A stretch of 64,000 nt of DNA from Minisyncoccia bacterium (GTDB lineage: Bacteria > Patescibacteriota > Minisyncoccia > 2-02-FULL-40-12 > IGHO2-01-FULL-4-A), in NCBI GenBank assembly GCA_050015375.1, contig JBEKBN010000006.1, forward strand, positions 454 to 64,453. The letters are read 5' to 3'. The position numbers were made by a program, and so were the translations under genes. A model generated the notes under the pieces. The model ran no database searches and had not been told where the DNA came from. It saw nothing but the letters and a program-made list of their open reading frames with translations. This document shows, one piece after another, positions 1 through 64,000 of the stretch (position 1 is its first letter; each line of letters begins with the position of its first letter).

Positions 1-208
1 GGTCAAGGTCATTGCGCCGGCCGGAGTCAGTTTCTCGGTTGAGAAGAACGTCATCAAAGTCACGGGCATAGACAAGGAAGCCGTCGGCCATGTGGCCGCC
101 GAGATCCGGGCAGCCAAACCGACCGAACCCTACAAAGGCACGGGCATTAAATACAAAGATGAGGTCGTGATCAGAAAAGCCGGAAAGAAAGCGGTTACGG
201 GAGCATAA
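1..208 (+). CDS. rplF: 50S ribosomal protein L6, C-terminal part (partial, runs off window start)
   Basis: Frame-2 translation [61 protein letters not shown] ends at TAA 206-208. It sits directly upstream of rplR and rpsE. Confidence 0.85.
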
Positions 209-292
209 TGGCAAAAATTTTTCCCGATTTCGTTTCACGAAATCGAGGATCCTCGATTTTTCAAAGAAAAATCGGGACAATTTTCAAAAAAA

Positions 293-649
293 ATGAAACG
301 GGATAAAAATCAAAAAAGGACGAGTCGGCATAAAAGAGTGAGAGCCAAGATCTTTGGGACAAAAAATGTTCCCAGGGTTTCCGTGTTCAAAAGCAATAAA
401 AATATCTTCGTTCAATTTATTGACGACGAAAAAGGAAGGACCCTTTTGAGCGGCAAAGGGACAGTTGTTTCAAAGGACGCCGCCCAAAAAACAAAAACAG
501 AAAGATCGGCGGCCATTGGTGAGACATTGGCCAAAGAAGCCGTGAAAGCGGGAATCAAAAAGATCGTTTTTGACCGCGGCGGCTTCAAATATCAAGGTCG
601 GATAAAAGCTTTAGCCGACGGATTAAGAAAAGGCGGACTTCAGTTTTAA
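293..649 (+). CDS. rplR: 50S ribosomal protein L18
   Basis: 118-aa basic protein with L18 signatures (RVSVFKSNKNIFVQ...GFKYQGRIKALADG). Canonical position between L6 and S5. Confidence 0.9.
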   Translation: MKRDKNQKRTSRHKRVRAKIFGTKNVPRVSVFKSNKNIFVQFIDDEKGRTLLSGKGTVVSKDAAQKTKTERSAAIGETLAKEAVKAGIKKIVFDRGGFKYQGRIKALADGLRKGGLQF

Positions 650-653
650 TTTT

Positions 654-1214
654 ATGGATAATATCACACCACAACCCCAGACCCAACACAGAAATAGTTT
701 CGGCGGAAATCGCGGCGGATTTGGCGACCGCGGACCAAGACGCGACAATCGCCCGCCTCGGGAAAAATCCGAATTCGAGACGGCGGTTCTTGATATTGCC
801 CGCGTAACCCGCGTTACCAAAGGCGGTAAACGATTCAGTTTTCGGGCGACGGTGGCGCTTGGCGACGGCAAAGGCCGAGTTGGCGTCGGCGTAGCCCAGG
901 GCATCGATGTCGCCCAGTCAATGGCCAAGGCGTCTCATCAGGCCAAAAAGAACATGATCACGGTCAACATCGTCAAAGAGACCATTTCCCATGAAATAAC
1001 CTGCAAATACAACAGCGCCGTGGTCATGCTCAAACCGGCCCGTCTGGGAAATGGCGTCAAAGCCGGCGGTCCGGTCAGGGTCATTGCCAAACTTGCCGGC
1101 ATCGCCAACATCACCGCCAAATTAATTGAACGAACCGGCAACAAGATCAATATTGCCCGGGCGACGATCGAGGCCCTAAAAAATTTAAAAATCAAAAATC
1201 AAAATGCAAAATGA
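654..1214 (+). CDS. rpsE: 30S ribosomal protein S5, with a roughly 40-aa Gly/Arg-rich N-terminal extension
   Basis: Core VTKGGKRFSFRATVALGDGKGRVGVG...MLKPARLGNGVKAGGPVR is typical S5. The N-terminus carries GGNRGGFGDRGPRRDNRPPRE. Confidence 0.9.
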   Translation: MDNITPQPQTQHRNSFGGNRGGFGDRGPRRDNRPPREKSEFETAVLDIARVTRVTKGGKRFSFRATVALGDGKGRVGVGVAQGIDVAQSMAKASHQAKKNMITVNIVKETISHEITCKYNSAVVMLKPARLGNGVKAGGPVRVIAKLAGIANITAKLIERTGNKINIARATIEALKNLKIKNQNAK

Positions 1215-1237
1215 CAATGTAAAATTCAAATTCTAAT

Positions 1238-1699
1238 ATGCAAATTCATGATCTAAAGCCAACAATTAAATCGAAAAGCAGAAAAAGAGTCGGACGCGGA
1301 GGCAAGCGGGGAACTTTTTCCGGCCGTGGTTCGAAAGGCCAGAAATCGCGGGCCGGTCATCGGATCCGTCCCGGTTTTCGGGGTGGCGACAATCCGGCTT
1401 GGAAACTTTTCCCGAAACAACGCGGCGCCAGCAAAAAAGTCGGGATCAAACACGCTTTATTCCAAACCCGGAGCGTCAAACCGGCAATCTTGAATTTGGA
1501 TGTTTTGAGTGAGAATTTTAAAGACGGCGATAAAATAACCGCCAGAATTTTAGTCAAAAAAGGTTTGGTCAAGACCGCCAAAAAAGGCGTGAAGATCTTG
1601 GGCGGCGGAGTTATCAATAAAAAATTATCTTTTTCTCGCATTACCATTTCCGAACCGGCTCGGGAAAAAATATTGAAAGCCGGCGGAACGGTAGAATAA
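1238..1699 (+). CDS. rplO: 50S ribosomal protein L15
   Basis: MQIHDLKP...KRVGRGGKRGTFSGRGSKGQKSRAG is the L15 N-terminal signature. It follows rpsE directly; there is no L30 gene between them. Confidence 0.9.
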   Translation: MQIHDLKPTIKSKSRKRVGRGGKRGTFSGRGSKGQKSRAGHRIRPGFRGGDNPAWKLFPKQRGASKKVGIKHALFQTRSVKPAILNLDVLSENFKDGDKITARILVKKGLVKTAKKGVKILGGGVINKKLSFSRITISEPAREKILKAGGTVE

Positions 1700-1700
1700 T

Positions 1701-2960
1701 ATGAACCGAATCTGGAAAGTTTTCAAGATAAAAGACCTTCGCAACAAGATATTTTTCATCTTGGCGCTTTTAGTCGTCTTCCGGGTGGCGGCGGCGATCC
1801 CGATCCCGGGCGTAGACGCCGTGGCTTTGAGGAATTTTTTCCAAAACAACCAGCTTTTCGGTTTGATCTCGAGTTTCACCGGCGGCGGTTTGAATAATTT
1901 TTCGGTGGTCATGCTCGGCCTCGGTCCTTACATCACCGCATCGATCATCATGCAATTATTGACCATGATCTTTCCGTCACTGGAGCAAATGTACAAATAT
2001 GAGGGCGAAGCCGGCCGCCAGAAATTCAATCAATACTCCCGCATTTTGACTGTGCCTTTGGCGATCGTTCAAGGTTACGCTTTCATCACTCTTTTTGCCC
2101 GCCAAGGCATCATCGGCAATTTGTCCCTGACCGCCTGGGCAAGTTCGCTCATCACTATTGCCGCCGGCTCGGTGTTTTTGATGTGGCTTGGCGAACTCAT
2201 CACCGAAAAAAATATTGGCAATGGCGTTTCACTTTTGATCTTTGCCGGCATTGTCGCCCGTTTCCCGACCGAACTTGGCCAAGCGCTGGCCACCCGGACC
2301 TCGGGCGATATCATCACCGGTATTGTTTTCATTTTGATCGCCTTGGTGGTCATTGCCGGTGTCGTTTATCTGACCGAAGCTCAGCGAAATATTCCCATCA
2401 ATTACGCTCGGCGGGTCCGCGGTTCGCGGGTCTATGGCGGCGTCTCGACCTATCTGCCGATGCGGGTCAATAACGCCGGCGTCATGCCGATAATCTTCGC
2501 TTTGTCTTTGCTTTTGTTTCCAAGTATGATCGCCACTTTTTTCAGCGCATCAAGAATCGCTTTCATCGCCTCGGCCGCCAAAGCCGTGGCGGCGTTCATC
2601 CAAAACCAAACCATCTATGCCGTTCTGTATTTCATTCTGGTCGTGGCTTTCACGTATTTTTACACGGCCGTTACTTTTGACCCGAAATCAATTTCCGAAA
2701 ATGTCCAAAAACAAGGCGGCTATGTTCCGGGCATCCGGCCGGGCGAGCAGACCGCTCAATTTCTGACCCATCTTTTGAATAGAGTTACTTTGGTCGGCGC
2801 GGTTTTTCTGGGGCTCATTGCCATTCTTCCTCAAATCGTTCGTGGCGTCACCGGTGTGACGGCCTTCACCGTTGGCGGCACTTCGGTGCTGATCGTAGTG
2901 TCGGTTGTTCTTGAAGTCATCAAGGCATTGGATGCTCAATTATCCATGTATGAGTACTAG
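1701..2960 (+). CDS. secY: preprotein translocase subunit SecY
   Basis: 419-aa polytopic membrane protein with SecY motifs (GLGPYITASIIMQLL, GGVSTYLPMRVN). Canonical position after rplO. Confidence 0.92.
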   Translation: MNRIWKVFKIKDLRNKIFFILALLVVFRVAAAIPIPGVDAVALRNFFQNNQLFGLISSFTGGGLNNFSVVMLGLGPYITASIIMQLLTMIFPSLEQMYKYEGEAGRQKFNQYSRILTVPLAIVQGYAFITLFARQGIIGNLSLTAWASSLITIAAGSVFLMWLGELITEKNIGNGVSLLIFAGIVARFPTELGQALATRTSGDIITGIVFILIALVVIAGVVYLTEAQRNIPINYARRVRGSRVYGGVSTYLPMRVNNAGVMPIIFALSLLLFPSMIATFFSASRIAFIASAAKAVAAFIQNQTIYAVLYFILVVAFTYFYTAVTFDPKSISENVQKQGGYVPGIRPGEQTAQFLTHLLNRVTLVGAVFLGLIAILPQIVRGVTGVTAFTVGGTSVLIVVSVVLEVIKALDAQLSMYEY

Positions 2961-2981
2961 CTTCTAGTTAAGGGGGAGGAT

Positions 2982-3269
2982 ATGGGCAGTGTTGCGGTTT
3001 TAGCGAAAATAGCGGTAGAAATCGAGCAAACGATAAAAAGCAAAGAGTCGTTTGAACAAATTTTCGGACCTGTTTTGGGAAGCGAGGAGATGATCGTCGT
3101 TGTTGGTCGGCAGGGATTGTTTGGAAGCGAACAGCTTACAAATGAAGAGATTGCTTGCGAACTCGGTCCGGGAAGACAGAGCACGGAAGTAATTCGTATT
3201 TATTTTGGTGCTCTTGAGAAAATCAAAGCGCATATGGCGTCAACTGGGCGAGTGAGGTTGTTAGAATAA
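2982..3269 (+). CDS. small protein with a sigma-70 region-4-like helix-turn-helix
   Basis: Strong SD AGGGGGAGG precedes the ATG. The C-terminus LTNEEIACELGPGRQSTEVIRIYFGALEKIK resembles the sigma-70 region 4 HTH. The location between secY and adk is unusual. Confidence 0.45.
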   Translation: MGSVAVLAKIAVEIEQTIKSKESFEQIFGPVLGSEEMIVVVGRQGLFGSEQLTNEEIACELGPGRQSTEVIRIYFGALEKIKAHMASTGRVRLLE

Positions 3270-3360
3270 ACTGTTCTTTATCGGCGGTTCCACGGAGCCG
3301 CTTTTTCTTTTTCTCCGGGATTGGAAAAGGAAACGGCGAAATGGTATGATTTAGGCAAAT

Positions 3361-4029
3361 ATGACGAAGAAACTGGTGATTTTAATTGCCCCGCCCGGAG
3401 CCGGCAAAGGAACTCAAGCCAATCTGTTGGCCAAAAAATTTGGCTTATTTCATCTTGAAACCGCGAAAATAATAGAGGACAAATTCAAAAATGCCATACC
3501 CGAAGATCCAGTGATAAAAGCGGCTAAAGAAAAATGGCTGGACGGTGGTTTGGTCGAGCCCAAGGTCGTTGCCCAATGGTTTTTGGAAAAGATCACTAAA
3601 TTGGCCGACGAAAATAACAGCGTTATTTTGTCAGGTTCTCCCCGGACTTTGTATGAAGCCAAATTTGATATGCCGATATTAAGCCGGTTGTTCGGCAAAG
3701 AAAATATTAAAATATTCCATATCAAATTAAGCGAAACAGAATCGATAAAGAGAAATTCTGGCCGAAGAATATGCAAAGCCCATCGCCACCCAATACCGAA
3801 TTTTCCGGAATATAAAGGTCTTACCATGTGCCCCGAAGATGGCTCTGAGCTGATGAGACGCGAACTTGATAAACCTGAAGTGATCAGACAGCGTTATCTG
3901 GTCTATCTTGAAGAAACCGCGCCGATACTAAACTATTTTCACGAAAATAATTATCCGGTAACGGAGATCAACGGCGAACAACCGATAGAGAAAGTTTTTG
4001 AAGATATTCGGAAAAACTTCAATGATTAA
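3361..4029 (+). CDS. adk: adenylate kinase
   Basis: P-loop IAPPGAGKGTQA and a Cys/His lid (CKAHRH...CPEDG). Canonical secY-adk-map order. Confidence 0.9.
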   Translation: MTKKLVILIAPPGAGKGTQANLLAKKFGLFHLETAKIIEDKFKNAIPEDPVIKAAKEKWLDGGLVEPKVVAQWFLEKITKLADENNSVILSGSPRTLYEAKFDMPILSRLFGKENIKIFHIKLSETESIKRNSGRRICKAHRHPIPNFPEYKGLTMCPEDGSELMRRELDKPEVIRQRYLVYLEETAPILNYFHENNYPVTEINGEQPIEKVFEDIRKNFND

Positions 4030-4792
4030 TATCAAGTCCCCGGATGAAATTGAAATAATGGCCGAAGGCGGGAAAATCTTGGCCGAGATTTTGCAAAAAT
4101 TATCTGCCGCCGTCAAACCCGGCATCGCTACAATTGAACTTGATAAGCTCGCTCGCGAGCTTTGCTTGTCATATAAAGTCAAACCGGCGTTTTTGGGTTA
4201 CAATGATTTTCCGGCGGCGCTTTGCGTTTCGGTGAATGAGGAAGTTGTCCATGGCGTGCCCTCGGAACGGTCACTTAAGGAGGGCGACATTGTCGGACTT
4301 GATATGGGCGTTATCAATGGCGGTTTCAATACCGACAGCGCCATCACCGTGCCGGTTCTCGGAAATTTAAAATATGAAGATTGGGCGAAAAAAGATCCGA
4401 AACACGCGAAATTAATTGAGGTCACAAAACACGCACTCAATGCCGGAATAAAAAAAGCCGTTGTCGGCAATCGTATCGGCGCAATCGGTCATGAGATCCA
4501 AAAAATTGCCGAAAAGGAAAACTTTGGCGTTGTCCGAGATCTCTCCGGCCACGGCATTGGCCGGGTTTTGCACGAAGAACCGGATGTGCCTAATTTCGGC
4601 AAAACCAGCGACGGCCCTGAGCTCGCCGAGGGAATGGTCATCGCCATTGAGCCGATGATCACCACTGGTGACTGGAAAATTAAACTTGCCTCCGACCACC
4701 AGGCCTACGTCACCCAAGACGGCTCATTCTCGGCCCATTTCGAGCACACCGTGGCGGTTACTTGTAATGGTCCATGGGTATTGACAGAATAG
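4022..4792 (+). CDS. map: methionine aminopeptidase type I
   Basis: MINIKSPDEIEIM...HGIGRVLHEEP...IEPMITTG aligns with bacterial MAP. I chose the ATG at 4022; the ORF track extends to a TTG at 3998. The gene overlaps the adk stop. Confidence 0.85.
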   Translation: MINIKSPDEIEIMAEGGKILAEILQKLSAAVKPGIATIELDKLARELCLSYKVKPAFLGYNDFPAALCVSVNEEVVHGVPSERSLKEGDIVGLDMGVINGGFNTDSAITVPVLGNLKYEDWAKKDPKHAKLIEVTKHALNAGIKKAVVGNRIGAIGHEIQKIAEKENFGVVRDLSGHGIGRVLHEEPDVPNFGKTSDGPELAEGMVIAIEPMITTGDWKIKLASDHQAYVTQDGSFSAHFEHTVAVTCNGPWVLTE

Positions 4793-4872
4793 CCCAAAAA
4801 GAGTAGAAATAAAATTGTTGAAAGGGCTCACTCTCGAGCTAAAACAAGCTTTTTAACAAAGGAGAACTGACT

Positions 4873-5742
4873 ATGACTGATAATCTAGTCGGGGCGGTGC
4901 CGGATGACAATCTTGGCATCGTGGAAGATGTAGCTCGCCGTTTGCGGAAGGAGAAAGGTTTTCCAGAACGGATCAAGTTATTCTTGGCTGGAAAACTTCA
5001 GCCAGCAGAAGGTGTTAAGATCATCCCGCGTCCTTTTGCCAAACTTGATCGGATGCTCTCGCGCCGTTTCGGCGAGAGGATTTATGTGAATCCTTATCCG
5101 AAAGAATTCACGCCGGAATTTCTGGCCAATGCTGTGAAATACAATATGCGGCCGGTATTTTGGCCAGGCAAAGATATGATCCCGGACCTCCGGCTGAAAA
5201 AGTGGATTATGCCGAATGCCTGGTTTTACAACCAAGTGTTTGCCGGTAAAATCAAATCCCATGGCGATTTATCGCCAACGAAACTCCAACGCGGTTGGTA
5301 TCTCGCCGATTTCACGATTGGCGCGGACTACACCGACGGCACCCAGGTCTTTATTGACGACCCGTTCGCGCCGATAATCGCGAAACTGCGGGAGCAGAAG
5401 CTCGTTGGCAAATATGACAACACGCCGGTAGGTTCACGCTTCTCAATCGCCCGGAACGAATGGCAAGATTGCGTTTTAGCTCACATTGCCTCCGCTCTAA
5501 ATGTTACCCGATCTCAAATCCGTCTGGAGCGGGCGATTGAATTTAATGCGATTGGAAATCTCTATGATCCTAATCGTGGGAAATTCAAGATGTGGGAATG
5601 GTTTGCCGATCATTTCGGGGGCTCCGGCCGGCTTGTCGGCGGTAGCCGTGGCGTTGGCGGGCTCGCGGGTGTCTGCTGCGTTTGGTTCTGCGATTGGAAC
5701 GATGACATCGCCGCTCGTCCTCTGGTGAGTTTCGTTTCCTAG
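4873..5742 (+). CDS. hypothetical protein with a GC-rich Gly-rich C-terminal tail
   Basis: 289-aa ORF with strong SD AAAGGAGAA. No motif recognised. The last roughly 45 codons are markedly GC-rich. Confidence 0.5.
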   Translation: MTDNLVGAVPDDNLGIVEDVARRLRKEKGFPERIKLFLAGKLQPAEGVKIIPRPFAKLDRMLSRRFGERIYVNPYPKEFTPEFLANAVKYNMRPVFWPGKDMIPDLRLKKWIMPNAWFYNQVFAGKIKSHGDLSPTKLQRGWYLADFTIGADYTDGTQVFIDDPFAPIIAKLREQKLVGKYDNTPVGSRFSIARNEWQDCVLAHIASALNVTRSQIRLERAIEFNAIGNLYDPNRGKFKMWEWFADHFGGSGRLVGGSRGVGGLAGVCCVWFCDWNDDIAARPLVSFVS

Positions 5743-5778
5743 TCCCTTGGACTCTTGGTCCCTTGACCCTTGATGCCC

Positions 5779-5816
5779 CGAGGGCGTTCGCTTTGCGAAC
5801 GCCCTCGTTTTATTTT
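5779..5816 (+). terminator. Rho-independent terminator
   Basis: Perfect stem CGAGGGCGTTCGC / GCGAACGCCCTCG with loop TTTG, followed by TTTTATTTT. Confidence 0.75.
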
Positions 5817-5848
5817 GAATTTATCAGTTTTCTGATATAATAATTATT

Positions 5849-6574
5849 ATGTATTTATCCGTCATTATTCCCGCCTACAACGAAGAAAAAAGGATCGGCA
5901 AGACGCTTTTGGCGGTGGATGAATATCTATCGGGACAAAAATACGATTCTGAGATTATCGTGGTGGATAATAATTCAAAGGACAAAACGGCCGATATTGT
6001 CAATAATTTAAAATTTAAAATTTATAATTTAAAATTAATTTCCCAGCCAATTCAAGGCAAAGGCAATGCCGTAGCCAAAGGAATGCTTGAAGCATGGGGC
6101 GATTATCGGGTTTTCATGGATGCCGACAATTCCACCTCCATAGATCATATTGAAAAAATGTGGCCGTTCATTTCGACCGGTTACGATGTTGTCATAGGAT
6201 CGCTCGCGGTCAAAGGCGCAAAGATTCTCCAAGGCGGAGCCGAACCGTGGTGGCGAGTGCTTTTGGGGAAACTCGGCAACAAATGGATCCAGATCTTCGC
6301 GGTCTGGGGAATAAACGATACCCAAAGAGGTTTCAAAATGTTCACGGCCAGAGCGACGGAAAAAATATTTCCGAAATTGACAATATTTGGCTGGGGATTT
6401 GATGTCGAAGTTTTGGCTTTAGCAAAAAAATACGGATACAAAATAAAAGAAATTCCGATAATCTGGGATAACGACCCAAATTCAACGGTGAATTTCTGGG
6501 CCTATCCACAAGTTTTAATGCAAACCGTAAAAGTCAGATGGAATCTATTGATCGGGAAGTATAATAGCCATTAG
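5849..6574 (+). CDS. family 2 glycosyltransferase (dolichyl/polyprenyl-phosphate sugar transferase-like)
   Basis: N-terminus SVIIPAYNEEKRIGKTL...IVVDNNSKDKT...DADNS carries GT2 DxD-type motifs. Confidence 0.8.
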   Translation: MYLSVIIPAYNEEKRIGKTLLAVDEYLSGQKYDSEIIVVDNNSKDKTADIVNNLKFKIYNLKLISQPIQGKGNAVAKGMLEAWGDYRVFMDADNSTSIDHIEKMWPFISTGYDVVIGSLAVKGAKILQGGAEPWWRVLLGKLGNKWIQIFAVWGINDTQRGFKMFTARATEKIFPKLTIFGWGFDVEVLALAKKYGYKIKEIPIIWDNDPNSTVNFWAYPQVLMQTVKVRWNLLIGKYNSH

Positions 6575-6638
6575 TTATTAGCCATTAGTTTTTAGAAAAA
6601 TCCTAAGTTCTAATGGTTAAGTCCTAATTACTAACTTG
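6568..6638. repeat. tract of ten heptanucleotide units (CCATTAG/TTATTAG...CTAATGG/CTAATTA/CTAACTT) filling the GT2-galT intergenic region
   Basis: Strict 7-nt periodicity with TAG/TAA anchors, running from the GT2 stop to the galT TTG start. The same CTAACTTG junction occurs at ftsE. Confidence 0.6.
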
Positions 6639-7646
6639 ATAAACGAATTTAGGCAAGATCTGGTTTCGGGCGAATGGGTGCTTTTCGCGACCGGAAGAGC
6701 GAAGAGGCCGGGCGAACCAACGGCGAACGGCAACGGCATCCGCATCGGCAAAAATTTTGAGGATTGTCCTTTCGATGACCCGGAAGCGAAGGGCAATGAG
6801 GTCTTGATGACCTATAAAAACGCCGACGGCTCGGATTGGTTCGCTAAGATCATCAAAAACAAATTTCCGGCGGTTTCCGAAGGCGAAATGGCGCCCCGCC
6901 AGAAAGTTGGCCCTTTCGAGGTGACCGATGCCAAGGGTTTGCACGAAATTTTGATCTTCAAAGATCATAATAAATCTCCATATCATTTGTCGCCAAAAGA
7001 ATTTTCAGAAATTATCAGGATCTACCGCGACCGTTATTTGACTTTGGCCGGCTACAGCGGCAGCAAATATATTTTGATATTTCACAATCACGGCTTAGCC
7101 GCCGGCGCCAGCATCCCTCATCCCCATTCCCAGATAATCACCATTCCGATCTTGCCACCCGACATCAAGCGGAGCATTTTGGGTTCGGAACGCTTTTACC
7201 GCGAGAACGGAAAACGGGTCTATGACCTGATGCTTGACTGGGAAATGAACGACAAAAAGAGGATCGTGGCTGAAAATGACGATTTTGTGGCATTTTGCCC
7301 GTTCGTTTCCAAAACCCCTTATGAAGTCAGGATATTCGGCAAAGAAAGCCACGCCCATTTTGAAAGAATTCCCGACCCCAAACTTCAGACATTGGGGGAA
7401 ATTATGAGCAAAGTTATGCGGAAGGTCAGCAAGGCCTTGAATGCTCCGGATTTCAATTATTTCATCCACACCGCGCCGACCGACGGCATGAGCCAAGATG
7501 TCCATGATTTTTACGCTTGGCATATTGAAATTTTACCCAAAATGAAAATTGAAGGCGCGTTCGAACTTGGCAGTGGCGTGGAGGTGAATGTAGTTGATCC
7601 CGACGAAGCGGCGAAACTTTTACGCGAAGCTGAAGTTGAAAATTAG
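6636..7646 (+). CDS. galT: galactose-1-phosphate uridylyltransferase (HIT family)
   Basis: TTG start. N-terminus GEWVLFATGRAKRP, a CPF zinc motif and the HIT-like active site PHPHSQI. Confidence 0.8.
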   Translation: MINEFRQDLVSGEWVLFATGRAKRPGEPTANGNGIRIGKNFEDCPFDDPEAKGNEVLMTYKNADGSDWFAKIIKNKFPAVSEGEMAPRQKVGPFEVTDAKGLHEILIFKDHNKSPYHLSPKEFSEIIRIYRDRYLTLAGYSGSKYILIFHNHGLAAGASIPHPHSQIITIPILPPDIKRSILGSERFYRENGKRVYDLMLDWEMNDKKRIVAENDDFVAFCPFVSKTPYEVRIFGKESHAHFERIPDPKLQTLGEIMSKVMRKVSKALNAPDFNYFIHTAPTDGMSQDVHDFYAWHIEILPKMKIEGAFELGSGVEVNVVDPDEAAKLLREAEVEN

Positions 7647-7648
7647 AG

Positions 7649-8260
7649 ATGTCAATATTTACCGCGATCATTAACTGGGCTTTGGCGATCATCGGCGCGA
7701 CTGGATATTTGGGCTTGTTTTTGGCGATGATGTTGGAAAGCGCCGGCGTTCCGATCCCCTCAGAAGTCGTTTTGCCATTCGCCGGTTTTTTGGCGGCTTC
7801 GGGGAAATTCAGTTTGATATTGGTGATCGTAGTGGCCACTACCGCCAACTTGACCGGCGCGCTCATTTTTTTCACTATTGGATATTTTGGCGGCACGAGA
7901 TTTTTACGAAAATATGGACACTTTTTATTTATACGCGAAAAAGAAATTTCGAGAATGGAGCGTTGGCTTGACCGCCACGGCGGCAAGGTCGCTTTTTTCT
8001 CAAGGATGTTGCCCGGCGTCAGGACCTACAGCTCATTGGTGATAGGTTCGGGCAAGTCAAGATTGCGGACGTTTATCGGTTATACGCTTCTGGGCTCGGT
8101 CATCTGGAATTCCATCTGGGCCTATCTCGGATATTACACCGGAAACCGCTGGGAAATATTCGGACCCTACGTCAGAAAATTTGATTATTTAATTCTGGCA
8201 GCGATAATCATTTATATCATTGCTTTTTTTGCCAGACATTTCGGTAGAAAAAATAAATGA
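7649..8260 (+). CDS. DedA/SNARE-associated family membrane protein
   Basis: Multi-TM protein with a DedA-type motif (GLFLAMMLESAGVPIPSEVVLPFAGFLAASG). Confidence 0.75.
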   Translation: MSIFTAIINWALAIIGATGYLGLFLAMMLESAGVPIPSEVVLPFAGFLAASGKFSLILVIVVATTANLTGALIFFTIGYFGGTRFLRKYGHFLFIREKEISRMERWLDRHGGKVAFFSRMLPGVRTYSSLVIGSGKSRLRTFIGYTLLGSVIWNSIWAYLGYYTGNRWEIFGPYVRKFDYLILAAIIIYIIAFFARHFGRKNK

Positions 8261-9015
8261 AGACATTAGTAGCAAACTGGAAAATGAATCCCCAAAAATT
8301 GGCTGAAGCCGAGGAACTTTTTGAATACACCATCGCCGAATCGGCCAAATATCCGAACGTCAAAACGATAATTTGTCCGCCGTTCGTCTTTATTGAGGAA
8401 TTGTCCAAATTTCTACAAACTACAAACTACAAACTACAAACTAGCATCGGTTCCCAAAATATTTTTTGGGAATCCAAAGGAGCATATACCGGTGAGATTT
8501 CCACCGAGATGCTGAAAAATTTCGGCGTTAGCCATGTTTTGGTCGGCCATTCCGACCGGCGATATGTCATCGGCGAAACGGACGAGGAAATTAATAAAAA
8601 AATAAAAGCCGCGCTTTTGACCGATATAACCCCGGTGCTTCTAGTTGGCGAGAGAGAAGGCGAGAACCGCGAAGAAATTTTGAGGAAACAATTATCCGCT
8701 GACCTGGCCGGCGTTTCGGCGCCCCATTTGGGGAAGATCCTTTTTGCCTACGAACCGGTCTGGGCAATAAGCACAAATCCGAATGCAAAACCCGATACGC
8801 CCGAAAACACTTTGAAGGCGATCACATTTATAAATAATCTTCTTGCTATCAGCTATAAACTACCAGCCATAAGCTGTCTCTATGGCGGTTCGGTCAATGA
8901 AAAAAATATCGTTGATTTTCTCAAACATCCGGAAATCTCCGGCGCCGTCGTCGGCGGAGCCAGTTTGCGAAAAGAAGAATTTGGAAAAATGTTAAACTTA
9001 GTTTCAACAATTTAA
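8257..9015 (+). CDS. tpiA: triosephosphate isomerase
   Basis: ANWKMNP...VGHSDRRYVIGETDEEI...GGAS motifs. Overlaps the dedA stop (ATGA). Contains an in-frame heptamer-repeat insertion. Confidence 0.9.
   Translation: MKTLVANWKMNPQKLAEAEELFEYTIAESAKYPNVKTIICPPFVFIEELSKFLQTTNYKLQTSIGSQNIFWESKGAYTGEISTEMLKNFGVSHVLVGHSDRRYVIGETDEEINKKIKAALLTDITPVLLVGEREGENREEILRKQLSADLAGVSAPHLGKILFAYEPVWAISTNPNAKPDTPENTLKAITFINNLLAISYKLPAISCLYGGSVNEKNIVDFLKHPEISGAVVGGASLRKEEFGKMLNLVSTI
8413..8447. repeat. (CTACAAA)x4 heptamer tract inside tpiA, in frame, encoding LQTTNYKLQT
   Basis: Four perfect CTACAAA units plus a degenerate fifth (CTAGCAT). They map to a loop that is shorter in B. subtilis TPI. Confidence 0.7.
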
Positions 9016-9078
9016 TCCAATTTTATCATATAGATATATTTCCACGATCGTGGGAATAGGTCTATATCCAAATTTCAA

Positions 9079-10248
9079 ATGATTCGTTACATTTCCGAAT
9101 TGAATAGAGAACAGTTGAACGGCAAAAAAGTTTTATTGCGGGTTGATTTTAATGTGGCGCTATCGCAACTTCCGGCTGTCAACAACCAGCCGCCGACTTT
9201 CAAAATTGCCGAGGGTTTCAGGATAAAGTCGCACAAAGAAACAATTGATTATCTGACCGGCAATGACGCGAAAGTGATGCTGGTGGCGCACATTTCGCAG
9301 ATAAACAGTTTTTTGCCGATCGTGGAAAATATCGGAGAAATTCTCGGCCAGACGCTGACCCTAGTGCCGTTGGAGCATATTTCAGATTCTGGAAAACTTT
9401 TTAGTGCCAGTTCAGTTCTTTTACTGGACAATATCCGCCAAGATTCGGGCGAAGAAAAGAATAGCGACGAATTGGCGAATAAACTGGTTCAGGGCTTTGA
9501 CTTGTATGTCAACGACGCTTTTTCGGTCAGTCATCGCAAGCACGCTTCGGTGTCGGCGGTGGCCGGAAAACTCCCGGCTTATGGCGGATTGCTGATAAAA
9601 AAAGAGATCGAGGGATTATCAAAAGCGCTCAACGCGCCGGTTCAAGGGAAAACCGTGATTTTGGGTGGCGCCAAAATCGCCACTAAGTTGCCGGTCATTG
9701 AGAATTTTTTGGACAAAGCGGAGAAAATACTAGTCGGCGGAGCGATTGCCAACAATTTTTTCAAGGCAAATGGAATTAATGTCGGCGCGTCCTTGGTTGA
9801 CGATGGCACTTTGAGTATAAAAAACCTGGATATGAATAAAATTGTTTTGCCGGTTGACGCGTTGGTTTCCGACGATAGAACCGGAAATGGTAATGTCAGA
9901 TTTGTTGACCTGAAAAAACCCGACATCGCGGCTCAAGAATCGATACTCGACATCGGCAAAGAAAGTATAGCTAACTTCACTGAGATCATCGGCCTTTCAA
10001 AAATGGTGGTTTGGAATGGACCGATGGGTTTGAACGAGGTTGAACGATTTAAAAACGGAACCAACGCTGTGGGCGTTGCGGTTTCAAAAGTCGGCTATTC
10101 TGTCATTGGCGGCGGCGACACGGTGGCGGCGCTTTCTGAAGAGATAAGATCAAAATTCACTTTTGTTTCCACCGGCGGGGGAGCAATGCTTGATTTTCTT
10201 GCCGGCAAACCCATGCCCGGACTTGTTGCTTTGGGCTATCAGGAGTAA
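9079..10248 (+). CDS. pgk: phosphoglycerate kinase
   Basis: LLRVDFNV near the N-terminus and GGGDTVAA / STGGGA near the C-terminus. Confidence 0.9.
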   Translation: MIRYISELNREQLNGKKVLLRVDFNVALSQLPAVNNQPPTFKIAEGFRIKSHKETIDYLTGNDAKVMLVAHISQINSFLPIVENIGEILGQTLTLVPLEHISDSGKLFSASSVLLLDNIRQDSGEEKNSDELANKLVQGFDLYVNDAFSVSHRKHASVSAVAGKLPAYGGLLIKKEIEGLSKALNAPVQGKTVILGGAKIATKLPVIENFLDKAEKILVGGAIANNFFKANGINVGASLVDDGTLSIKNLDMNKIVLPVDALVSDDRTGNGNVRFVDLKKPDIAAQESILDIGKESIANFTEIIGLSKMVVWNGPMGLNEVERFKNGTNAVGVAVSKVGYSVIGGGDTVAALSEEIRSKFTFVSTGGGAMLDFLAGKPMPGLVALGYQE

Positions 10249-10259
10249 GCTGAATTACC

Positions 10260-10694
10260 ATGAAGAAACTCATTATTCATTCTGACGGCGGGTCAAGGGG
10301 AAATCCTGGAGACGCAGCGATCGGCGTGGTCATTGAAGAAATCGGCGGCACGCTCAAGAAACAATACGGCGAATATATCGGCCGGGCGACGAACAACGAA
10401 GCCGAATATCAGGCGGCGATATTCGGTTTAAAAAAATTAAAACAACTTATCGGCAAAGAAGCCATCGAAACGGCGAAAGTCGAGGTCTGGGTGGACAGCG
10501 AACTCTTAGAACGCCAGATCAACGGATTTTTCAAAATTGAAGATACCAATATCCAACCGTTATTTTTGCAATTGTGGAATCTGAGAATTGATTATGGCGA
10601 CATTAAGTTCAAACACGTTCCGCGCGAGCGAAACCGCGAAGCCGATAAGATGGTCAATGCGACACTTGACAAGGAATTAAATAAGCTGATATGA
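10260..10694 (+). CDS. rnhA: ribonuclease HI
   Basis: SDGGSRGNPG...NNEAEYQAAI...VDSELL...HVPRERNREADK are RNase H catalytic motifs. Confidence 0.8.
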   Translation: MKKLIIHSDGGSRGNPGDAAIGVVIEEIGGTLKKQYGEYIGRATNNEAEYQAAIFGLKKLKQLIGKEAIETAKVEVWVDSELLERQINGFFKIEDTNIQPLFLQLWNLRIDYGDIKFKHVPRERNREADKMVNATLDKELNKLI

Positions 10695-10739
10695 TGCGAG
10701 CGGAGTTGGATTGCGAACGTTAAAAAAAAGGAGGACCCC

Positions 10740-10994
10740 ATGAGCATTTCTGACTGGCTTGTGCTTGTCGAAATTGTTGTCTTTGTGTTGACGATCCATT
10801 TTCTTTTGTATCGAAGCAGCAAGGTTTTTAAGTATAGAGGTCGGCTGTTGGATAAGATCCTCAAAATTATTCCCGAGGATCCGGATAGAGCGCTTAGATC
10901 CGTTAAAAAATTAAACTCTACGTCCTATAGTAAAATGGTTTTCGTTTTTTGGAAACCGCTGACCAGTTTTGTGAAAGAAGAAGATTTTGTCTAG
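10740..10994 (+). CDS. small hypothetical membrane protein
   Basis: Strong SD AAGGAGGA 6 nt before the ATG. One predicted TM helix. Confidence 0.45.
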   Translation: MSISDWLVLVEIVVFVLTIHFLLYRSSKVFKYRGRLLDKILKIIPEDPDRALRSVKKLNSTSYSKMVFVFWKPLTSFVKEEDFV

Positions 10995-11102
10995 ATGGCC
11001 ATTGCGCCGTCTTTTTTTATTTCAATGAAAAAATCTTGCCGAAGTTTTTGTTTTATGCTTTCATGGCTTGAGCATCATTAACAATCTTTTATGGGGTAAA
11101 AC

Positions 11103-12254
11103 ATGAAATATCGCGATCCATTGTATGGGGAATGGGAATTACCACCGGTTATTAAAGAATTGGTCCAATCTCGAGCGATGGACAGATACCGGAAGATCAC
11201 CATGTCTTTGTTGCCAAATTCCATGGAACCGCTGGGGACAATTCCAAGCCGATTTCATCATGGAATGGGCGTCTGTTTTTTGGCCCAGGTGGTCGTTGGA
11301 AATAGCATCTCATGGCCCGAAGCAGTTTTCGATCCTTTGGTACTGTTGGTTGCTTCACTGCTTCACGATATCGGCAATCCGTCTTTTCCGCATTTGTCTG
11401 AACCATTTTTAATAGAATTTTGGGGTAAAAATGGTGAAACATTCGCCGCGGACATTATCGCCGGTACGGATATTCCGGAAATTCTCGAGAAATATGATAT
11501 TCCAATCGAAAATGTTCTTGATTTCATTGCCGGAACATTAAGGCCGTATTCAGATGTTCTGAACGGTTCGCTCGATCTCGATAATCTGGACACTCTCCGC
11601 TATGATTATTTCGCGAAATTGGGTGGAATTGACTACGACCCGGTCAAGATCGCCGGAAGTTTCCGGTTTAAAAATAACCGCTGGGTTTTGGATAAAAAAT
11701 GCCAAAGCAATGTTGCCGCATGGAAAATGAATCGGGGAATGGTCTACCGTAAGATTTACAGTTCTCAACATTTGTCTGTGGTTTCAATGGTGCATCGGGC
11801 GCTTGAACTCGCGTTTTTAAAAGGCGAGCTGAACCACGATTTTTTCTTCCTGAATGACGAAGAGGCGGTCAATTTCCTTCGAACCAAATGCAATCCAAAA
11901 ACGGCTAAACTGATGGATATGGCGACGAGATGGCAGTGGTATGATCTGGCTTACGATTATCAGACGACAAATCCCAACCAATGGTTGATTAAAGCATCAA
12001 CTGGCTGGCGAAGCAGGAGGGCCTTGGCTGATGCGATCTGTTTGGACCTGCATTTGTTGCGTGAAAACGTCTGTGTTTATATCGACCGAGGGAGAGACAC
12101 GAGAAGGATCAAAATCCCATTTAGCGACGGGAAAAACCTTGTATTCGATGATGAAGTCGAGATTCCGATTTATCGAATAAAAGTATTTATGGATCCATCC
12201 ATTGGTTACACGAGAAACGATATTAAAGAAATTATTGATGACCTCATCAACTAG
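11103..12254 (+). CDS. HD-domain phosphohydrolase-like protein
   Basis: H...LLHDIGNPSFPH...D pattern typical of the HD superfamily. Confidence 0.6.
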   Translation: MKYRDPLYGEWELPPVIKELVQSRAMDRYRKITMSLLPNSMEPLGTIPSRFHHGMGVCFLAQVVVGNSISWPEAVFDPLVLLVASLLHDIGNPSFPHLSEPFLIEFWGKNGETFAADIIAGTDIPEILEKYDIPIENVLDFIAGTLRPYSDVLNGSLDLDNLDTLRYDYFAKLGGIDYDPVKIAGSFRFKNNRWVLDKKCQSNVAAWKMNRGMVYRKIYSSQHLSVVSMVHRALELAFLKGELNHDFFFLNDEEAVNFLRTKCNPKTAKLMDMATRWQWYDLAYDYQTTNPNQWLIKASTGWRSRRALADAICLDLHLLRENVCVYIDRGRDTRRIKIPFSDGKNLVFDDEVEIPIYRIKVFMDPSIGYTRNDIKEIIDDLIN

Positions 12255-12279
12255 CGGTCTTAAACAGCCGCTTTTTTTA
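12253..12279 (+). terminator. Rho-independent terminator of the HD-domain gene
   Basis: AGCGG-TCTTAAACAG-CCGCT hairpin followed by T7. Confidence 0.6.
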
Positions 12280-12281
12280 TG

Positions 12282-12311
12282 CAAAAAATCCGCTTGAAAG
12301 CGGATTTTTTG
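12282..12311 (-). terminator. Rho-independent terminator for rnpB (minus strand)
   Basis: ATCCGC-TTGAAA-GCGGAT hairpin flanked by A6 and T6. On the minus strand it is followed by a U-run. Confidence 0.55.
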
Positions 12312-12875
12312 ATGTCTTGGCAAATCTGTAAGCCGAATTCTGTTCCCCCACTTTTTGAGTTGCCCCAAAAGTGGGGGAGGCGATCATTTATCTGGTCCCT
12401 CGGTTACCCTCGGGATCTAGCGTCTCTTCCCCCACTTTTTAAGTTGCCCTAAAAGTGGGGGACACGGACTTGCACCGGGCAGGGTTTAGCGCGCATCCAT
12501 GTCGCCATGGAGCGGTCCCGTTCGGGGCCTTTTCACCCGTGATCCGCTTGCGCGGACTCGGAATAGTTTCTGTGCCACTTTCCCTGAATTTTGATAAATA
12601 ACTTTTGTCTTAAGAACAAAAACTATCCATCTTATATTCGGTGGCCATTAGCCACTGCCCTGCTTACGCAATCACCAACTGCTAATCTCTAATCTCAAAT
12701 AAAACCATTGGCGATCTTAGTTAACAATTAATGATTGCGTAAGCGGTGTTCGGACTTTCCTCCCTAAAACATTTTGCTTTCGCAAAATGTTCGGGCGATC
12801 AATTCGCAAAGCGAATTGATTTAGCCCCAAATCCAATAAGAATTCGTAGAGTAATCACCCGATTTACCAGGACTT
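12312..12875 (-). ncRNA. rnpB: RNase P RNA (bacterial type A-like) with an extended helix and twin hairpin insertions
   Basis: Reverse complement carries GGGAGGAAAGUCCGAAC (P4 5'), CAGGGCAG, AGUGGCACAGAAAC, CGCGCAAGCGGAUCACGGGUGAAAAGG, CUAAACCCUGCCCGGUGCAAG and ACAGAAUUCGGCUUACAG (J/P4 3'). These align with E. coli M1 RNA. The 5' and 3' ends are approximate. Confidence 0.8.
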
Positions 12876-12879
12876 TACA

Positions 12880-12908
12880 ATTATACCAGTATTGTGCTAT
12901 CTTTGCAA
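12880..12908 (-). promoter_or_regulatory. sigma-70-like promoter for rnpB (TTGCAA-17 nt-TATAAT on the minus strand)
   Basis: Forward-strand ATTATA at 12880-12885 and TTGCAA at 12903-12908 with a 17-nt spacer. It lies just upstream of the RNase P RNA 5' region. Confidence 0.55.
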
Positions 12909-12947
12909 TGGTTTTTTGAAATTTGAAAAATGTAAGGAGAATTCACT

Positions 12948-13151
12948 ATGGCCACTAGGAAAACAGGAAAAGAAAGAAAGATTAGGGTAACCTTAGACCT
13001 TGGGCAGAAACATTACGAGATGCTTAACGAGTTGGAAAAGATGACAGAGGGATGCAAAGCAGACGTAGTACGAAGGGCCCTGAAAGATTATTTCATGAAA
13101 TTAGCAAGTGATAAACCAGATCTGATTTCCAGATTTCACGAGATTCTTTAG
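12948..13151 (+). CDS. ribbon-helix-helix (CopG/Arc/MetJ-like) DNA-binding protein
   Basis: KIRVTLDLGQKHYEMLNELEK...KADVVRRALKDY is an RHH beta-strand plus two helices. SD AAGGAGAA. Confidence 0.6.
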   Translation: MATRKTGKERKIRVTLDLGQKHYEMLNELEKMTEGCKADVVRRALKDYFMKLASDKPDLISRFHEIL

Positions 13152-13167
13152 TGAAACTTAAGAATCC

Positions 13168-13196
13168 GCCCGTCCCCCGCGAGGAGGGCTTTTTTC
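13168..13196 (+). terminator. putative Rho-independent terminator
   Basis: GC-rich bulged hairpin GCCCGTCCCCCGCGAGGAGGGC followed by T6. Confidence 0.5.
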
Positions 13197-13267
13197 TTGC
13201 CATTGAAATTAAATTAACCCCGGTGTATATTGTACTAGCGATATTCACTTGTTCCTTGGAGGAAAAG

Positions 13268-13465
13268 ATGGCGACAGACACAATTGAGGCAACCGAGTGT
13301 ACCTGTCCAAAAACCTGCATTTGCGAGGACCCGCCCTTGACAATTGAGGTTAATGGTAGGTTAGATTTCGTTTTTGAAGGTGGCGCGTATCAGATTGGTG
13401 ATGAGTGCCCAATTCACAATAAATCTCCACAGCCAAATCCCAAGTGTCCGGTTCACGGCGGTTAG
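13268..13465 (+). CDS. small cysteine-rich protein (65 aa; motifs CTCPKTCIC and CPIH...CPVHGG)
   Basis: SD GGAGGAAAAG before the ATG at 13268. Eight Cys/His in CxC and CxxH arrangement. A strong terminator follows. Confidence 0.5.
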   Translation: MATDTIEATECTCPKTCICEDPPLTIEVNGRLDFVFEGGAYQIGDECPIHNKSPQPNPKCPVHGG

Positions 13466-13497
13466 ATGAAAAAGTTTGCTCGTTGAATATGCGCTTT

Positions 13498-13535
13498 GCC
13501 CATCCTATCTTAAAGTGATGGGCTTTTTGTTTTTG
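13498..13535 (+). terminator. Rho-independent terminator
   Basis: GCCCATC-12 nt loop-GATGGGC followed by TTTTTGTTTTTG. Confidence 0.7.
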
Positions 13536-13589
13536 TTGAATTATATGCGGTTTTGGGGTATAGTAAACCCGACCTAAAATGACTAGATC

Positions 13590-14975
13590 ATGAAAAAATC
13601 CGAACTATTTTTCAGCGCGTTGCTTTTGCCGGTGGATTTCCTGATGCTTTTGGTGGCGGGAGTCGCGACCTATTTTTTGCGTACCCGGATACTGAACGCT
13701 TTCCGGCCGGTTTTGTTCGAGTTCAATCTGCCTTTTGAAAAATATTTTCTGTTGGTCGTTTTCGTTTCCCTGATTTTCCTAGCCGCTTACGCCCTCTCCG
13801 GCTTATACAGTTTGCAGAGCACCCGCAAAACCATTGCCGAGTTTTTCCGCGTGGTCATCGCTTCTTCGGCGGCGATAATGGTGGTCATCATTTATATCTT
13901 CTTGAGTCAATCATTGTTCAATTCCAGGTTTTTGGTTCTGGGCGCTTGGTTTTTGGCAATAGTTTTCGTGTCGTTTGGCCGTCTTGTCATGCGGTATCTT
14001 CAAAGATTTTTGGTCTCAAGATATGATTTTGGGATCCACAAGGTTATGGTCATCGGCGATGACGAACTTTCCCAAAAGATCGTTGATGACATCAGAACAA
14101 ATCCCGCCTACGGTTATCGGATCGTTAAGCATTTGGCTAACCCCGAGGTCATTGAAGTTAAATTGGCCATCGGTAATCCGGGAATTGACGAGGTCATTCT
14201 CGCCAACCCGAATTATCCCGCCGACAAAGTTACCGAGATCGTGGATTTTTGTCACGAGAATCATCTGGTTTTTAAATTTGTGCCCAATCTATTTCAAACA
14301 TTGACCGCGAATTTCGCCGTTGACACTTTTTCGGGCGCGCCGTTGATAGAATTAAAACGAACCGCTCTCGATGGCTGGGGAAGGATTATAAAAAGGATAG
14401 TTGATATCTTTGGTTCGGGTATCGGACTTGTGATATTATCACCCTTTTTTCTAATCATCGCTTTCGCCATCAAATGGGAAACCGAAGGACCGGTTTTCGT
14501 TCATCTTGAACGAATCAGCCGGAACAAGCATTTCAAATTATTGAAATTCAGATCAATGATAAAAGATGCCGAGAAATACAAAGACCAGCTCTGGCAATTC
14601 AACGAGCGAAGCGACAGTCCGCTTTTCAAAATGAAAAATGATCCGCGCATCACCGGCGTCGGCAGATTCTTGCGCCGGCTCCGGTTGGATGAATTGCCCC
14701 AGCTTTATAATGTCTGGACAGGTGATATTTCGCTCGTCGGCCCGCGACCGCATCAGCCGGACGAAATCGAAAAATATCAGAAGCATCACCGACGGCTTCT
14801 GGCCATCAAAGCCGGCGTAACCGGCATGGCCCAGATATCGGGCAGTTCCGATCTGCCGTTCGAAAAAGAAGTTGCCATTGACACGCTCTACATCGAGAAC
14901 TGGTCTTTCGGGCAGGATGTTAAAATCCTGATCCTGACAATCCTCAAACTCTTCCGAGACAAATCGGCGGTTTGA
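13590..14975 (+). CDS. polyprenyl-phosphate glycosyl-1-phosphate transferase (WbaP/bacterial sugar transferase family)
   Basis: N-terminal TM helices plus the C-terminal sugar-transferase domain (IKRIVDIFGSGIGL...KFRSM...DELPQLYNVWTGDISLVGPRP). Confidence 0.85.
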   Translation: MKKSELFFSALLLPVDFLMLLVAGVATYFLRTRILNAFRPVLFEFNLPFEKYFLLVVFVSLIFLAAYALSGLYSLQSTRKTIAEFFRVVIASSAAIMVVIIYIFLSQSLFNSRFLVLGAWFLAIVFVSFGRLVMRYLQRFLVSRYDFGIHKVMVIGDDELSQKIVDDIRTNPAYGYRIVKHLANPEVIEVKLAIGNPGIDEVILANPNYPADKVTEIVDFCHENHLVFKFVPNLFQTLTANFAVDTFSGAPLIELKRTALDGWGRIIKRIVDIFGSGIGLVILSPFFLIIAFAIKWETEGPVFVHLERISRNKHFKLLKFRSMIKDAEKYKDQLWQFNERSDSPLFKMKNDPRITGVGRFLRRLRLDELPQLYNVWTGDISLVGPRPHQPDEIEKYQKHHRRLLAIKAGVTGMAQISGSSDLPFEKEVAIDTLYIENWSFGQDVKILILTILKLFRDKSAV

Positions 14976-15036
14976 CAATGGTTTCGGGTAGTAGTAACCT
15001 CTAACTAGCAATTTCACATTTTGGGAGGGGAAAGCC

Positions 15037-15546
15037 ATGGCATGGGCAACTGTCAAATCGGTCATTAAGGGTGTTTTTCTTATGTTGTTCTTTGTCGCAA
15101 CCTTGAGCTTAGCAATATTATCGGTATGTTTGTTTGTTTTGAATCCGAAACCGGCCCTGTTTTTTAATGTCGAAATTCCTGCCGGAGAGGTTTACTTGAA
15201 CGATCCAACAATACCCGGTTTCAAAGCTGATATGGCGCTTCAGAACTTTATGAAAATGAATCCCAATTCTGCGCCAATAACTTCGATTTATGGAAAGAAC
15301 GAACCTGCCAATCCTGAAGTAATTGTTGACTATTGGCTTCGACGAGACAGCGAATCGTTTTATCATGCCAGCCAGCGATTACCGGTGAAATGGTTATTCG
15401 GATTCATCATTGACCGAGTTGACCGGAATGGCCAAGTGATCATCGCCTATCCCAAACGCGATCCCGAACTTTGTATTCTTTTCCCGGGGTTGTTTCTGAT
15501 CTGTCTGGTATGCTGGATACCTATATTATTTTATAACTATCTTTGA
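15037..15546 (+). CDS. hypothetical membrane protein
   Basis: SD GGGAGGG. N- and C-terminal TM helices. No recognised domain. Confidence 0.5.
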   Translation: MAWATVKSVIKGVFLMLFFVATLSLAILSVCLFVLNPKPALFFNVEIPAGEVYLNDPTIPGFKADMALQNFMKMNPNSAPITSIYGKNEPANPEVIVDYWLRRDSESFYHASQRLPVKWLFGFIIDRVDRNGQVIIAYPKRDPELCILFPGLFLICLVCWIPILFYNYL

Positions 15547-15551
15547 TTTAA

Positions 15552-15588
15552 AAAATACAAACCGCTACGATCAAACGCGGTTTTTTTA
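15552..15588. terminator. bidirectional Rho-independent terminator between convergent genes
   Basis: AAACCGC-loop-GCGGTTT hairpin flanked by an A-run and a T-run. Confidence 0.7.
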
Positions 15589-15591
15589 TTG

Positions 15592-16833
15592 TTATTCGTA
15601 TCGCAGCGCCTCGATCGGGCTTTTCCTTGCCGCTGTCCGGGCGGGGATGATGCCGAAGGCGAAACCGATGGCCGTTGAAACCGTCACCCCCAAGATCGCG
15701 CCGGTGTAAGAAAAAATGAACGGGAAATTGATGCCCAGAAAATTATTAACAATGAAAACGGTCGCAATATTGAAAAGCGTTCCCAAGATTATACCCACCA
15801 AACCGCCGGTGAAGGTCAGCATCACCGCCTCGATCAAAAATTGAAGAAGAATGTCGTTGTTAGTAGCGCCGACGGCTTTCCGAAGGCCGATCTCTCGCGT
15901 CCGTTCGGTCACTGAGACGAACATGATGTTCATGATGCCGACTCCGCCGACGATAAGTGAAATAGCGGCGATGGACGACAAAAGCAAAGTCAAAACGGTG
16001 GTAATCGTGCCGATAGTGTTGACCAGATCAGCTTGGGTTTGGATGTAGAAATCATCTTTAACCGGGTCGGTGATGTTGTGGTCGGCCCGAAGCACGGCCG
16101 TGGCGTCGGAGATGACATTACTGATGGTGTCGGTCGAACTGGCCTGGATCATGACCCGCTGGAAATAATTGATGCCCAAAATATATTCCTGGGCCGTGGA
16201 ATATGGCGTCAAAATGGCCTCGTCAAAATTTATAATGGATGACGAACCCTTGGGCGCGACGACACCGATGATTCGCAATGACTTGTCCTTTATTTTTATT
16301 TTCTCGCCGATGGGACTTGACAGGCCAAATAATTTTTGGGCGACGGTTTGACCGATAACGGCTACAGCATTTTTGTCGGCGACATCTTCCGCCGTGAACA
16401 TCGCTCCCTCGCCGATACTGATATTAAAAAGGGCGGCCATATTTTCATCACCGCCAAGAAGCGTTGCGCTGTAAACCTCCGGGCCGTAGCTGGCGACGCC
16501 GGGGCCGGTAACCATAGCTTCAACCATGACGGCATCGGGAACATTGCTGGTTTTTTTCAAAGCGTCGATATCCCTTTGTTTTATCGAATCGGTCAGCAAA
16601 CTTCCGGCAAAACCGGACGGGCCGCTGGGCTGGCGGCCGGGCAGAATGTAAATATTGTTCGGACCCAAGCCCTGGATCTGGCCGACGATAAGTTGCTGGG
16701 CGCTTTGGCCGATGGACATTACTAAAATTATCGAAGTGATGCCGATGACAATACCCAAAATCGTCAACGCCGAACGCGACTTGTGGCTTGAAAGCCCGAT
16801 GAAAGACATTTTGACGGTATCTCTTAGTTGCAT
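15592..16833 (-). CDS. ABC transporter permease, MacB/FtsX-type
   Basis: 413 aa with an N-terminal TM, a large periplasmic domain and a C-terminal FtsX-like 3-TM bundle. Sits in an operon with an ATPase and an HlyD adaptor. Confidence 0.85.
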   Translation of the reverse strand: MQLRDTVKMSFIGLSSHKSRSALTILGIVIGITSIILVMSIGQSAQQLIVGQIQGLGPNNIYILPGRQPSGPSGFAGSLLTDSIKQRDIDALKKTSNVPDAVMVEAMVTGPGVASYGPEVYSATLLGGDENMAALFNISIGEGAMFTAEDVADKNAVAVIGQTVAQKLFGLSSPIGEKIKIKDKSLRIIGVVAPKGSSSIINFDEAILTPYSTAQEYILGINYFQRVMIQASSTDTISNVISDATAVLRADHNITDPVKDDFYIQTQADLVNTIGTITTVLTLLLSSIAAISLIVGGVGIMNIMFVSVTERTREIGLRKAVGATNNDILLQFLIEAVMLTFTGGLVGIILGTLFNIATVFIVNNFLGINFPFIFSYTGAILGVTVSTAIGFAFGIIPARTAARKSPIEALRYE

Positions 16834-16856
16834 AATTATATTTTACGGGTCAAAGA

Positions 16857-17579
16857 TTATTTCACAAATCCGTCTTTGGAAATTATTCTTCTCTCGGTGT
16901 TTATTTCTTCTCTTTGGATGGTGCCGTCATGGATATGGATGATACGCTCGGCGCAGCCGGCGACATAAGATTCGTGAGTCACCAAAACTATGGTGTGGCC
17001 ATCGTTGTGCAATTTTTCAAAAAATTCCAGAATAACTTCGCCGGATCTTGAATCTAAACTTCCCGTCGGCTCGTCGGCGAAAATAACTTTCGGATTATTG
17101 ACCAAAGCCCGAGCGATGGCCACCCGCTGTTTCTGACCGCCGGATAATTTCGTGACTTGGAAGTCCTCGCGATCATGAAGGCCGACCAGGTCCACCAGTT
17201 TTTTGGCAATCCGAGTTCTTTCCGGCTCATCAATTCCTCCGTAGACGAGCGGAAGTTTCACGTTTTCCATGACCGATAATTTCGGCATCAAGTTGAACGA
17301 CTGAAAAACGAAGCCGATTTTTTTGTTCCTGACATCGGCCAATTCATTGTCGGAGAATTTGCTCAATTCCTTGCCGTCGAGATAATATTGGCCGCCCGAC
17401 GGCCGGTCAAGGCAACCTAAAACCTGGAGCAAAGTGGATTTGCCCGAGCCGGACGGTCCGACAATGGCCACGAATTCCCCGGAGTTTATCGTCAGGTTGG
17501 CTTTGACTATGCCGGGAGTGGCTTGGCCGTCGTCATAATATATTTTTTCGAGATTTTTGGTTTCAATTAGGATTGACAT
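16857..17579 (-). CDS. ABC transporter ATP-binding protein (MacB/LolD-like)
   Basis: Walker A GPSGSGKST, signature LSGGQKQRVAIARAL, and Walker B IFADEPT. Confidence 0.9.
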   Translation of the reverse strand: MSILIETKNLEKIYYDDGQATPGIVKANLTINSGEFVAIVGPSGSGKSTLLQVLGCLDRPSGGQYYLDGKELSKFSDNELADVRNKKIGFVFQSFNLMPKLSVMENVKLPLVYGGIDEPERTRIAKKLVDLVGLHDREDFQVTKLSGGQKQRVAIARALVNNPKVIFADEPTGSLDSRSGEVILEFFEKLHNDGHTIVLVTHESYVAGCAERIIHIHDGTIQREEINTERRIISKDGFVK

Positions 17580-19174
17580 CAGTCGGTTATTATTTTGTCG
17601 CCTTCCCGAACACCGCTAAGGATCTCCACTTTGCCATCGGAACCGTAAAGGCCGGTCTGGATCTGGACTTGAGTTGAGTGGACGCCGTCCGCCGAAAGCA
17701 ATTGGACATATTTATTCCCATTTTCACGGATGATCGTTCTTTGGGGCAAAAACAAAACATTTTGGCGGTTGTCGTTCGAGATATCAAGATTGGCGGTCAT
17801 GCCGGGTTTGATCCGGTCGTCGTTTTGGCTGAGAGTGAAAATAGTTTTGTATGTCGGCACGCCCTCGATAACCGATTCTGAAGGATAGATCTGAGAAACG
17901 ACAGCGTTCCAAGTCACATCCGGACCGTAGGCGTCGAGGGTAACCGTTGCCGGGTCGCCGACTTTGATCTTTGAAACATCAGCTTCTGGAACATTGGATT
18001 CGATCTGGTATTTGTTCATGCCGATGACAGAAACAACCGTGGCCTCGGGAGCAACAATCTCGCCGACCTGGAGATCGAAAGTAGCAATAGTGCCGGCAAT
18101 GGGCGAGCGCAAAGTATTCTTGTCGAGCTGGCTTTGGATCTGAGCCTGACTGGCTTGGGCCTGTGTCAAAGCCGCTTTGGCAATGTCGATGTCATATTGG
18201 GTCGGCGGAGCGATCTTCAAAGCCAGTTGCGACTCCAAGCTGGCGACATTATTTTGAGCGGTGATGATGGCTTGGCCTTGATCGGTAACAGCGGTGATTT
18301 GGGCTAGGACACCGGCTTTGGCCGAAACAATGACCGCTTTGTCAGCATCGGTTGCCGTGATGCCGTTTAAGCCAGTGTAGATATCATCGAGCGCGGTTTG
18401 GGTCAGGACCAAAACATTTTTTACATCCTTGATAAGCTGATTGCCATCCACCAGTGACGGATTAGTTTCATAACCGGAAATTTCAGCCACTAGCCCGCTT
18501 TGCAATACCAAGAATGCCGATGAGTTGTAGTTTCCCAAATTAGGTTTGTCATAAATAGCGAACAGAGCGTCGGCTTTATCGCCAATGATCTTTTGAAATT
18601 GGTCAAAATCAATGTTGGGATATTTTTGGGCGGAGTCGGAAACGGAAACCATTGCATTTATTGCCGTGTTCAAAGCTGTTTTTGCCACTGCCAGCGAGTC
18701 CTTGGTCAAGGTGTCGTTAAGAATGTTTTTAGCGCTGTCCAAACTTGTCTGCAAAACACTGACATCTTCCGGCCGCGGACCCTGGAGAAGCTGATCGTAT
18801 TTGGCCTGTGCCGACTGGACATTGGCCGTGGCGCCAAGAAGCTGGGCTTCCAGGTCGGACGAATCCAATTTGGCGAGAACTTGGCCGGCAGTGACTTTGT
18901 CGCCGACGGCGCCGGAGATGCTGACGACCTTTCCGCTGTGGTCGAACGACAAATTGACCTGGTCATTGGCGGAAATTTGGCCGGTCTCAGAAATAACCTG
19001 CTCAATATTTCCCTTTTGAACAGCGACGGTTTTCAGCGTTGACGGTTTAGCCCGGAACAAAAAAGCTCCGCCGGCCAAGACCAAAACGATAATTCCCGCC
19101 CAAACATATGTCCGGGGGCGTTTGAAAAAGGTCGGCTTCATAATCGGTTGATTTTCATCCATAATGTTATCCAT
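17579..19174 (-). CDS. HlyD-family periplasmic adaptor subunit (MacA-like)
   Basis: N-terminal TM, a long coiled-coil, and beta-barrel/MP domains. I placed the start at MDNIMDENQ (19174) rather than the track's 19207, which reads into the IR element. Confidence 0.75.
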   Translation of the reverse strand: MDNIMDENQPIMKPTFFKRPRTYVWAGIIVLVLAGGAFLFRAKPSTLKTVAVQKGNIEQVISETGQISANDQVNLSFDHSGKVVSISGAVGDKVTAGQVLAKLDSSDLEAQLLGATANVQSAQAKYDQLLQGPRPEDVSVLQTSLDSAKNILNDTLTKDSLAVAKTALNTAINAMVSVSDSAQKYPNIDFDQFQKIIGDKADALFAIYDKPNLGNYNSSAFLVLQSGLVAEISGYETNPSLVDGNQLIKDVKNVLVLTQTALDDIYTGLNGITATDADKAVIVSAKAGVLAQITAVTDQGQAIITAQNNVASLESQLALKIAPPTQYDIDIAKAALTQAQASQAQIQSQLDKNTLRSPIAGTIATFDLQVGEIVAPEATVVSVIGMNKYQIESNVPEADVSKIKVGDPATVTLDAYGPDVTWNAVVSQIYPSESVIEGVPTYKTIFTLSQNDDRIKPGMTANLDISNDNRQNVLFLPQRTIIRENGNKYVQLLSADGVHSTQVQIQTGLYGSDGKVEILSGVREGDKIITD

Positions 19175-19286
19175 CCCGTTAGAAGTCACTGTTGCACAGT
19201 TAATCACATAAGTTATAAAACCTGCTACAGAATGACTTTATAATTGATTCCAATTCGCGAACCCGTTAGGGTGACTTCTAACGGGA
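19174..19286. repeat. 113-bp inverted-repeat element (TCCCGTTAGAAGTCAC ... GTGACTTCTAACGGGA) abutting the macA start codon; copy A of three
   Basis: 16-bp perfect terminal IRs. The element ends exactly at the ATG of the downstream minus-strand gene. Related copies are at 52085-52197 and 58608-58685. Confidence 0.75.
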
Positions 19287-19334
19287 TCCATGATTTTGTC
19301 GTAATTCAGTAATTTTATTATAAATTATAAGAAA

Positions 19335-19766
19335 TTATCGGTCAATATTTTCGGTGATTTTTTTATTAAGAGCGGCGAACTGGGTCAGCTCGTCATCAGT
19401 TAGCGCGTCGAAAAGTTTCATCATTTTCCGCAATCCTTGTTCTTTGAACTCGTTGAACATCTTTTTCGCTTTTTCAGATAATGACAAGGCAATGACTCGG
19501 CGGTCATCGGGAGCGCCTTTGCGGATCAAATACCCGTTGTCCACTAGGCCGTCTATCAATTGTGTCGCCGCGCTACTGGAAATGTGGAGCGTTTCAGCAA
19601 TGGTCTTTACATTCGTGGAATTATTTTTAGCCACGAAAAGCAGCACAAAACCTTGAGACGGGGTAATACCCAGCTCATTTTTAGCGGTATAGCCCACCAT
19701 CAGCTTATGCTTCATGGCATGCAAATTTTGCAGGAGGTCTTCAATGATATTTTTACGATTTATCAT
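19335..19766 (-). CDS. MarR-family transcriptional regulator
   Basis: Winged-helix region GITPSQGFVLLFVAKNNSTNVKTIAETLHISSSAATQLIDGLVDNGYLIR. Confidence 0.85.
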   Translation of the reverse strand: MINRKNIIEDLLQNLHAMKHKLMVGYTAKNELGITPSQGFVLLFVAKNNSTNVKTIAETLHISSSAATQLIDGLVDNGYLIRKGAPDDRRVIALSLSEKAKKMFNEFKEQGLRKMMKLFDALTDDELTQFAALNKKITENIDR

Positions 19767-19891
19767 GAATAAACGGTTAAATTATTGAGATACTTAATAT
19801 ATTAGTACCTTACATATCCGCAGTCAATAAGCCGACAAAATATGGCCGATAAATTCTTGCTATTAATTGCTTTGATTGTTATCTTGTTAGG

Positions 19892-20983
19892 GTGAAAATC
19901 GCATTGGTTCAGGACTATCTTGTCGAATACGGCGGGGCCGAGAGGGTTCTTCAGGCGCTTTGCGAAATTTTTCCGGAGGCGCCGATCTACACTTTACTTT
20001 ATGATGAGAAAGCCAGCGGCCGGGTTTTTCGCGACCGCGAGATCCACACCTCCTTTATCCAAAAGATTCCTTTCGCCCGGCGACACCACCGATTATTCGC
20101 GGCTTTGATGCCTTTGGCCATCGAACAATTCGATCTGTCGGAATTTGATTTTGTTTTATCGAACTCGGCTTCCTTCGGCAAGGGCGTCATCACCAAACCC
20201 AAAACCACCCACATCAACTACTGCATGACCCCGACAAGATTTCTTTGGGACGACAGTCATCGTTTTATTGATGAGTTCAAATTGCCTTGGCTGATCAGAA
20301 AAATGACACCAGCCGTCATCGCTTATCTTCGGATCTGGGACAAAGAGGCCGCCTTGCGGGTGGACGAATTCGTCGCTATTTCCAACCATGTAAAAACCCG
20401 GATCGCCAAATATTATCAGCGCGACGCGAAAGTCATCACTCCGCCGATAGATGTCAGCAAATATCATATAAGCCCCGAAGTTGACGAATATTTTTTAATG
20501 GTCGGCCGCTTAGTTGCCTACAAACGCTTTGACCTGGCGATCCAGGTTTTCAACGCCATCGGCAAACCATTGAAGATCGTCGGCGATGGGCCGGAGCGAT
20601 ATCGGCTTGAAAAAATGGCCAAAAAAAATATCGAATTTCTCGGTCTTGTCTCCGATGATAAATTGCCCGGACTCTACAGCCGCGCTCAAGCGGTGATTTT
20701 CCCCCAGGAAGAGGATTTCGGTTTGGTGCCGCTGGAAGCGATGGCTTCGGGCCGGCCGGTCATCGCGTATCGCGCCGGCGGGGCGCTGGAAACGGTCATT
20801 GATGGCCGGACTGGAATATTTTTTGACGAGCAAACGGAAATCTCGATGGCTTTGGCCATCAGCAGATATTACGAAACCAAATTCAATCCCAACGTTATCC
20901 GGGCCCACGCTTTGGATTTCGACAAATCCATCTTCAAGGAGAAAATTCTCAAATTGCTTGCCCCCACACTCAATCGCGATTGA
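19892..20983 (+). CDS. family 4 (group 1) glycosyltransferase
   Basis: GTG start. GT-B fold with C-terminal motif FPQEEDFGLVPLEAMASGRPVIAYRAGG. The stop codon is supplied by a palindromic element. Confidence 0.85.
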   Translation: MKIALVQDYLVEYGGAERVLQALCEIFPEAPIYTLLYDEKASGRVFRDREIHTSFIQKIPFARRHHRLFAALMPLAIEQFDLSEFDFVLSNSASFGKGVITKPKTTHINYCMTPTRFLWDDSHRFIDEFKLPWLIRKMTPAVIAYLRIWDKEAALRVDEFVAISNHVKTRIAKYYQRDAKVITPPIDVSKYHISPEVDEYFLMVGRLVAYKRFDLAIQVFNAIGKPLKIVGDGPERYRLEKMAKKNIEFLGLVSDDKLPGLYSRAQAVIFPQEEDFGLVPLEAMASGRPVIAYRAGGALETVIDGRTGIFFDEQTEISMALAISRYYETKFNPNVIRAHALDFDKSIFKEKILKLLAPTLNRD

Positions 20984-20992
20984 GTGTGGGGG
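20961..20992. repeat. palindromic element CCCCCACACTCA-ATCGCGAT-TGAGTGTGGGGG (copy 1 of 5) at the GT4 gene 3' end
   Basis: Perfect 12-bp arms. The TGA of the right arm serves as the gene's stop codon. Family copies are at 25056, 55616, 58240 and 60021. Confidence 0.75.
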
Positions 20993-21048
20993 TTGATATG
21001 GGGATAAGCTCTTTTTTTCGCCCATCGTTTTGATGATATAATTAAAGC

Positions 21049-23559
21049 ATGCCTCCATCGCGGAATATTCTTGAGGCATTATTTGACATTCGACCGATAA
21101 CCAGATCGGGGTCTCTTGATTTTGAAAAAATCGGCAAGGTCAAAGGCCGCATTAACCTCAAGAAGAAAAAAATTGTTGAGATCGAGACAGTTTCGATCGT
21201 TAAAAAACCGCCATTAAAAAAAACATTGAGCCGCGAGGGTATTTCCAGAGAATTCGAAAGAACAATTGCCGAACCGGTGAATGTGGCCGTAGAGTTGGCC
21301 AGATTCGGCGGCAAGCTTCACGATTACGTCCGAAAAGAAAGACCGGTTGAGATCGAACCGCAGCCGGAGGAAAAGATCGTCGTCGAGAGTCGGGATCTGG
21401 AGAATTTCTGGAAAAGGGAAGACCTATTCGAACAAAGCGAAGCTGAGAGAGAAATTGAAACAGAAGCAGAACCCAAGATCGAACCCGAGATCGCTCTCGC
21501 CGTCGCCGAAAGTTACCACAGCCCAGCCGAAAGAGAGATCGAAGCCGTCCTGGATCTTTATAGAAGAAATAAAATTTCTGTCGTTTCATCGCCAAAGCCG
21601 GAAGAGGAAACTTTTCATCAAAAAAAACCGAAAACGATTCGCTACGCGATGATAGCCCTGGGATTTTTAGTGCTTTTGGGCGCGTCTTTCGCTTATCGGG
21701 GCGGAGAAGATCTGAAGAACAATGTCATGGTCAATGGCGGCAAAGCCGTCGCCAATTTGGAACAAGCCAAGGCGAATCTGGCTAATTTTAATTTTGCCAA
21801 CGCCGCCGACAATTTCGCTTCGGCCTATGACGATTTCGGCAGCGCTTCCGACAATCTCAACAGCATGGGCGCGTCGTTCTTGTCGAATTTCAGCGATCTG
21901 CCCGGACTCTCGAAGGTCAAATCAGCGAACAATTTGGTTTTGGCCGGCCAGCACATTTCCAAAGCCGGCGAGAACTTGGCTTTGGCGTTCAGCACTTTGT
22001 CGAAAACGAATTTTTTGGGCAACAACCCGCTTTCAAAATTGGTTTCCGAATTCAAACAAGTTTTGGTCAACGCCAACGCCAACATCACCGATGCTCAAAA
22101 TTTGGTCGCCGATATTGACGCCTCGGCCCTGCCGACCGACAAACAGCAGTTGTTCATTGATTTCAAAGCAAAAATTCCGGAATTTCAGCAATACATCGGC
22201 AATGCCATTGATTACTCCGATTTCCTGTCGGGCGTCATCGGGGGCGCGGGCAAGACCGAGAAAAAATATCTGATGCTTCTCCAAAACACCAGCGAGCTTC
22301 GGGCGACCGGCGGTTTTCCCGGTTCATATGCCCTGGTAACTTTTGAGAACGGTTCACTGAAAAGCGTCAGTGTTGACGATGTCTATAATATTGACGGCCA
22401 GTTAAAAGTTAATATCATTCCGCCGATCCCGCTTCAGGCGATAACGCCCAACTGGGGCATGCGGGACGCCAATTGGTTCGCTGATTTTCCGGCTTCGGCC
22501 AAAAAAGTGGAGGAATTTTACAAAATGGACACAGCCGGCGCCACCGGCACCGCCGGCGACGACGTTGATGGTGTGTTCTCCATTACGCCCCAGGTCATCG
22601 GCCAAATTCTGGATGTCATCGGCGGACTCGATATGCCCGCGTACGGAATAAAATTGGATTCAAAAAATTTCATCACCCAGATCCAGAGTCAGGTCGAATA
22701 CGGCGCCAACCGCTCCCAGCCCAAAACCATCGTCAAAGACCTTCAGCCGCTGTTATTCGCTAAACTTGCCGCCCAGGATTCCTCGAAGTGGGCCGACATT
22801 TTTAAAATTTTGGTTCAAGCCGTCGGCCAAAAACAAATTCTGGCGTATTTTAACGATGCCAAATTGGAGAACATGGCTCTTCAGAACGGTCTGGGCGGGG
22901 AGGTCAGAACAACGGCTGATGATTATTTGCAAATTGTTTTTTCGAATGTCAAAGGTTCAAAAACAGACGCCGTCATTGATAATAAATTTGATCTCAAGAC
23001 CGATTTGACGGGTGGCACGATAGCGAACACATTGACCATCACCCGGACCCACAACGGCGGCGACAGCCAGTATGGATTTTACAACAAGGTCAGTCCGACA
23101 TATGTCCGTGTCTACGCGCCGTTGGGCTCGGTTCTGGGAAGCGTGACTGGCGATTCCATCACCGATTATCGTCCTTTGATCGGCTACGCGGATTACAATT
23201 TTAAAACCGACCCGAATCTGGGCGCGGTTGAAGATACCACCATTCACCCGTTCAAAGGCGTGGATGTTTTTCAGGAATCGGGTAAAACGGTTTTTGGTTT
23301 TTGGCTGGTCTTGGATCCGAAACAAACCAAATCGGTCACTGTCAGCTACGTCTCGCCGGTTCCCGTGAATACCGGCGGTTATAGCTTGCTTTGGCAAAAA
23401 CAATCAGGCACCGGTAGTGACCCGATATCATTTCAACTGACCTTGCCCGAGGGCGAAAAGATCGCGAGCGCGTCCGACAATTCAACGATTGCCGGAAACA
23501 AATTGAATATAAATTCCGACCTCTCGGTTGACAGGGAAATAAATCTGCAAATCAAATAG
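21049..23559 (+). CDS. large membrane-anchored protein (DUF4012-like) with an acidic EPEIE-repeat N-terminal region
   Basis: 836 aa with a cytoplasmic E/P-rich repeat region, one TM (IALGFLVLLGASF) and a large extracytoplasmic domain containing the ELRATGGFPGSY motif. The family assignment is tentative. Confidence 0.6.
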   Translation: MPPSRNILEALFDIRPITRSGSLDFEKIGKVKGRINLKKKKIVEIETVSIVKKPPLKKTLSREGISREFERTIAEPVNVAVELARFGGKLHDYVRKERPVEIEPQPEEKIVVESRDLENFWKREDLFEQSEAEREIETEAEPKIEPEIALAVAESYHSPAEREIEAVLDLYRRNKISVVSSPKPEEETFHQKKPKTIRYAMIALGFLVLLGASFAYRGGEDLKNNVMVNGGKAVANLEQAKANLANFNFANAADNFASAYDDFGSASDNLNSMGASFLSNFSDLPGLSKVKSANNLVLAGQHISKAGENLALAFSTLSKTNFLGNNPLSKLVSEFKQVLVNANANITDAQNLVADIDASALPTDKQQLFIDFKAKIPEFQQYIGNAIDYSDFLSGVIGGAGKTEKKYLMLLQNTSELRATGGFPGSYALVTFENGSLKSVSVDDVYNIDGQLKVNIIPPIPLQAITPNWGMRDANWFADFPASAKKVEEFYKMDTAGATGTAGDDVDGVFSITPQVIGQILDVIGGLDMPAYGIKLDSKNFITQIQSQVEYGANRSQPKTIVKDLQPLLFAKLAAQDSSKWADIFKILVQAVGQKQILAYFNDAKLENMALQNGLGGEVRTTADDYLQIVFSNVKGSKTDAVIDNKFDLKTDLTGGTIANTLTITRTHNGGDSQYGFYNKVSPTYVRVYAPLGSVLGSVTGDSITDYRPLIGYADYNFKTDPNLGAVEDTTIHPFKGVDVFQESGKTVFGFWLVLDPKQTKSVTVSYVSPVPVNTGGYSLLWQKQSGTGSDPISFQLTLPEGEKIASASDNSTIAGNKLNINSDLSVDREINLQIK

Positions 23560-23577
23560 GCGACCCTCGGTATTTTA

Positions 23578-23603
23578 GGCGGATCTGGCAACCGCTTTTT
23601 TTA
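23578..23603 (+). terminator. putative Rho-independent terminator
   Basis: GGCGG-ATCTGGCAA-CCGC followed by T8. Confidence 0.5.
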
Positions 23604-23630
23604 TCGTTCTTATCGTGGTAGTTTTATCTC

Positions 23631-25460
23631 ATGCAAAACATCCGCAATTTTTGTATAATTGCTCACATAGACCATGGCAAAAGCACCTTAGCCGACCGGC
23701 TTTTAGAATTGACGGGCACAATTGAAAAGCGCAAAATGCACGAACAATTTCTGGACCAGATGGAATTGGAGCGTGAAAGAGGGATTACCATAAAACTCCA
23801 ACCCGTCCGCATGCAATACGGCGAATATATTTTGAATTTAATAGATACGCCGGGCCATGTGGATTTCACCTACGAAGTTTCTCGTTCGCTGGCGGCGGTG
23901 GAGGGTGCGATTTTACTTGTGGATGCCGCCAAAGGCGTTCAAGCCCAGACACTGGCCAATTTGCATTTGGCGCAAAGACAGAATTTGGTCATTATTCCGG
24001 TCATCAACAAAATTGATCTACCCAATGCCAGAGTGGCCGAAGCCGAAGAAGAAATTTCCAATTTGCTTGCCGTTGAACCGGACGAAATTATCAAGATTTC
24101 CGCCAAGACCGGTGAAGGCGTGGAGAAAGTTCTTGAAGCGGTTGTCGAAAAAATTCCCCCGCCATCTACTCACTACTCACTACCAACTACCAACTATCCT
24201 CGCGCCCTGATTTTTGATTCCGCTTTTGACGCTTACAAAGGCGTTGTCGCTTATGTCAGGATTTTTGACGGCAACTTCCGGGCCGGAGACAAAATTAAAC
24301 TTTTCGCTTCCAAAGCCGAAGCCGAGATAATCGAAGTTGGTCAGTTTAAACCCGCCTTGAGCAAAACCGATTCTATCGGCGAAGGTGAGATCGGCTATAT
24401 CGCCACCGGTTTGAAAAATCCCGGCGATGTCCGCGTTGGTGATACGGTTTTCTCTACAAACTATAAACCACAAACTACAAACTTTTCACCCCTTCCCGGC
24501 TACAAAGAACCGATGCCGGTGGTTTTCGCCAGTTTTTTTCCGGAAAAAGGGGAAGATTATGATCTGCTGAAAGACGCGCTGGGAAAACTGAAATTGACCG
24601 ATGCCTCGCTGACTTATGAACCGGAATCTTCACCAGCCCTCGGCCGGGGTTTTCGCCTTGGCTTTCTGGGTATGCTCCACACCGAGATCATCAGTGAGCG
24701 GTTGCGCCGGGAATTCAAATTGTCGCTGATAATTTCCTCGCCGTCGGTGGAATATCACATTTTGAAAAAGAACGGCCAAGAAATTCCCATCCGTTCGGCA
24801 TCAGAGATGCCCAATCCGAGTTATATTGATAAAATTTTCGAACCGACGGTTGTGCTGGAATTGTTGAGCCCATCTGAATATCTCGGTTCATTGATGAAAC
24901 TTCTTTCCGAAATGCGAAGCTCTTATCTAGCCACTGATTATTTGACCAAGGAAATCGTGATTTTAAAATACAAAGTCCCGCTGACTGAAATTGTGACCGA
25001 TTTTTATGACAAACTGAAAAGCGTCAGTTCCGGTTACGCTTCGATGAGTTATTCACCCCCACACTCATTAGATGAGTGTGGGGGCAAGCAGGATGGCTAT
25101 GAGGAATCTGATCTGGTTCGGCTGGATATTTTGGTGGCCGGGGATTTGGTTGAACCGTTTTCGAGAATGGTTCCGAGATCGCGCGTTCATGACGAAGGCA
25201 AGAGAATTGTCGAGAAGTTGAAGAAAATAATTCCGCGGCAATGGTTCGCGGTGGCGATCCAAGCGGCCATCGGCGGGAAAATAATCGCTCGGGAAACCAT
25301 CAGCGCTTTGCGAAAAGATGTTACCGGTTATCTCTACGGCGGGGATATTACCCGCAAGAAAAAATTATTGGAGAAGCAAAAGAGGGGGAAGGCGAGGATG
25401 AAAGAGGAAGGCAAGGTGAATATTCCGCAGAATGTGTTTCTGGAGATGCTGAAAAAGTAG
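23631..25460 (+). CDS. lepA: elongation factor 4 (LepA)
   Basis: IRNFCIIAHIDHGKSTLADRLL...DTPGHVDF and a C-terminus matching E. coli LepA. Contains three in-frame repeat insertions. Confidence 0.92.
   Translation: MQNIRNFCIIAHIDHGKSTLADRLLELTGTIEKRKMHEQFLDQMELERERGITIKLQPVRMQYGEYILNLIDTPGHVDFTYEVSRSLAAVEGAILLVDAAKGVQAQTLANLHLAQRQNLVIIPVINKIDLPNARVAEAEEEISNLLAVEPDEIIKISAKTGEGVEKVLEAVVEKIPPPSTHYSLPTTNYPRALIFDSAFDAYKGVVAYVRIFDGNFRAGDKIKLFASKAEAEIIEVGQFKPALSKTDSIGEGEIGYIATGLKNPGDVRVGDTVFSTNYKPQTTNFSPLPGYKEPMPVVFASFFPEKGEDYDLLKDALGKLKLTDASLTYEPESSPALGRGFRLGFLGMLHTEIISERLRREFKLSLIISSPSVEYHILKKNGQEIPIRSASEMPNPSYIDKIFEPTVVLELLSPSEYLGSLMKLLSEMRSSYLATDYLTKEIVILKYKVPLTEIVTDFYDKLKSVSSGYASMSYSPPHSLDECGGKQDGYEESDLVRLDILVAGDLVEPFSRMVPRSRVHDEGKRIVEKLKKIIPRQWFAVAIQAAIGGKIIARETISALRKDVTGYLYGGDITRKKKLLEKQKRGKARMKEEGKVNIPQNVFLEMLKK
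24166..24200. repeat. heptamer tract (CTACTCA x2, CTACCAA x2, CTATCCT) in frame inside lepA, encoding STHYSLPTTNYP
   Basis: Five 7-nt units with a CTA anchor. Absent from E. coli LepA at the equivalent PAPQGDPDAPLQ position. Confidence 0.65.
24454..24488. repeat. heptamer tract (CTACAAA/CTATAAA/CCACAAA/CTACAAA) in frame inside lepA, encoding TNYKPQTTNF
   Basis: Same unit as the tpiA tract. About 7 extra residues relative to E. coli LepA. Confidence 0.65.
25056..25084. repeat. palindromic element CCCCCACACTCA-TTAGA-TGAGTGTGGGGG (copy 2) inserted in frame in lepA, encoding SPPHSLDECGG
   Basis: Perfect 12-bp arms with a 5-nt loop. Adds about 11 residues relative to E. coli LepA between GYAS and SDLV. 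Confidence 0.75.
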
Positions 25461-25645
25461 CGAGCCCCTCACTTCCCGACCTGGGCTCACCGGATTACTT
25501 TCCGGGGACTTCGCATCGCCCAGCGAGCGATTTGCTCATCCGGTTGTCGGTTGCCGTCGCTGACTTGATCACAAGTCAGACCGTGCCGACGGCACCGACA
25601 ACGGCCCCTGAAAGCAATCCAGTTCGCAGAAAGTGAGGGGCTCGC
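25460..25645. repeat. GC-rich 186-bp element bounded by a perfect 14-bp inverted repeat (GCGAGCCCCTCACT / AGTGAGGGGCTCGC); candidate structured RNA or MITE
   Basis: Starts at the lepA stop codon. The interior has nested hairpins (CTGACTTG-ATCA-CAAGTCAG, GTGCCGACGGCAC). GC content is far above the local average. Confidence 0.5.
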
Positions 25646-25696
25646 TTCTGCTTTACATTCCGCCAATTCTTGCAGGTATTGCATAAATATGTGATT

Positions 25697-25725
25697 CGTG
25701 GTAGTATATGGAAATCGCAATGAAA
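25697..25725 (+). promoter_or_regulatory. sigma-70-like promoter (TTGCAT-17 nt-TGgTAGTAT)
   Basis: Consensus-like -35, 17-nt spacer and extended -10, located 64 nt upstream of the 25789 ORF. Confidence 0.5.
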
Positions 25726-25788
25726 GCATTCGGTTTTGAGCAATAAATGAGCCGAAAAGCTCTTTGAAAAAAGGAAGGAGAAACTCAG

Positions 25789-26322
25789 ATGGTAACATTT
25801 ATTGTCTTGGCCGTAGTTGGTGTTATGGTAGGCGTTGCTTCTCAAAAGGGCTGTGGCCGAGGAGAAAAGGTTTTATTTGGGTTTGTGGGGCTGGTGTTTG
25901 GTTTGCTACTGGCAGTGGTTACCGCTCTTAAGATTGGGGCGTTATTGCCAAATTATCACGAGACCCAAGTCATCGAAAAAACTGAGCTTGTGGCGTTAAA
26001 TAACGGAACAACTATTGAGGGAAGATTTTTTCTCGGGTCCGGCCAAATCGATTCTCAGCCTGCTTACTTTTTCTACTACAAGGTTGCTAATGGTGGAATA
26101 AAACTTGGAACCTTGTCAGCAGAAGGTGTCACAATATTTGAGGAAAAGCGAAGTGATGCCTATATGGAAAAATCGAGCGAAGAGGATTATCCTAAAATAA
26201 CCGGAATTTGGGGATATCTCACATTTCCTGGCGTAACACGTAAGTGGGAGTGCGTAAACTTTCATATCCCAGAAGGCAGTATCCAGAGAAGTTTCGACTT
26301 GGATTTGAAGAACATGAGGTGA
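25789..26322 (+). CDS. hypothetical membrane protein
   Basis: SD AAGGAAGGAG. Two N-terminal TM helices followed by a soluble domain. No known motif. Confidence 0.5.
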   Translation: MVTFIVLAVVGVMVGVASQKGCGRGEKVLFGFVGLVFGLLLAVVTALKIGALLPNYHETQVIEKTELVALNNGTTIEGRFFLGSGQIDSQPAYFFYYKVANGGIKLGTLSAEGVTIFEEKRSDAYMEKSSEEDYPKITGIWGYLTFPGVTRKWECVNFHIPEGSIQRSFDLDLKNMR

Positions 26323-26477
26323 TGTCCAACTCGGCCATCTCAAAAACCCAGCCCGGCGGGAAACCGTCAGGCTTTTTTGTTGCTGGAGTTGACGCTGTGA
26401 TGGTTGTAGTATACGATAAACGGAGTTCCTGTTGGTAGCTAACGATTTCCATTGACCCTTTTGAAAGGAGAAGCACC

Positions 26478-27107
26478 TTGAAATATCAACTGGCAATGTT
26501 TGATTTGGATGGCGTTTTGATGGAAACGAGAGATGTGGCCTATCGGGCGTGCGTCGAGATATTTGAGACATACGGCGTTCCGCCGCCTCCTCGGAATGTT
26601 TTTTTCGCGGAAGTGGACGGCGATTACATGGAGTTCTATTGGAAATACGGAATTCCCAGAACCGCCTCAAAAAAAGATCTAAACGCCATTTTCAATCGCC
26701 GATATCGGGAAGAAAAAGACAAAATTCAGGCGCGGAATGGAACCAGGTCCATGCTTTCACTTTGCCGGCTCAAAAACATGAAGACGGCTATTGTCAGCGG
26801 TTCAACTAGGTATATCTGCGATCTTTTCGCTTCGTCGGAACAATTGGATCATCAATTTGATTTCATTGCCGCCAATGCCGCCAAAGCGATCGCGATACAA
26901 GCCGTAATGGGGAAATTCAAGATTGAACCCCGTCACGCGTTTTTCGTGGATGATGCGGTCAGCGGGATCAAGGCGGCGAAATCGTGCGGAGTCTTTTCCG
27001 TCGGTATCTTCGGCGGTTTCAGCGAACGCGAAGCCATTGCCAACGCAAAGCCAAGTCTGATGATCAACGAGATGGGCGAACTCTGGCAACTCATCCGAAA
27101 GCCATAA
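26478..27107 (+). CDS. HAD-superfamily hydrolase
   Basis: Motif I FDLDGVL at the N-terminus and a C-terminal DD motif (FFVDDAVSG). Confidence 0.75.
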   Translation: MKYQLAMFDLDGVLMETRDVAYRACVEIFETYGVPPPPRNVFFAEVDGDYMEFYWKYGIPRTASKKDLNAIFNRRYREEKDKIQARNGTRSMLSLCRLKNMKTAIVSGSTRYICDLFASSEQLDHQFDFIAANAAKAIAIQAVMGKFKIEPRHAFFVDDAVSGIKAAKSCGVFSVGIFGGFSEREAIANAKPSLMINEMGELWQLIRKP

Positions 27108-27206
27108 GGTTTTGAAAACCACAAGCTCGGTTCAACCCGGGCTTTTTTGTTGCAAAAAAATCCCCCGCAAAGCGAGGGAAGTGACTGGCGATTTTGATTC
27201 GGGAAA

Positions 27207-27419
27207 TTATTGTATGCCATGGATTCGGCGGAAATGGGCGCGGTGGCTGGCTTTGCGGCGGTTGTCTCTTTCTTTTCGCCGTTGAGTCCGAGTGCGCGAT
27301 GAAGGGATTGGGCTCAGCTGGCCTTTTGTTTTTTTCAGGCCCAAGTCGGCATCATCCATATCAATGTCACCCCTTTTTCCTAAACCGAAGACTTCAATAC
27401 CTGGAAACATCGTGTTCAT
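27207..27419 (-). CDS. small hypothetical protein with an acidic N-terminus and an Arg/Lys-rich tail (70 aa)
   Basis: Strong SD AAAAAGGAGAAAT on the minus strand immediately before the ATG. A minus-strand hairpin plus U-run terminator lies downstream at about 27160-27195. Confidence 0.4.
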   Translation of the reverse strand: MNTMFPGIEVFGLGKRGDIDMDDADLGLKKTKGQLSPIPSSRTRTQRRKERDNRRKASHRAHFRRIHGIQ

Positions 27420-27448
27420 GATTTCTCCTTTTTGTGCTCGTTGAACCG

Positions 27449-27799
27449 CTAATCGCCCAAATCAATATGATGGCGTAATTTGGGCTCTGGTAAACCCAAT
27501 CTTCGGAAAATGGGCGGAACTCGTAATTGGATCTCGGTAATTTCTAAAGTTAGATCATCGTCAAAATAGTTCTCGCTGTCCAAATCTGTATTCCAGTGCA
27601 ATTCCTTTACTTCAACTCCGAAGCCAACCGACACACCACTCATAAAAATATCTCGGAAAATGACACCACCATTCTCAAGACCATCCAATTCTTCTCTGAC
27701 AGCATCAATTAATTCAACGGTTGTCTGAGGCAATTTGGAGTTGTCGATCTCGTCATTTTCAACACCAATCCACAGAACCCATCTCGCATATGTACCCAT
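27449..27799 (-). CDS. hypothetical acidic protein (116 aa)
   Basis: RBS GAGGAAAAACC before the ATG. In tandem with the 70-aa gene and divergent from the P-loop gene. Confidence 0.45.
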   Translation of the reverse strand: MGTYARWVLWIGVENDEIDNSKLPQTTVELIDAVREELDGLENGGVIFRDIFMSGVSVGFGVEVKELHWNTDLDSENYFDDDLTLEITEIQLRVPPIFRRLGLPEPKLRHHIDLGD

Positions 27800-27887
27800 G
27801 GTTTTTCCTCTTCAAGTAAGTTAAGGAACTCTTGACACATTGTATGCCATGAATTACCATATGTCAAGCACACATAGGAGGCGTGAA

Positions 27888-28820
27888 ATGCAAAAGGAAG
27901 TGGAATCTTTGACAATTAAACCGTCAGATATTGATCTATCGGTGGGTTTAGAAGGTACTTTTGGAAGTTCTGATTATGACGAAGTTGCGGAAGAGCTGGT
28001 TGAACTTGCCCAATTGCAGGGTAGTTGGAATGATTTCAGTGGAGCCAAAATACCCGAGTTTTCTCTTACCTCTCTTTATCTGGACAATGCGTTGGGGGAA
28101 AAATTTGTCATAGACAACCAAGATGGAACTTACTCATTCACTTGTGACTTCATTCGCGATTGTTACAATAAAGTCATGGAAAATAAATTTGACCGTCTAC
28201 AAAAGGAATTTCTGGATGAATTGAGTAAAACCACTCGTCTCATAACGACTTCAAAACAACCATTTGTTTTGGCTCTTATCGGCATTCCGGGTTCCGGCCG
28301 AACTACGATCGGCAGATATCTTGCTCCAAAATTGCATGCCAAATTGATTCAGGCAAATTCGGCTCGAAAAATTTTAAAAGATGCGAATTTGCCTTGGGGC
28401 GACAATGTCAGGGAGATTCTTCGGAGGGTGGGGAAAGTTGTCCTTTCCGAAGGATACAACCTTATTTTGGATGGCAACGCTCTTGAAGAAAAGGACCGGA
28501 AAAATATTGCCGAAATGGCGGGATTAAAATCCGGCGTCAAAGTTTTCTATATCCGAGTCAGAATTGGTCTGGAGAATGCCTGCCAGCGAGAGAAAGAGAA
28601 GTACAACAATCCGAAATGGATTTCGTCATTCGATGATTTTCGGGTCAGCGACGATACCGAAAAAATGGTCCAAAACGTGCGAGACAGATTTCCCGTCGAG
28701 CAAGCTCTAAAATCCGGAGACATTCCGAACTTGATCGGCGAAGTTGACAACGACGACTCGCTGGATCGGACCTACCGCCAGCTGGATGTTCTTATTTGCA
28801 AGATGAGAAATTTACGCTAG
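27888..28820 (+). CDS. P-loop NTPase/kinase-like protein (zeta-toxin/AAA_33-like) with an atypical Walker A GIPGSGRTT
   Basis: SD AGGAGG before the ATG at 27888. LALIGIPGSGRTTIGRYLA is a P-loop with Arg in place of the usual Lys. An acidic N-terminal domain of about 130 aa precedes it. Confidence 0.55.
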   Translation: MQKEVESLTIKPSDIDLSVGLEGTFGSSDYDEVAEELVELAQLQGSWNDFSGAKIPEFSLTSLYLDNALGEKFVIDNQDGTYSFTCDFIRDCYNKVMENKFDRLQKEFLDELSKTTRLITTSKQPFVLALIGIPGSGRTTIGRYLAPKLHAKLIQANSARKILKDANLPWGDNVREILRRVGKVVLSEGYNLILDGNALEEKDRKNIAEMAGLKSGVKVFYIRVRIGLENACQREKEKYNNPKWISSFDDFRVSDDTEKMVQNVRDRFPVEQALKSGDIPNLIGEVDNDDSLDRTYRQLDVLICKMRNLR

Positions 28821-28828
28821 ATGGCATC

Positions 28829-28859
28829 AGCCGAACGCTCCCGCGTCTCGGCTTTTTTC
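28829..28859 (+). terminator. Rho-independent terminator
   Basis: AGCCGAACGC-TCCC-GCGTCTCGGCT followed by T6. Confidence 0.65.
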
Positions 28860-28922
28860 TTGCAAAAATCAGCTGGCTGTGGTAAAAAAGCATATCTTTT
28901 ACAATCAGAAAAGGAGGCCGAA

Positions 28923-29399
28923 ATGGCTGAGAAAAAACGAATCGCGGAAAACATCGTGATTCCCGAGAATATTAAGTTGAGTCAGATGTGCAAAATTGAG
29001 CCGAAAAACGTGAAACTTACTGGCGTCAAAATGCCTGAAGGTGTTGCCTACTTGATTAGGGTCGGAAGGAACTCGAGATTTAATAATTATATCAATTTGG
29101 AACTGCACATCATCTCAAAAGGAAAAGTAAAAACCATTCGCATTTTAGGAATGCTTACAGTCCAGCAGTTGCCTCAAAATGTTCTCGTGCCCTTCCGATT
29201 GCTTTGCGATTTTAAGAACAGCTCATTCAGGAGCGACATGATGTCGATCGCCGCCTTTGCCATAGCCCGGACCGCCAAAATCGAATTTTGCAAACTGAAA
29301 GAACCGATTGCCTACGAAACCGAATATTACTGCAAGTTCTCGGTCGGGAGTTTCAGCTGGGCGTCTCGGATCGGTCCGTCGTATTTCCTGGAAAGATAA
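28923..29399 (+). CDS. hypothetical protein (158 aa)
   Basis: SD AAAAGGAGG before the ATG at 28923. The track's 28821 start overlaps the terminator. No recognised domain. Confidence 0.5.
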   Translation: MAEKKRIAENIVIPENIKLSQMCKIEPKNVKLTGVKMPEGVAYLIRVGRNSRFNNYINLELHIISKGKVKTIRILGMLTVQQLPQNVLVPFRLLCDFKNSSFRSDMMSIAAFAIARTAKIEFCKLKEPIAYETEYYCKFSVGSFSWASRIGPSYFLER

Positions 29400-29401
29400 C
29401 A

Positions 29402-29422
29402 GCCCCCAACGGGGCTTTTTGA
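29402..29422 (+). terminator. Rho-independent terminator
   Basis: AGCCCC-CAAC-GGGGCT followed by T5. Confidence 0.65.
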
Positions 29423-29638
29423 TTGGTGGCCTAAAATGGGCTATAATAATGAGTCAGCGAAGGAGTGGGATAAGCAAAAACATGATAGAGGAAGCTATTG
29501 TTAAAATGGCAACGGTGATGGCGATGATTCGAATGGTTTTTTTGGACATGGCGGTGAATAGCGAGTAACCAATAGCAAATAGGGAACGACCGACAGTTCA
29601 ATATTATAATATTTTGAAAACTTCGGCAATATTTTAAC

Positions 29639-30022
29639 ATGTTGAAAACTATTTTCCAATCCAAGTGGTTCACACCGGTTCTTCTGGTTTTACTTGTTGT
29701 CATCGGCGTGGGGGTATATAAAATTTTACCGACGGTCATTATTGCCCGGAAAGAAATTTCCACTCTCAACCAAAAGATCGCCGATGCCGAAAATTCCATC
29801 GCCCAACTCGAGCAAAACAAAGATTTAGCTAACACCGAATCGTATCTTGAACGCGAAGCCCGGGCGAAATTGAATTACAAAAAACCGGACGAGAAGGTTG
29901 TGTATATTTATCAAAATCAATATAATGGCGTGGCATCATCAAGCCAGCCGAGCCCGACCCCCTCAACCACGCCGAAAACCGACATCTGGGACAGGATTTT
30001 GGACTGGTTTAAAAAGGAATAA
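29639..30022 (+). CDS. septum formation initiator family protein (FtsB/DivIC-like)
   Basis: N-terminal TM, a coiled-coil, and YLEREARAKLNYKKPDEKVVYI matching the FtsB/DivIC C-terminal motif. Confidence 0.6.
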   Translation: MLKTIFQSKWFTPVLLVLLVVIGVGVYKILPTVIIARKEISTLNQKIADAENSIAQLEQNKDLANTESYLEREARAKLNYKKPDEKVVYIYQNQYNGVASSSQPSPTPSTTPKTDIWDRILDWFKKE

Positions 30023-30038
30023 AAAAATATTTAGAATT

Positions 30039-30109
30039 GCGGGATTAGTACAGTGGCAGTACAATTGCTTCCCAAGCAATGGACGCGAGTTCGATTCTCG
30101 TATCCCGCT
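30039..30109 (+). tRNA. tRNA-Gly (anticodon CCC)
   Basis: Acceptor GCGGGAT/ATCCCGC, D-arm GTACAGTGGCAGTAC, anticodon loop TTCCCAA, T-loop TTCGATT. CCA is not encoded. Confidence 0.85.
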
Positions 30110-30269
30110 CAAAAATCAAAAAATTTTTTGATTTTTGAGCGGGTAAGCGAGCAAATTTATTGCTCGCGTCAAGATGAGAACGCCGGAGCGATGTTTCGCG
30201 AGTGATTGGCGAGCGAAACCGCGAGGCGGTGGCTAGACCGAGCCGCCGGAAGGCGGCGAGAGTCGAAGC

Positions 30270-30292
30270 CGATTCTCGTATCCCGCTCAAAA
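30270..30292 (+). repeat. 23-nt direct repeat of the tRNA-Gly 3' end (CGATTCTCGTATCCCGCTCAAAA), an att-like remnant
   Basis: Identical to 30092-30114. The two copies flank a 155-bp hairpin-rich segment. Confidence 0.6.
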
Positions 30293-30300
30293 TTGACAAC

Positions 30301-30373
30301 GCCGCCTTAGCTCAGTTGGTAGAGCAGCACTTTCGTAAAGTGAAGGTCCCCAGTTCGACTCTGGGAGGCGGCT
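30301..30373 (+). tRNA. tRNA-Thr (anticodon CGT)
   Basis: Acceptor GCCGCCT/AGGCGGC, D-arm TAGCTCAGTTGGTAGAGC, anticodon loop TTCGTAA, T-arm CCCAG-TTCGACT-CTGGG. Confidence 0.8.
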
Positions 30374-30432
30374 CACAGTTTTCAATCAAGTTAAACGGTT
30401 CCGTTGCAGGTTCTTTTACAAGGAGGCGACAA

Positions 30433-30987
30433 ATGTGCGAGCGGATAAAACTTAACATTCACGAAAAGGTCGAATTGATCCGGGCCTTTTTCGAAAAGAT
30501 CGAATTGCTTCCAGTAAGAATCGTACCGGGTTCTCTTCCGGCTCAATGTAAGAATATGATCGTTGATTCCGGCTCCGAAAAAGATGTTTGTTTTAATAGC
30601 CTTTTCCTGGCCAATATTTTGATCAAAACATGGAAAAAAATTGGTCGCACAGAAACCATTAATTTAGGCCTGATCGAGCGGATTTTTTGTGATAATTTGA
30701 TGCGAGACCAAATGGGCGGAAAGTCTCCGGATCTGCTGGAAAGGTTTATTTTTTCTGATCCGAGAGAACCTGAAAGGTATAGTCGGCAATTGATTCTGGC
30801 TTTGTTTATGTTAGTTCGGAATCATTTTATCGAGATTAACGGATGCGGTAACATTAGCCGTGGTTCAAGTCCTTTTTTAGAAGCTTATGCGATATGCCTG
30901 ACGCCTCAATGTCCGCCTGACAAACTTTGGCAAGTGGACATGATGGCCGAAGAAATCGCCCGCGCTACAAGACAGGAATTATCCTAA
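30433..30987 (+). CDS. hypothetical protein (184 aa)
   Basis: SD AAGGAGG before the ATG at 30433. The track's 30202 start would run through tRNA-Thr. Confidence 0.5.
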   Translation: MCERIKLNIHEKVELIRAFFEKIELLPVRIVPGSLPAQCKNMIVDSGSEKDVCFNSLFLANILIKTWKKIGRTETINLGLIERIFCDNLMRDQMGGKSPDLLERFIFSDPREPERYSRQLILALFMLVRNHFIEINGCGNISRGSSPFLEAYAICLTPQCPPDKLWQVDMMAEEIARATRQELS

Positions 30988-31048
30988 TAAAACCAGCCAT
31001 CCCCTGCGAGATGGCTTTTTTGTTGAAATATTGATGATGACTGGTAAG

Positions 31049-31342
31049 TCAGTTCTTTATCTTCTCGATGATCTTGTTGGTTTCGAGGATCTTCGGCTGG
31101 GCCAATCGGTAAAAAACCGTGAGCCCCTGCCGGCGGGGAGCGATAATATTAGCGTGGCGCAGGAGCGACAAATGCTGGGACACATTGGCTTTCCGCAAAT
31201 TCAAACCCTTGATCAGATCGGCGACTGCCGTCTCGCCTTTTTTTAAGATATCCAAAATCTCCAGCCGTATCGGGTTGGCCAGGATCTTGTAGAGTTCGGC
31301 TTTTTGCTCGTATTTCTTTTTGTCTTCTTTCGAAACAGTCAT
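31049..31342 (-). CDS. ArsR/SmtB-family transcriptional regulator
   Basis: LANPIRLEILDILKKGETAVADLIKGLNLRKANVSQHLSLLRHANII is an ArsR HTH. Confidence 0.8.
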   Translation of the reverse strand: MTVSKEDKKKYEQKAELYKILANPIRLEILDILKKGETAVADLIKGLNLRKANVSQHLSLLRHANIIAPRRQGLTVFYRLAQPKILETNKIIEKIKN

Positions 31343-31473
31343 AATATCGGATTATTGAATGTATTTCTGAAGATCGTCTGAATACTATCTATACTATACG
31401 AAAGGTTGGTGATTTTGGTGCAACGGTTGACCGGTGATTTTTTGCTGTCGGTATAAATTACGGGGGTCTCGTC

Positions 31474-31517
31474 ATAACATGTAGATATTGACCATATGGT
31501 CAATATCTACATGTTAT
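31474..31517. promoter_or_regulatory. 44-bp perfect palindrome (ATAACATGTAGATATTGACCAT|ATGGTCAATATCTACATGTTAT), putative operator
   Basis: Perfect dyad 30 bp upstream of the PaaX-like gene, in a divergent region shared with arsR. A near-copy is at 32111-32138. Confidence 0.6.
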
Positions 31518-31546
31518 TGTTTTATAGTTTCTGTTATTATGTATTC

Positions 31547-32113
31547 ATGAAGGCGATAAGAAGAGGAACCCTAGCTTTTAAAATTTTAAAAGGCATTGGT
31601 CTAACGGGTTTGTTTTTAATAAGCATGTCGAACCCGCGTTTTGGGGTTCAGTTATTGACGGGATTTAAAGAATATAACAAAAGGGAGAAACAAAAATTCA
31701 GAGAATCGTTATATTATTTGAAAAAAAGAGGATTGGTAAAAATCATAGAAAACAGTAGCGGCGGCTTTACGGCCAAATTGTCAAAGACCGGAGAAAAAAT
31801 GTTGGAATCTATCGACATTGATTGTCTTGAATTGAAAAATAAGGAATTTGATGGAAAATGGCGCGTGGTTATCTTTGATGTTCCGGTCAGATTGAATATT
31901 AAAAGACACGCTTTTACGGAACGACTGAAAACTCTGGGTTTTATCATGGTTCAAAGAAGTGTATGGATTTGTCCGTTTAGGTGCAGAAAAGAACTGGCGA
32001 TGTTAACCCAATTTTACGAAATTGAGAAATACGTCACATATTTAGAAACATCTTTTGTGGATAACGAAGAAGCGTGGAAAAAAGAGTTTTCACTAATCAA
32101 ACTGGTGGCTTAG
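31547..32113 (+). CDS. PaaX-like regulator: N-terminal winged helix plus a C-terminal Cas2-fold domain
   Basis: SLYYLKKRGLVKIIE (wHTH), then GKWRVVIFDVPVRLNIKRHAFTERLKTLGFIMVQRSVWICPF, which resembles the Cas2/PaaX_C motif (YDV..KRR...L...G.R.Q.SV). Confidence 0.5.
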   Translation: MKAIRRGTLAFKILKGIGLTGLFLISMSNPRFGVQLLTGFKEYNKREKQKFRESLYYLKKRGLVKIIENSSGGFTAKLSKTGEKMLESIDIDCLELKNKEFDGKWRVVIFDVPVRLNIKRHAFTERLKTLGFIMVQRSVWICPFRCRKELAMLTQFYEIEKYVTYLETSFVDNEEAWKKEFSLIKLVA

Positions 32114-32138
32114 ATATTCACCATATGGTCAATATCTA
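32111..32138. promoter_or_regulatory. imperfect 28-bp palindrome (TAGATATTCACCAT|ATGGTCAATATCTA), second copy of the operator-like dyad
   Basis: One central mismatch relative to the 31474 dyad. Overlaps the stop codon of the PaaX-like gene. Confidence 0.5.
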
Positions 32139-32217
32139 CACTTGGGGGTGTTGATATTGTGAGCGGATGACATAACCATGTTTCTATAAAAAGAAACACG
32201 GTTTTATTTTCCACAAG

Positions 32218-32246
32218 TTGACGGTGAAATCCATGAACATTATAAT
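32218..32246 (+). promoter_or_regulatory. sigma-70-like promoter (TTGACG-17 nt-TATAAT) upstream of the tasA-like gene
   Basis: Near-consensus -35/-10 about 80 nt upstream of 32327. Confidence 0.5.
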
Positions 32247-32326
32247 TTCGATATAACTAAACAATTTCCGTCGGAGGCGACTTTGACTTAAAGTAAAAGC
32301 CGAGAAAAACGGGAATTTTTCACGAA

Positions 32327-33637
32327 GTGAAAAAAATAATTTTGAGTTTGGCAGTTATCGGCGCGGTTTCGGTCGGCGTCATCGGAGGGACACGCTCTTT
32401 TTTCAGCAATGTCGAAACCTCGACCGGCAATTCTTTCACCGCCGGCGGAATTGATCTGAAGGTCGGGAATGTTAGTTATTACAACGGCGTCGCTTCGGCC
32501 AGCAGTTCCTGGTCGGCCAAGGATTTGGCGGCGGGAGATTTATTTTTTAATTTTTCTAATTTAATGCCCGGCGATATCGGTGAAAATTTAGTTGACCTGA
32601 ATGTCAAAGGCAATGACGCCTATGCTTGCATGACTGTTGCCATTACCGGAACTTCCAAAAACGGCCAGACCGGCGACAACGCAGGCGAATTGCAAAATGA
32701 ATTACATTTCACTTTTTGGGCCGATAACGGCGACAATGTTCTTGAAAGCGATGAAGTGGGCAAAATTTTTGTGGATAATGAAACTCTGGCGCAAATTGCC
32801 AGCAGTCAGGCGAAGATCATCTTAGCTGATTCGACAAAAAATGTTTGGAATACTGCCATGGTTGCCGGTTCGATGACCAGCGGCCAGACATACCACATCG
32901 GCAAAGTATTTTGTTACGGATCGTTGACCCAAGCCCTGGCCGCGCCCGGCATAAACGATCCGACTAAAGTCAGCGGATTTAATTGTAACGGGACATCGGT
33001 GAGTGATGCTTCCCAAACCGACGGTGTTTTGGGAGATATCAGTTTCACGGCGATCCAGTCGAAGAACAACGGTTCCTTCCGATGCAATCCCGTGGCGACA
33101 GTGACGCCGACCCCGACCCCGATTGCAATCTGGAATGATAATTTCGGAATTGGAGATGATAGCAATATAGTTGACAGCTGGGCCAAAACAAATGGTAACA
33201 CCGCCAGTGTCAGCGCTTATGGTACCTATGCCAAAAAGCCAACCACGGGTGATAATTCGGAAAGCCCCGACAATGGGCGGTTTGCACTTATTGCCGGCAA
33301 AGAATGGATTTGCCATCAGGTTGACGCGACGGGCTTGATGGATTTAACTCTTAGTTATTATTGGCGGGGAGATATTGACGCCGGCGTTTTAGATAATGGA
33401 GTAGTTGAATATCTTATTAACGGCGCCTGTGATTCATTAACTGGCTGGACAACTTTGGCAAATCATCAGCTTATCAAAGATGATTCTGGTAAAACCTCTT
33501 GGAGTGCGCTCCAGACCTTGAACTTGCCGGGCGACTTAAATAATACCCAATTTTTGATTCGCTTTCGCAGCAACTCTTCATCTCAAACGAAAAGCTTTCG
33601 AATTGATAACGTGAGCATGACCGGAATTCCAAATTAA
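32327..33637 (+). CDS. TasA/camelysin-like secreted protein with a SipW-cognate signal peptide
   Basis: N-terminus MKKIILSLAVIGAVSVGVIGGTRSFFSNVETSTGNSFTAGGIDL is the TIGR04088-type SipW-cognate signal. SipW is encoded immediately downstream. Confidence 0.7.
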   Translation: MKKIILSLAVIGAVSVGVIGGTRSFFSNVETSTGNSFTAGGIDLKVGNVSYYNGVASASSSWSAKDLAAGDLFFNFSNLMPGDIGENLVDLNVKGNDAYACMTVAITGTSKNGQTGDNAGELQNELHFTFWADNGDNVLESDEVGKIFVDNETLAQIASSQAKIILADSTKNVWNTAMVAGSMTSGQTYHIGKVFCYGSLTQALAAPGINDPTKVSGFNCNGTSVSDASQTDGVLGDISFTAIQSKNNGSFRCNPVATVTPTPTPIAIWNDNFGIGDDSNIVDSWAKTNGNTASVSAYGTYAKKPTTGDNSESPDNGRFALIAGKEWICHQVDATGLMDLTLSYYWRGDIDAGVLDNGVVEYLINGACDSLTGWTTLANHQLIKDDSGKTSWSALQTLNLPGDLNNTQFLIRFRSNSSSQTKSFRIDNVSMTGIPN

Positions 33638-33666
33638 TTCACGGGTTAACTGATTTACCGGTTCAA

Positions 33667-34536
33667 ATGAAAATAATTTTCAGGATTCTTTATTATTTGT
33701 TTTTCACGGCGGTTATTGTCGTTGTTTTGGCGTTGCTGGTGTCATTATTTCCGATTTTCGGGGGATTGAAGTTTTTCATTGTTCGATCGGGCTCGATGGC
33801 ACCGGCGATCAAAACCGGAAGCGTAGTGATGGTCAAACCCGAAGCCGATTACAAAATCGGGGATATAATATCGTTCAGTTTGGATGAAAAAAATGAAATA
33901 CCCACGACTCACCGCATCAAGGAAATAAAAATCAAAAACGGAATTCAGAAATTTATCACTCAAGGCGACGCCAACAACGCGCCGGACATGGTTGAAATTG
34001 AAAAAGAAAATATTATCGGCAAAGTGATTCTGACCGTTCCTTTAGCCGGATATTTGGTTGCAGTCGCTCAAAAACCGAGCGGTTATCTGGCGCTGATATT
34101 GATTCCGGCGTTCGTGATAATCGGCGACGAAATCTCGAAGATCATCAGGGAAACGAGAAAAAAACGTCAAGAGAAAAGCCAATCAAGCAACAAATCAATC
34201 CCATTCTATATTTTTTGTTTGGGTCTGGGACTTGCCGAGCTTTTACTCCCATCAATTCGCGCAAATTCGTTTTTCACGGCGACTGAAACCGGTGGGTTGA
34301 TGATAGTTGCCGGTTCGTGGTCACACGCCAAGACATCGGGCATCGCTATCGTGGCTCAAGAACCGACTTCTGATTCCGAGATTGACGTTCAAATCGCGAG
34401 TGGCGCTTCGGGAATCGAGTCAAATAAGGATGAACTAGCCCCAGAGCCGGCGGCGCCTCCGGCGCCGCCGGCCCCCGAAATCCCGCCGGCCGAAACCACC
34501 GTGGCGAGTCCTTCCGCCGAAATCATTCATGATTAA
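33667..34536 (+). CDS. sipW: signal peptidase I, SipW/archaeal type (S26B), with a Pro/Ala-rich C-terminal extension
   Basis: FIVRSGSMAPAIKTGSVVMV (SGSMxP), catalytic His in PTTHRI, and a second TM. The C-terminus is PEPAAPPAPPAPEIPPAE. Confidence 0.8.
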   Translation: MKIIFRILYYLFFTAVIVVVLALLVSLFPIFGGLKFFIVRSGSMAPAIKTGSVVMVKPEADYKIGDIISFSLDEKNEIPTTHRIKEIKIKNGIQKFITQGDANNAPDMVEIEKENIIGKVILTVPLAGYLVAVAQKPSGYLALILIPAFVIIGDEISKIIRETRKKRQEKSQSSNKSIPFYIFCLGLGLAELLLPSIRANSFFTATETGGLMIVAGSWSHAKTSGIAIVAQEPTSDSEIDVQIASGASGIESNKDELAPEPAAPPAPPAPEIPPAETTVASPSAEIIHD

Positions 34537-35410
34537 AACAAAAGTAAAACCAATTTTGACGGCAATTATTCTGTTTTTCGTTTTTTCGACCATTTTTTTG
34601 TCCGTCGTCAGTGTTCAAGCCGCCGATTTTCAGGTTACCTTCCAAAATCATCCGCTTTTCAAAAACGCCAATTTCATTCCCGGCGATTCGATCACTCGTT
34701 GGATCAAGGTCGTCAACAACAGCGGCCAAAATCAAACCGTCTTGATAAAAAGCGACAATGCCAGCGACCCCAATCACATGGACGGCGCAATGAATCTGAC
34801 CATCAAACAAGGGACCGCCACGCTTTATCAGAATTCTTTCGCTGATTTTTTGAGCGGGGACTTGATCGCTCTTTCTGAACTTGATAGCGGAAAAAGCGCT
34901 CAATATAATCTGACGGTTACATTCGATTTGTCCGCTGATGATCTTTATCAAAACAAGACGCTTGGTTTTAATATTCTTGTCGGTTTTGAACCGACCGGCT
35001 ACGAACAAAGCGATACCGGCACAACTTTTCTAACTGACAATCCCGATAATAAAGTCGAGGTTGTAACAATGACGCCGACGCCTTCGATAATTTCGTCGTC
35101 GCCGACGCCGACTCCGTCGGCGTCGGCGACCCCATCTCCCCGGCTAAAACCCAGCGTGAGTCCAATTTTACTTCGATCATCGCCAGCGCCCGTAATCGTT
35201 CACAATATTTCTTCCGCTACCACGTTATCCGCCAATTCACTTGCAACCCCGAACCTCCCGCCGTCTCTGACGACCGCCAATCCCGTCCGCCAACCCCAAC
35301 TCGCCCTCATTCTCGGCGTTTCCCCGACCCGCTGGCTGATCTATATTTTCATTTCCCTATTTGTCGGTATCGTTTCTTATGTAATTTCAAAAAAGTGGTT
35401 TAAAAATTAA
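34529..35410 (+). CDS. secreted surface protein with a Pro/Thr/Ser linker and a C-terminal TM anchor
   Basis: Signal peptide, a beta-rich domain, a PTPS-rich linker and the C-terminal anchor IYIFISLFVGIVSYVISKKWFKN. The anchor-coding segment is duplicated at 36193-36262. Confidence 0.5.
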   Translation: MIKTKVKPILTAIILFFVFSTIFLSVVSVQAADFQVTFQNHPLFKNANFIPGDSITRWIKVVNNSGQNQTVLIKSDNASDPNHMDGAMNLTIKQGTATLYQNSFADFLSGDLIALSELDSGKSAQYNLTVTFDLSADDLYQNKTLGFNILVGFEPTGYEQSDTGTTFLTDNPDNKVEVVTMTPTPSIISSSPTPTPSASATPSPRLKPSVSPILLRSSPAPVIVHNISSATTLSANSLATPNLPPSLTTANPVRQPQLALILGVSPTRWLIYIFISLFVGIVSYVISKKWFKN

Positions 35411-35411
35411 A
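35343..35411 (+). repeat. direct repeat copy 1 (about 70 bp, C-terminal anchor-coding segment)
   Basis: About 92% identical to 36193-36262. Together they bracket the PEP-CTERM gene cassette. Confidence 0.7.
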
Positions 35412-35517
35412 GATCGGAAACGGCGCGCGGATTTGCTTTATTATTTATCCTATGCTAGAGTGTTCGTAAGCTCATTAAGTTTGGCATCGAACCTTCACAC
35501 GAGGAGAGGAGAAGTTT

Positions 35518-36135
35518 ATGAAAAGAATGACCGTTTTGGGTTTGTTTCTGGTGGTTTTCCTGACCGTGTTTGCCGTATCGGTGAACGCCGAGACATTGGC
35601 ATTTAACGGCTATCCGTGGGGACTGAACGACGGTTCCTTCTATGTTGGAGACGCCGCCGGCACGCTGGGGACGAATAATATTGTAATGTGGTGCGTGGAT
35701 CCACTTCACGAAATCACGTTGAGTCCCTGGGATGTTACTGTCGTGTCTCTGGCAAATCCAATCGGACTAAACGGATTGCCCTTGACTGTGGCCGACTACG
35801 AGGCAATGTTTCTCCTCGGTCAGCAGTTCACGAATACAAACCAAACGATAGATGTGGCGCTACAGCACGAGATCTGGTCGTTCGCTAACCCGTCGGCATA
35901 TCCTCTTACGGTAGCCGAGCAAGGGCAGAAAAACGACGCCATAGCAGCGATCGGCGGTTATAACTTTTTGGGCGCTGACGTTCTTGTTCCCCAGGGAGAT
36001 CCTAGCGGGTGGACAGGGCAGGTTTTCGAGACCGGCACCGCGACTATGGTCCCTGAGCCCGCGTTCATCTTACTGTTAGGCCTGGGCCTAATGGGTGTCG
36101 TTCTGGCGGCCGGAGGAAGAAAACAGAAAAACTAA
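35518..36135 (+). CDS. secreted protein with a C-terminal PEP-CTERM sorting signal
   Basis: SD GAGGAGAGGAG. Signal peptide. The C-terminus VPEPAFILLLGLGLMGVVLAAGGRKQKN is a canonical PEP motif plus TM plus basic tail. No exosortase gene is in the window. Confidence 0.65.
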   Translation: MKRMTVLGLFLVVFLTVFAVSVNAETLAFNGYPWGLNDGSFYVGDAAGTLGTNNIVMWCVDPLHEITLSPWDVTVVSLANPIGLNGLPLTVADYEAMFLLGQQFTNTNQTIDVALQHEIWSFANPSAYPLTVAEQGQKNDAIAAIGGYNFLGADVLVPQGDPSGWTGQVFETGTATMVPEPAFILLLGLGLMGVVLAAGGRKQKN

Positions 36136-36192
36136 CCACCTTTTCGTATACGGTGGCCATTCCTTGAAGGAACGGCCACCGATTTTTTTTAT

Positions 36193-36262
36193 TATATTTT
36201 TAATTTCCCTGTTTGTCGGTATCGTTTCTTATATAATTTCAAAAAAGTGGTTTAAGGATTAA
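36193..36262 (+). repeat. direct repeat copy 2 (orphan anchor-coding remnant, LFLISLFVGIVSYIISKKWFKD*)
   Basis: Noncoding copy of the 35343-35411 segment that still reads as an in-frame anchor peptide. Confidence 0.7.
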
Positions 36263-36412
36263 ATTGTCAGCAGTGGATAACCTATTGCATTGTTTCGGTA
36301 TCTGATATATAAGGTAGATAGTCACGTTTTTTTCAACTTTCTTAAATCGTCTCACCGGATGGCGCCGACTCCGAACTCTTGTTAGCCGCCAGCACTGCCC
36401 GATGGACCTGTT

Positions 36413-39400
36413 TTGTTTATGAAAATAAACAAACTTGGGGGGGGGCTTAAGTGGTCGATTTTCGCAACTCTTTTAGCAACCGCTCTAGTAGGCGGATTTT
36501 TTGTACACAATGCCAAGGCGACTGTTAGCACCTGTTCTGATATCACCCTTGGTGTGACTCAAATCACTGCTATCCAAACCTATGCCACCGCTGACAATAC
36601 TTTTGCCGACGGCTGGAAATGGGTTTTCAATGTTACCGTTCCGACTTGCCAAACACTTCTTCAAATGAGATTCGGTGACTGGGTTGGAACCGCTGGCACC
36701 ATTCCAGCCGCGACAAATATTCAATTTTATTCTAATCAATCTACAAATGCAGCCGATGAGGCGCACGCAATAATTATCAGTGCCGCTAATACATATAGTG
36801 GTTTGATGATCCTTTCTGGTGCTGATCTTGATGGGTCAACACCCGGCACCCAGATCCAAATAACAGTTGAAGCGAGAGTTCCAATTGATTCAGCTGGTGG
36901 TTCTTACTCGACAAGTTATGGCATACAATCGAATCCTGCACCGACCGTTCTATTCGTTCTCCCTATCGGTAACATCAATGTTGCTAATGGCACCGCTCTT
37001 GATGCTGTAGGTTTGCCGGCTAATGCTACCGTAGGTTTGAGCAACGGAAACACTCAATTAATGGCAGTCGTTTGGGATGGTGGTACGCCAACTTATGACG
37101 GCACAACAGCTGGCACCTATGCTTTTACAGGTGCATTGACTTTACCTGCTGGTGTTACTAATCCGGACGGCAAAACAGCCAACGTAAACGTAATTGTGGA
37201 ACCAATACCTACCCACACCATTACCTCCTCTGTTGTAGGCGCATCTGTCTTTGGTCCGAAACACGGCACGATTTCTCCTCTCGGTGCAACGACCGTGAAT
37301 GATGGCGACAGCCAGACCTACACGATTACGCCCGATACCGGCTACCAGATTCTTGAGCTTAAAGTGGACGGTGTTTCCACAACGCCGGCCGACAGTTATA
37401 CTTTCACCAATGTCACAACTGACCATACCATTGCCGTGAGCTTTGCCCCGATTACTTATACCTTAACCTATTCCGCCGGAGCCCATGGTTCCATTGTTGG
37501 AACTTCGCCCCAGGCAGTAAATTACGGCGCTGATGGAACAGCCGTGACTGCGACGCCAGCCGAGGGTTATCATTTCGTAGGTTGGAGCGATCAGTCAACA
37601 ACTAATCCGAGAACCGACAACGATGTAACCGGCAATATTGATGTCACTGCCAGTTTTGCAGTTAACCAATATACAATTACTTTTGGTTCAAATGGTGGCT
37701 CAGCCGTAGCTTCCATAACTCAGGATTATGGCTCACCGGTTACTCCACCAGACGATCCAACTCGAGCAGGTTATACCTTCGCCGGTTGGGTTCCAACAGT
37801 TCCGGCAACGATGCCATTAGGCGGAGCGAGTTTAGTTGCCCAGTGGACTGCTGTTGTTGCACCAATCACCCACACTCAAAAGGATCTGACGACTTGGGTT
37901 CCGATTCAGGGTGGAATAACTGCCGATGTAACAATTTCAACAGTAAATAATAAATTCCACGCAGACGGAGTTCCAACTGGATATACTTTGGTGTATTACC
38001 CTAATGTTGGAACTTATGATACCTACACTGGAGAAGTTTATCCTGTAGAGGGCACTAATATGGATCTTCCAATGTCAGATGATTTGAATCGCGGTAAAGA
38101 AGATTACTGCAATAATGGATTTAATCCACACGCAATTCACTGTGATGGCGCTAAGTTGTGGCTTGTTCCAACCGAAGACATATCAACAACAATTAATTCT
38201 GATGGAAGCCAGACATTGGTTGGAGATTGGAATACGATCGCTCCGAATATTTTGTTCGAGACAAATCTGATAACTTATCAAGCAACTCCGATCACTCACA
38301 CCCAAAAGGATCTGAACACCTGGGCTCCACTTCCAAATGGAATAACTGCCGATGTTACATATGACCTGACCGGAGATACTTTCCAAGCGACCGGAGTTCC
38401 ACCTGGATATACTTTGGTGTATTATCCTAAACCCGCAACTTGGACCGGATTGGTCTATTCCGTCATTGGTAATAGCATGACCCTTCCAATGCCAGGTGAT
38501 TTGAATGGTAGTCCATCATCAGATTACTGTACCGTTAGAAATAGTGAGGGGAATTTGGAAAATCCGCATGAAATAATTTGCCAAGGAGCCGCGTTGTGGC
38601 TTGTTCCAACGGGTGAATTAACAGATAACCACGATGGGACTTATACAATTAATTGGGGCACTGCTTCTGATATTTTGTTCGAGACAGACCTGATAAATTA
38701 CACAGCTCCGACTTCTACCCCAAGCGCTAATCTTATTCTCACCGCTCCAGATGCCACAACTATTAATCAATCTGCTTTAGTTCCTGAAACGAGCAACGGA
38801 ATACCCACTGGCGGAAACTCAACAGTTGATACTGCCATCAATGGCCTTAGCCCGATTGCGGTGAGGTTGCAGAATACCGGCGATGCCGCTTCTGCTAATG
38901 TTCGCATCAGCCCGATTGGCGACGCTTCTGGGCACATTCAGTTATGGGCAAAAGATACTTTAGGTAATTGGTATGACATCAATGTTACTGGCTGGGGGCC
39001 AGCCGAAGGTTTTCCAGTGCCAGCCCCATACGATGCCACTACTAATGTCTATGCGATTTCCGACGAAGTAGGATCTTATGACATGATAGCTAATTTGATT
39101 TTGGTAAGTAATTCATCACTCGTTGCGCACACAAAGGGAATAATTACCGTTGCCCCTGCCCCGACCCTTTTGTTTGATACCGGCATCACTGATGGTTCCA
39201 CTATCTTACCGGGTACACTTGCAACTCAGTTCACGATTACAACTACGGGTGTCCCGGGTACGATGCACACGCTTGGGTTAACGGGCACCACAGCAACTCC
39301 AGCTCTTGCAGATGGCAATTATGACTTTAAGCTTGTGGCAACCTCAGACGTGCAAGCCGCTTTGACTTCTTATTTTGGAGCTAAGGCAGGATGGACTTCG

Positions 39401-40051
39401 GATATGCAAATGCAAACTCAAATCAATTCTGAAATTGCTGGCAGCTCGCCATTCTTCAAACTAAACGCTGCCAGCGGCGCCTATTCCTTAGTGGATAATT
39501 TCAAACAAACACTTGGCTTGCCAGATACATCCCTGACTATTGATGATGATTATCCAACCGGCACATACGTCTATACCGGCACACTTACTGGAACAAACAG
39601 CGCGACCCTGCCGGTTACTGTAACATTGGTAGTTGAAGGACCAACTCCGCCACCAACTCCTTCTGTAACACAATTGAAAATTATTACTAATCCGCAAACT
39701 ATTCTGGTAGATACCGCTTCAGGTGTGATTAGAGTGGAATCAGAGGACGCGTTAGGGAATCCATTAAAAGTTTCAGTTGCGACAGAAGTAGATTTCACCT
39801 CCAGTCCTGGAACAGGTTTGTTTTCTTCGGCAAATTATGAAAGTAAAACGTGTAATGACGATTGGTTAAGCACGCAAAGTTTAACCATAGAGAAAGGAAC
39901 TGCACATATAAGTTTCTGTTACAAAGACAACGTGGCGGGAACGCCGACACTAACAGCTTCTTCTGATGACTTGACTCCTGGTACTCAAGTAATTACAATA
40001 ACCTCAACTGATACCAGCTCAACTGACACTAGCGACACCACGCAACAATAA
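36413..40051 (+). CDS. giant repeat-rich cell-surface protein (Listeria-Bacteroides/flg_new-type repeats, Ig-like domains)
   Basis: 1212 aa with a signal peptide, repeated modules (ITHTQKDL...GVPTGYTLVYYP twice) and GYTFAGW-type repeats. A G9 tract sits in the signal-peptide coding region. Confidence 0.75.
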   Translation: MFMKINKLGGGLKWSIFATLLATALVGGFFVHNAKATVSTCSDITLGVTQITAIQTYATADNTFADGWKWVFNVTVPTCQTLLQMRFGDWVGTAGTIPAATNIQFYSNQSTNAADEAHAIIISAANTYSGLMILSGADLDGSTPGTQIQITVEARVPIDSAGGSYSTSYGIQSNPAPTVLFVLPIGNINVANGTALDAVGLPANATVGLSNGNTQLMAVVWDGGTPTYDGTTAGTYAFTGALTLPAGVTNPDGKTANVNVIVEPIPTHTITSSVVGASVFGPKHGTISPLGATTVNDGDSQTYTITPDTGYQILELKVDGVSTTPADSYTFTNVTTDHTIAVSFAPITYTLTYSAGAHGSIVGTSPQAVNYGADGTAVTATPAEGYHFVGWSDQSTTNPRTDNDVTGNIDVTASFAVNQYTITFGSNGGSAVASITQDYGSPVTPPDDPTRAGYTFAGWVPTVPATMPLGGASLVAQWTAVVAPITHTQKDLTTWVPIQGGITADVTISTVNNKFHADGVPTGYTLVYYPNVGTYDTYTGEVYPVEGTNMDLPMSDDLNRGKEDYCNNGFNPHAIHCDGAKLWLVPTEDISTTINSDGSQTLVGDWNTIAPNILFETNLITYQATPITHTQKDLNTWAPLPNGITADVTYDLTGDTFQATGVPPGYTLVYYPKPATWTGLVYSVIGNSMTLPMPGDLNGSPSSDYCTVRNSEGNLENPHEIICQGAALWLVPTGELTDNHDGTYTINWGTASDILFETDLINYTAPTSTPSANLILTAPDATTINQSALVPETSNGIPTGGNSTVDTAINGLSPIAVRLQNTGDAASANVRISPIGDASGHIQLWAKDTLGNWYDINVTGWGPAEGFPVPAPYDATTNVYAISDEVGSYDMIANLILVSNSSLVAHTKGIITVAPAPTLLFDTGITDGSTILPGTLATQFTITTTGVPGTMHTLGLTGTTATPALADGNYDFKLVATSDVQAALTSYFGAKAGWTSDMQMQTQINSEIAGSSPFFKLNAASGAYSLVDNFKQTLGLPDTSLTIDDDYPTGTYVYTGTLTGTNSATLPVTVTLVVEGPTPPPTPSVTQLKIITNPQTILVDTASGVIRVESEDALGNPLKVSVATEVDFTSSPGTGLFSSANYESKTCNDDWLSTQSLTIEKGTAHISFCYKDNVAGTPTLTASSDDLTPGTQVITITSTDTSSTDTSDTTQQ
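36437..36445 (+). repeat. homopolymeric G9 tract within codons 9-11 of the giant surface protein gene
   Basis: AAACTTGGGGGGGGGCTTAAG. The only G/C homopolymer of 8 nt or more that I found in the window. Confidence 0.8.
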
Positions 40052-40065
40052 ACAACTAAAACCCT

Positions 40066-40749
40066 ATGAAAAAAAATATATTGATAATTTTAGTGTATGG
40101 ATTGCTGGCGGTGTCGCTGTTTGTGTTTGGTAATCGGGTGTTTGCGGACCAAGTCACCGGAACTCTGACAACAGGAATTAGCGGCAATAACGGCCAAACA
40201 ATGAATGGCGTGGTCATTGCTCCGCCGATACCTAGCCCATTGCCCGGAACCTATCCCTTAACACAGGATAACGTGGCCCTAAAAGTTGGTTTGTCTTCCG
40301 CCGGTTCGATGAGTATTCGCTATGCTACAGATGGGTCTGTACTGACATGCGCTAACGGGAATCTATACAATGCTAATGCTCTGATTCCGGTGAGTGTCAC
40401 AACGACAATTGAGGCAATCTCGTGTTATCCAAATGGAATTTCATCTGCGGTCGCTGGTTTCACTTATACAATTAATCCGGCGACTCCGACTCCAACGCCT
40501 ACCACATCTACTGGTGGCGGCGGGGGAGGCGGGGGCTCATATTATTCCTTTACCCCGACCCCAACTCCGAGTCCAGGTGTGGCCATAGTGGGCGATATAA
40601 ACGGTAATGGTAAGGTGGATATTAGTGACTTCGATATGTTGATGAACAATTGGGGGAAAACCGGAACTGGAATCCAAGGCGATTTGGACCACAACGGCGT
40701 TGTTGATATATTGGATTTTAATTTATTGATGGCTAACTGGAGTAAATAA
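40066..40749 (+). CDS. dockerin-domain secreted protein
   Basis: C-terminus GDINGNGKVDISDFDMLMNNWGK...GDLDHNGVVDILDFNLLMANWSK is two canonical dockerin type I Ca-binding repeats. Also carries a signal peptide and a Gly8 linker. Confidence 0.7.
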   Translation: MKKNILIILVYGLLAVSLFVFGNRVFADQVTGTLTTGISGNNGQTMNGVVIAPPIPSPLPGTYPLTQDNVALKVGLSSAGSMSIRYATDGSVLTCANGNLYNANALIPVSVTTTIEAISCYPNGISSAVAGFTYTINPATPTPTPTTSTGGGGGGGGSYYSFTPTPTPSPGVAIVGDINGNGKVDISDFDMLMNNWGKTGTGIQGDLDHNGVVDILDFNLLMANWSK

Positions 40750-40768
40750 TTACGACAAAATCACAAAC

Positions 40769-41518
40769 ATGAAAAAAATATTGTTCAGTTCAATACTGGT
40801 CACTGGATTCGCGGTTTTTTTTGTCGGAAATGCTCTGGCCGATTCATCAATATCGTTGTCGCCGGTTAGTATTTCTCCGAAAGCGGGAAGCACGGTCAAT
40901 GTTACCGTGACGGTCAATCCAAATAGCGTCAGTAATTCAACCGTAAAGCTTGTACTTAATTATCCCGCCGATCTTCTGCAAGCAACAGGATTCACTTTTG
41001 CCGGTAACTGGATGCCGTTGACTCAAACCGGTTACGATTCCATCGATAACACAGGAGGTACCCTGATTAAAACTGGCGGTTATCCGGGCGGATTCTCGAC
41101 AACCACGACCCTTGGCACGGTAACATTCAAAGCGAAGAGAACCGGCACCGGCGCAATCAGTATCGGAAGCGGTTCAATGGTTCTGGATTTAAGCAGTAAA
41201 AATGTTTTGACCGATATTTCTTCAACTGTGACAATTTCAATTCCGACTTTAACAGCGCCGACTCCGAAACCGTCAACAATTGTAGGCAATATTCCGGCAG
41301 TTTCGCCGGTAACTGGCGTCACTGAATCGGCGACGCCGAGCCCCATTGTCGCCGCCAATGCATTGCCAGCCAATGGCCAGCAATACGGCACTATCGCCAC
41401 GGCCCTCGGAATTCATAACGGCACGTGGTGGATTTGGCTAGTAGTTCTCTTGGTCATCATCTATCTCATCTATCGGATATTCAGGAAAAGATCCGGCCCG
41501 AGCCAGCCGACTCAATAA
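40769..41518 (+). CDS. cohesin-like domain protein with a C-terminal TM anchor
   Basis: Signal peptide and a beta-sandwich region (VKLVLNYPADLLQATGFTFAGNW...GTVTFKAKRTGTGAISIG) resembling cohesin. C-terminal anchor WWIWLVVLLVIIYLIYRIFRKR. Confidence 0.5.
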   Translation: MKKILFSSILVTGFAVFFVGNALADSSISLSPVSISPKAGSTVNVTVTVNPNSVSNSTVKLVLNYPADLLQATGFTFAGNWMPLTQTGYDSIDNTGGTLIKTGGYPGGFSTTTTLGTVTFKAKRTGTGAISIGSGSMVLDLSSKNVLTDISSTVTISIPTLTAPTPKPSTIVGNIPAVSPVTGVTESATPSPIVAANALPANGQQYGTIATALGIHNGTWWIWLVVLLVIIYLIYRIFRKRSGPSQPTQ

Positions 41519-41569
41519 GTTTCGGAGACAGTAAGCAACTCGCCTGCCCGAAGGGGTAGGAGGTGGATA

Positions 41570-41597
41570 TTGACAACAAAAACCAGCTTGATATAAT
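41570..41597 (+). promoter_or_regulatory. strong sigma-70 promoter (TTGACA-16 nt-TGaTATAAT) upstream of the panA-like gene
   Basis: Consensus -35 and an extended -10, about 110 nt upstream of 41707. Confidence 0.6.
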
Positions 41598-41706
41598 GGA
41601 GGTACTAAACGTGAAAAGCATCCTAGATGGGTGCTTTTCGGTCTATGGTGCATAACTTCATAGAGTTTGCCTGTTAAAACTGTCATAATTAATATAAAAA
41701 GAACTT

Positions 41707-42243
41707 ATGAAAATACCGCTACCAAAACTCAAGGCGATTATTAGGTATTTTGGTACCCATACTGATCCCAAATTTCTCGGCAAGGTTAAATTAATGAAAC
41801 TTTTCTACTTTCTTGATTTCATGCATGTCAAAAAATTTGGTGCACCCATAACATATGACTGTTATATCAACTTAGAACATGGTCCAATACCGTCAGCTAT
41901 TAAAAATCTAGTTGACTCGGCCGCAGATGATATTGATAATTCCGTCCTCGCTGACGCAATCAGGATTGAAAGACCGCAAAGTACCGATATGTACAGAGTG
42001 GTGCCTCTTAGGGAATTCAATAAAGCTGATGAAAATTATTTCTCTGAAACCGAGCTCGAAACATTAAAAAAAGTATGCGCAAGGTTTAGCGACAAAAATA
42101 CGAAATTCATTGAAGATGAATCTCACAAAGAAGCTCCGTGGAAAGAAACCAAGTTTTTGGATGTAATACCCTACGAACTCGCCACTAAGGACAAAGATTG
42201 TTTAATATCCGAAGAAGAAATAAAACTACTTCTTTCTATCTGA
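41707..42243 (+). CDS. Panacea-domain (DUF4065, SocA/PanA-like) antitoxin
   Basis: KVKLMKLFYFLDFMHVKKFGAPITYDCYINLEHGPIPS and ESHKEAPWKETKFLDVIPYELA match the DUF4065/Panacea consensus (KLQKLLYF..., SHxExPW). Confidence 0.75.
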   Translation: MKIPLPKLKAIIRYFGTHTDPKFLGKVKLMKLFYFLDFMHVKKFGAPITYDCYINLEHGPIPSAIKNLVDSAADDIDNSVLADAIRIERPQSTDMYRVVPLREFNKADENYFSETELETLKKVCARFSDKNTKFIEDESHKEAPWKETKFLDVIPYELATKDKDCLISEEEIKLLLSI

Positions 42244-42244
42244 A

Positions 42245-42655
42245 GTGCTTAACCTAATAAAATTTGGGGATGTTTTTGTTTATAAAGGTACTGAATGGGT
42301 TTTCTTGGCAAAAACCGAAGAACTCCTTTTCGCAGCCCAAATACTGGATAAAGAGCAAACGGCTCAAATAGATTTATTATTTAATAAGCTAGCCTCAAAG
42401 GGCAGCAAGATTGCCGACCAGATAAAAGATAAACCTCTTTATTGTTATGTTGTCCTCGAGACAGAAAAATTTAAAAGAAGAGCAGCTCATTTCAAAACAG
42501 CCATCAGCGGCAAAAGCGCAAATGATAATGAGCCTTTTTTTGATAAAATACTGGATCCTTTGATAAAAAGCGATTTGGTTAATATTAAAAAACAAATTAT
42601 AAATGGTCCGTTTAGCAAATTACTTAAGGATATAGTAAGGGATATTGATATTTAA
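42245..42655 (+). CDS. candidate PanT-type toxin of unknown family (136 aa), translationally coupled to panA
   Basis: GTG start 1 nt after the panA stop. No recognisable domain. Classified by its position in a two-gene module. Confidence 0.4.
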   Translation: MLNLIKFGDVFVYKGTEWVFLAKTEELLFAAQILDKEQTAQIDLLFNKLASKGSKIADQIKDKPLYCYVVLETEKFKRRAAHFKTAISGKSANDNEPFFDKILDPLIKSDLVNIKKQIINGPFSKLLKDIVRDIDI

Positions 42656-42667
42656 AATGAAACTACT

Positions 42668-43213
42668 ATGAACATACCGACGAAAATATTTTTTACAAAA
42701 GGGGTGGGAGCGCACAAAGACCGGCTGGCTTCTTTTGAGATGGCTTTGAGGAATGCCGGCATTGAAAAATGCAATCTGGTTTATGTCTCAAGTATTTTTC
42801 CTCCCCGGTGCAAGATCGTTACAAAAGAAGAAGGTATGAAATCGCTGGAGGCGGGCCAGATAACTTTTTGCGTCATGGCAAGGAATGAAACCAACGAACC
42901 CAACAGATTGATCTCTTCGGCGATCGGAGTCGCCGTGCCAAGAGACAATAGCACTTACGGTTATTTGTCGGAGCATCATAGTTTTGGAGAGAAAGCGGAA
43001 ATAGCCGGCGAATACGCGGAAGACCTGGCCGCCACCATGCTTGCCACCACTCTTGGAATAGAATTTGATCCGGCCACGGCCTGGGAAGAAAGAGAACAAA
43101 TTTACAAAGCAAGCGGGTACATATTTAAGACATCAAATTTTTGCCAGACGGCCGAAGGAAACAAAAACGGATTATGGACAACAGTCATCGCCGTCGCGGT
43201 AATGCTGGAATAA
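42668..43213 (+). CDS. pdaD: pyruvoyl-dependent arginine decarboxylase
   Basis: [37 protein letters not shown] matches the PdaD family, including the Ser-Ser self-cleavage site. Confidence 0.8.
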
Positions 43214-43265
43214 AACAGACCCTCCCTTTGGCATAATTGTATCAAAATGATACTATTGTGGTCAG

Positions 43266-44390
43266 ATGAAGTATAGAAATCATGAAACTGAAGTTGTTTT
43301 GTTTTTCGCCGTTTTTTTGATGGGAATTTTGGTTTTTGCGGTCGGGGCGGAAAATGCCAGGGCGAGCTATCACTTTGCCAATTATCGGGGACAACCGCCG
43401 ATCCATATTTACGGCGGGACGAGTAAAACACCCAAAGGCATGACACCGGCACAAATCAAAAAAATCTACAATTTGCCGGCAAGCGGGGGCTCGGGCACGA
43501 TCGCTATTGTCGGCGCGTACGATGACGCGACGATCGAGGCCGATCTGGCTGGTTTCGATAAACAATTCAATCTCGTGTCTTGCACGACTAAAAACGGCTG
43601 TTTTGAAAAACATAAAATGAGCTCGGCAATTTCGGCCAACAGCGGCTGGGCGTTGGAGACGACGCTTGACGTGGAATGGTCGCATGCCATTGCGCCGAAC
43701 GCCAAAATACTTCTCGTCGAAGCGACGACGCCAAGTGGAGCCAATCTTCTGAAGGCCATTGATTACGCAACGGGCCGAGCCGACGCAGTGGCAATTTCAA
43801 TGAGTTGGGGCGGAGCTGAATTTCCGGAAGAAACCACATTAGATAGTCATTTCGTCAGCAAATCAGGCGCCGTCTTTTTTGCATCCTCGGGCGATAACGG
43901 CTGGGGCGCGTCTTGGCCGGCATCGAGTCCGAATGTCATCGGCGTCGGCGGGACGACCGTTGTCATGAGCTCGAACGGAACTTTTCAAAAAGAAACTGCC
44001 TGGAGCGGCAGTGGCGGCGGTGTCAGCAAATACGAAAAACAACCCGGCTTTCAGGCGGATTATTCAATAACCAAAAGCAACGGCATGCGGGCGATCCCTG
44101 ATGTCGCTTATGATGCCGATCCGGCTTCGGGTTTCCCGATCTATCGTCTTGGCATTTGGCGAACGGTTGGGGGAACTTCCGCCGGCGCGCCTCAATGGGC
44201 AGGTATCGCCGCTTTGAACCACTCGGTTTCAAACAGCAAGATTTATCAGGACAAAGCGGCCGACAATTTCGCATCATATTTTCGCGACATCGTCAGCGGC
44301 GCGAACGGCGATTGTAAATATTATTGTCAAGCCCGAAAACATTACGACTACATCACCGGCCTGGGCAGTCCTCAGACATCATCATTCTGA
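43266..44390 (+). CDS. secreted subtilase/sedolisin-like serine peptidase (S8/S53 clan)
   Basis: Signal/TM region, then SSGDNGW and GGTSAGAPQWAGIAAL (catalytic Ser motif). The subfamily is not resolved. Confidence 0.65.
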   Translation: MKYRNHETEVVLFFAVFLMGILVFAVGAENARASYHFANYRGQPPIHIYGGTSKTPKGMTPAQIKKIYNLPASGGSGTIAIVGAYDDATIEADLAGFDKQFNLVSCTTKNGCFEKHKMSSAISANSGWALETTLDVEWSHAIAPNAKILLVEATTPSGANLLKAIDYATGRADAVAISMSWGGAEFPEETTLDSHFVSKSGAVFFASSGDNGWGASWPASSPNVIGVGGTTVVMSSNGTFQKETAWSGSGGGVSKYEKQPGFQADYSITKSNGMRAIPDVAYDADPASGFPIYRLGIWRTVGGTSAGAPQWAGIAALNHSVSNSKIYQDKAADNFASYFRDIVSGANGDCKYYCQARKHYDYITGLGSPQTSSF

Positions 44391-44431
44391 TCTTATTTGA
44401 GCCGCAGGGGATTTCAGTGTATTCTTAAACC

Positions 44432-44758
44432 GTGAAATACTCACCACAAAAAATCGGATTTTTTCAGGCGATCGGGGTCGTTTTGTATATTTGTCTTTTC
44501 GCGACGGCAGTTCAGATCGTCCAAAACTGGAGACCGAGTTTTTTCATGCAATCCGGACCGGCCAGCGGAATTATAATTTTTCTTTTGGTTTTCGTGGTTT
44601 CGGCCACGATTTGCGGGGCGATGTTTCTGGGTTATCCGGCGGTTCTGTTGTTTGAAGGCAAAAAATCCGAAGCCGTCAAAACGGTGCTTTGGTCAATTCT
44701 CTGGCTGGTCATCTTTGCTATCGTCATCGGCTCGGCTTTTCTTCTTTTGGTTTATTGA
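44432..44758 (+). CDS. hypothetical membrane protein
   Basis: Three predicted TM helices. No motif. Confidence 0.45.
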   Translation: MKYSPQKIGFFQAIGVVLYICLFATAVQIVQNWRPSFFMQSGPASGIIIFLLVFVVSATICGAMFLGYPAVLLFEGKKSEAVKTVLWSILWLVIFAIVIGSAFLLLVY

Positions 44759-44818
44759 CCGCTGGCAATTTTTCAAGCAGTTTTTTCTTCATTGACGCCA
44801 ATGATTTTTTGAGATATT

Positions 44819-45520
44819 GTGTTTTTGCGTTCTTTTAATAATCCATATCATTTTGAAAGGCGGTGGCAAGTGGAGCCAGGTGCGGTATTGACGGGCCATG
44901 CGGCCGTTCGGATCAGTGGTAGATTAAGTTTAACCGCTCAGGTAGTGAGAGTTTTGCTGGATTCAGGTTTGTTTGTCTTATTATCCGAGGACAAAAATAA
45001 GAATTGTGTTCGCAAGCTGATCTACTCTGAGATTGATGATTTGTGTTTCGTTGTCATTCAGAATTGTGTCAACGGGAATATAGTGACAATTCATGAAGCC
45101 GAACATTGCGCAGAAATTTCAACCGAGGCGATGGCGCAAGCAAAAGAACTGGTCGGGAACATAGAAATCGGGACATACTTTAATCCCGTTTTGATCCAAA
45201 ACGACCAGAAAATCAGGTTTGGAATATATTATCTGGATTCAGCTGCCAACCAAACACGAGTATTGAACATCAAAGTTACCGCGAATAAGTATCTCGGGAT
45301 TCTTGATCCTTTGGAAGCAAACGCGGAACTGGAGGATGAACTTTGCGAGATGATAAAGCGATCACTTCGTCCAAAAGATATAATTATGTCGGCATTTTTT
45401 AAAATCACTGAAAAAGATAAAGCCAGATACTTCCCAGTTAAAAACCTCCTTATCCACCTGGACTCTTTGCGAAGAAGGTCTTTGCGAAAAAAATCCTTGA
45501 CCAAAACCGCCTCTACCTAA
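44819..45520 (+). CDS. hypothetical protein
   Basis: 233-aa ORF. No motif recognised. The start is uncertain. Confidence 0.4.
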   Translation: MFLRSFNNPYHFERRWQVEPGAVLTGHAAVRISGRLSLTAQVVRVLLDSGLFVLLSEDKNKNCVRKLIYSEIDDLCFVVIQNCVNGNIVTIHEAEHCAEISTEAMAQAKELVGNIEIGTYFNPVLIQNDQKIRFGIYYLDSAANQTRVLNIKVTANKYLGILDPLEANAELEDELCEMIKRSLRPKDIIMSAFFKITEKDKARYFPVKNLLIHLDSLRRRSLRKKSLTKTAST

Positions 45521-45635
45521 GTCGGACAACATCCGGCTTTTATGTTTGACATTGTGGATAACTTCTGGTATGATGGGTAAATCAGAGTTGTTCTTTGCCA
45601 TCACGATATTTACCTAAACCTGAAAAGGAGAATCC

Positions 45636-46037
45636 GTGGAAAAAAAGAATGAATTAATTCGGTCTGCTGCTTATTTGATGATCTGCCCGACATGTCTAGT
45701 TCATGGCTGGTTCATCTCCGCTGACGGGAAAAAAAGTCGCGGATTTGCTTCAAAGGAATCCGCCAAAATCGAGCTCGAAAGAGGTTTTTCGGCCGGCGTT
45801 TATTCACTGGAGGAGAGGCAACATCTGAAGGTCGAGATTGAGTCATGTTCATTGGCTGATCTCGAGATTGAAGTTGGGTATTTCAACCATGTGCTCGATG
45901 TCTCCGAGAATTCAAGCGTGGATCTATCAGTTTTCACGCGCATACTCGCCGCCTTGTCAAACGAAGAGGTGAATCCGGCGATTTATACCGACAAAGAACT
46001 CGCCAGTTTGCCGACCGGCAGTAAGTATGCCATGTGA
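45636..46037 (+). CDS. hypothetical protein
   Basis: GTG start with SD AAAAGGAGAA. N-terminal CPTC motif. Confidence 0.45.
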   Translation: MEKKNELIRSAAYLMICPTCLVHGWFISADGKKSRGFASKESAKIELERGFSAGVYSLEERQHLKVEIESCSLADLEIEVGYFNHVLDVSENSSVDLSVFTRILAALSNEEVNPAIYTDKELASLPTGSKYAM

Positions 46038-46048
46038 AAGGAGCCGGT

Positions 46049-46264
46049 ATGAAAGATATCCTTGAATTTTATGTCGCGGTTATCTTGGTATTTTTTGCGA
46101 TTATTTTTTCGGACGATATCGCTGGTATGATTATGTATTCATTTCAGCCGTCGCGTCCGAGAATTGTCGTGAATGATCTGAAGAAGGAATTGAAAACCAT
46201 TCCATTCCTCGTACTTCCGCTATACCTTTCCAGACGCAAATCGCGCCACATCCCGCCAGAGTAA
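46049..46264 (+). CDS. small hypothetical membrane protein (71 aa)
   Basis: SD AAAGGAG before the ATG at 46049. One TM helix and a basic C-terminus. Confidence 0.4.
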   Translation: MKDILEFYVAVILVFFAIIFSDDIAGMIMYSFQPSRPRIVVNDLKKELKTIPFLVLPLYLSRRKSRHIPPE

Positions 46265-46392
46265 TCGGCGGGATTTTTTCTTTTCTTTTTTTCCAATTTT
46301 GATATAATAAAATCAATGCAAGAACTGCGAGAAATGATCGAAGAAATGCAGTTGAAAGTCCCTGTTCACCCCTCACCCAGAAAGCTAAAATT

Positions 46393-46647
46393 ATGTTCTG
46401 CGTTTATTTAATTAAAAGTTTAAAAGATGGCTCGATCTATATCGGATACACGCCTAATTTAAAAAGGAGGTTAGCAGAACATAATTCAAATCAAAGTGTG
46501 TATACAAAAAATAAAGGACCATACGAACCGATTTATTGCGAGTTTTACAAATCGAAACAGGATGCAATAAATCGAGAACAAAATTTGAAAAGATTTGCGC
46601 AAGCATATTCGCAGTTGAAAAAAAGAATTACTTTTTCTCTGGAGTAG
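46393..46647 (+). CDS. GIY-YIG nuclease-domain protein (UPF0213/Slx1-like)
   Basis: VYLIKSLKDGSIYIGYTPNLKRRLAEHN...REQNLKR is the GIY-YIG motif set. Confidence 0.7.
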   Translation: MFCVYLIKSLKDGSIYIGYTPNLKRRLAEHNSNQSVYTKNKGPYEPIYCEFYKSKQDAINREQNLKRFAQAYSQLKKRITFSLE

Positions 46648-46683
46648 CTTTCTGGGTGAGGGGCAAGTCCGGGAGTTTAACAT

Positions 46684-47758
46684 ATGACTACTTTGCGTGA
46701 AGAATTGAATAGTATGCAAGATAAGTGCCGTGCCGTGCGGCACCGTCTTTGACCTAGGCGAATCGCGAGAAAAAATCAAGCAAATTGAAACCGAAATGCA
46801 AGCGCCCGGTTTTTGGAATAACAACGAAAAAGCCGGTAAAGCGTCAAAAGAATTAAATGATCTAAAAACCGAAGTCGAATTCTGGGAAACAACGATGCTG
46901 GAACTGGACGAATTCGGAAAGATGTCCGACGAGGAAATTCAGAAAAAAGAAATCGAAATCCGAGCTTTCAAAAAGAATTTCGACAAAGAATACATAAAAA
47001 TATTTTTGTCAGGAAAATACGACAAAGGCAATGCCCTTTTGTATGTCTATTCCGGCGCCGGCGGCGTGGACGCCCAGGATTGGGCTTCAATGCTTTTGCG
47101 GATGTATCAGAAATACGCCGAGCGCGAGGGTTATGGCTGGACGCTTTTGCAACAGTCCTTTGGCGAGCAGAACGGCACCAAAAGCGCCGTCGCCGAGATC
47201 ACCGGCCGCTGGGCTTACGGAAAATTGCGGGGCGAGGCCGGTGTTCATCGTTTGGTCAGGATTTCACCCTTCTCGGCCAAGTCGTTGCGCCACACATCGT
47301 TCGCTCTCGTGGACGTGCTTCCCGAGATTGAAGATGTTAAAATTAATATTGACCCGAAAGATCTGCGAATTGATACTTTTCGGTCATCGGGACCGGGCGG
47401 ACAGAATGTCAACAAACTGGAAACGGCCGTCAGGATCACCCATATTCCGACGAATCTGACCGTTGCCGTCCAATCGGAGCGTTCTCAAGCCCAGAACAAA
47501 GCCAAAGCCATGACGCTCTTGCAATCCCGTCTGGCGCAATTGATGGAAGAGAAAAAAATTCAGGAAATTTCCGAGCTTCGGCTTGACACCAAAGACAGCG
47601 CCATTGAATGGGGTAGTCAGATCCGTTCCTATGTCATTCATCCTTACAAGATGGTCAAAGACCACCGGACCGAGGTTGAGACGACGCAGGTTGACAAGGT
47701 TCTGGAAGGGGAGTTGGATGAATTCATAGAAAAAGAGTTGGTGGTTGGTAGGTCGTAG
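46684..47758 (+). CDS. prfB: peptide chain release factor 2, with a programmed +1 frameshift: join(46684..46749,46751..47758)
   Basis: Frame 0 reads MTTLREELNSMQDKCRAVRHRL then CTT TGA C (46747-46753). The +1 frame continues DLGESREKIKQ...SGPGGQNVNK...GSQIRSYV. Confidence 0.88.
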
Positions 47759-47780
47759 TTTGTAGATTGGAACGCCAAAA

Positions 47781-47816
47781 CTACTTACTACTCACTACTT
47801 ACTACAAACTAACTTG
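47781..47816. repeat. heptamer tract (CTACTTA/CTACTCA/CTACTTA/CTACAAA/CTAACTT) abutting the ftsE TTG start
   Basis: Five 7-nt CTA-anchored units ending CTAACTTG, the same junction as at the galT TTG start. Confidence 0.6.
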
Positions 47817-48497
47817 ATCGAGTTTAAAAATCTGACAAAAATTTACGAACCAAATATCGTGGTTCTGGACAACATCAACCTTGAAATTAAAAAAGGCGAG
47901 TTTGTTTCTTTGGTCGGACTTTCCGGCGCCGGCAAATCCACGATGATGAAAATGCTGACCAAAGAAGAAAAACCGACCAAAGGCAAAGTTCTAATAGACA
48001 AAATCGATGTTGATTCGATCGAGGGTAAAGAAATTCCATATTTCCGGCGGACCATCGGCACGGTTTATCAGGATTATAAATTATTAACCGCCAAAACCGC
48101 CTACGAAAATGTCGCCTTCGCCATGGAAGTTTCCGATGCCACCAAAGACGACATCGCCAAAGACGTGCCTCAGATCTTATCTATCGTCGGTTTGGCCGAC
48201 AAGAGCGGAAATTTTCCCAGCCAGTTGTCGGGCGGCGAGAAACAGCGACTGGCCATTGCCCGGGCGCTCATCCACCGGCCGAAAATCCTTCTCGCCGACG
48301 AGCCGACCGGCAATCTGGATTTGGTCAACAGTTTTGATGTGGTAAAATTATTATTGAAGATAAACGAGCTGGGCACGACAGTCATTTTGGCCACCCATGA
48401 CACCAATATCGTCAACACCATCGGCCGGCGGGTGGTCAGCATGGACAAAGGCAAGATCGTCAAAGACCAATTAGAGAACGGAAGATACGTAATATGA
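47814..48497 (+). CDS. ftsE: cell division ATP-binding protein FtsE
   Basis: TTG start. Walker A GLSGAGKST, LSGGEKQRLAIARAL and ILLADEPTGNLD. An ftsX-like gene follows immediately. Confidence 0.88.
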   Translation: MIEFKNLTKIYEPNIVVLDNINLEIKKGEFVSLVGLSGAGKSTMMKMLTKEEKPTKGKVLIDKIDVDSIEGKEIPYFRRTIGTVYQDYKLLTAKTAYENVAFAMEVSDATKDDIAKDVPQILSIVGLADKSGNFPSQLSGGEKQRLAIARALIHRPKILLADEPTGNLDLVNSFDVVKLLLKINELGTTVILATHDTNIVNTIGRRVVSMDKGKIVKDQLENGRYVI

Positions 48498-49402
48498 TCC
48501 AAACATTCAAAAACGTTATTGGTCGCGGGTGGACGAATTTCAAGCGCAACAGATATCTTAGCTTGGCCGCCACCGGCGTGATGTCGCTTTCTTTGATATT
48601 GTTTTTGGGTCTTTTGTCTTTGCAATATGTTTCTACCGAATCCATCGCTTCTCTTGAAAACAAAGTTGATGTCAGCGTCTATTTCAAAACCGACGCTCCC
48701 GAAGACCAGATCCTCGGGGTCAAATCCGACCTCTTGGCTCAAGCCGATGTTCTGAGCGTGAATTATGTTTCCCGCGACCAGGCCTTGGCGGATTTCAAAG
48801 CCCGGCATTCCCAAGACGCCATGATCGAAGAGTCGCTGTCGCTTCTGGACGACAATCCGCTGGGCGCATCTCTGGATGTCAAAGCCAAAGAATTTTCCCA
48901 ATACGCTTCCATTGCTGATTTTTTGAATAACGATAAATACAAAAGCATCATTGAACAAGTCAACTTTGAAGAGAACAAAGGCGTCATTGACAGCATCGCC
49001 AACATTTCCAACTCCATCCGAAATTGGGGTTTGACGGCGACATTTTTGCTGGCGCTGATCGCGGTTCTGGTGACATTCAACACCGTCCGGCTGACGATCT
49101 TCAATCAAAAGCAAGAGATCGAGATCATGCGCTTGGTCGGCGCTTCCAACTGGCACATCCGCGGGCCATATCTGATGGAAGGCGGATTTTACGGACTTTT
49201 CGCGGCCATAATTTCGCTGGTCATCTTCTACCCGATCGTCTATTTGGTTTCGGGCAAGGTTTCCAACTTCGTCGAGCAGGTCAATCTCATCCAATATTTC
49301 ACCGACGGCGCCCTTGAGGTCGTTCTTCTGACCGTTTTTCTGGGCGTCGCCCTCGGCGTCATCTCCAGCTTCATCGCCATCAGGAAACATCTCAAGGTAT
49401 AA
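48494..49402 (+). CDS. ftsX: cell division permease-like protein FtsX
   Basis: N-terminal TM, a periplasmic domain and a C-terminal 3-TM FtsX bundle. Overlaps the ftsE stop. Confidence 0.8.
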   Translation: MIQTFKNVIGRGWTNFKRNRYLSLAATGVMSLSLILFLGLLSLQYVSTESIASLENKVDVSVYFKTDAPEDQILGVKSDLLAQADVLSVNYVSRDQALADFKARHSQDAMIEESLSLLDDNPLGASLDVKAKEFSQYASIADFLNNDKYKSIIEQVNFEENKGVIDSIANISNSIRNWGLTATFLLALIAVLVTFNTVRLTIFNQKQEIEIMRLVGASNWHIRGPYLMEGGFYGLFAAIISLVIFYPIVYLVSGKVSNFVEQVNLIQYFTDGALEVVLLTVFLGVALGVISSFIAIRKHLKV

Positions 49403-49443
49403 AAAGAGCTCCATAATTTGGAGCCCCCGATAACAAGTGAAAT

Positions 49444-49830
49444 TTATTTGAAGAACAAAGTGAAATTGCCGATTATATGGCTGATTTTAGAACGGTTGAT
49501 TTTTTTCAATCCTCCGTCAATGATGTTAATTTCAACTTGGGTCGTTCCATCCGCAATTACGCTGCCAATATCTCGAATCATCACTTGGCCATCGTGGCCA
49601 ACCGCAAACCCACCCGGGATATTGCACTCTGTTTTTTGCAGACGCGTGACAGTGTGATGGAAACGAAGAGCGGTCCAGCACCGATTGCCCCTGCCCTCGG
49701 CAAAGTCGAAACACAAATAACCCCCGTCATCTAGTCGGATGCCGGAAACAGTTGATGAACCGTCTGGTCCATCAATTACATCGCCTACCCGAATTTCACT
49801 TGCGCGCACAACTTCACATTTTTTGATCAT
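49444..49830 (-). CDS. hypothetical protein (128 aa)
   Basis: Last ORF of the minus-strand ABC operon. No motif. The plus-strand alternative is shorter and less plausible. Confidence 0.35.
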   Translation of the reverse strand: MIKKCEVVRASEIRVGDVIDGPDGSSTVSGIRLDDGGYLCFDFAEGRGNRCWTALRFHHTVTRLQKTECNIPGGFAVGHDGQVMIRDIGSVIADGTTQVEINIIDGGLKKINRSKISHIIGNFTLFFK

Positions 49831-49927
49831 TTCGCTCTCCTTTTCGGTTGTGACGGGACTTATTATTGTATATCAATATTATCGAATGTTGTCAATTCCT
49901 GATGGATAGCAGGGGAATATTCAGATG

Positions 49928-50674
49928 TTAAATCTGAATCTTGGAGAAGAGATAACTGCCTAGCGCCAGAAAGATGATGACGATGACCGTGAGAACGATG
50001 AGGTCTGTGGAAAGGCCGAAATTGGAAACTTGACCCGAAAGCGTCGTCCGGATGCCGTCAATGCCGTAACTTAACGGATTGAACTTGGCGATGTCGGTCA
50101 GAACGGACGGTGCGCCATTGAGAGGGAACAAAGCGCCCGACAGAAAGAACAACGGCATGACCAGGAAGTTGATGATAAGTTGAAACCCTTGCATATCGTC
50201 GAGGATAGAAGCGATAGCCGTGCCCAAGGCCGTGAAAAGCAAAGCGATAAGCAAACCGAACAGAAGCGCCAGAAGAACCAGATGAAATGCCGGAACATGC
50301 AGACCAATGAACAAAGAAATGATAAAAATGAGAACTCCTTGCATCAAAGCCACCGTCGCTCCACCCAGCGTTCGGCCGATCATTATCTCAAAACGCGAAA
50401 CTGGCGCCACCAACGTCTCTTTCAGAAAACCGAATTGTTTGTCCCAAATGATCTCAATGCCTGAGAAAACCGAAGTGAATAAAATTCCCATGGCGATGAT
50501 GCCCGGCGCCAAGAATTGGATATAATTACCACCTCCGGCTTTGGCAAAAACCGGCCCGAAGCCATAGCCCAAAGCCACCAAAAACAAGATCGGCTGGCCT
50601 AAAGAGCCGACGATTCTCGCTTTTGACCGCAGATATCTTTTTATTTGTCTCAACCAGAGAATGTAGATTACCAT
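49928..50674 (-). CDS. ABC-2 type transporter permease
   Basis: Six TM helices with the ABC-2 pattern. Adjacent to a DrrA-like ATPase. Confidence 0.75.
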   Translation of the reverse strand: MVIYILWLRQIKRYLRSKARIVGSLGQPILFLVALGYGFGPVFAKAGGGNYIQFLAPGIIAMGILFTSVFSGIEIIWDKQFGFLKETLVAPVSRFEIMIGRTLGGATVALMQGVLIFIISLFIGLHVPAFHLVLLALLFGLLIALLFTALGTAIASILDDMQGFQLIINFLVMPLFFLSGALFPLNGAPSVLTDIAKFNPLSYGIDGIRTTLSGQVSNFGLSTDLIVLTVIVIIFLALGSYLFSKIQI

Positions 50675-50730
50675 AAAAATTAAAATTTATTATCGGCGTC
50701 GCGCGAAGCGCGACGCCGATGCCAATTTTT

Positions 50731-51534
50731 TTATCGCCTCCGCCACAGACGCCCGCGCATCCGCATGTGATCCGCTGCGCCGGCTTCTTCATCGCGGATG
50801 CCATGACCCGTCAGATCAATGAAAGCGTCTTCGAGCAAGGTCTTTCCGGTCTTGGCTTTCAGTTCCTCGGCCGTTCCCTGGGCGACTATTTTTCCGTTAT
50901 CAATGACAGCCATGAGTGTCGCGTTACGGTCTGCCTCTTCCATGTAATGGGTTGTGAAAAAAACCGTCACGCCTTCTTCCTTGTTCAGATCCTTGATATA
51001 GGTCCAGATGTGATTGCGGGTTTGAGGGTCAAGGCCCTGGGTCGGCTCGTCCAAGAACAGGACTTTCGGATGATGCAAAAGCGCCCGGCCGATCTCAAGC
51101 CGGCGTTTCATGCCGCCAGAATATTTTTTGACCTGGTCGTTCCTTCTTTCCCAAAGTTCCAGCAATTTCAATAGCTGTTCAATGCGCGTTCTGCGGGTGG
51201 CTCTGGGAATGCCGTATAAAACTCCGTGAAGGTCCATATTCTCCCTTGCCGTGAGCTCGTCATCCAAACTTTGGTCTTGAAAACAGATACCAAAAGAATT
51301 TCTGACATCATTTTGCTGGCTGACCGGATCTTTGCCGTTGATGCGGATATAACCCGAAGTCGGGTGGAGAAGTGTCGTTAACATCTTGATGGTCGTGGTC
51401 TTGCCGGCGCCGTTGGGACCCAAAAAAGCAAAAACCTCGCCGTGTTTGACGTTGAACGTAATGTTATTAACGGCGGTGAAATCCTTGAATTTCTTGGTTA
51501 GATTTTTGACTTCAATGATCTGTTCGATTTCCAT
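50731..51534 (-). CDS. ABC transporter ATP-binding protein (DrrA-like)
   Basis: Walker A GPNGAGKTTTIKML, signature YSGGMKRRLEIGRAL, Walker B LFLDEPTQGLD. Confidence 0.88.
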   Translation of the reverse strand: MEIEQIIEVKNLTKKFKDFTAVNNITFNVKHGEVFAFLGPNGAGKTTTIKMLTTLLHPTSGYIRINGKDPVSQQNDVRNSFGICFQDQSLDDELTARENMDLHGVLYGIPRATRRTRIEQLLKLLELWERRNDQVKKYSGGMKRRLEIGRALLHHPKVLFLDEPTQGLDPQTRNHIWTYIKDLNKEEGVTVFFTTHYMEEADRNATLMAVIDNGKIVAQGTAEELKAKTGKTLLEDAFIDLTGHGIRDEEAGAADHMRMRGRLWRRR

Positions 51535-51569
51535 GTGTGAATATTACCTAAAACATCATGAGGTAAAAA

Positions 51570-52085
51570 TTAAGAATCCTTCGAGATCAAGCTGGCCGTG
51601 AAATATCCGACGATGATCCCGATAAGCGCGCCGCCGAGAATATCAGAAGGATAATGGACGCCGGCCATGACTCTGGCGACGCCCATCACGATACTGCCAA
51701 CAAAGAACGCCGTTCCCCAGCGTTTGTTGTAATAAAATATTATCATTGAAAGCGCGAAGAAGAAACTGGCGTGGCCGGAGGGAAAAGAATTGCCGCTCTC
51801 GGAGACGAGCTGGTGAACCTGATAAATAGCGAATGGCCGGGGATGATGGTAAAAATATCGGATGACCGTGGTCAAAATCCCGCGGGAAATGAAAACCGAA
51901 ATAATTCCGGCCCAAAAAACTTTCCAGCGAGTCGCCAAGAAAGGTTTCAACCATAAAAAGACCAAAAATAAAATTCCCAAAAGATACGCCCAGTAGATGG
52001 CGAAAAAAACCGTGAGCCAACTCAAAAAACCCGGCGAGCCGACGAGATCGTTCAAAGCAAAAAATATTTTTGTATCCAGATTCAT
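51570..52085 (-). CDS. PAP2-family phosphatase (undecaprenyl-diphosphatase-like)
   Basis: PAP2 motifs PSGHASFFFAL and GVHYPSDILGGALIG. I placed the start at MNLDTKIFF (52085), not the track's 52118, which reads into the IR element. Confidence 0.75.
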   Translation of the reverse strand: MNLDTKIFFALNDLVGSPGFLSWLTVFFAIYWAYLLGILFLVFLWLKPFLATRWKVFWAGIISVFISRGILTTVIRYFYHHPRPFAIYQVHQLVSESGNSFPSGHASFFFALSMIIFYYNKRWGTAFFVGSIVMGVARVMAGVHYPSDILGGALIGIIVGYFTASLISKDS

Positions 52086-52197
52086 CCCGTTAGAAGTCAC
52101 TGTTTCACAGCTAATCACCTAATTTATACAACTAACGACAGCTGACTTAATTAAAGTATCTATGGTTGCAAACCCGCTAGGGTGACTTCTAACGGGA
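52085..52197. repeat. 113-bp inverted-repeat element, copy B (TCCCGTTAGAAGTCAC ... GTGACTTCTAACGGGA), abutting the PAP2 start codon
   Basis: Same length and terminal 16-bp IRs as copy A. About 40 bp at each end are conserved and the centre is divergent. Confidence 0.75.
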
Positions 52198-52207
52198 TTC
52201 ATTTTAT

Positions 52208-52663
52208 TTAACGGTTTTCGGCCTTGCTGGCGTAATAGTTCTCGATCAAGCCGGTGATGATTATCGCCAGAATTATCACGCCGACCACGAGCATGAAAAT
52301 ATCAAAAGTGTCGGGAAAAGCATAAACGCATAGGCGATTCAACGTCGTGCAGTTAAGCAAAAGTCCGATCTCATCGGCGAACAAACCGATGCCGGCGCCG
52401 ATAAAAATACTGGCCACCTCCAGCGGTCGTTTGTCCCGGCTAAGCACGCCCAGCACTCCACCGACGGAAAGAAAAAGCATACCGTAGAAAAAATGGTGGA
52501 TATGAAAGCCGTGAATATATATCACGCGGGTGACATACAAGGAATATAACCTTGCTCCAACAAAAAAGATCAAGAACGAAACCAGGATAACATTCAAAAG
52601 CCGTTTTTTTTCGTCCTTAAAATTGAAGATCCATCTGAAGGACCTGATGACCAAATTGGACAT
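52208..52663 (-). CDS. hypothetical membrane protein
   Basis: Four TM helices. No motif. Confidence 0.45.
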   Translation of the reverse strand: MSNLVIRSFRWIFNFKDEKKRLLNVILVSFLIFFVGARLYSLYVTRVIYIHGFHIHHFFYGMLFLSVGGVLGVLSRDKRPLEVASIFIGAGIGLFADEIGLLLNCTTLNRLCVYAFPDTFDIFMLVVGVIILAIIITGLIENYYASKAENR

Positions 52664-52701
52664 TTCTCAATTTTACGACAAAAAATGATTCTGCGCCAGT
52701 A

Positions 52702-52965
52702 TTAATTTTTCTTGTTGACCCAATTCCAAACGGCGGCGAACAACCAGCCCACGATATACCAGGCCACGAAAGCCATGATCATCAATCCCACGAACCGCAG
52801 AATGGTCACGCCTTTGATTACGAAAGGATTGGCCAAATAATGCATCCTAAAAACCAGATCCAAGCCCCATTTTCCCAAACCGATCAAAACCACGATCGTC
52901 CACAAAAAATGAACAATGACCCCGAAAACTCCCAACGCAAGACCAGTTTTATTTTGATTTAACAT
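52702..52965 (-). CDS. small hypothetical membrane protein
   Basis: Two or three TM helices. 87 aa. Confidence 0.4.
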   Translation of the reverse strand: MLNQNKTGLALGVFGVIVHFLWTIVVLIGLGKWGLDLVFRMHYLANPFVIKGVTILRFVGLMIMAFVAWYIVGWLFAAVWNWVNKKN

Positions 52966-52996
52966 TTAACACCCCCTTTCTATATATTTATTCTGC

Positions 52997-53067
52997 TGCG
53001 GGGCCTGGACTCGAACCAGGATCTTCAGATTCAGAGTCTGACGAGACTACCAATTGCTCAACCCCGC
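52997..53067 (-). tRNA. tRNA-Gln (anticodon CTG)
   Basis: Reverse complement has acceptor GCGGGGT/GCCCCGC, anticodon stem TCAGA/TCTGA with loop CTCTGAA, and T-arm CCTGG-TTCGAGT-CCAGG. Confidence 0.8.
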
Positions 53068-53166
53068 AATATTTGCATTATGCCTTAAAATTATTATTTT
53101 TTCAAATAAAATACCCCATGTTGTGCGTGTTAAGCGACAACATGGGGTCGTCTTTTTTCGGGCGTT

Positions 53167-55140
53167 TTATGTTGTTGGAGATTCCGACTTCAGAGCCGGA
53201 ACCTGTTTGGAGAACATTCCCGTCAAGGTAGCAGCCAAGCCGTCAAGAGAACCGCCACCGCCAGCCACAAGGATCTCGGGTACGATCTTGATGCCCTTGT
53301 CGGCCAAAACAGTGGCAATGTTGACAAGCATCGTGCCGGTCTGGCCGATAGCTTCATTTTGAGCCCTGAAGCCCTCGGCCTTGGCCACGCCCTGAGCTTT
53401 AATAACAGCGGCTTGGGCAAGACCAGTTTGTTCGACATACTTGGCCTCGCCTCGCCCTTCCTGTTCCCGAGCGTCGGCATTGTTTTTCTTGATGTCAATA
53501 CCAACCGCGGACTTAGCCAGGTCCTTTTGCATGTCAGCCTTGCCCGTTGCCTGTTCGGTCTCAATTCGCTGGTCCTGGGCGGTTCTTTGCATCTTGAATG
53601 TTGCCACCTGCTGATTGGCGATCTCCCGCTCAGTCAGAACTTTTACCAGTTCTTCGGGAAGCATGACATTCTGAATGTAGACGCCCTTTGTTTCAACCAT
53701 GTACACCTCAAGTTGCCTTGAGATGTGATCAGTTGCTTCCTCCTGAACTTTCTGCCTTGTCTCGATGAAAGTGACGGCTGGCATTCCGCCGAGTTTGTCT
53801 CGGAAGAGATTACCCACGGCTGCCTGAAGAACCTCGTTGACGAGATTCAGCATACTCCCAACCATGGAAATCACATAGGGTGCTTTTGTATCCGGGACAT
53901 GGATCAAAACCTGGAGATCAATGGTGAACACAAACCCCTCACAGCTCTTGGCCACAATAGGACTGAGCTTTTCGTCAAGTTTGTGGGCACCAGTAACACC
54001 TTCCGACCAGTCAAGCTTGAGAATGGCCGTGGGAACTACCTCGGCCTGGTAGATTCGCGGGTTAATGGGATACTTGCCGGTACGAAGCGGCTCTTCCCAA
54101 ATTCCGCGATGGCCGGGCTTGACCAGCGAGCCAAACTTGAATTCGGTGCCAGAAGTGTCTTCGGTGGGCAGGCCGACGTATGCCTTAATCACCGCCACCT
54201 GACCTTGTTCCACGACGAGCATAGGAACTTTCTCGACGCGAACAAGGAACGGGTTGAGGTTGTAGGCGCCATAGAGCAGTGGATCATGCTGGAGTCCGAT
54301 TTTGCCGCCTTTATCCAGGAAGGTCTGGAAATCCTGGTAGCTATTATGCGCGACATTCTTGCTACCAAGGATCGTCTCAATTAATTTGGCGTTTGTCGCG
54401 CCGCTTGATTCGAGCCCTTTGACATCATTGAACCCATCGAGACGACTGGCAATGTCACCTTCCGAGAGTGATTCTCCTTCAAGGGCAATGACAACACCGA
54501 CCATGTCAATGACATGTCCACCTTCCGTGGCTTTTGGTTCAATCCGAGTCACATCGAGACAGTCCACGTTGTCTTTCAGTTGATCCCATGCCTTGAAGGT
54601 GAGTTCTCCGTCCTTTGCAAGACGCCGAAGCTCTTCAGAAACTGGGACGCCGAAAACTTGCAGTTTGGTAATGACCAAAAAGGCCACAGGATGGATCGGA
54701 GCCAGAGTTCCCGGAGAAAGCACTGGCCGCTGGACACCCTTCTGGCCATCTTTAGTGATGAAGATGTCCAGGTCCGTGAAATTACCGAATTCAGATTTGT
54801 AAACCGCGGACTTGACACCCATTGGCGTTGGCTTGCCAACCTGGGCGATCACCACACCGATCTGACCGGCCGGAACTTGAACCCAAGGATGTTTGGTTAC
54901 AGCGTATAGAAAACAAAGCTTGAATCGGAGACCAGGCATCAACAATTCAGCCTGATATCCTGCCTCTTTGTGAAAAGCGATCGGATTGTCACCAGGCAGT
55001 TTTTTGCCGAAACGTTTTCTCACCAATCCGACCTGCGTGGGTCCGATTGAGTAGATTGAGCAGAAAACGACTAGAAGCACAACAAGTCCAAGAAAGGCTA
55101 AAAGCCCTCCAAGAACGAAAGCATCGAGATTAGGTGCCAT
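53167..55140 (-). CDS. flotillin-family (SPFH/band 7) membrane protein
   Basis: N-terminal TM, an SPFH domain and a long Ala/Glu-rich coiled-coil (flotillin EA repeats). 657 aa. Confidence 0.8.
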   Translation of the reverse strand: MAPNLDAFVLGGLLAFLGLVVLLVVFCSIYSIGPTQVGLVRKRFGKKLPGDNPIAFHKEAGYQAELLMPGLRFKLCFLYAVTKHPWVQVPAGQIGVVIAQVGKPTPMGVKSAVYKSEFGNFTDLDIFITKDGQKGVQRPVLSPGTLAPIHPVAFLVITKLQVFGVPVSEELRRLAKDGELTFKAWDQLKDNVDCLDVTRIEPKATEGGHVIDMVGVVIALEGESLSEGDIASRLDGFNDVKGLESSGATNAKLIETILGSKNVAHNSYQDFQTFLDKGGKIGLQHDPLLYGAYNLNPFLVRVEKVPMLVVEQGQVAVIKAYVGLPTEDTSGTEFKFGSLVKPGHRGIWEEPLRTGKYPINPRIYQAEVVPTAILKLDWSEGVTGAHKLDEKLSPIVAKSCEGFVFTIDLQVLIHVPDTKAPYVISMVGSMLNLVNEVLQAAVGNLFRDKLGGMPAVTFIETRQKVQEEATDHISRQLEVYMVETKGVYIQNVMLPEELVKVLTEREIANQQVATFKMQRTAQDQRIETEQATGKADMQKDLAKSAVGIDIKKNNADAREQEGRGEAKYVEQTGLAQAAVIKAQGVAKAEGFRAQNEAIGQTGTMLVNIATVLADKGIKIVPEILVAGGGGSLDGLAATLTGMFSKQVPALKSESPTT

Positions 55141-55256
55141 AATTTTACCTCCTTTTACGTGTTTTTAAACATCAAAAAACACTAGTTAGACCATCCAACC
55201 AGTGTTCATTTATAATATACCAATAAGGTAAAGGATGTCAATAGCCACTAACTTTC

Positions 55257-56543
55257 ATGACCGTTTCTGATATAATTAAACAAATGGAGGAAAAAGAAAA
55301 TGAATTGAAATTCCCCAACGGGTTTTTGTGGGGGACGGCCACGTCAAGCTATCAGATAGAAGGTGGAATAAATAATTGCGACTGGGCCCAAGCGAATCGC
55401 GGTCCCTCGACAAGTTCAGGACATCAGATTCCTGATGCTGGGCGCGCTTGCGATAGTTACAATAAATACGAGGAGGATTTTGATATTGCCAAATCGCTTG
55501 GCCAGAACGCCCACCGTTTCTCTATAGAATGGGCGCGGATCGAGCCGGAAGAGGGAAAATTCGACGAGAAAGAAATCGAGCATTATAAAAAAGTGCTGGA
55601 CGCCTTGCGAACTCGCCCCCACACTCAAGATTTGAGTGTGGGGGGAACGGGATTGGAACCATTCGTGACCCTTTGGCATTTCACGCTTCCGGTTTGGTTC
55701 GCGAAAATGGGCGGTTTCGAAAATCCGAAATCACCGGAAATATTTTCCCGATATTGCGAATTTGTCGTTGGCAAAATGGGGGATAGAGTTCACCCTGTTA
55801 AATCCGGCGAAGCCGGTGCCGCGGAGCGGCAATTTAACAGGGTAAAATTCTGGGTAACTATAAACGAACCGATGGTTTATGCCTCGAATGGTTACCGAAA
55901 AGGTCAATGGCCGCCGTTTGAAAAAAATATTTTCAGGTTCATGAAGGTTATCAAAAATCTAATCATGTCGCACAATCTAGCATATGACAAAATCAAGAAC
56001 ATTGATCCTTCGGCTCAGATCGGCATCGCTAAAAATAATATAAATTTTGAGGCAAATTGGAACCCAATCAATCGCCTCTTGTCAAGCTTTCTGAATTTTT
56101 TCTGGAATCGCAGATTTTTGAATAAAATTTCACAGGATTTCATCGGTTTGAATTATTATTTCCACAAAAAGTTCGGGGATAGGGCGAAGTATCCGAAATC
56201 CGACATGGGTTGGGATATTTATCCGAAAGGAATTTATAATTTGCTGATGGAACTGAAAAAATATGGTAAACCGGTTTACATCACCGAAAACGGATTGGCG
56301 GACAAAGAAGACAAACAACGCGCCGATTTCATCCGTGAACATTTGAAATGGGTTTCGAGAGCGATCCGGGATGGCTCTGACTGCCGCGGATATTTTTATT
56401 GGTCGCTTCTGGATAATTTTGAGTGGGCGGAGGGTTACAAACAAAAATTCGGTTTGGTGGAAATTAATTTTGAAACAATGGAAAGAAAGATCAGGAATTC
56501 AGCGTGGGAATTTGCAAAAATTTGTAAAAATAACGAAATATGA
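55257..56543 (+). CDS. glycoside hydrolase family 1 (beta-glucosidase-like) carrying two in-frame palindromic insertions
   Basis: FLWGTATSSYQIEGG, TINEP (acid/base) and ITENGLA (nucleophile). Carries insertions RTRPHTQDLSVGG and HPVKSGEAGAAERQFNRV relative to canonical GH1. Confidence 0.88.
   Translation: MTVSDIIKQMEEKENELKFPNGFLWGTATSSYQIEGGINNCDWAQANRGPSTSSGHQIPDAGRACDSYNKYEEDFDIAKSLGQNAHRFSIEWARIEPEEGKFDEKEIEHYKKVLDALRTRPHTQDLSVGGTGLEPFVTLWHFTLPVWFAKMGGFENPKSPEIFSRYCEFVVGKMGDRVHPVKSGEAGAAERQFNRVKFWVTINEPMVYASNGYRKGQWPPFEKNIFRFMKVIKNLIMSHNLAYDKIKNIDPSAQIGIAKNNINFEANWNPINRLLSSFLNFFWNRRFLNKISQDFIGLNYYFHKKFGDRAKYPKSDMGWDIYPKGIYNLLMELKKYGKPVYITENGLADKEDKQRADFIREHLKWVSRAIRDGSDCRGYFYWSLLDNFEWAEGYKQKFGLVEINFETMERKIRNSAWEFAKICKNNEI
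55616..55644. repeat. palindromic element CCCCCACACTCA-AGATT-TGAGTGTGGGGG (copy 3), in frame in GH1
   Basis: Perfect 12-bp arms. Encodes RPHTQDLSVGG, inserted before the conserved GxEPFVTLxHxxLP block. Confidence 0.75.
55793..55842. repeat. second, distinct GC-rich palindromic insertion (CCCTGTTAAAT-28 nt-ATTTAACAGGG), in frame in GH1
   Basis: 11-bp perfect arms. The loop itself holds two hairpins (CCGGC-GAA-GCCGG and GCCGC-GGA-GCGGC). Encodes about 16 extra residues between GDRV and KFWVTINEP. Confidence 0.65.
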
Positions 56544-57427
56544 TCTGGATCCTTCTGGCAATTCTGTCCCAATTCATCTCCGCCGGCGTTTACATGGCCG
56601 ACAAGTATCTTGTTGGACCCAAAGCCATCGGCCGGCCGGTGGTTTACGCCATCTATGTCTGCTTGCTTTCGGGTTTCGTTTTGGTTTTATTGCCTTTTGG
56701 CGTGGTTTTGCCGCTGACCTGGCCGCTAATTGCGCTTTGTCTGGGGATCACGGTTGCTTTCACGACTTCCCTATTATTTCTTTATTCCGCTCTTAAAACT
56801 TCTGATGTTTCGGATGTGGCGCCGGTCATGGGCGCGATCTCGGCCGTGGCCACATTGGCTTTCGGACTGTATTTTTTGGATTCAATGCTGCCCAGATTAT
56901 TTTTCATCGGCTTTCCGCTTTTGATATTCGGGACTTTTCTGATGTCGCGTTTTCGGTTTAATAAGAAATCCTCCTTTTATGTTATCGCCGCCGGAATTCT
57001 TTTCGGACTTTCATCGATTTTAATAAAAATATTGTTCGGAGAAACCTCATTTCTTAACGCGTTTTTCTGGTCGCGGATGACGAATGTTTTCGGCGCGATA
57101 ATTTTACTTTTGTGGCCGGCGAATTTCAAAGCCGTGTTCAGCAATGTCAAAAGTTCGACCGGCGGAACGAAAATTTTGGTCGTCGGCAACAAAACGCTGG
57201 CCGGTATCGCCTATCTCTTATCGCTGGTGGCAATAAAACTCGGCAATGTTACCGTCGTCAACTCATTGGCCGGTTTTGAATTCGTTTTTATTTTGCTTCT
57301 GGCTTTTATTTTCACTTATAAATTTCCGAAATATTTTCAAGAGGCCGTTCACAACAAAAACGACCGGCTGAAAAAGATCTGGGCTTCGGGTTTGATAATA
57401 ATCGGGTTCGTGATCATGTTCCTATGA
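56540..57427 (+). CDS. hypothetical polytopic membrane protein (about 10 TM)
   Basis: 295 aa and strongly hydrophobic. No motif. Confidence 0.5.
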   Translation: MIWILLAILSQFISAGVYMADKYLVGPKAIGRPVVYAIYVCLLSGFVLVLLPFGVVLPLTWPLIALCLGITVAFTTSLLFLYSALKTSDVSDVAPVMGAISAVATLAFGLYFLDSMLPRLFFIGFPLLIFGTFLMSRFRFNKKSSFYVIAAGILFGLSSILIKILFGETSFLNAFFWSRMTNVFGAIILLLWPANFKAVFSNVKSSTGGTKILVVGNKTLAGIAYLLSLVAIKLGNVTVVNSLAGFEFVFILLLAFIFTYKFPKYFQEAVHNKNDRLKKIWASGLIIIGFVIMFL

Positions 57428-58509
57428 AGAAGCACAAAAAATATTTTTCAATTCCCATTATCCTTTTCTTGATCCTTTTGGTTTTAACCTTGGCTTGGAA
57501 TTTGCTTTCCATCAGGCCGGTTCCCGAAAAAGTAAATTACGGCGTTTCGTTCAGCGTTTTTCATTCCAACGAACTCAATCTGGATTGGAAAAAAACATAT
57601 TTGGCGATCTTAGACGATCTTAAGGTCAGGAACTTGCGGCTTACCGCTCATTGGCCGCTGACCGAGCCGGCCGACGGCAAATACGATTTCTCAGAATTGG
57701 ATTTTCAGATAAACGAAGCCGATAAACGCGGCGCGACCTATATTCTGGCCGTCGGCCGGCGCCTGCCCGGCTGGCCGGAATGCCATGTGCCGGATTGGGT
57801 TATGAATCAAGAATCACAAATCACGAATCAAGGTGAAAAAACTGATTTTGAGAACCAAAAGTTATTGGAATATATTCAGACGACCGTTGAGCGTTACAAA
57901 AATTCCCCCGGTCTGAAATATTGGCAAGTCGAGAATGAACCGTTCCTAGGATTTTTCGGCCGTTCGAGCTGCCAATTGACCGACGAGAATTTTTTCAAAC
58001 AGGAGATCGCTCTTGTCCATAAACTCGATCCGACCCATCCGGTTCTGGCGACCGACAGCGGCGAGTTCGGCTATTGGTATCAGGCCTACCGCGACGGTGA
58101 TGTTTTCGGCACCTCCTTGTATCTGTATGTTTGGTGGCGGGCGCTTGGCATCGGCCCCTTGCGTTATCCCATCGGGCCGTCGTTTTTCCGAGTGAAGCAA
58201 AATGTGGTTGATTTTATCGGTTGTGTCTTGGGCGATTCACCCTCACACTCAATTTTTGAGTGTGAGGGCAAGCCGACAATTCTCATTGAACTGGAAGCCG
58301 AGCCCTGGCTTTTAACACCGATCGTTGACGCGCCGATGGCGACTCTCCTTGACCGGATGGGGATTGATAAATTCGAAACCATGATCCAAACCGCCAAAGA
58401 AGCCGGTTTTGGCGACCAATATCTCTGGGGCGCCGAGTGGTGGTATTGGATGGAACAAAATGGCCATCCGGAATTTTGGCAGGCGGCGAAGCAACTTTTT
58501 AACCAATAA
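57424..58509 (+). CDS. glycoside hydrolase, clan GH-A (GH5/GH113-like)
   Basis: Signal/TM N-terminus, then YWQVENEPF (acid/base NEP) and LIELEAEPW (nucleophile Glu). The family is not resolved. Confidence 0.55.
   Translation: MKKHKKYFSIPIILFLILLVLTLAWNLLSIRPVPEKVNYGVSFSVFHSNELNLDWKKTYLAILDDLKVRNLRLTAHWPLTEPADGKYDFSELDFQINEADKRGATYILAVGRRLPGWPECHVPDWVMNQESQITNQGEKTDFENQKLLEYIQTTVERYKNSPGLKYWQVENEPFLGFFGRSSCQLTDENFFKQEIALVHKLDPTHPVLATDSGEFGYWYQAYRDGDVFGTSLYLYVWWRALGIGPLRYPIGPSFFRVKQNVVDFIGCVLGDSPSHSIFECEGKPTILIELEAEPWLLTPIVDAPMATLLDRMGIDKFETMIQTAKEAGFGDQYLWGAEWWYWMEQNGHPEFWQAAKQLFNQ
58240..58268. repeat. palindromic element variant CCCTCACACTCA-ATTTT-TGAGTGTGAGGG (copy 4), in frame in the GH-A hydrolase gene
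   Basis: Both arms carry a compensatory change (C to T paired with G to A), so pairing is preserved. Encodes SPSHSIFECEGKP. Confidence 0.75.
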
Positions 58510-58607
58510 TCCGTAATGTATATTAGGGGTCTTTAAACTTGCAAAAACATTTAAATATTTTCCGCTAAAGGTAGATTTGCCCGCGGCGGAAAAAATATAA
58601 ACATGAA

Positions 58608-58685
58608 TCCCGTTAGAGAGCGTGATTTAATTCAACATTTTAGACCGGTTGAATTACACGATTTTAACGGGACTCTCTAACGGGA
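58608..58685. repeat. 78-bp inverted-repeat element, copy C (TCCCGTTAGAGAG ... CTCTCTAACGGGA), abutting the htrA ATG
   Basis: 13-bp terminal IRs related to copies A and B, with an internal TTTTAACGGG half-site. Ends ...TCTAACGGG ATG. Confidence 0.7.
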
Positions 58686-59956
58686 TGAATAAAAAAGAAA
58701 TTTCCAGGTTTTTCAGAAGACATTTTATGCTGACCACGATCGTGGCTTGTCTGATCGTCTCGGCACTGGCCGGCGGAATCGTCGGCTATTACAGCGTCGA
58801 GGGCGCGCTTGGCCAGAAACCGGCTTTGCCGAATTTTGTCAAGCAACTGATCAATCCTCAAGCCGGCAATTCAACACCCGCTTTTACCAACGAACAATCT
58901 CAGGTCATCAGCGTCGTCAAAAGCGCCTCACCGGCGGTGGTCAGTATCGTGGCTTCAAAAGATCTGACCACGGTTGAGCAGAACGGCTACAATCCGTTCC
59001 AGGATTTTTGCAGCGATCCGTTCTTCAAACAATTTTTCGGCGACCAGTGCGATTCGGCAACGCCGGCGCCGAAATCCACGACCCAGAAACAACAAGTCGC
59101 GGCCGGCACCGGATTTTTGATAACTTCCGACGGTTTGATCCTGACCAACAAGCATGTCGTTGACATTTCGGGCGCCGATTTCACGGCCATCACCAGCGAC
59201 GGCAAAAGTTATCCGGCCAAGATCTTGGCCACCGATCCGGTTTTGGATGTGGCCTTGGTCAAAATTTCCGGGACTAATTTCCCAACCTTGCCTTTGGCCG
59301 ATTCGAGCCAAATTCAGATCGGTCAGACGGTCATCGCCATCGGCAACGCTTTGGGCCAATTCTCGAACACGGTTTCAAAAGGCGTAATTTCCGGCCTTTC
59401 CCGTTCGATTACCGCCGGAGACAATGCCGGTTCTTCGGAAACGCTAAACTCCGTTATCCAAACCGATGCCGCCATCAACCCGGGTAATTCCGGCGGACCG
59501 CTTTTGGATCTGAGCGGCAATGTCATTGGCATCAACACCGCCATTGCCCAAGGCGCCCAAAATATCGGTTTTGCCATTCCTATCAATCAAGCCAAAAAGG
59601 ATATCGGCCAGGTTAAAACCAGTGGCAAGATCAGCACCGCATACCTTGGCATTCGCTACATCGCCATTGACGACACGGTCAAACAGGAAAATAATCTGAC
59701 GGTGAATTACGGCGCGCTGGTAGTCAGAGGCGACACTCAGGATCAGGTGGCGGTCATGCCCGGCTCGCCGGCCGATATCGCCGGCATCAAAGAGAACGAC
59801 ATTATTCTCGAGGTTAACGGAACCAAAATAGACCAGAACAACGACCTGGCGACATTGCTTCAAAAATACAATGTCGGCCAAACGATCCAGCTGAAAGTTT
59901 TAAGCCAAGGAAAAGAAAAAACCGTTTCGGTGAAACTGGTGGAGAGACCTCAATGA
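58685..59956 (+). CDS. htrA: HtrA/DegP-family serine protease with a PDZ domain
   Basis: Trypsin-like core (TNKHVV...D...GNSGGPLLDLSGNVIGINTA) plus a C-terminal PDZ. I placed the start at the ATG at 58685, not the track's 58649, which is inside the IR element. Confidence 0.85.
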   Translation: MNKKEISRFFRRHFMLTTIVACLIVSALAGGIVGYYSVEGALGQKPALPNFVKQLINPQAGNSTPAFTNEQSQVISVVKSASPAVVSIVASKDLTTVEQNGYNPFQDFCSDPFFKQFFGDQCDSATPAPKSTTQKQQVAAGTGFLITSDGLILTNKHVVDISGADFTAITSDGKSYPAKILATDPVLDVALVKISGTNFPTLPLADSSQIQIGQTVIAIGNALGQFSNTVSKGVISGLSRSITAGDNAGSSETLNSVIQTDAAINPGNSGGPLLDLSGNVIGINTAIAQGAQNIGFAIPINQAKKDIGQVKTSGKISTAYLGIRYIAIDDTVKQENNLTVNYGALVVRGDTQDQVAVMPGSPADIAGIKENDIILEVNGTKIDQNNDLATLLQKYNVGQTIQLKVLSQGKEKTVSVKLVERPQ

Positions 59957-59963
59957 TCCATCG

Positions 59964-60001
59964 AAGAGCGGCCCGCTCGCGAGCGAGCGGGCCGCTCTTC
60001 A
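59964..60001 (+). terminator. GC-rich 17-bp perfect stem-loop after htrA (no U-tract)
   Basis: GAAGAGCGGCCCGCTCG-CGAG-CGAGCGGGCCGCTCTTC. Probably a transcript-end or processing structure. Confidence 0.4.
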
Positions 60002-60020
60002 TAACAGTATGTTGCTTTAA

Positions 60021-60049
60021 CCCCCACACTCATGCATGAGAACGGGGGC
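60021..60049. repeat. degenerate intergenic copy (copy 5) of the CCCCCACACTCA palindromic element
   Basis: CCCCCACACTCATGCATGAGAACGGGGG has a left arm identical to the family and a decayed right arm. Confidence 0.5.
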
Positions 60050-60098
60050 CAACAATTTTTTTGTTGAATAAATACTTTATTTGTTGTAGAAATGGGGA

Positions 60099-60527
60099 AT
60101 GACGGAAGGTGAGAAAAAATATTTACTGGCGCGGCTGGATGACCTGTCGGGATCGCTCGAAAAAAATATTGGCGGCGCCGATCTGAAAAATATTTTGGAA
60201 TCCGAAAAAATGGTCTTGAAAATGAAACTGGATATTTTGTCGTTGCCGGTTTCGGAAAATGTTAACATGGATTTGCTGAAAAAACCTCGAACTTCGAGTA
60301 TCGGATTTATCCACAGGTTGGGAAATAAAAAAAATCGAGAGGAGATCGAAAAAAAGATTTTGGATCTGATCGGCGATAGGTTAGAAGTTGATAGCCAAGA
60401 AATTTACGCTTTCCTTCCCGAAATTAACAAACGAAACGTCCGGAGAGTGCTAAGCCAGCTTGTCGCGTCAGGAAGGATCAGAAGAGCGGTAAAGGGTAAT
60501 TTGGCGTTCATCAGCCGAATTGAATAA
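60099..60527 (+). CDS. hypothetical protein (142 aa)
   Basis: Charged coiled-coil-like protein. No motif. Confidence 0.45.
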   Translation: MTEGEKKYLLARLDDLSGSLEKNIGGADLKNILESEKMVLKMKLDILSLPVSENVNMDLLKKPRTSSIGFIHRLGNKKNREEIEKKILDLIGDRLEVDSQEIYAFLPEINKRNVRRVLSQLVASGRIRRAVKGNLAFISRIE

Positions 60528-61278
60528 AAGTGAGGAAAATCAGTTGTGCCGCCTCGGTTGCCGCCTCTAGGTTTAGAGGCAAAAAACGGGGGCTGGCCGT
60601 CTTCCCGGCCCGGCCGAGAAGATGGCCAGCCGACCCGCCGGCAGACCTTATCCACAGCCATTTGCTTGTGGACGGCGCGCGCGGGTTCTACAATGTATTC
60701 ATAACCGTTTAATTATCCACACTTTCGGGCTTGTATGATGTGTGGCTGATAGCATAAAATAAGGTAACGGTTAGTTTCGATGACGATGGTTGACGCAGGG
60801 AAAGGGTTTTGCTAGTATTGAGTGCGAGCCGCAAACAGACGGAGTTCATTGTTTGTTGACGGATATAAACAAGGAAAATCAATGCTTTTAAGAGATCGGA
60901 AAACTGCTGTCAGAAAGTAACCGTTTTGGTTGTTTTTTGCGTTATGCGGATCAATGTCAGTGCGAACTCTAATTACTAATGGCTATTCTTCGCTCCGACA
61001 TTGGTCTACATGGAATGGACATTGAAAACCGAATATATTGTTGCTCTTGATTGAAATTCTATGTAAGTTTTCTATTGATATTGTTGAGTCTTAAATCGGT
61101 CGAGCAAACGTGTTGGCGATAAGGGTCCGTGGTCGAACCCGGATCCGAAATAGCCAGACATGGTAAATCAAGACTCTAGTTTAAGACAAGGAATTATTTC
61201 TCTATTGTTCCCGGGTCAATTGACAAGGGAGCGATAAAGATATGACCGAATAAAAAAGGTCAAAAAATAAAATTAATT

Positions 61279-64000
61279 ATGAGTATTAACTTATCCAACC
61301 GCGGTTCCTTGAAAAAGGTTCTTCCGGTTGTAGTCATTGCGGCAGCGATGCTGGCAGTGGCGGGGTATGTCTGCTTCTCGGCGATTCAAGCCAGCGCAGC
61401 CACGCCTGCACAATACGGATTAAAGGAAGGCATGACCATCAGCGCGGTCGGTTCCAACGATCCGGATGTCTATATCATCAATGACGCGGGTTACAAGAGA
61501 TTGTTCATCAACCCGATCATTTTCAATATGTATGGTCAGTTGGGTGGATTCGCTGACGTACATTCCGTCTCGGCGGCAGTCCGGGACGCTTTCCCGACAT
61601 CGGGATTGTTCCGAAACTGCGAAGCCAACACCCAAGCAGTTTACGGCCTTGAAGTTACCGGCGAAGACACCGGTGTCCTTCACTGGGTGAATGTTACCGG
61701 CGATCAGGCGGTAGCCCAGGACCCGAACTTCTTCCAGAAAGTTTTCTGCATCAACAACAATGAGTTTAATTGGTACACGAATAATGGAACGAATTTCGGA
61801 GCCAATTATTCCTCAATCAGCCAGATCCCGAATTATTCCAGAACACCGGGAGTAACTCCGACATACACTCCAATTCCCAGCGGCCCGATTTCAGTAAGCT
61901 TAGCTTACGACAATCCGCCGTCTGGCACATTAGTCAAATCACAGGCAGCCGCTGATCTCGCCCATTTCCAATTCACCGGAAATAGCGTGGTCACCAATAT
62001 CCAATTTAACAGAATTGGCATCTCGGCTGACACCGACTTGGCTAATGTCTATCTGTACGATGGCGTGAAGCGTTTGACCGATGCCGCGAGCGTCACAAAT
62101 GGCCAGATCACTTTCAACGACACAAGCCCAACCGGCTTATTCACGGTCAATGGCTCACGGGTCATTTCCGTGCGTTCAGACCTGTCATCGAGCACCGGAG
62201 AAACTGTTGGAATTCAGCTCGTCCGCGTTAATGGCAATGCCGTTAACATTTCGGGCAACTTATTTACTGTTGCCAATGCTACATTGGCTACGGTTGTCCT
62301 TTCCAATGGAACAACTCCGGCCGCGAATGATTCTCTTGATCCGGCGAGCGATGTCGTGGTTTGGCAGGATACTGCCACTATCGGCACCCGTTATGTTTGG
62401 ATGAAGAGCTTGCAGATTCGAGTTATCGGTTCTGTCTATGTCGGCGACCTTCAGAACTTCCGTCTCTTAGTTGACGGCGTTCAACAGGGCCAGGCAATTT
62501 CGCAGTCCGATGCCAACGGTTATGTCGTGTTTGATTTGTCCGGTGCTCCGGTAAAACTTGAAACCGGCGGACGCGTCTTGAAAGTTTTGGCTGATGTCAT
62601 CAATGGCTCCAGCAGGAATTTCACGGCGTCATTGCGTCAAGCTCCAGACATATTCGTAGTTGATAACCAGTATGGTCAGAATGTGTTAGCCACGGTCCTT
62701 ACCGGTTCGTTCCCGGACAGCGCCGGCGAACAGACCATCAGCTCCGGCACTTTGACCTTCACCAGAACGCAAGATTCTCCATCGGGAGATGTAGTTAAAG
62801 GCGCCTCTGGCGTGACCTTGGCCAGGTTTGAATTAAAGGCCAATGGTGAAAAGATGAAAGCCGAAAGCTTACGGGCCAATGTTACTTATGCTCCGTTAGG
62901 AGTTACCGGCGCGAAAGCCGCATTTACCCTTCGTAACGGCGCACTGTTCGTCTATGATGAAGCGGCTGGAGTTTCTACGGCTACCCAGATCGGCAGTACC
63001 GCCGCTCTCTGCGGTTCCGGCAATCACACTTGCTCGGGCTATTCAGCTGCCGCCTCGCTTTCCTACACATCATACAGCCTGGGTTCTTCTTTGATCGTTG
63101 AACCGGGCCATCCGAAGATCATTGAAATTCGTGCTGACGCGTATGATGACGGCGATGCTACCGCGTTAACTTCAACCGATACCCTTGTTGCCAACTTTGC
63201 TATCGGCTCGACCAATGTTCAGAGCTTAACCTCTCTGGCATACACAAATGGTCCTACGGCCGCTAAAGCAGGCAATATATTGACCGTAAAAACCGGTTCA
63301 TTCTCCGTTGCAAAATACACGGGTTATGCCAACCAATCAGCGGTAACGCCGTCAAATGGCGTTAAGATCGGACACTTCACATTAATCGATACATCTACCG
63401 AAGATATCAACGTCAATACGATTACCTTCGATGTTGATCAATCCGGCAATATCGGTGCTACTTCGATTACAGACGCTTATATCAAGGTCTATAATGATAC
63501 CGGCTCTGTGATTTACACTTCGCCTTCTAAGGCCAGCATTTCAGTTTCTGCGTCAAACAGCTATTCGGTAAACTTTGTCATACCGAAGAATAAGACCTAT
63601 CAGGTTGAAGTTTGGGGTAATATCGCCGCCGGCCTTACAGCTACGACTGATTACTTCGACTTGAACTTAGACGCTTCTGGAATAACCACAAGTTCTTCCA
63701 CTACCGCGACGGCCACGCAGGCCACCGGACAGGTTATTACAATCCGGTCAGGTTCGTTGAATACCGCTAATGGTGCGGTTCCAGCAGCTCGATTGATCAA
63801 CGGAGGCCAGAGAGCGAATGTCTATAGCTTCACCATTACGCCGACTTATGACGACTACACGCTTGATGAAGTTTATGTGGATATCGCAAGCGGAACCGTT
63901 GCTTCAAACAGCGGTGCGGTTGCCAACTTGTACTTAACGGACGGTTCAACAACCTTGGGTACGGCCACATTAAACAGTTTGACTGGTTCGGCCTCATTCA
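61279..64000 (+). CDS. giant repeat-rich surface (S-layer/adhesin-like) protein, 5' part (partial, runs off window end)
   Basis: ATG at 61279. Signal peptide VLPVVVIAAAMLAVAGYVCFSAIQASAA, then more than 900 codons of open frame rich in T/S/N/G beta-repeat sequence to the window end. Not listed in the ORF track because it is open-ended. Confidence 0.7.
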   Translation, partial: MSINLSNRGSLKKVLPVVVIAAAMLAVAGYVCFSAIQASAATPAQYGLKEGMTISAVGSNDPDVYIINDAGYKRLFINPIIFNMYGQLGGFADVHSVSAAVRDAFPTSGLFRNCEANTQAVYGLEVTGEDTGVLHWVNVTGDQAVAQDPNFFQKVFCINNNEFNWYTNNGTNFGANYSSISQIPNYSRTPGVTPTYTPIPSGPISVSLAYDNPPSGTLVKSQAAADLAHFQFTGNSVVTNIQFNRIGISADTDLANVYLYDGVKRLTDAASVTNGQITFNDTSPTGLFTVNGSRVISVRSDLSSSTGETVGIQLVRVNGNAVNISGNLFTVANATLATVVLSNGTTPAANDSLDPASDVVVWQDTATIGTRYVWMKSLQIRVIGSVYVGDLQNFRLLVDGVQQGQAISQSDANGYVVFDLSGAPVKLETGGRVLKVLADVINGSSRNFTASLRQAPDIFVVDNQYGQNVLATVLTGSFPDSAGEQTISSGTLTFTRTQDSPSGDVVKGASGVTLARFELKANGEKMKAESLRANVTYAPLGVTGAKAAFTLRNGALFVYDEAAGVSTATQIGSTAALCGSGNHTCSGYSAAASLSYTSYSLGSSLIVEPGHPKIIEIRADAYDDGDATALTSTDTLVANFAIGSTNVQSLTSLAYTNGPTAAKAGNILTVKTGSFSVAKYTGYANQSAVTPSNGVKIGHFTLIDTSTEDINVNTITFDVDQSGNIGATSITDAYIKVYNDTGSVIYTSPSKASISVSASNSYSVNFVIPKNKTYQVEVWGNIAAGLTATTDYFDLNLDASGITTSSSTTATATQATGQVITIRSGSLNTANGAVPAARLINGGQRANVYSFTITPTYDDYTLDEVYVDIASGTVASNSGAVANLYLTDGSTTLGTATLNSLTGSASF

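Follow-up and report, generated by a model that had tools for sequence, protein, structure and literature searches.

The gene examined here encodes a protein of 188 residues and lies in a 64-kb stretch of DNA, the whole of which was analysed and is called the window below. A perfect palindrome (site U) precedes the gene, and a shorter copy of it (site D) begins at the stop codon (Table 1). The neighbouring genes encode an ArsR-family regulator, an unknown ORF, a SipW-substrate protein, SipW, a DivIC-like protein, a HAD hydrolase and a zeta-toxin-like kinase; no paa genes were found among them, cas1 was absent from the neighbours scanned, and the repeats of the window include no CRISPR array. 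A preliminary description of this DNA had placed the palindromes beside a divergently transcribed ArsR gene and downstream of a tRNA with an att-like repeat. The ArsR gene is real and so is the repeat, which involves the 3' end of a tRNA-Gly, but the two repeat copies are 178 bp apart and leave the regulator gene outside, and a tRNA-linked island was rejected for this reason. Neither the ArsR neighbour nor the tRNA repeat is a conserved feature of the module described below.

Table 1. Features of the locus, with positions in the window
Feature	Position	Strand	Basis
tRNA-Gly 3'-end repeat, two copies	30090-30111 and 30268-30289		
ArsR/SmtB-family regulator gene	31049-31342	-	profile searches
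Upstream site U, perfect 44-bp palindrome (22+22), ATAACATGTAGATATTGACCAT followed by ATGGTCAATATCTACATGTTAT	31474-31517	.	window sequence and family site anatomy
U arms, assigned by family layout, CATGTAGAT and ATCTACATG	31478-31486 and 31505-31513		
U core, CCATATGG	31492-31499		
Candidate extended -10 box, TGTTATTAT, 6 nt ahead of the ATG	31532-31540	+	read from sequence, scripted score
mini-PaaX gene, 188 aa	31547-32113	+	profile searches, homolog alignment, AF2 model
Downstream site D, matching 30 nt of U (core, spacers and inner arms) with one mismatch, TAGATATTCACCATATGGTCAATATCTACA	32111-32140	.	sequence comparison
Candidate intrinsic terminator of the regulator gene, hairpin 32174-32203 followed by TTTATTTT tract	32174-32211	+	folding prediction
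Strong sigma-70-like promoter (TTGACG-17-TATAAT) of the SipW-substrate/SipW operon; context, outside the module	32218-32246	+	sequence

The upstream dyad, first described as lying 30 bp upstream of the gene, is indeed perfect over 44 bp and stops 29 bp short of the ATG at 31547, a start codon that alignment with homologs favours over an in-frame ATG at 31496. Site D matches positions 31482-31511 of U at 29 of 30 bases and opens with the TAG that ends the 188-residue ORF. The reported overlap of a near-copy with the stop codon thus stood, but the reported length did not, as D shares 30 nt with U rather than 40-44 bp because its left outer arm is coding sequence. Searching the 64 kb with a 28-mer and up to 3 mismatches returned only U and D (0 matches expected from 100 shuffles), as did a query with the core and inner arms fixed.

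The predicted -10 box ahead of the ATG implies a leaderless or near-leaderless mRNA. At this locus U would span about -73 to -30 and lies off the candidate box, ~30 bp upstream of it, unlike in most relatives, and its centre is ~51 bp upstream of the ATG. On the other side of the gene, the hairpin of the candidate terminator has a predicted folding energy of -10.9 kcal/mol (z -3.4; 0/200 shuffles fold equally well) and stands after D, which would place D within the transcription unit. The SipW-operon promoter begins 78 bp past D and does not overlap it.

Fold and family of the 188-residue protein

The reference for the PaaX family (COG3327) is the phenylacetyl-CoA-responsive repressor of E. 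coli and Pseudomonas, which combines the domains PF07848, PF20803 and PF08223 and is represented by PDB entries 8a39, 3l09 and 3kfw. The protein of this locus matched the second of these, PaaX_M (PF20803), over residues 99-175 with an E-value of 4.7e-20 and 71.9 bits against a cut-off of 24. PF07848, the N-terminal PaaX-type winged helix, gave no match at E up to 1; a winged helix is nonetheless present in the AF2 model (pLDDT 88.9), at about residues 9-92, followed at about residues 100-170 by a Cas2-like ferredoxin fold of beta-alpha-beta-beta-alpha-beta topology. PaaX_C (PF08223) gave no match either, and the protein stops at residue 188; among its relatives PaaX_C is present only in rarer, longer proteins (P0007, P0045 and P0048). 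The best Foldseek match of the model in the PDB was E. coli PaaX 8a39 (E 1.2e-6, an alignment of 193 columns), ahead of Rv0674, 3l09 and several Cas2 chains, and many Cas2 chains matched its C-terminal half. The PaaX/Cas2 fold proposed in the preliminary description was therefore upheld by profile and structure comparison, except that the domain is the central PaaX_M and not PaaX_C.

Sequence profiles of Cas2 matched weakly but repeatedly, just under their curated cut-offs (TIGR01573, 23.2 versus 24.5; PF09827, 18.9 versus 23.8), and nine PADLOC models for Cas2 and Cas2_II matched at E of at most 0.0025, the best at 4.9e-6. A PDB profile search gave weak matches to Cas2, TubR and AspA, and a PDB sequence search with the single protein returned only spurious coiled-coil matches. 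Five residues of the Cas2-like domain are invariant in the family (D102, W105, D111, R120 and S138), and D111, identical in 104 sequences, aligns with the YD/FD of Cas2, the conserved Asp at the end of beta-1. The shared signature, hhh[FY]D[IV]..., R, L..LGF, Q.S[VA][WFY], is seen in profile alignments with the PDB entries 3exc and 6jhz as well as in the PADLOC models. Unlike Cas2, with which it has the ferredoxin-like fold in common, this domain is fused to a winged helix, and its gene, with no cas1 among the scanned neighbours and no array in the window, is itself enclosed by two repeats ~650 bp apart.

The resemblance to PaaX extends to the order of the domains, an N-terminal winged helix followed by a Cas2-like central domain, and to a WDGKW motif before beta-1. 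The two proteins differ in length (188 versus 316 residues, the shorter without PaaX_C) and in setting, the present family being one of Patescibacteria with no paa genes nearby; TIGR02277 aligns to residues 48-165 of the protein with 22.4 bits and does not reach its equivalog cut-off of 264.55. They also differ in that the Cas2 signature of Asp, Arg and Gln-x-Ser is kept here and lost in E. coli PaaX. Profile searches and the structural model together support assigning the protein as a truncated PaaX relative, with a predicted winged helix and a central Cas2-like domain but without PaaX_C, and we refer to it as mini-PaaX. That the PaaX architecture exists in this minimal two-domain form, with the Cas2 signature intact, brings a family of metabolic repressors nearer to Cas2 than E. 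coli PaaX alone would suggest. Among the literature searched, no paper joined PaaX with Cas2 or with Patescibacteria, and none described Cas2-like winged-helix regulators.

A two-copy palindrome layout across the family

Mini-PaaX belongs to a large family spread across the CPR, with ~1,500 clusters at 50% identity (E <=1e-30). Relatives were sampled, nearly all of them from metagenome-assembled genomes of Patescibacteria, and a locus was called positive when a repeat common to the upstream and downstream flanks scored at least 14. By this measure 74 of 83 relatives (~90%) carry one copy of a locus-specific quasi-palindrome on each side of the gene, while the same score was reached in 4/266 shifted windows and for the flanks of 10/244 other genes at these loci. 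The layout was also looked for at E. coli paaX, which has no flanking repeat.

Aligning the sites of 67 loci revealed a common anatomy of a 9-bp arm, a 5-bp spacer, an 8-bp core, a 5-bp spacer and a second 9-bp arm. Core positions (+-1-4 from the centre) are symmetric and common to both copies in at least 93% of cases, arm positions (+-10-18) in 73-93% and spacer positions (+-5-9) in 45-70%, with agreement past +-19 falling to background. At 70 of 76 loci the two flanking copies are the only ones within ~8 kb, and the PaaX-like gene is the only constant partner of the pair. Judged from sequence, this is a conserved, self-contained and previously undescribed module, predicted to be regulatory, whose layout recurs across Patescibacteria. 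Extra copies occur at 6/76 loci; some lineages (L024 and L031) have additional sites in neighbouring intergenic regions, and the module is thus not always strictly self-contained. Patescibacteria have tiny genomes, and hardly any of their transcription factors have been characterised; here each family member comes with a predicted operator, a clear site anatomy, a predicted leaderless promoter-operator design and a second, conserved site past the stop codon.

Position of the two sites relative to genes and promoters

Within U, a -10-like hexamer directed at the gene was found at 43/76 loci, compared with 10/76 for the opposite strand. A start codon follows such a hexamer by 4-10 nt in 50/76 genes (27% of control ORFs), and for 33 of those 50 it lies 16-21 bp from the site centre. 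Usually the upstream copy in relatives carries an extended -10 box 8-10 nt ahead of the ATG, an arrangement that suggests a leaderless mRNA and autorepression.

Site D keeps a tight distance to the stop codon, being within -14 to +30 bp of it at 60/76 loci with a median near 10 bp, while the next start codon lies anywhere from -48 to 526 bp from D. This combination of tight and loose spacing indicates that the position of D is set by the end of the regulator gene and not by the next gene. The gene downstream is co-directional at 49/71 loci (background 72%) and convergent at 22/71, again the background proportion, and D is usually not promoter-like, with -10-like elements being rare in it (14/76 and 16/76 on the two strands). 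Since the sites are near-symmetric, the orientation of D relative to U could mostly not be assigned, and orientation showed no link with the strand of the downstream gene. The spacing between U and D had no helical-phase periodicity and lends no support to looping, a test that is uninformative at ~650 bp.

Evolution of the arms

The arms of U and D within a locus are ~0.80-0.85 identical at every level of divergence, whereas U-to-U arm identity between orthologs drops from 0.68 to 0.54, 0.50 and 0.37 as the proteins diverge. Spacer identity is 0.51 within loci and 0.51 between orthologs. Arms that are matched within a locus and diverge quickly between orthologs, next to spacers that are not homogenised, point to selection for a single binding specificity. 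Gene conversion as the source of the U-D identity was rejected on the same grounds, as it is the arms that are homogenised and not the spacers. Arm similarity also follows the predicted recognition helix when the Cas2-like domain is controlled for (partial Mantel r 0.24, p 0.001).

The earlier proposal that both dyads are the regulator's own sites is thus supported, from comparative sequence data, by the layout in 74/83 relatives, the matching of arms within loci, their tracking of the recognition helix and the overlap of U, in general, with the -10 box and the start of a predicted leaderless gene. These loci amount to dozens of natural protein-site pairs of divergent specificity, offering material for studies of specificity co-evolution and for orthogonal repressor-operator parts.

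A predicted autorepressor with an auxiliary operator

In E. coli, PaaX recognises TGATTC-N27-GAATCA and represses its own promoter, Px, by keeping RNA polymerase away from it; the domain between its winged helix and its C-terminal domain serves as the dimerisation motif (PMC9493321). On balance, mini-PaaX is probably a dimeric autorepressor of the same type, and its auxiliary operator would work through looping or as a roadblock. The protein would be a minimal PaaX-type repressor in which the winged helix binds DNA and the Cas2-like domain dimerises, as in PaaX, and which may respond to a signal. From the family anatomy we infer that the dimer would read the long palindrome with its two winged helices on the 9-bp distal arms, whose centres are ~28 bp apart, and that the 8-bp core would lie on the dyad axis beneath the Cas2-like dimer. 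A 36-44-bp dyad with distal arms is present at the promoter, both at this locus and in relatives; as a predicted binding site it resembles the long palindromic operator of PaaX with its far-apart half-sites, and it would likewise serve to repress the gene's own promoter. The strongly conserved central core is an addition to the arms of that operator, and the second site behind the stop codon has no counterpart at E. coli paaX.

U lies at the gene's own promoter, and in most relatives it would hold the extended -10 box and end at a leaderless ATG, so that occupancy of U is proposed to shut the gene off as negative autoregulation. D, with the same predicted specificity and located at the very start of the non-coding sequence past the stop codon, would most likely be an auxiliary operator. 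It may raise the local concentration of repressor at U via a ~650-bp loop around the whole gene or, as an alternative, be a protein roadblock shielding the unit from its neighbours. The regulon would be small, with only two sites in the 64 kb and few loci having extra copies nearby, and a protein with hardly any targets beyond its own gene would be free to drift together with its sites, which would explain the differences in specificity between close orthologs. Two aspects of the target locus run against this reading: the geometry of U also fits activation or no direct occlusion, and D is only a partial site, its left outer arm lost to coding sequence.

Looping repressors with a second operator are well known, including LacI (O1/O2), GalR (OE/OI) and lambda CI, whose gene cI is flanked by OL and OR. 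The mini-PaaX module would resemble these in having a primary operator over a promoter and a second cognate site hundreds of bp away, and resembles lambda in that the repressor gene lies between the operators. It differs from them in that the second site is fixed at the stop codon of its own gene family-wide and in that no outward-facing regulated promoter is evident at D. Should the downstream site indeed work by looping or as a roadblock, it would rank among the rare auxiliary operators whose position is conserved across an entire protein family.

Alternative explanations

Rather unlikely, in our view, is that the module is an accessory or selfish cassette, with the palindromes serving as ends for excision, integration or recombination, or else a one-gene addiction or defence module in which a Cas2-like nuclease is curbed by autorepression. 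In RAYT/REP units, and likewise in IS elements with their terminal repeats, one gene stands between palindromic repeats that are particular to the locus and evolve together with the gene product, and the present layout recalls them; a RAYT-like gene in L066 was caught by the same scan. Relatives occupy unrelated contexts, such as the ArsR gene and SipW operon at the target locus, ligA-gatC in L001 and the position after the ATP-synthase epsilon-subunit gene (PF02823) in L007. The junction between trmD and rpoB holds the module in 19 loci and lacks it in 46, the two groups being interleaved by TrmD similarity, and in other contigs the slot is filled by a MazF-like toxin-antitoxin pair, a RAYT-like transposase or a methyltransferase pair. 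A module that is patchy at this junction, in a slot that toxin-antitoxin, restriction-modification-like and transposase genes occupy elsewhere, could be an accessory or selfish element as readily as a regulator, and the retained Cas2 signature fits a nuclease.

Other observations speak against the cassette. Domain profiles and the AF2 model show winged-helix and Cas2-like domains only, with no recombinase or transposase domain, HUH/Y1 or other, and the palindrome is not dispersed in the window, most loci having exactly two copies. Orthologs at least 80% identical share the same upstream neighbour in 18/19 pairs. Relatives were not found in viral contigs, phage records or plasmids, save for distant PaaX genes on actinobacterial plasmids. 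With the undispersed copies and the synteny, this led us to keep a mobile element as a minor rival only. A solo palindrome is mostly missing from empty trmD-rpoB junctions, and the mean identity of the PaaX-like proteins (73%) is close to that of the adjacent TrmD (71%), which fits long co-residence with losses. The accessory genes flanking the module at this junction vary too, and the sequences there are too diverged for element boundaries to be drawn.

The invariant residues D102, D111, R120 and S138 fit the Cas2 signature that is missing in E. coli PaaX, hinting at a role beyond dimerisation. A more speculative and quite unlikely possibility along these lines is that the Cas2-like dimer of a free-standing winged-helix-Cas2 protein would read, or even cut, the 8-bp core of the gene-bracketing palindromes, which resembles a restriction site (CATATG, CCATGG, CGATCG, CGGCCG), making the module an autonomous accessory element, in the variable genomic slots that toxin-antitoxin and restriction-modification genes also use, and not a conventional regulator. 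If true, it would be a protein of Cas2 fold that recognises specific repeat sequences outside CRISPR and a living Cas2-PaaX intermediate, with a bearing on how Cas2-type proteins became tied to palindromic repeats.

It is similarly improbable that the palindromes act as nucleic-acid hairpins, either terminators or insulators, and are alike through duplication or gene conversion instead of protein recognition. D is right behind the stop codon, the usual place for a terminator, T content is 4.0 per 10 nt after D versus 2.9 after U, U of the target locus folds strongly as RNA (-31.6 kcal/mol, z -7.8), and the extra copies in L024 and L031 are ~30-50 bp past the stop codons of neighbouring genes. 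Yet D of the target locus forms no hairpin in its minimum-free-energy fold and has no U tract, while a separate, canonical terminator-like hairpin follows it, on which basis D was rejected as the intrinsic terminator here; the evident terminators of this genome are GC-rich hairpins with T runs. Conservation of arms and core with free spacers is the pattern of a protein footprint and not of a stem. The locus-specific sequence co-varies with the recognition helix of the protein, the unhomogenised U and D spacers speak against gene conversion, and the upstream copy in most relatives contains the promoter -10 box.

An operator or promoter role of D for the next gene, forming a two-promoter local regulon that would here include the SipW-substrate/SipW operon, also has a low probability. 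That operon is co-directional with the regulator gene, and the further copies in L024 and L031 are located ahead of neighbouring genes for small secreted or membrane proteins. D as the promoter of the next gene was rejected on the orientation, distance and -10 statistics given above, and at the target locus the downstream promoter starts past D.

Binding of the dyads by another factor, such as the divergently encoded ArsR-family protein 132 bp from U, is extremely unlikely and was rejected for ArsR because the sampled loci do not share that gene as a conserved neighbour; typical ArsR operators are of the 12-2-12 form, whereas a 36-44-bp site with distal arms suits the PaaX-type span TGATTC-N27-GAATCA.

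A PaaX-like gene between two palindrome copies

The preliminary description had placed a regulator gene between two copies of a palindrome, which proved correct. The upstream copy (U) is perfect and the downstream copy (D) is shorter, with its first bases forming the stop codon of the gene. A 28-mer search allowing ≤3 mismatches found U and D as the sole copies in 64 kb, versus 0 expected, and a pattern fixing only the core and inner arms again returned just these two. Homolog alignment favoured the listed start codon over an in-frame ATG at 31496, which falls within U.

Positions of the palindromes, gene and nearby elements in the window, and parts of the family site
Feature	Position	Strand	Remarks
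tRNA-Gly(CCC) 3'-end repeat copies	30090-30111 and 30268-30289		second copy just before tRNA-Thr(CGT)
U	31474-31517		perfect 44-bp palindrome, halves ATAACATGTAGATATTGACCAT and ATGGTCAATATCTACATGTTAT
Candidate extended -10 box	31532-31540		TGTTATTAT; 6 nt before ATG
188-aa ORF (mini-PaaX gene)	31547-32113	+	stop TAG
D	32111-32140		30-nt copy of U, one mismatch
Terminator-like hairpin	32174-32211		3' of D
Site, 8-bp core	±1-4 from centre		≥93% symmetric and common to both copies
Site, spacer	±5-9 from centre		45-70% symmetric and common to both copies
Site, 9-bp arm	±10-18 from centre		73-93% symmetric and common to both copies
Site, flank	beyond ±19 from centre		about 30%, background

In the 188-aa protein, Pfam identified PaaX_M ("PaaX central Cas2-like domain", E 4.7e-20) and a sub-threshold Cas2 match, with no match to PaaX_C. 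NCBIfam scores were 23.2 bits for Cas2 (cut-off 24.5) and 22 bits for PaaX (cut-off 264), while nine PADLOC Cas2 and Cas2_II models matched residues 105-147 (E ≤0.0025, best 4.9e-6). An AF2 model built from an alignment of 104 sequences (pLDDT 88.9) places a winged helix ahead of a beta-alpha-beta-beta-alpha-beta domain. Its top PDB match was E. coli PaaX (8a39, E 1.2e-6), followed by Rv0674, 3l09 and many Cas2 chains, the latter covering the C-terminal half. Residues D102, W105, D111, R120 and S138 are invariant among relatives and align to the Cas2 signature hhh[YF]D..R..L..G..Q.S. E. coli PaaX retains WDGKW but lacks the Asp, Arg and Gln of this signature that the family keeps. The protein is thus a two-domain mini-PaaX, and its sequence stands nearer to Cas2 than that of canonical PaaX.

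The flanking layout is conserved across the family

The family comprises 1,509 clusters at 50% identity (E ≤1e-30) and at least 529 loci in GTDB species genomes, the best 80 of which are nearly all from Patescibacteria MAGs. Viral contigs, phage records and plasmids yielded no relatives except distant actinobacterial PaaX genes. A Yanofskybacteria homolog with 49% identity, located between ligA and gatC, has two flanking copies of a palindrome that differs from the one in the window and has the CATATG centre in common with it. Two further relatives, P0006 (locus L007) and the longer P0007 (L008), are likewise bracketed.

For 83 distinct family genes whose flanks were complete, we scored the best ungapped repeat common to the 250-bp upstream and downstream flanks. 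Scores reached the threshold of ≥14 in 74/83 genes, compared with 4/266 shifted window pairs and 10/244 flanks belonging to other genes of these loci. These 10 exceptions include more family-type sites and a RAYT-like transposase gene lying between 97-nt repeats with hairpins (L066, 1924-3060), which served as an internal positive control for the scan. The PaaX_M match and the layout kept across the family support the earlier reading of a PaaX/Cas2-fold regulator with its own flanking sites, and extend it to a conserved module of gene, U and D, apparently undescribed, as no account of it was found in the literature that could be searched.

Just two sites occur within about 8 kb in 70/76 loci. 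Two related loci, L024 and L031, carry additional perfect copies in adjacent intergenic regions. Family-type palindromes occur there in several consecutive intergenic regions along a cluster of genes for small secreted or membrane proteins (L031 710, 2658, 3219, 3876 and 4563; L024 3266, 3907 and 4568), one of the palindromes having a variant arm, which suggests that some lineages have a small local regulon.

The upstream neighbour is shared by 18 of 19 ortholog pairs at ≥80% identity, and one large clade lies between trmD and rpoB. A metagenome sample of trmD loci contained the module in 19 and lacked it in 46, with occupied and unoccupied loci interleaved by TrmD similarity. This spacer is a variable slot in Nomurabacteria-like genomes (L092-L171; e.g. 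L093 5784-6399, L094 5715-6392, L103 4327-5950), empty in most contigs and elsewhere holding the PaaX-like module, a MazF/PemK-like toxin-antitoxin pair, a RAYT-like Y1 transposase, or a methyltransferase with a partner gene. A solo palindrome is absent from most empty junctions. The module looks like a long-resident yet dispensable, self-contained unit in a variable slot, and might, with lower probability, be selfish or accessory in nature. The trmD-rpoB loci also share a conserved rpoB promoter, TTGACA-N17-TAGAGT (L025 ~4590-4660, L092 ~1195-1265 and others), followed by a conserved leader, GATTCATTGATTGAGTATCGGATGCAATC, that may be an uncharacterised 5'-UTR element.

Both copies as probable sites for the encoded protein

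Centre-aligning 67 site pairs resolved a core, spacers and arms (see table). The most frequent cores among upstream copies were CATATG (35), CCATGG (11), CGATCG (9) and CGGCCG (3). Family sites match the span of the PaaX operator type, TGATTC-N27-GAATCA (PMC9493321), and add a conserved central core to it.

Arms of U and D within a locus are 0.80-0.85 identical whatever the level of divergence, while U-to-U arm identity among orthologs drops from 0.68 to 0.54, 0.50 and 0.37 with falling protein identity. Gene conversion cannot account for the matched arms, because spacers are equally alike within loci (0.51) and between orthologs (0.51) and so have not been homogenised. Arm similarity correlated with predicted recognition helix identity (partial Mantel r 0.24, p 0.001, Cas2-like domain controlled), and the best correlate of core similarity was the Cas2-like domain (r 0.57), both correlations being phylogeny-confounded. 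These sequence comparisons support both copies as probable sites for the locus's own protein.

U is predicted to be a promoter-operator. In 43/76 loci its gene-proximal half contains a -10-like hexamer directed toward the gene, versus 10/76 on the other strand. An in-frame start codon follows such a hexamer by 4-10 nt in 50/76 genes (control ORFs, 27%); 30 of these 50 have a TGn extension and 33 have the start codon 16-21 bp from the site centre. This pattern points to a typical design in which the site would cover the -10 box, TSS and ATG of a leaderless gene. The window departs from this design, with U spanning roughly -73 to -30 and the candidate -10 box outside it.

D belongs to the regulator gene, judging from its placement. 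It lies a median of about 10 bp from the stop codon (-14 to +30 bp in 60/76), whereas the gap between D and the start of the next gene varies from -48 to 526 bp. The next gene is co-directional in 49/71 loci, equal to the 72% background, and promoter-like D copies are rare across the family. No terminator hairpin was found at D itself in this window, and the strong promoter of the downstream operon begins 78 bp past it. The simplest function for D would be as an auxiliary operator, acting via a loop of about 650 bp or, with or instead of the loop, as a roadblock or insulator. U-D spacing showed no helical periodicity, a measure that is uninformative at this distance.

Surroundings of the module in the window

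Two neighbouring features had been linked to the locus. Both exist, the ArsR gene and the tRNA-Gly repeat, but ArsR does not accompany the module as a conserved partner, and the repeat copies, separated by 178 bp, leave the regulator outside. The repeat looks like an att-like scar left by a small or decayed insertion. A 326-aa ORF (27840-28820) with an AAA_33/zeta-toxin-like kinase domain is located about 3 kb upstream of the regulator.

Products of the downstream operon (32327-36263) include a protein that has a camelysin/TasA-like N-terminus and a SipW-dependent signal peptide, a SipW-type signal peptidase I and more secreted proteins, with a PEP-CTERM-like protein at 35518-36135. Two of its genes share a C-terminal membrane anchor encoded by a 66-nt repeat (35346-35411 and 36198-36263, 92% identical).

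A solo 40-bp palindrome, ATATAGATATATTTCCACGATCGTGGGAATAGGTCTATAT, lies at 9028-9067 between ORFs that on sequence inspection resemble tpiA and pgk. It has the core-plus-distal-arm layout of family sites and the core of the sites around a 255-aa PaaX-like gene in L008. PaaX_M occurs in no other gene of the window, so the palindrome may be the target of a paralog encoded elsewhere. A GC-rich hairpin family (CCCCCACACTCA...TGAGTGTGGGGG; 25053-25087, 55613-55647 and 58237-58271) and two 40-nt palindromes 84 bp apart (12339-12378 and 12423-12462) look like terminators or REP-like elements.

Follow-up and report, generated by a model that had tools for sequence, protein, structure and literature searches.

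Three co-directional genes on the + strand (32327-35410) of a Minisyncoccia (Patescibacteria) contig, JBEKBN010000006.1, appear to constitute an operon for a surface fibre in this ultrasmall bacterium and to be related to the TasA/SipW system of biofilm fibres in Bacillus. Positions are those of the window, the whole stretch of 64,000 nucleotides that was analysed. The locus is probably the local version of a Patescibacteria operon for a SipW-dependent, TasA-type surface fibre, in which the tail of the signal peptidase represents a remnant of a fourth gene, called here gene X. The open reading frames follow the order gene 1 (436 aa), gene 2 (289 aa) and gene 3 (293 aa), and this arrangement recurs in the independent assemblies L001, L084 and L085. 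A previous sequence-only reading of this DNA had joined a TasA-like protein, a SipW peptidase and an anchored protein into one fibre module, a view that has been supported by the present analysis. The genes and the site preceding them are the following:

32218..32246, + strand: promoter-like site TTGACG-17-TATAAT, intergenic, 5' of gene 1 (11/12 consensus positions)
32327..33637, + strand: gene 1, TasA-like subunit, 436 aa, GTG start (TIGR04088 and fold match)
33667..34536, + strand: gene 2, ER/archaeal-type signal peptidase with a fused tail, 289 aa
34529..35410, + strand: gene 3, anchored protein, 293 aa

The promoter-like site, located about 80 nt upstream of the gene 1 start codon, was recognised by its consensus match only, and TTGACG/TATAAT-like sites are no more numerous in this region than in shuffled sequences. 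Position 32218, from which the module had earlier been counted, is the first base of this site and not a codon.

The gene 1 protein contains the peptide GGTRSFFSNVETSTGNSFTAGGIDL and is matched by TIGR04088 ('SipW-dependent-type signal peptide') with 25.7 bits (E 8.9e-6; cut-off 19 bits), in agreement with the SipW-cognate signal previously assigned to it. The motif described as a diagnostic signal peptide is indeed present, but it would be largely the donor strand at the N-terminus of the mature protein, not the signal peptide proper. A total of 493 homologues, mainly from Patescibacteria, were found. PF12389 (Peptidase_M73) gave 22.1 bits with gene 1, 0.4 bits under the gathering threshold of 22.5, and matched 26/30 members of the family. 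This Pfam name, as well as the source name 'M73 family metallopeptidase' of the homologue P0133, would make gene 1 an M73 'camelysin' metalloprotease, as database names of some relatives say. Such a function is very improbable, since the naming of CalY as a peptidase is considered a probable error (PMC11580942) and TasA serves as a structural component of fibres (PMC9674648); no HExxH-type motif was seen on reading the gene 1 protein.

An AlphaFold model of the 436-aa protein, which had been suggested as a check for the TasA/camelysin fold, showed a mean pLDDT of 79.6 and matched the TasA fibre subunit 8aur_A in Foldseek (E 6e-5). This match ranked only 49th, as most of the matches to the two-domain model are lectin-like. 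Three segments were delimited in the protein:

32399..32458, + strand: aa 25-44 (FFSNVETSTGNSFTAGGIDL), predicted mature N-terminus and donor-strand segment (alignment to TasA A28-L46)
32447..33094, + strand: aa 41-256, TasA/camelysin-type beta-sandwich (family HMM, 1e-80)
33122..33634, + strand: aa 266-436, C-terminal jelly-roll, lectin/adhesin-like (domain-sized Foldseek matches)

Residues S32, G34, N35, G40, D43 and L44 of the N-terminal segment are invariant in the family. The pLDDT of aa 15-40 was below 50, and this stretch is therefore unpacked in the monomer model; by analogy with TasA, cleavage would take place after S24. The beta-sandwich has four invariant Cys and pLDDT values mostly of 83-95. 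The C-terminal domain resembled the gingipain K3 adhesin domain (TM 0.63) and a porphyran-binding CBM (TM 0.67); members of the family matched Reelin subrepeat B and MAM, and other members carry VWA or SpaA-like domains in place of the C-terminal jelly-roll. Taken as a whole, the gene 1 protein is likely to be the shaft subunit of the fibre.

The product of gene 2 is composed of a peptidase domain and a C-terminal extension:

33667..34182, + strand: aa 1-172, SipW-type (ER/archaeal, S26B) peptidase domain with two membrane helices (TIGR02228, SEC11A)
34183..34332, + strand: aa 173-222, basic linker, third membrane helix (aa 177-195) and motif ANSFFTATETGGLMIVAGSW (34261-34320)
34333..34536, + strand: aa 223-289 and stop, acidic Pro/Ala-rich tail (composition)

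The peptidase domain, with the SGSMAP and PTTHRI sequences, scored 110.3 bits with TIGR02228 (archaeal-type signal peptidase I; cut-off 51.85), confirming its earlier classification as a SipW/archaeal-type enzyme. A LepB-type identity was rejected, TIGR02227 giving merely 26.5 bits against a cut-off of 47. The nearest solved structures are SEC11A/C (E 7.5e-11 for SEC11A), and Ser43, His82, Asp101 and Asp107 are invariant. The dN/dS ratio of this domain, calculated between the window and L084, was 0.084. The unusual Pro/Ala-rich C-terminal tail was also correctly noted before (aa 223-289); the third membrane helix and the cognate-like motif that precede it had been missed.

The analysis of 82 SipW loci, nearly all from Patescibacteria, revealed a recurring operon with 1-4 TasA-like genes, a sipW gene of about 175 codons, a large gene X and a gene encoding a gene-3-type anchored protein. 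A cognate-signal gene was found upstream in 59/82 loci, gene X in 48 of the 82 and a gene-3-type gene downstream in 60/82, with both the upstream and the downstream partner in 51 of the 82, so that the neighbourhood proposed for checking is strongly conserved. Many loci have 2-4 paralogous TasA-like genes. The usual position of gene X is between sipW and gene 3. Its product, which bears the cognate signal, has a membrane helix and the motif GxTxAYFNDTE..N.F.AG.LDFSL, as well as a beta-sandwich and a lamin-tail-like stretch, and its tail is acidic. A separate gene X was not found in the window.

There is good support for the conclusion that the SipW tail corresponds to both ends of gene X, fused in frame to sipW after an internal deletion that removed the body of X: a signal-like helix with a donor-strand-like motif, followed by an acidic Pro-rich C-terminus. 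The composition of the tail (acidic 0.20, Pro 0.18) resembles that of gene X C-termini (0.30 and 0.13), unlike the background (0.13 and 0.05). A regular expression for the motif, composed after the tail had been seen, gave 71 matches in 554,251 residues, 69 of them in cognate-signal ORFs and the other 2 in SipW tails (window and L001). Clear in-frame SipW::X fusions are present in L046, L071, L075 and L033. The third membrane helix is conserved in P0002 and P0003, and purifying selection acts on this helix together with the donor-strand-like motif (dN/dS about 0.1). The signal peptidase thus seems to have taken up what remained of a fourth gene, and now carries an apparent substrate of its own.

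Alternatively, gene X could have decayed and left the tail as a relic with no function or role in fibre assembly, its translation being due only to the loss of a stop codon. The tail motif is degenerate (0.9 bits with the gene X N-terminus HMM, not significant and indistinguishable from noise window-wide), and it gave no match in the TIGR04088 search. In addition, dN/dS in the Pro/Ala-rich tail ranges from 0.37 to 0.73, with an almost neutral mid-tail (0.73), most SipW homologues (about 170-180 aa) are tail-less and other long SipWs bear unrelated Lys- or Glu-rich tails. However, dN/dS for the helix and motif is 0.097, a constraint close to that of the catalytic domain, and both are still 62% identical in a relative with 72% identity in the peptidase domain; full SipW::X fusions have also been retained in independent lineages. 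A mere relic is therefore considered unlikely.

An assembly or frameshift artefact joining sipW to the next ORF is hardly credible. The sequences are metagenome assemblies, and in most loci sipW overlaps gene X, which is in another frame, so a single indel could fuse them. Nevertheless, three independent assemblies contain the tail, and the same fused frame is shared by the window, L085 (ENA), the JGI contig P0001, L084 (89% identical) and L001 (63%), the last two from samples other than that of the window. Furthermore, substitutions show a coding pattern, and the distance from the peptidase domain to gene 3, only about 350 nt, leaves no room for the body of X.

Gene 3 overlaps gene 2 by 8 nt (ATGATTAA), an overlap also found at some X/gene-3 junctions such as that of L002. 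On reading the sequence, this overlap, the secreted nature of the protein, its PTPS-rich linker and its C-terminal membrane anchor were all as had been described. After an ordinary signal peptide (signal-like helix) the protein comprises:

34625..34996, + strand: aa 33-156, beta-sandwich without donor-strand segment (hhalign to the gene X domain)
34997..35308, + strand: aa 157-260, Pro/Thr/Ser-rich (PTPS-rich) linker (sequence reading; pLDDT <50)
35309..35389, + strand: aa 261-287, C-terminal membrane helix followed by KKWFKN (hydrophobic segment 261-279; helix in the model)

The relatives of gene 3 amount to 1051 representatives, and no Pfam or NCBIfam family matched its N-domain. As judged from profile alignment, the beta-sandwich is homologous to the gene X domain (hhalign 97.6%, E 3.5e-12; global alignment 99.3%, E 4e-19), and the gap in the alignment is exactly the donor motif of X. 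The model of gene 3, built from an alignment of 3 sequences, had a mean pLDDT of 60 (about 73-91 in the domain); its top PDB match was the TasA fibre 8aur_A (E 1.7e-4), with low TM-scores of 0.29 and 0.36. Among 63 gene-3-type ORFs, the C-terminal helix was present in 43 and the donor motif in none. These features suggest that the gene 3 protein forms the base that anchors the fibre in the membrane.

If TasA/TapA of B. subtilis and BsaA of C. perfringens are taken as models, the fibre would consist of an initiator, a shaft and a membrane anchor assembled by donor-strand exchange. SipW would cut the gene 1 protein after about Ser24, exposing FFSNVETSTGN... as a donor strand, and the strand of each subunit would enter the beta-sandwich of the next, producing a shaft that bears lectin-like domains. 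In TasA, residues 28-38 form the donor strand, and TasA fibres are donor-strand-exchange polymers rather than the amyloid-like fibres invoked earlier for Bacillus (PMC9674648). A strand-only donor would begin the fibre as does the N-terminus of TapA, which resembles the TasA donor strand and is placed in the TasA groove by AlphaFold-Multimer; only a fraction of the TapA N-terminal residues is required for biofilm structuring (PMC9674648, PMC10151520). This donor would normally be gene X and here may be the SipW tail, either freed by cleavage near IRA|NSFF or left tethered to SipW. The gene 3 protein would accept a strand and be unable to donate one, ending the fibre, and its long linker and C-terminal helix would hold the fibre in the membrane. 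BsaA oligomers are membrane-anchored, and the signal sequence of the newest monomer has been proposed as the holder until the SipW cut (PMC11580942).

A reading without any polymer has some, although rather low, probability: SipW would mature a single secreted lectin-like adhesin (gene 1), gene 3 would be a separate membrane-anchored adhesin and the motif would serve for peptidase recognition only. The large binding-type C-terminal domain of gene 1 and the VWA, SpaA-like or MAM domains of its relatives are like those of single adhesins, and neither BsaB nor the VWA protein BsaC, encoded in the C. perfringens sipW operon, was detected in long oligomers (PMC11580942). Moreover, on profile comparison the gene 3/X domain showed no relationship in sequence to the TasA domain of gene 1 (probability 0.2-2%). 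Against this, the motif is the segment that forms the TasA donor strand (PMC9674648) and is near-invariant in the family, far beyond the needs of a cleavage site; gene-3-type proteins keep the sandwich and lack exactly the donor segment, and several TasA-like paralogues per locus are as in multi-subunit fibres.

The neighbours of the putative fibre operon had been interpreted as parts of a surface-appendage assembly island. The PEP-CTERM protein (35518-36135; PF07589, 21.5 bits, cut-off 20.7) and the dockerin protein (PF00404, 25.9 bits, cut-off 22.9) are real, whereas the cohesin match is sub-threshold (21.1 bits against 24.1). An island that includes genes 1-3, the PEP-CTERM protein, a 1212-aa repeat protein and the dockerin/cohesin pair is not supported and is considered improbable: all these genes share the strand within 9 kb and no convincing terminator was found after gene 3, but no exosortase was found among the polytopic membrane proteins of the window. 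In addition, these neighbours are absent from L001, the one close relative with its downstream flank read, which carries a different downstream gene. The 82-locus tally covered cognate-signal, gene X and gene-3-type genes only, and the recurring partners are gene X and the gene 3 family.

In common with tapA-sipW-tasA of B. subtilis, the locus has a dedicated ER-type signal peptidase encoded beside its substrates, a jelly-roll major subunit whose conserved N-terminal segment forms the donor strand in TasA, an accessory strand donor (TapA there, gene X or the tail here) and tight gene overlaps. It differs in gene order, in the several TasA paralogues of other Patescibacteria loci, in the C-terminal lectin-like domain added to the subunit, in accessory proteins that are not detectable homologues of TapA, and in an anchoring that would use a subunit's own C-terminal membrane helix and not the cell wall. 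The peptidase is also under the cut-off of the Bacillus SipW equivalog (108 bits against 190) and has a fused substrate-like tail. The sipW-bsaA-bsaB-bsaC operon of C. perfringens likewise encodes several TasA-like proteins, one with an added binding domain (VWA in BsaC and in many gene 1 relatives), with an anchored BsaB variant (LPXTG) in other strains and polymer growth proposed at the membrane; here the anchor is a membrane helix, not a sortase signal. The Asn-Lys-Glu isopeptide 'lock' of BsaA has possible counterparts in N35, K80 and E86 of the Patescibacteria family, although the gene 1 protein of the window has Met at the Lys position. The inferred logic (donate-only initiator or tip, donate-and-accept shaft, basal terminator or anchor) is also that of chaperone-usher and sortase pili, an analogy only, without homology and with neither chaperone nor usher nor sortase. 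Archaeal bundling pili (AbpA/AbpB) and related TasA-like filaments share jelly-roll subunits polymerised by donor strands and a second, larger protein proposed as filament initiator or adhesin; their operons are without a dedicated signal peptidase (PMC9245690), whereas no element is more conserved here than the peptidase.

The TasA-like module consists of three genes packed tightly on one strand and preceded by a promoter-like site:

32218 (first base), forward strand: promoter-like site TTGACG-17-TATAAT, intergenic, upstream of gene 1
32327-33637, forward strand: gene 1, ORF of 436 aa with a GTG start, TasA-like subunit
33667-34536, forward strand: gene 2, ORF of 289 aa, SipW-type signal peptidase with a C-terminal tail
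34529-35410, forward strand: gene 3, ORF of 293 aa, anchored beta-sandwich protein

The sipW gene (gene 2) is located downstream of gene 1 after a gap of 29 nt and overlaps gene 3 by 8 nt (ATGATTAA). The sequence-only reading had started the module at position 32218, which corresponds to a real site, the promoter-like element, but this element is intergenic and gene 1 itself begins at 32327. Homologues of the operon proteins were found nearly all in Patescibacteria assemblies. A mobile island was considered and ruled out, because the GC content is uniform across the window, the same in the operon as in its flanks, and housekeeping genes, including those for SecY, LepA, RF-1 and FtsX/FtsE-type proteins, are present on both sides; the operon is thus not an obvious mobile island. 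An ArsR-type HTH gene (31049-31342, reverse strand) and a gene coding for a PaaX central (Cas2-like) domain protein with a hydrophobic N-terminus (31496-32113, forward strand) lie directly upstream, and both products are possible candidates for operon regulators.

The search of the gene 1 protein with TIGR04088 has revealed a match at residues 8-41 (25.7 bits, cut-off 19, E 8.9e-6), in agreement with the SipW-cognate signal that had been claimed from the sequence. The camelysin/TasA model PF12389 gave 22.1 bits, 0.4 bits under its gathering score of 22.5, and it matched 26 of 30 aligned members of the gene 1 family (E <= 1e-3, best 4.7e-10). A word-indexed search produced 493 relatives of gene 1, conserved over the first ~255 residues and followed by a variable C-terminal part in which VWA, SpaA-like, MAM and Reelin-subrepeat domains occur across the family. 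The AlphaFold2 model of the gene 1 protein shows two beta-rich domains (mean pLDDT 79.6), and the check for a TasA fold by structure prediction was positive, as Foldseek matched the model to the TasA fibre structure 8aur_A (E 6e-5, probability 1.00, TM 0.47 on the target), at rank 49 and after the matches to the C-terminal domain, the query being the whole two-domain model and its matches being dominated by that domain. Among solved structures, the C-terminal domain resembles jelly rolls of carbohydrate-binding and adhesin proteins, for example a porphyran-binding CBM and the K3 domain of gingipain.

In the TasA fibre, the donor strand is formed by residues 28-38, the N-terminus left after the SipW cut, and it completes the fold of the subunit that follows (PMC9674648). 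The segment FFSNVETSTGNSFTAGGIDL of the gene 1 protein was aligned with TasA A28-L46 in a manual alignment in which one extra residue was needed, and residues 15-40 are unpacked in the monomer model (pLDDT below 50). What had been called a diagnostic signal peptide does match TIGR04088, but it would be mostly donor strand, because it aligns with this region of TasA. In the alignment of the gene 1 family (A3), N35 in the donor strand and E86 are invariant, K80 (in DLKPGD) is nearly invariant, and four Cys are invariant; N35, K80 and E86 recall the intermolecular isopeptide triad of BsaA. The Lys position is occupied by Met in the window protein and by Gln in its closest relative, so that an isopeptide lock, if present in the family, would be lost in the window lineage.

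The peptidase domain of gene 2 (aa 1-172) belongs to the SipW/archaeal type and not to the LepB type, as had been proposed from the sequence: it scored 110.3 bits with the archaeal/ER-type model TIGR02228 (cut-off 51.85) and 26.5 bits with the LepB-type model TIGR02227 (cut-off 47), and the only solved structures matched were human SEC11A (E 7.5e-11) and SEC11C (E 3.3e-9), with no LepB-type chain among them. Residues S43 (SGSM), H82 (THRI), D101 and D107 are invariant in the alignment of the homologues (A2) and align with SEC11A; we take the catalytic residues to be Ser and His, not Ser-Lys, as in the work on SipW and SEC11. With the Bacillus SipW equivalog model NF046067 it reached 108 bits (cut-off 190), and therefore gene 2 is SipW-like in type and falls outside the Bacillus orthologue group in NCBI's sense. 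Its length, 289 aa versus 167-201 aa for almost every one of the 120 best homologues, departs from the typical form of 170-190 aa with two membrane helices by a third hydrophobic helix (aa 177-195) and a tail.

To place these genes in context, 80 genome loci around SipW homologues were collected and their six-frame ORFs were scanned with HMMs built from our own alignments. A recurring operon was found, composed of TasA-like genes (one to four, coding for the cognate N-terminus), a sipW gene (~175 aa), a large gene termed X (~290-1350 aa, often overlapping the 3' end of sipW) and a gene-3-type gene. Among the 82 loci with sipW, a cognate-signal gene is located upstream in at least 59, gene X is present in at least 48 and a gene-3-type gene is found downstream in at least 60, with both the upstream and the downstream gene in at least 51; these counts are lower bounds because contig ends cut many loci. 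The conservation of the gene neighbourhood, which had been suggested as a check, is thus borne out by the upstream and downstream genes.

Gene X (found in loci L004 to L072, for example at 8518-10749 in L004) was read in eight proteins. They consist of a membrane helix, the cognate motif GxTxAYFNDTExSxxNxFxAGxLDFSL, a beta-sandwich and a long acidic C-terminus rich in Glu, Pro and Val, with a lamin-tail-like stretch (VVLNEFLPNP...GEWVELYN, recognised by eye) in seven of the eight and a C-terminal membrane anchor in none.

Gene 3 was not an orphan, as a word-index search with 3 relatives had made it seem, since the exhaustive HMMER search retrieved 1051 representatives (E <= 1e-3), of which 533 also pass E <= 1e-10. 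The family shares an N-domain of ~120 aa (PLFxEANFLPGDxVTRWVKVTNNSG ... YQGKxLGFDILIGF in alignment A4), which is present in the window protein and is matched by no Pfam or NCBIfam model. In many members this domain is followed by a Gly-rich linker, a second domain, a low-complexity stretch and a C-terminal membrane helix with basic residues. An FN3 / purple-acid-phosphatase-N-type domain was detected in 13 of 30 aligned members, instead of which the window protein carries a Pro/Thr/Ser linker. The earlier description of this gene product as secreted, with such a linker and a C-terminal membrane anchor, and encoded by a gene overlapping sipW, has held: the window protein has an ordinary signal peptide and a C-terminal membrane helix, and the 8-nt overlap is real. 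The window protein carries no donor motif. The cognate motif was absent from all 63 gene-3-type ORFs and the C-terminal membrane helix was found in 43 of them, several others being truncated by contig ends.

The beta-sandwich of gene X is homologous to the gene 3 domain, with a probability of 97.6% and E 3.5e-12 in the profile-profile comparison of the two domains. When the N-termini were included in a global comparison (99.3%, E 4e-19), the two signal helices were aligned, a gap in gene 3 fell exactly over the X segment 'AyFnDxExSxxNtfxAg', and the alignment resumed at LxVxF / LDFSL. Gene 3 is thus a sandwich of the X type in which the donor strand is missing. The AlphaFold2 model of gene 3, built from only 3 sequences, has a mean pLDDT of 60 (73-91 in the domain), and its best PDB match was the TasA fibre subunit (E 1.7e-4), followed at lower ranks by donor-strand filament subunits including CanA, FimH, CfaB and PsaA. 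The X and gene 3 domains showed no profile similarity to the TasA domain of gene 1, and gene 3 family profiles gave no signal against those of the gene 1 family (A1 vs A3, p3N vs tasaN); against PDB sequences, A3 found nothing and A1 only a chance match (E 1.1). What connects these two domains with TasA is the fold match and, in the case of X only, the shared N-terminus. Neither gene 3 nor the gene 2 tail was matched by any Pfam or NCBIfam family; sequence homology of either one to TapA was not found, and the resemblance to TapA would be functional only.

The tail adds ~115 residues (aa 173-289) to gene 2 and comprises, in this order, a basic stretch (RKKRQEKSQSSNKS), the helix at aa 177-195, the segment IRANSFFTATETGGLMIVAGSW and an acidic Pro/Ala-rich end. 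It had been noticed as unusual in its Pro/Ala content. Two proteins from other samples, 89% and 63% identical, carry this tail too. The window and the related loci L001 and L084 lack gene X, and in all three gene 3 directly follows sipW. The signal-like helix of the tail comes after basic residues at the position where gene X usually starts, and the motif behind it has the TasA spacing. The acidic, Pro-rich end of the tail (acidic fraction 0.20, Pro 0.18) is comparable to the last 60 residues of gene X, with an acidic fraction of 0.30 and Pro 0.13, the background being 0.13 and 0.05, respectively. In addition, the 8-nt overlap between the stop of the tail and the start of gene 3 is like that at some junctions between X and gene 3 (e.g. 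locus L002).

A regular expression for the motif ([FY][FL].[ADN][TSV]E.{6,9}AG), written post hoc, was searched in the six-frame ORFs (554,251 residues) and gave 71 matches. Of these, 69 fall in ORFs whose cognate N-terminus was recognised, and the remaining two lie in the tails of SipW from the window and from L001. The comparison of gene 2 between the window and L084 gave the following values along the protein:

aa 1-172, peptidase domain: dN/dS 0.084
aa 173-222, linker, helix and motif: dN/dS 0.097
aa 223-260, mid-tail: dN/dS 0.73
aa 261-289, Pro/Ala end: dN/dS 0.37

From these substitution rates, the helix-plus-motif part of the tail is still constrained. The tail is probably what is left of a gene X fused to sipW. 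It would be a remnant and not a member of the X family, because the beta-sandwich and the lamin-tail-like domain are absent from the only ~110 aa that follow the peptidase domain. This origin is argued from synteny, topology, composition, selection and the post-hoc expression, since the score of the tail motif with an HMM of X N-termini is insignificant (0.9 bits, within the noise of the window-wide search; 5.6 bits for the L001 tail); the isolated tail was matched neither by TIGR04088 nor by any other NCBIfam model.

Unambiguous in-frame fusions of SipW and X with a strong motif were found in four loci:

L046, 8001-9491: 496 aa, with membrane helix, strong cognate motif and passenger domain
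L071 (Levybacteria), 8001-9182: 393 aa, with membrane helix, strong cognate motif and passenger domain
L075 (Curtissbacteria), 8001-9362: 453 aa, with helix, motif and a passenger domain resembling the lamin-tail domain
L033, 7992-8735: 247 aa, truncated, with helix and strong motif, ending shortly after the motif

Some other SipW homologues carry Lys/Glu-rich C-terminal extensions of 50-110 residues without helix or motif (L047, 7995-8684; L049, 1-756; L059, 207-923; protein P0108). As these are unrelated and predicted to lie on the cytoplasmic side, more than one kind of SipW tail exists.

TasA subunits polymerise through the exchange of N-terminal donor strands; the N-terminus of TapA resembles this strand and is placed in the TasA groove by AlphaFold-Multimer, and biofilm structuring requires only a fraction of the residues in the TapA N-terminus (PMC9674648, PMC10151520). 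Oligomers of BsaA from C. perfringens are membrane-anchored, and growth at the membrane, with the signal sequence of the newest subunit holding the chain until the SipW cut, has been proposed by the authors of that work (PMC11580942).

For the window operon we infer a similar sequence of cleavage, strand exchange, initiation and termination. SipW would cleave the gene 1 protein after about Ser24, and the freed strand would enter the sandwich of the next subunit, building a shaft with one lectin-like domain per subunit. The chain would be started by a donor that needs no strand itself, normally gene X and here the SipW tail. The gene 3 protein would accept a strand and have none to donate, and for this reason it would end the chain, while its linker of ~100 residues and its C-terminal helix would serve as the tether of the fibre. 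In the predicted topology of the fused SipW, the N-terminus is inside, the catalytic domain outside, helix 2 leads back in, the basic loop is inside and helix 3 leads out. In this model the site between IRA and NSFF lies on the active-site side, which makes self-cleavage sterically plausible, whether in cis or in trans. A tentative and rather doubtful proposal is that in several Patescibacteria lineages (L046, L071 and L075, with truncated forms in L033 and in the window and its relatives) SipW carries its own substrate, cutting itself to provide a fibre-initiating strand in a 1:1 ratio with the peptidase. As the window form keeps just the strand and an acidic tail, it would be a minimal TapA-like initiator supplied by the peptidase. 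If true, a self-cutting SipW together with an acceptor-only gene 3 family would give TasA-type fibres an architecture of initiator, shaft and terminator, of which the literature surveyed has no description for TasA systems.

Patescibacteria are ultrasmall bacteria. To our knowledge, every member brought into culture grows attached to other microbes, and the means of attachment are largely obscure apart from type IV pili. A TasA-type fibre operon would be a second candidate attachment apparatus in this group, with fibre subunits bearing exchangeable binding domains (lectin-like in the window, VWA or SpaA-like in relatives) and a membrane-anchored base subunit from a family of more than 1000 representative clusters whose N-domain lacks Pfam annotation. 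An anchored subunit that only accepts a strand, a gene X that donates one and the repeated fusion of peptidase and substrate may serve as natural experiments on how donor-strand fibres start and stop, questions that bear on TapA and TasA too. SipW/TasA operons as such are well known. In Patescibacteria, the sole mention of TasA homologues in the literature searched was the occurrence of PF12389, given as a Pfam distribution (PMC9245690). Within this incomplete literature coverage, neither a dedicated study of TasA or SipW in Patescibacteria/CPR nor a description of this operon, gene X, the gene 3 family or the SipW-substrate fusions was found.

Four genes coding for putative surface proteins are located downstream of the operon:

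35518-36135, forward strand: secreted PEP-CTERM protein of 205 aa (PF07589, 21.5 bits vs 20.7; TIGR02595, 16.4 vs 16)
36413-40051, forward strand: Big_4 / Listeria-Bacteroides-repeat protein of 1212 aa
40066-40749, forward strand: small dockerin-bearing protein
40769-41518, forward strand: cohesin-like protein with a C-terminal membrane helix, Pfam score below threshold

Of the PEP-CTERM protein and the cohesin/dockerin pair that had been reported next to the module, the PEP-CTERM and dockerin proteins are real, but the cohesin score lies below the Pfam threshold. A PEP-CTERM protein was unexpected in a Patescibacterium. An exosortase for it was looked for among the polytopic membrane proteins of the window. 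Besides gene 2, nine ORFs reach 150 aa and have at least three predicted membrane helices (SecY, two FtsX, EamA, VTT, a sugar transferase, PAP2, an ABC-2 permease and one without a Pfam match), and none of them matched the exosortase families. The idea of an assembly island joining these neighbours to the fibre module is not supported, as L001 has a different gene downstream of the module and no exosortase was found among the polytopic membrane proteins of the window. Since no terminator-like site lies in between (no convincing candidate was found after gene 3), the neighbours may be co-transcribed with gene 3. On the surface of this ultrasmall bacterium, the dockerin and cohesin-like proteins could bind each other as a possible cohesin-dockerin pair.

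Just past this cluster, a SocA/Panacea-domain antitoxin-like gene (41707-42243, forward strand) and a pyruvoyl-dependent arginine decarboxylase gene (42668-43213, forward strand) are present. About 2 kb upstream of the operon, two tRNA genes were found, tRNA-Gly(CCC) at 30039-30110 and tRNA-Thr(CGT) at 30301-30374, both on the forward strand, with no other sign of an integration site. A DUF4012 protein of 836 aa (21049-23559, forward strand) adjoins a GT4 glycosyltransferase gene (19892-20983), which together with a Bac_transf sugar transferase gene (13590-14975) suggests cell-envelope glycan synthesis in the same region.

Follow-up and report, generated by a model that had tools for sequence, protein, structure and literature searches.

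A single PEP-CTERM gene unit between 70-bp direct repeats at the end of a surface-protein operon in a Minisyncoccia bacterium

Introduction

The last 70 bp or so of p293, a gene for a membrane-anchored protein of a Minisyncoccia bacterium, are found a second time as noncoding DNA on the far side of a single gene for a PEP-CTERM protein. How did the end of one gene come to stand on both sides of another? An earlier note on this DNA had offered two answers, either a cassette that was inserted into a paralogue with duplication of the target, or a recombination between tandem paralogues that deleted all but the 3' end of the second. The enclosed gene raises a question of its own. PEP-CTERM/exosortase sorting (PF07589, TIGR02595) is described for Gram-negative, exopolysaccharide-producing bacteria, and CPR epibionts are not known to have either an outer membrane or an exosortase; our literature search for PEP-CTERM or exosortase in CPR found no link. 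The gene is an unusual one for an ultra-small CPR/Minisyncoccia bacterium. Here we examine the locus within the window, i.e. the whole 64-kb stretch of DNA that was analysed, to whose positions all coordinates refer.

Anatomy of the locus

The target gene p293 closes a TasA-like/SipW operon:
32327..33637, + strand: TasA/camelysin-like protein with a SipW-dependent signal peptide, the operon's first structural gene
33667..34536, + strand: SipW-type (archaeal-type) signal peptidase I (TIGR02228, 110 bits; SipW NF046067, 108 bits)
34529..35410, + strand: p293, the target gene, last gene of the operon
36413..40051, + strand: downstream neighbour, a 1212-aa surface protein (Flg_new, Flg_new_2, Big_4) with a G9 tract at 36436-36444

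The TasA/camelysin-like protein matches NCBIfam TIGR04088 with 25.7 bits (cut-off 19) and falls slightly below the cut-off of Pfam Peptidase_M73 (22.1 versus 22.5 bits). In an orthologous operon (locus L002) the counterparts of this protein and of the signal peptidase are each 68% identical, and a p293 orthologue in the equal operon position is 52% (BLASTP) or 50% (tblastn) identical. p293 itself is single-copy and comprises a signal peptide, a conserved N-domain, a Pro/Ser/Thr linker and a C-terminal transmembrane anchor followed by KKWFKN; no match to it was found in Pfam, NCBIfam or the PDB. Relatives lie near a SipW gene in L012 and L014, in L012 together with TasA-like genes, and those members of the family whose C-terminus is on the fetched contig end in a transmembrane anchor and a basic tail. 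The idea that p293 is a TasA paralogue was rejected, as neither the adjacent TasA-like protein nor any PDB chain proved significantly similar to it. The surface-structure cluster at this site comprises the TasA-like fibre with SipW, a giant Ig-repeat protein and a cohesin/dockerin-like pair.

The two repeat copies are located as follows:
35342..35411, + strand: repeat copy A, the last 69 nt of p293 (last 23 codons, with the stop codon) plus 1 nt
36193..36263, + strand: repeat copy B, a noncoding relic of the p293 3' end in the ancestral downstream context

Both a MAFFT alignment and a repeat search show 65 of 70 bases to be identical, with 5 substitutions and, close to the 5' end of copy B, one additional base. 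A core of 44 nt (35360-35403 and 36212-36255) is the same in both copies bar a single position, for which the search pattern had N. This core has just two occurrences in the 64-kb window, as compared to 0 in 100 dinucleotide shuffles; the similarity is not due to chance. The direct repeats described in the earlier note have therefore withstood re-inspection. The homology starts directly 3' of the terminator T-run of the enclosed gene and ends, in both copies, 1 base past the TAA stop codon. The 3' end of p293 is intact through copy A. Copy B also still reads in frame, as had been noted, and translates as ...LISLFVGIVSYIISKKWFKD*; the four in-frame differences from copy A are two synonymous and two conservative changes. 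The window holds only these two copies. Viral contigs were searched for the 70-bp repeat, for p293 and for the family of the enclosed gene, and none of the three was found.

Between the copies lies one complete transcription unit:
35412..36192, + strand: inserted unit of 781 nt, with the repeat on both sides
35453..35461, + strand: extended -10-like promoter element TGCTAGAGT, placed by alignment of upstream regions
35502..35511, + strand: Shine-Dalgarno-like element AGGAGAGGAG, 6 nt 5' of the ATG, seen directly in the sequence
35518..36135, + strand: gene for a 205-aa secreted PEP-CTERM protein (PF07589 match)
35518-35589, + strand: predicted signal peptide, MKRMTVLGLFLVVFLTVFAVSVNA/E, read from the sequence
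35590-36048, + strand: Cys/Gln domain, with C59 at 35692-35694, LQHEIW at 35860-35877 and Q168 at 36019-36021
36049-36132, + strand: PEP-CTERM signal; the protein ends in VPEPAFILLLGLGLMGVVLAAGGRKQKN
36151..36190, + strand: intrinsic terminator, a 15-bp stem (93% complementary), GA and then T8

Promoter, ribosome-binding site, 205-aa ORF and terminator fill the interval between the copies exactly. The promoter element was read directly from the sequence, the consensus scan having made no call, and aligns with TGCTAAAAT in L005 and L018 and with TGCTAGTCT in L008, three other loci of the gene's family. A GGAGG-type element is kept in L005 and L008. The terminator hairpin has a homologue with compensated changes in L007, the locus of a related strain, and similar hairpins are present in L005, L008 and L018. 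Overall, homology to the family members in L005 and L008 extends to the promoter/5'UTR and the terminator of the unit. The GC content of the unit is 0.531, versus 0.467 +/- 0.034 for 30 other genes of the window (about 1.9 SD higher for the inserted gene); as a sign of recent transfer this counts for little, since the family members exceed their surroundings in GC content in every genome compared. No terminal inverted repeats were found at the ends of the unit, which holds a single ORF, and no integrase, recombinase or transposase is among the called genes of 30730-45410 (about 15 kb).

The PEP-CTERM protein and its family

The protein matches Pfam PF07589 with 21.5 bits (cut-off 20.7), as do 11 of 11 close family members (best E 5.9e-08) and 66 of 84 members of the superfamily, and the hydrophobic N-terminus is conserved across the family. 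NCBI names the product 'PEP-CTERM sorting domain-containing protein' (MGD0977149.1); an exact look-up of the 205-aa product returned no record, the gene caller having placed the start later. Judged by its sequence, the PEP-CTERM signal is genuine, and its description as a textbook case was apt. The close family consists of 11 clusters, with only two hits in named genomes, a Doudnabacteria and a Saccharibacteria MAG, both CPR. Wherever another family locus offers enough flank (L003, L005, L008, L018), the gene stands downstream of uvrA. The motif scan found one PEP-CTERM protein in the window, the one described here; in L020, a second, unrelated PEP-CTERM protein is encoded directly upstream of the family member.

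A search for the sorting enzyme was conducted on ORFs of at least 150 aa with at least three membrane segments by hydropathy, SipW and p293 being left aside. Ten membrane ORFs were flagged; nine of these were scanned, along with a non-membrane 836-aa ORF (DUF4012). The nine are SecY, a sugar transferase, two FtsX, ABC-2, PAP2, EamA, VTT and one without a match. No exosortase is thus found in the window, as the earlier note had stated, nor in the fetched flanks of family members. A membrane protein of 663-670 aa between uvrA and the family gene in L005 and L018 was considered as a candidate and discarded, no exosortase being found there.

Origin of the direct repeats

Three comparisons bear on the origin of the repeats. 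L007, a JGI metagenome contig from an independent sample, has the right junction in common with the window. The orthologous operon in L002 contains the TasA-like gene, sipW and p293, and neither the inserted gene nor copy B. The flank 3' of copy B resembles the flank that follows the p293 stop codon in L002 (shuffle p = 0.005), as compared to p = 0.24 for the flank 3' of copy A. L002 is not a clean empty site, because it differs downstream of p293, and a search for the empty site in a close strain found none. The fetched loci of the p293 family (L002, L009-L015) contain no second p293-like gene or 3' fragment.

Because L007 shares the right junction, L002 lacks both gene and copy B, and no tandem paralogue is present in the fetched p293-family loci, we consider it probable that a self-contained unit entered p293, a single-copy gene, within its final 70 bp and that this 70-bp target was thereby duplicated. 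The first proposal of the earlier note is hence retained in part: the exact fit of the unit, the flank of copy B and L002 support an insertion with duplication, and the target was the 3' end of the only p293 rather than a paralogue. The position in the window is derived, since the other family loci with enough flank have the gene downstream of uvrA; in other CPR genomes, the variable region that follows uvrA is where this family usually resides. The upstream copy would have kept p293 and its membrane anchor intact, and the downstream copy would have stayed with the original downstream DNA, decaying as a noncoding scar. The insertion would be older than the split of the two sampled strains. The divergence between copies A and B (5/70) is about that of copy B between the strains (about 5/72), only a handful of substitutions in either case, and would fit two copies that began as the same sequence.

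To our knowledge, a target duplication of 70 bp is far longer than any transposase makes, and the mechanism is therefore inferred from the anatomy of the locus alone. Illegitimate, short-homology or template-switch recombination is the most likely route. Synthesis of the new strand would run to the end of the segment, switch from the chromosome to the donor unit and, after copying it, return to the chromosome where the segment begins. In L005 and L008, a site that lies 150 nt upstream of the gene agrees at 15 of 16 positions with the final 16 nt of the repeat (TGGTTTAAAAATTAAA, 35396-35411; shuffle p about 0.002), which suggests that the left junction may have formed by short homology; the match concerns a single 16-mer in AT-rich sequence, and L005 and L008 do not count as independent cases. 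Repeats around the gene in L008 and L018 were also considered as target duplications and rejected, as they are copies of a CAAAGAGTCTCTTTG hairpin that is dispersed there and sets off many gene units.

A Campbell-type integration would produce an equal anatomy. In this scenario a small circle carrying the unit and a p293-like 3' end (attP-like) enters by a single crossover, either homologous or driven by a site-specific recombinase encoded elsewhere, and leaves attL/attR-like direct repeats around the insert, a restored target ORF and native flank after the second copy. Seventy base pairs are typical of att-type repeats and sufficient for RecA, and the even split of the in-frame differences into synonymous and conservative ones fits two once-functional alleles. 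We think this scenario rather unlikely. No integrase or recombinase is encoded in the roughly 15 kb around the site, no further repeat copy exists in the window or in the viral contigs, and no p293-like fragment stands beside the gene in other loci of the family. A foreign allele is not needed either, because copies A and B diverge no more than copy B does between strains. We regard the second proposal of the earlier note, in which two p293 paralogues flanked the PEP-CTERM gene and the second was reduced to its last 70 bp, as very unlikely. Surface-protein genes are often duplicated, and a former paralogue would account for the open frame of copy B and the mild nature of its changes; such a paralogue or a duplicated 3' end is, however, absent from L002 and L009-L015, and the orthologous L002 operon has just one copy. 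The deletion endpoint would also have had to coincide with the final T of the terminator run, where no paralogue remnant precedes copy B, and a separate insertion of the PEP-CTERM gene would still be required.

Could copy B be under selection, e.g. as a small transmembrane peptide gene or as a regulatory or terminator element, rather than a scar? Copy B is about 93% identical in L007 (67/72 aligned bases, 36193-36265), where the 1-nt indel is lacking and both substitutions in the phantom frame are synonymous, and a weak terminator-like hairpin follows at 36270-36288. This conservation does not exceed that of the adjoining intergenic DNA (95%), however, and an Rfam scan of 34000-37000 gave a chance miRNA match only. 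No start codon or ribosome-binding site is conserved: the sole ORF that spans copy B, of 55 aa with a GTG start and overlapping the end of the previous gene, is not kept in L007, where the indel is absent and the upstream frame different. A function of copy B is accordingly most improbable in our view. An assembly artefact that joined strain variants has hardly any chance of being correct. The source is a metagenome-assembled genome, and its ENA and NCBI assemblies differ elsewhere, the ENA contig ending at window position 30730. Across the locus the ENA contig equals the window sequence, possibly from the same reads as the NCBI contig. The assembler's final k of 141 exceeds the length of the 70-nt repeat, and single k-mers thus span each junction; moreover, the copies differ in sequence and the right junction is reproduced in the independent JGI sample, the left junction being known from the assemblies of one sample. 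The locus is not an assembly artefact.

Insertion with target duplication, our preferred reading, would have added a small Sec-secreted, C-terminally anchored protein to the surface-structure gene cluster.

A possible resemblance to thioester domains

Thioester-domain (TED) adhesins of Gram-positive bacteria comprise SfbI, Cpa, FNE and TIE proteins (PMC4450167, PMC6194298, PMC8092201), and their bond-forming Cys stands on a beta strand in the motif [YFL]C-hydrophobic-hydrophilic (PMC4450167). The TED fold combines a beta-barrel with a three-helix bundle. Like these adhesins, the inserted protein is a surface protein with its anchor at the C-terminus and a secreted domain at the N-terminus. In common with TEDs, this domain has a Cys within an aromatic-C-hydrophobic-polar motif (WCVD) and a helix motif of the form Q-x-x-hydrophobic-W (LQHEIW), and a Gln adjoins its predicted C-terminal strand; Cys and Gln are essentially the only conserved residues in both. 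In the close family C59, D61, H117 and Q168 are invariant. The Cys motif is MWC[VI]D, with C59 invariant in 84 sequences, Trp in place of Y/F/L and an adjoining strand predicted by AF2. LQHEIW lies on a predicted helix (109-123), its superfamily consensus being IQHAIW (84 members, W120 at least 90% conserved), and Leu/Ile thus replaces the Thr of the TED motif TQxx-hydrophobic-W. Q168, conserved to at least 90% in the superfamily, adjoins the last predicted strand in a motif (GQVFE) that fits the weak TED consensus loosely. AF2 models of the domain predict strands, three helices and again strands, an order that recalls TEDs, and their best PDB fold matches are the TED adhesins 5a0l and 5dcq, both weak (E 0.07 and 0.24, TM 0.24-0.39).

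Homology to TEDs by sequence was rejected, the results from Pfam, PDB profiles and hhalign all being below significance. Pfam PF08341 (TED) gave no match to the 11 close members at E up to 10 and matched one of the 84 relatives only (E = 0.0027), the profile search of the PDB found no TED, and hhalign against 8 plasmid-borne class II TEDs aligned the Cys motif alone (probability 0.4%). Known TEDs are mutually undetectable by phmmer. The inserted protein also differs from TED adhesins in its shorter domain (about 150 aa versus about 200 or more), in being anchored by PEP-CTERM instead of LPXTG, and in having no stalk domains. The invariant Cys, the QHEIW helix and the invariant Gln, which appear to be arranged as in TED adhesins, are hence a lead with weak fold and profile evidence, and the Cys/QxxIW/Gln signature points to covalent thioester adhesion as a possible function. 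We tentatively suggest, while thinking it less than an even bet, that the gene represents a family of minimal (about 150-aa) TED 'chemical harpoon' adhesins, tethered by PEP-CTERM instead of LPXTG, whose close branch was found here only in CPR/Patescibacteria (Minisyncoccia, Doudnabacteria, Saccharibacteria). If this is true, the protein would bind its host covalently and would be a testable candidate for epibiont-host attachment, extending TED adhesins beyond the Gram-positive, sortase-anchored setting. It would also imply either that CPR have an unrecognised sorting enzyme or that the PEP-CTERM segment serves simply to anchor the protein in the membrane, and the insertion between 70-bp repeats would show how adhesin genes move among surface-protein loci.

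Conclusions

As an insertion scar the 70-bp repeat is ordinary, yet useful: it allows the gain of a single gene by a CPR genome to be dated and its limits to be drawn to the base pair. It also indicates that an entire unit, from promoter to terminator, can pass from one surface-protein locus to another with no mobile-element machinery in sight. The direct repeats allow a clean loss of the unit by homologous recombination, for which they leave it poised. The passenger gene matters more than the scar, as a PEP-CTERM family whose close members have their only named-genome hits in ultra-small CPR MAGs.

Comparison with known systems

The operon recalls tapA-sipW-tasA of Bacillus subtilis. In both, a SipW-type peptidase adjoins a TasA/camelysin-like protein with a SipW-cognate signal peptide and a third secreted protein; the gene order differs, and no similarity to TapA could be detected in p293, whose product has a membrane anchor at the C-terminus. 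Like PEP-CTERM/exosortase substrates, the inserted protein starts with a signal peptide and has a VPEP motif in its C-terminal part, followed by a Gly-rich transmembrane helix and, at the very end, a basic cluster. Here, in contrast, the host is a CPR (Minisyncoccia) MAG, and no exosortase was found in the window or the fetched flanks.

With respect to the insertion itself, integron cassettes are promoterless ORFs with an attC recombination site and a nearby intI. The unit shares with them its single gene in one orientation, whereas it has its own conserved promoter and a T-run terminator instead of attC, with no intI and no cassette array. Transposable elements duplicate their target on both sides of the insert, as seen here, yet usually over 2-15 bp rather than 70 bp, and the unit has neither a transposase nor terminal inverted repeats. 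Att-flanked integrative islands enter a gene through its 3' end and leave the gene complete. In contrast to such islands, the insert has 781 bp, one passenger gene and no integrase, and with no second use of the site found its repeats may be a one-off duplication. What it has in common with attL/attR islands is the direct repeats of tens of base pairs, an upstream copy that completes the target ORF and the displaced original 3' end at the far side.

Insertion of a complete transcription unit

Our analysis shows that a whole transcription unit was inserted at the 3' end of the gene p293, flanked by a duplication of its target. The locus itself is a surface-structure cluster composed of the following features.

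Features of the locus (window coordinates)
32327-33637, TasA/camelysin-like protein with a SipW-cognate signal peptide
33667-34536, SipW-type signal peptidase
34529-35410, p293, between the SipW-type peptidase and the inserted gene
35342-35411, repeat copy A: last 23 codons of p293, TAA stop and one base
35412-36192, inserted unit, one complete transcription unit of 781 nt
36193-36263, repeat copy B, with one extra base relative to copy A
36413-40051, Flg_new/Big_4 protein of 1212 aa, downstream of the inserted gene
40066-41518, dockerin-like and cohesin-like proteins

The earlier note had described a duplication of the last 70 bp or so of p293, with a noncoding second copy that still reads in frame, and both observations hold. 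Realignment upheld the similarity: 65 of 70 bases are identical, the copies differ by five substitutions, and copy B is longer by one base. A search for the same repeat elsewhere found the 44-nt core at exactly these two sites in the window, and in none of 100 dinucleotide-preserving shuffles. Homology to p293 at copy B starts directly 3' of a T-run and ends one base past the stop codon, and the translation still ends in ...LISLFVGIVSYIISKKWFKD*. The sole ORF containing copy B starts at a GTG within the preceding gene, in a frame that is not conserved in L007 (a related-strain JGI metagenome contig), and copy B belongs to no credible gene. An assembly artefact was rejected because the two copies differ in sequence, the assembler's k-mer exceeds the repeat length, the ENA contig shows no difference from the window across 30730-45410, and the independent contig L007 (96% identical) has the same order of gene, terminator, copy B and downstream gene.

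As had also been noted, a single gene (35518-36135) lies between the copies, within one promoter-to-terminator unit. The stretch of about 75 nt that ends at its ATG can be aligned with the sequences preceding family members in L005, L008 and L018 (contigs of other genomes); the aligned region includes an extended -10-like element (TGCTAGAGT in the window, TGCTAAAAT in L005 and L018) and likewise a GGAGG-type ribosome-binding site. At its 3' end the unit has a 15-bp hairpin followed by T8; homologous hairpins follow the gene in L005, L007 and L008. The unit fills the interval between the copies completely, with no leftover sequence. The unit has no terminal inverted repeats, and the genes called at 30.7-45.4 kb include neither an integrase nor a transposase.

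Comparison with other genomes

The order through copy B is shared by L007. L002, which carries the orthologous operon (TasA-like 68%, SipW 68% and p293 about 50% identical), has neither a PEP-CTERM gene nor a second p293 3' end after p293; a large unrelated gene starts there 66 bp downstream. The 45 nt past copy B resemble the 45 nt that follow the stop codon in L002 (p = 0.005 by shuffling), but those past copy A do not (p = 0.24), which places copy B in the ancestral context. In L003, L005, L008 and L018 the inserted gene lies downstream of uvrA amid toxin-antitoxin genes. Only in the window and L007 does it stand beside the SipW operon, a position that is therefore derived.

Downstream of uvrA in the Doudnabacteria-like contigs, a palindrome, CAAAGAG(A/T)CTCTTTG, follows one gene unit after another (L008 3576-3624, 5673-5722; L018 7540-7581, 9821-9840, 11513-11532) and looks like a dispersed family of terminator-like hairpins.

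Route of insertion

Unlike the insertion itself, its route has to be inferred. Since transposases do not make duplications as long as 70 bp and the vicinity lacks a recombinase, the route we favour is recombination of an illegitimate, short-homology or template-switch kind. Of the 16 nt that close the repeat (35396-35411), 15 agree with a site lying 150 nt before the gene in L005 and L008 (p about 0.002 by shuffling), and the left junction would lie at this short homology. The five substitutions between the copies approximate the number of copy B differences between the window strain and L007, which is compatible with copies identical at birth and an event older than the strain split.

Identical anatomy would result if a small circle with a copy of the segment had integrated by a single Campbell-type crossover, a route that we rate as less probable. 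The earlier note had proposed either a cassette inserted into a paralogue with target duplication, of which insertion and duplication stand while the target proves to be a single gene's own 3' end, or a deletion between tandem paralogues. The latter is disfavoured, as it requires a paralogue absent from every relative (neither L002 nor seven other p293-family loci has a tandem or full-length second paralogue or a duplicated 3' end) and also a deletion endpoint exactly at the terminator.

The surface-structure cluster

p293 has no match in Pfam, NCBIfam or PDB. It combines a conserved N-domain, a Pro/Ser/Thr linker and a C-terminal transmembrane anchor, a build shared by those few relatives whose C-terminus falls on the fetched contig. 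The TasA/SipW operon begins with a PaaX_M/Cas2-like-fold protein (31496-32113), replaced by a histidine kinase in L002, and an HTH_20/HTH_5 regulator (31049-31342) is divergent from it. A G9 run at 36436-36444, also present in L007, lies within codons 6-9 of the gene for the 1212-aa surface protein, counted from the ATG at 36419, and is a candidate slipped-strand phase-variation tract. Downstream of this giant protein (40066-41518), a dockerin-like gene (Dockerin_1, CHB_HEX_C_1) adjoins a cohesin-like gene whose product has a C-terminal transmembrane segment, possibly a cohesin-dockerin tether on the CPR cell surface. The ENA contig k141_408795 stops at 30730, 356 nt past a tRNA-Gly/tRNA-Thr pair (region 30039-30730) and on the border of the surface-protein cluster (31-42 kb), while the NCBI contig continues through; the break may reflect the boundary of an island or heterogeneity among strains.

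The PEP-CTERM passenger

The PEP-CTERM signal recognized earlier is robust although the host is a CPR bacterium: the product exceeds the Pfam threshold, 11 of 11 close relatives match the same model, and NCBI names it 'PEP-CTERM sorting domain-containing protein' from a Minisyncoccia MAG. The absence of an exosortase from the window was likewise borne out, none being found among nine polytopic membrane ORFs (SecY, a sugar transferase, two FtsX, ABC-2, PAP2, EamA, VTT and one without match), nor in the flanks of family members; a literature search found no connection of exosortase with CPR. A conserved 663-670-aa protein between uvrA and the PEP-CTERM gene (L005 2995-5007; L018 7795-9786), which spans the membrane several times in its N-terminal region and matches no family, was checked as a candidate sorting enzyme, with no evidence in favour.

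Among 5.8 billion proteins the close family comprises 11 clusters at 90% identity, profile query included; among species-representative genomes it occurs in only one Candidatus Doudnabacteria and one Candidatus Saccharibacteria MAG. Scanning all of 1.84 billion representatives with HMMER (E up to 0.001) yielded a superfamily of 86 clusters, mostly of 200-260 aa and of the same build, i.e. signal peptide, Cys/Gln domain and PEP-CTERM (P0019-P0102). PF07589 is present in 66 of 84 aligned members, and 46 of the 84 match the NCBIfam flocculation-associated PepA model, which suggests that PepA-type floc proteins may share the Cys/Gln domain. In L020, another metagenome contig, member P0008 directly follows an unrelated PEP-CTERM protein. 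The 3' ends of both genes, comprising the anchor-coding part and 33 nt of 3' UTR, are direct repeats of each other (575-702 and 1403-1527, spacing 828; 96 nt at 78% and 33 nt at 88%), so that here as well neighbouring genes share or exchange anchor segments.

Considered as a genome feature, the locus is an insertion scar, a type already known. More interesting is the passenger: the close branch of its family has so far been found only in CPR genomes, no accompanying exosortase was found, and it may carry a thioester domain (TED). Across 84 sequences C59 is the sole invariant residue, while conservation reaches at least 90% at D61, W120 and Q168 and in the PEP motif. Neither profile searches nor hhalign with eight plasmid TEDs gave a significant match (only the Cys motif aligns, probability 0.4%), which is not decisive because known TEDs do not detect each other by sequence; one remote relative matches Pfam TED (E = 0.0027). 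Two AF2 models (pLDDT 68 and 75) show strands, three helices and strands, and their best PDB matches, at non-significant scores, are streptococcal TED adhesins, 5a0l (SfbI) and 5dcq (FNE). Known TEDs carry [YFL]C-hydrophobic-hydrophilic on a strand, TQxx-hydrophobic-W on the central helix and a Gln on a late strand (PMC4450167, PMC6194298). The family motifs MWC[VI]D, [LI]QH[EA]IW and GQ[VIL]F, the last a loose fit to a weak consensus, follow in the same order and the same predicted secondary-structure context, and we regard a thioester domain as a tentative lead whose chances fall somewhat short of even.
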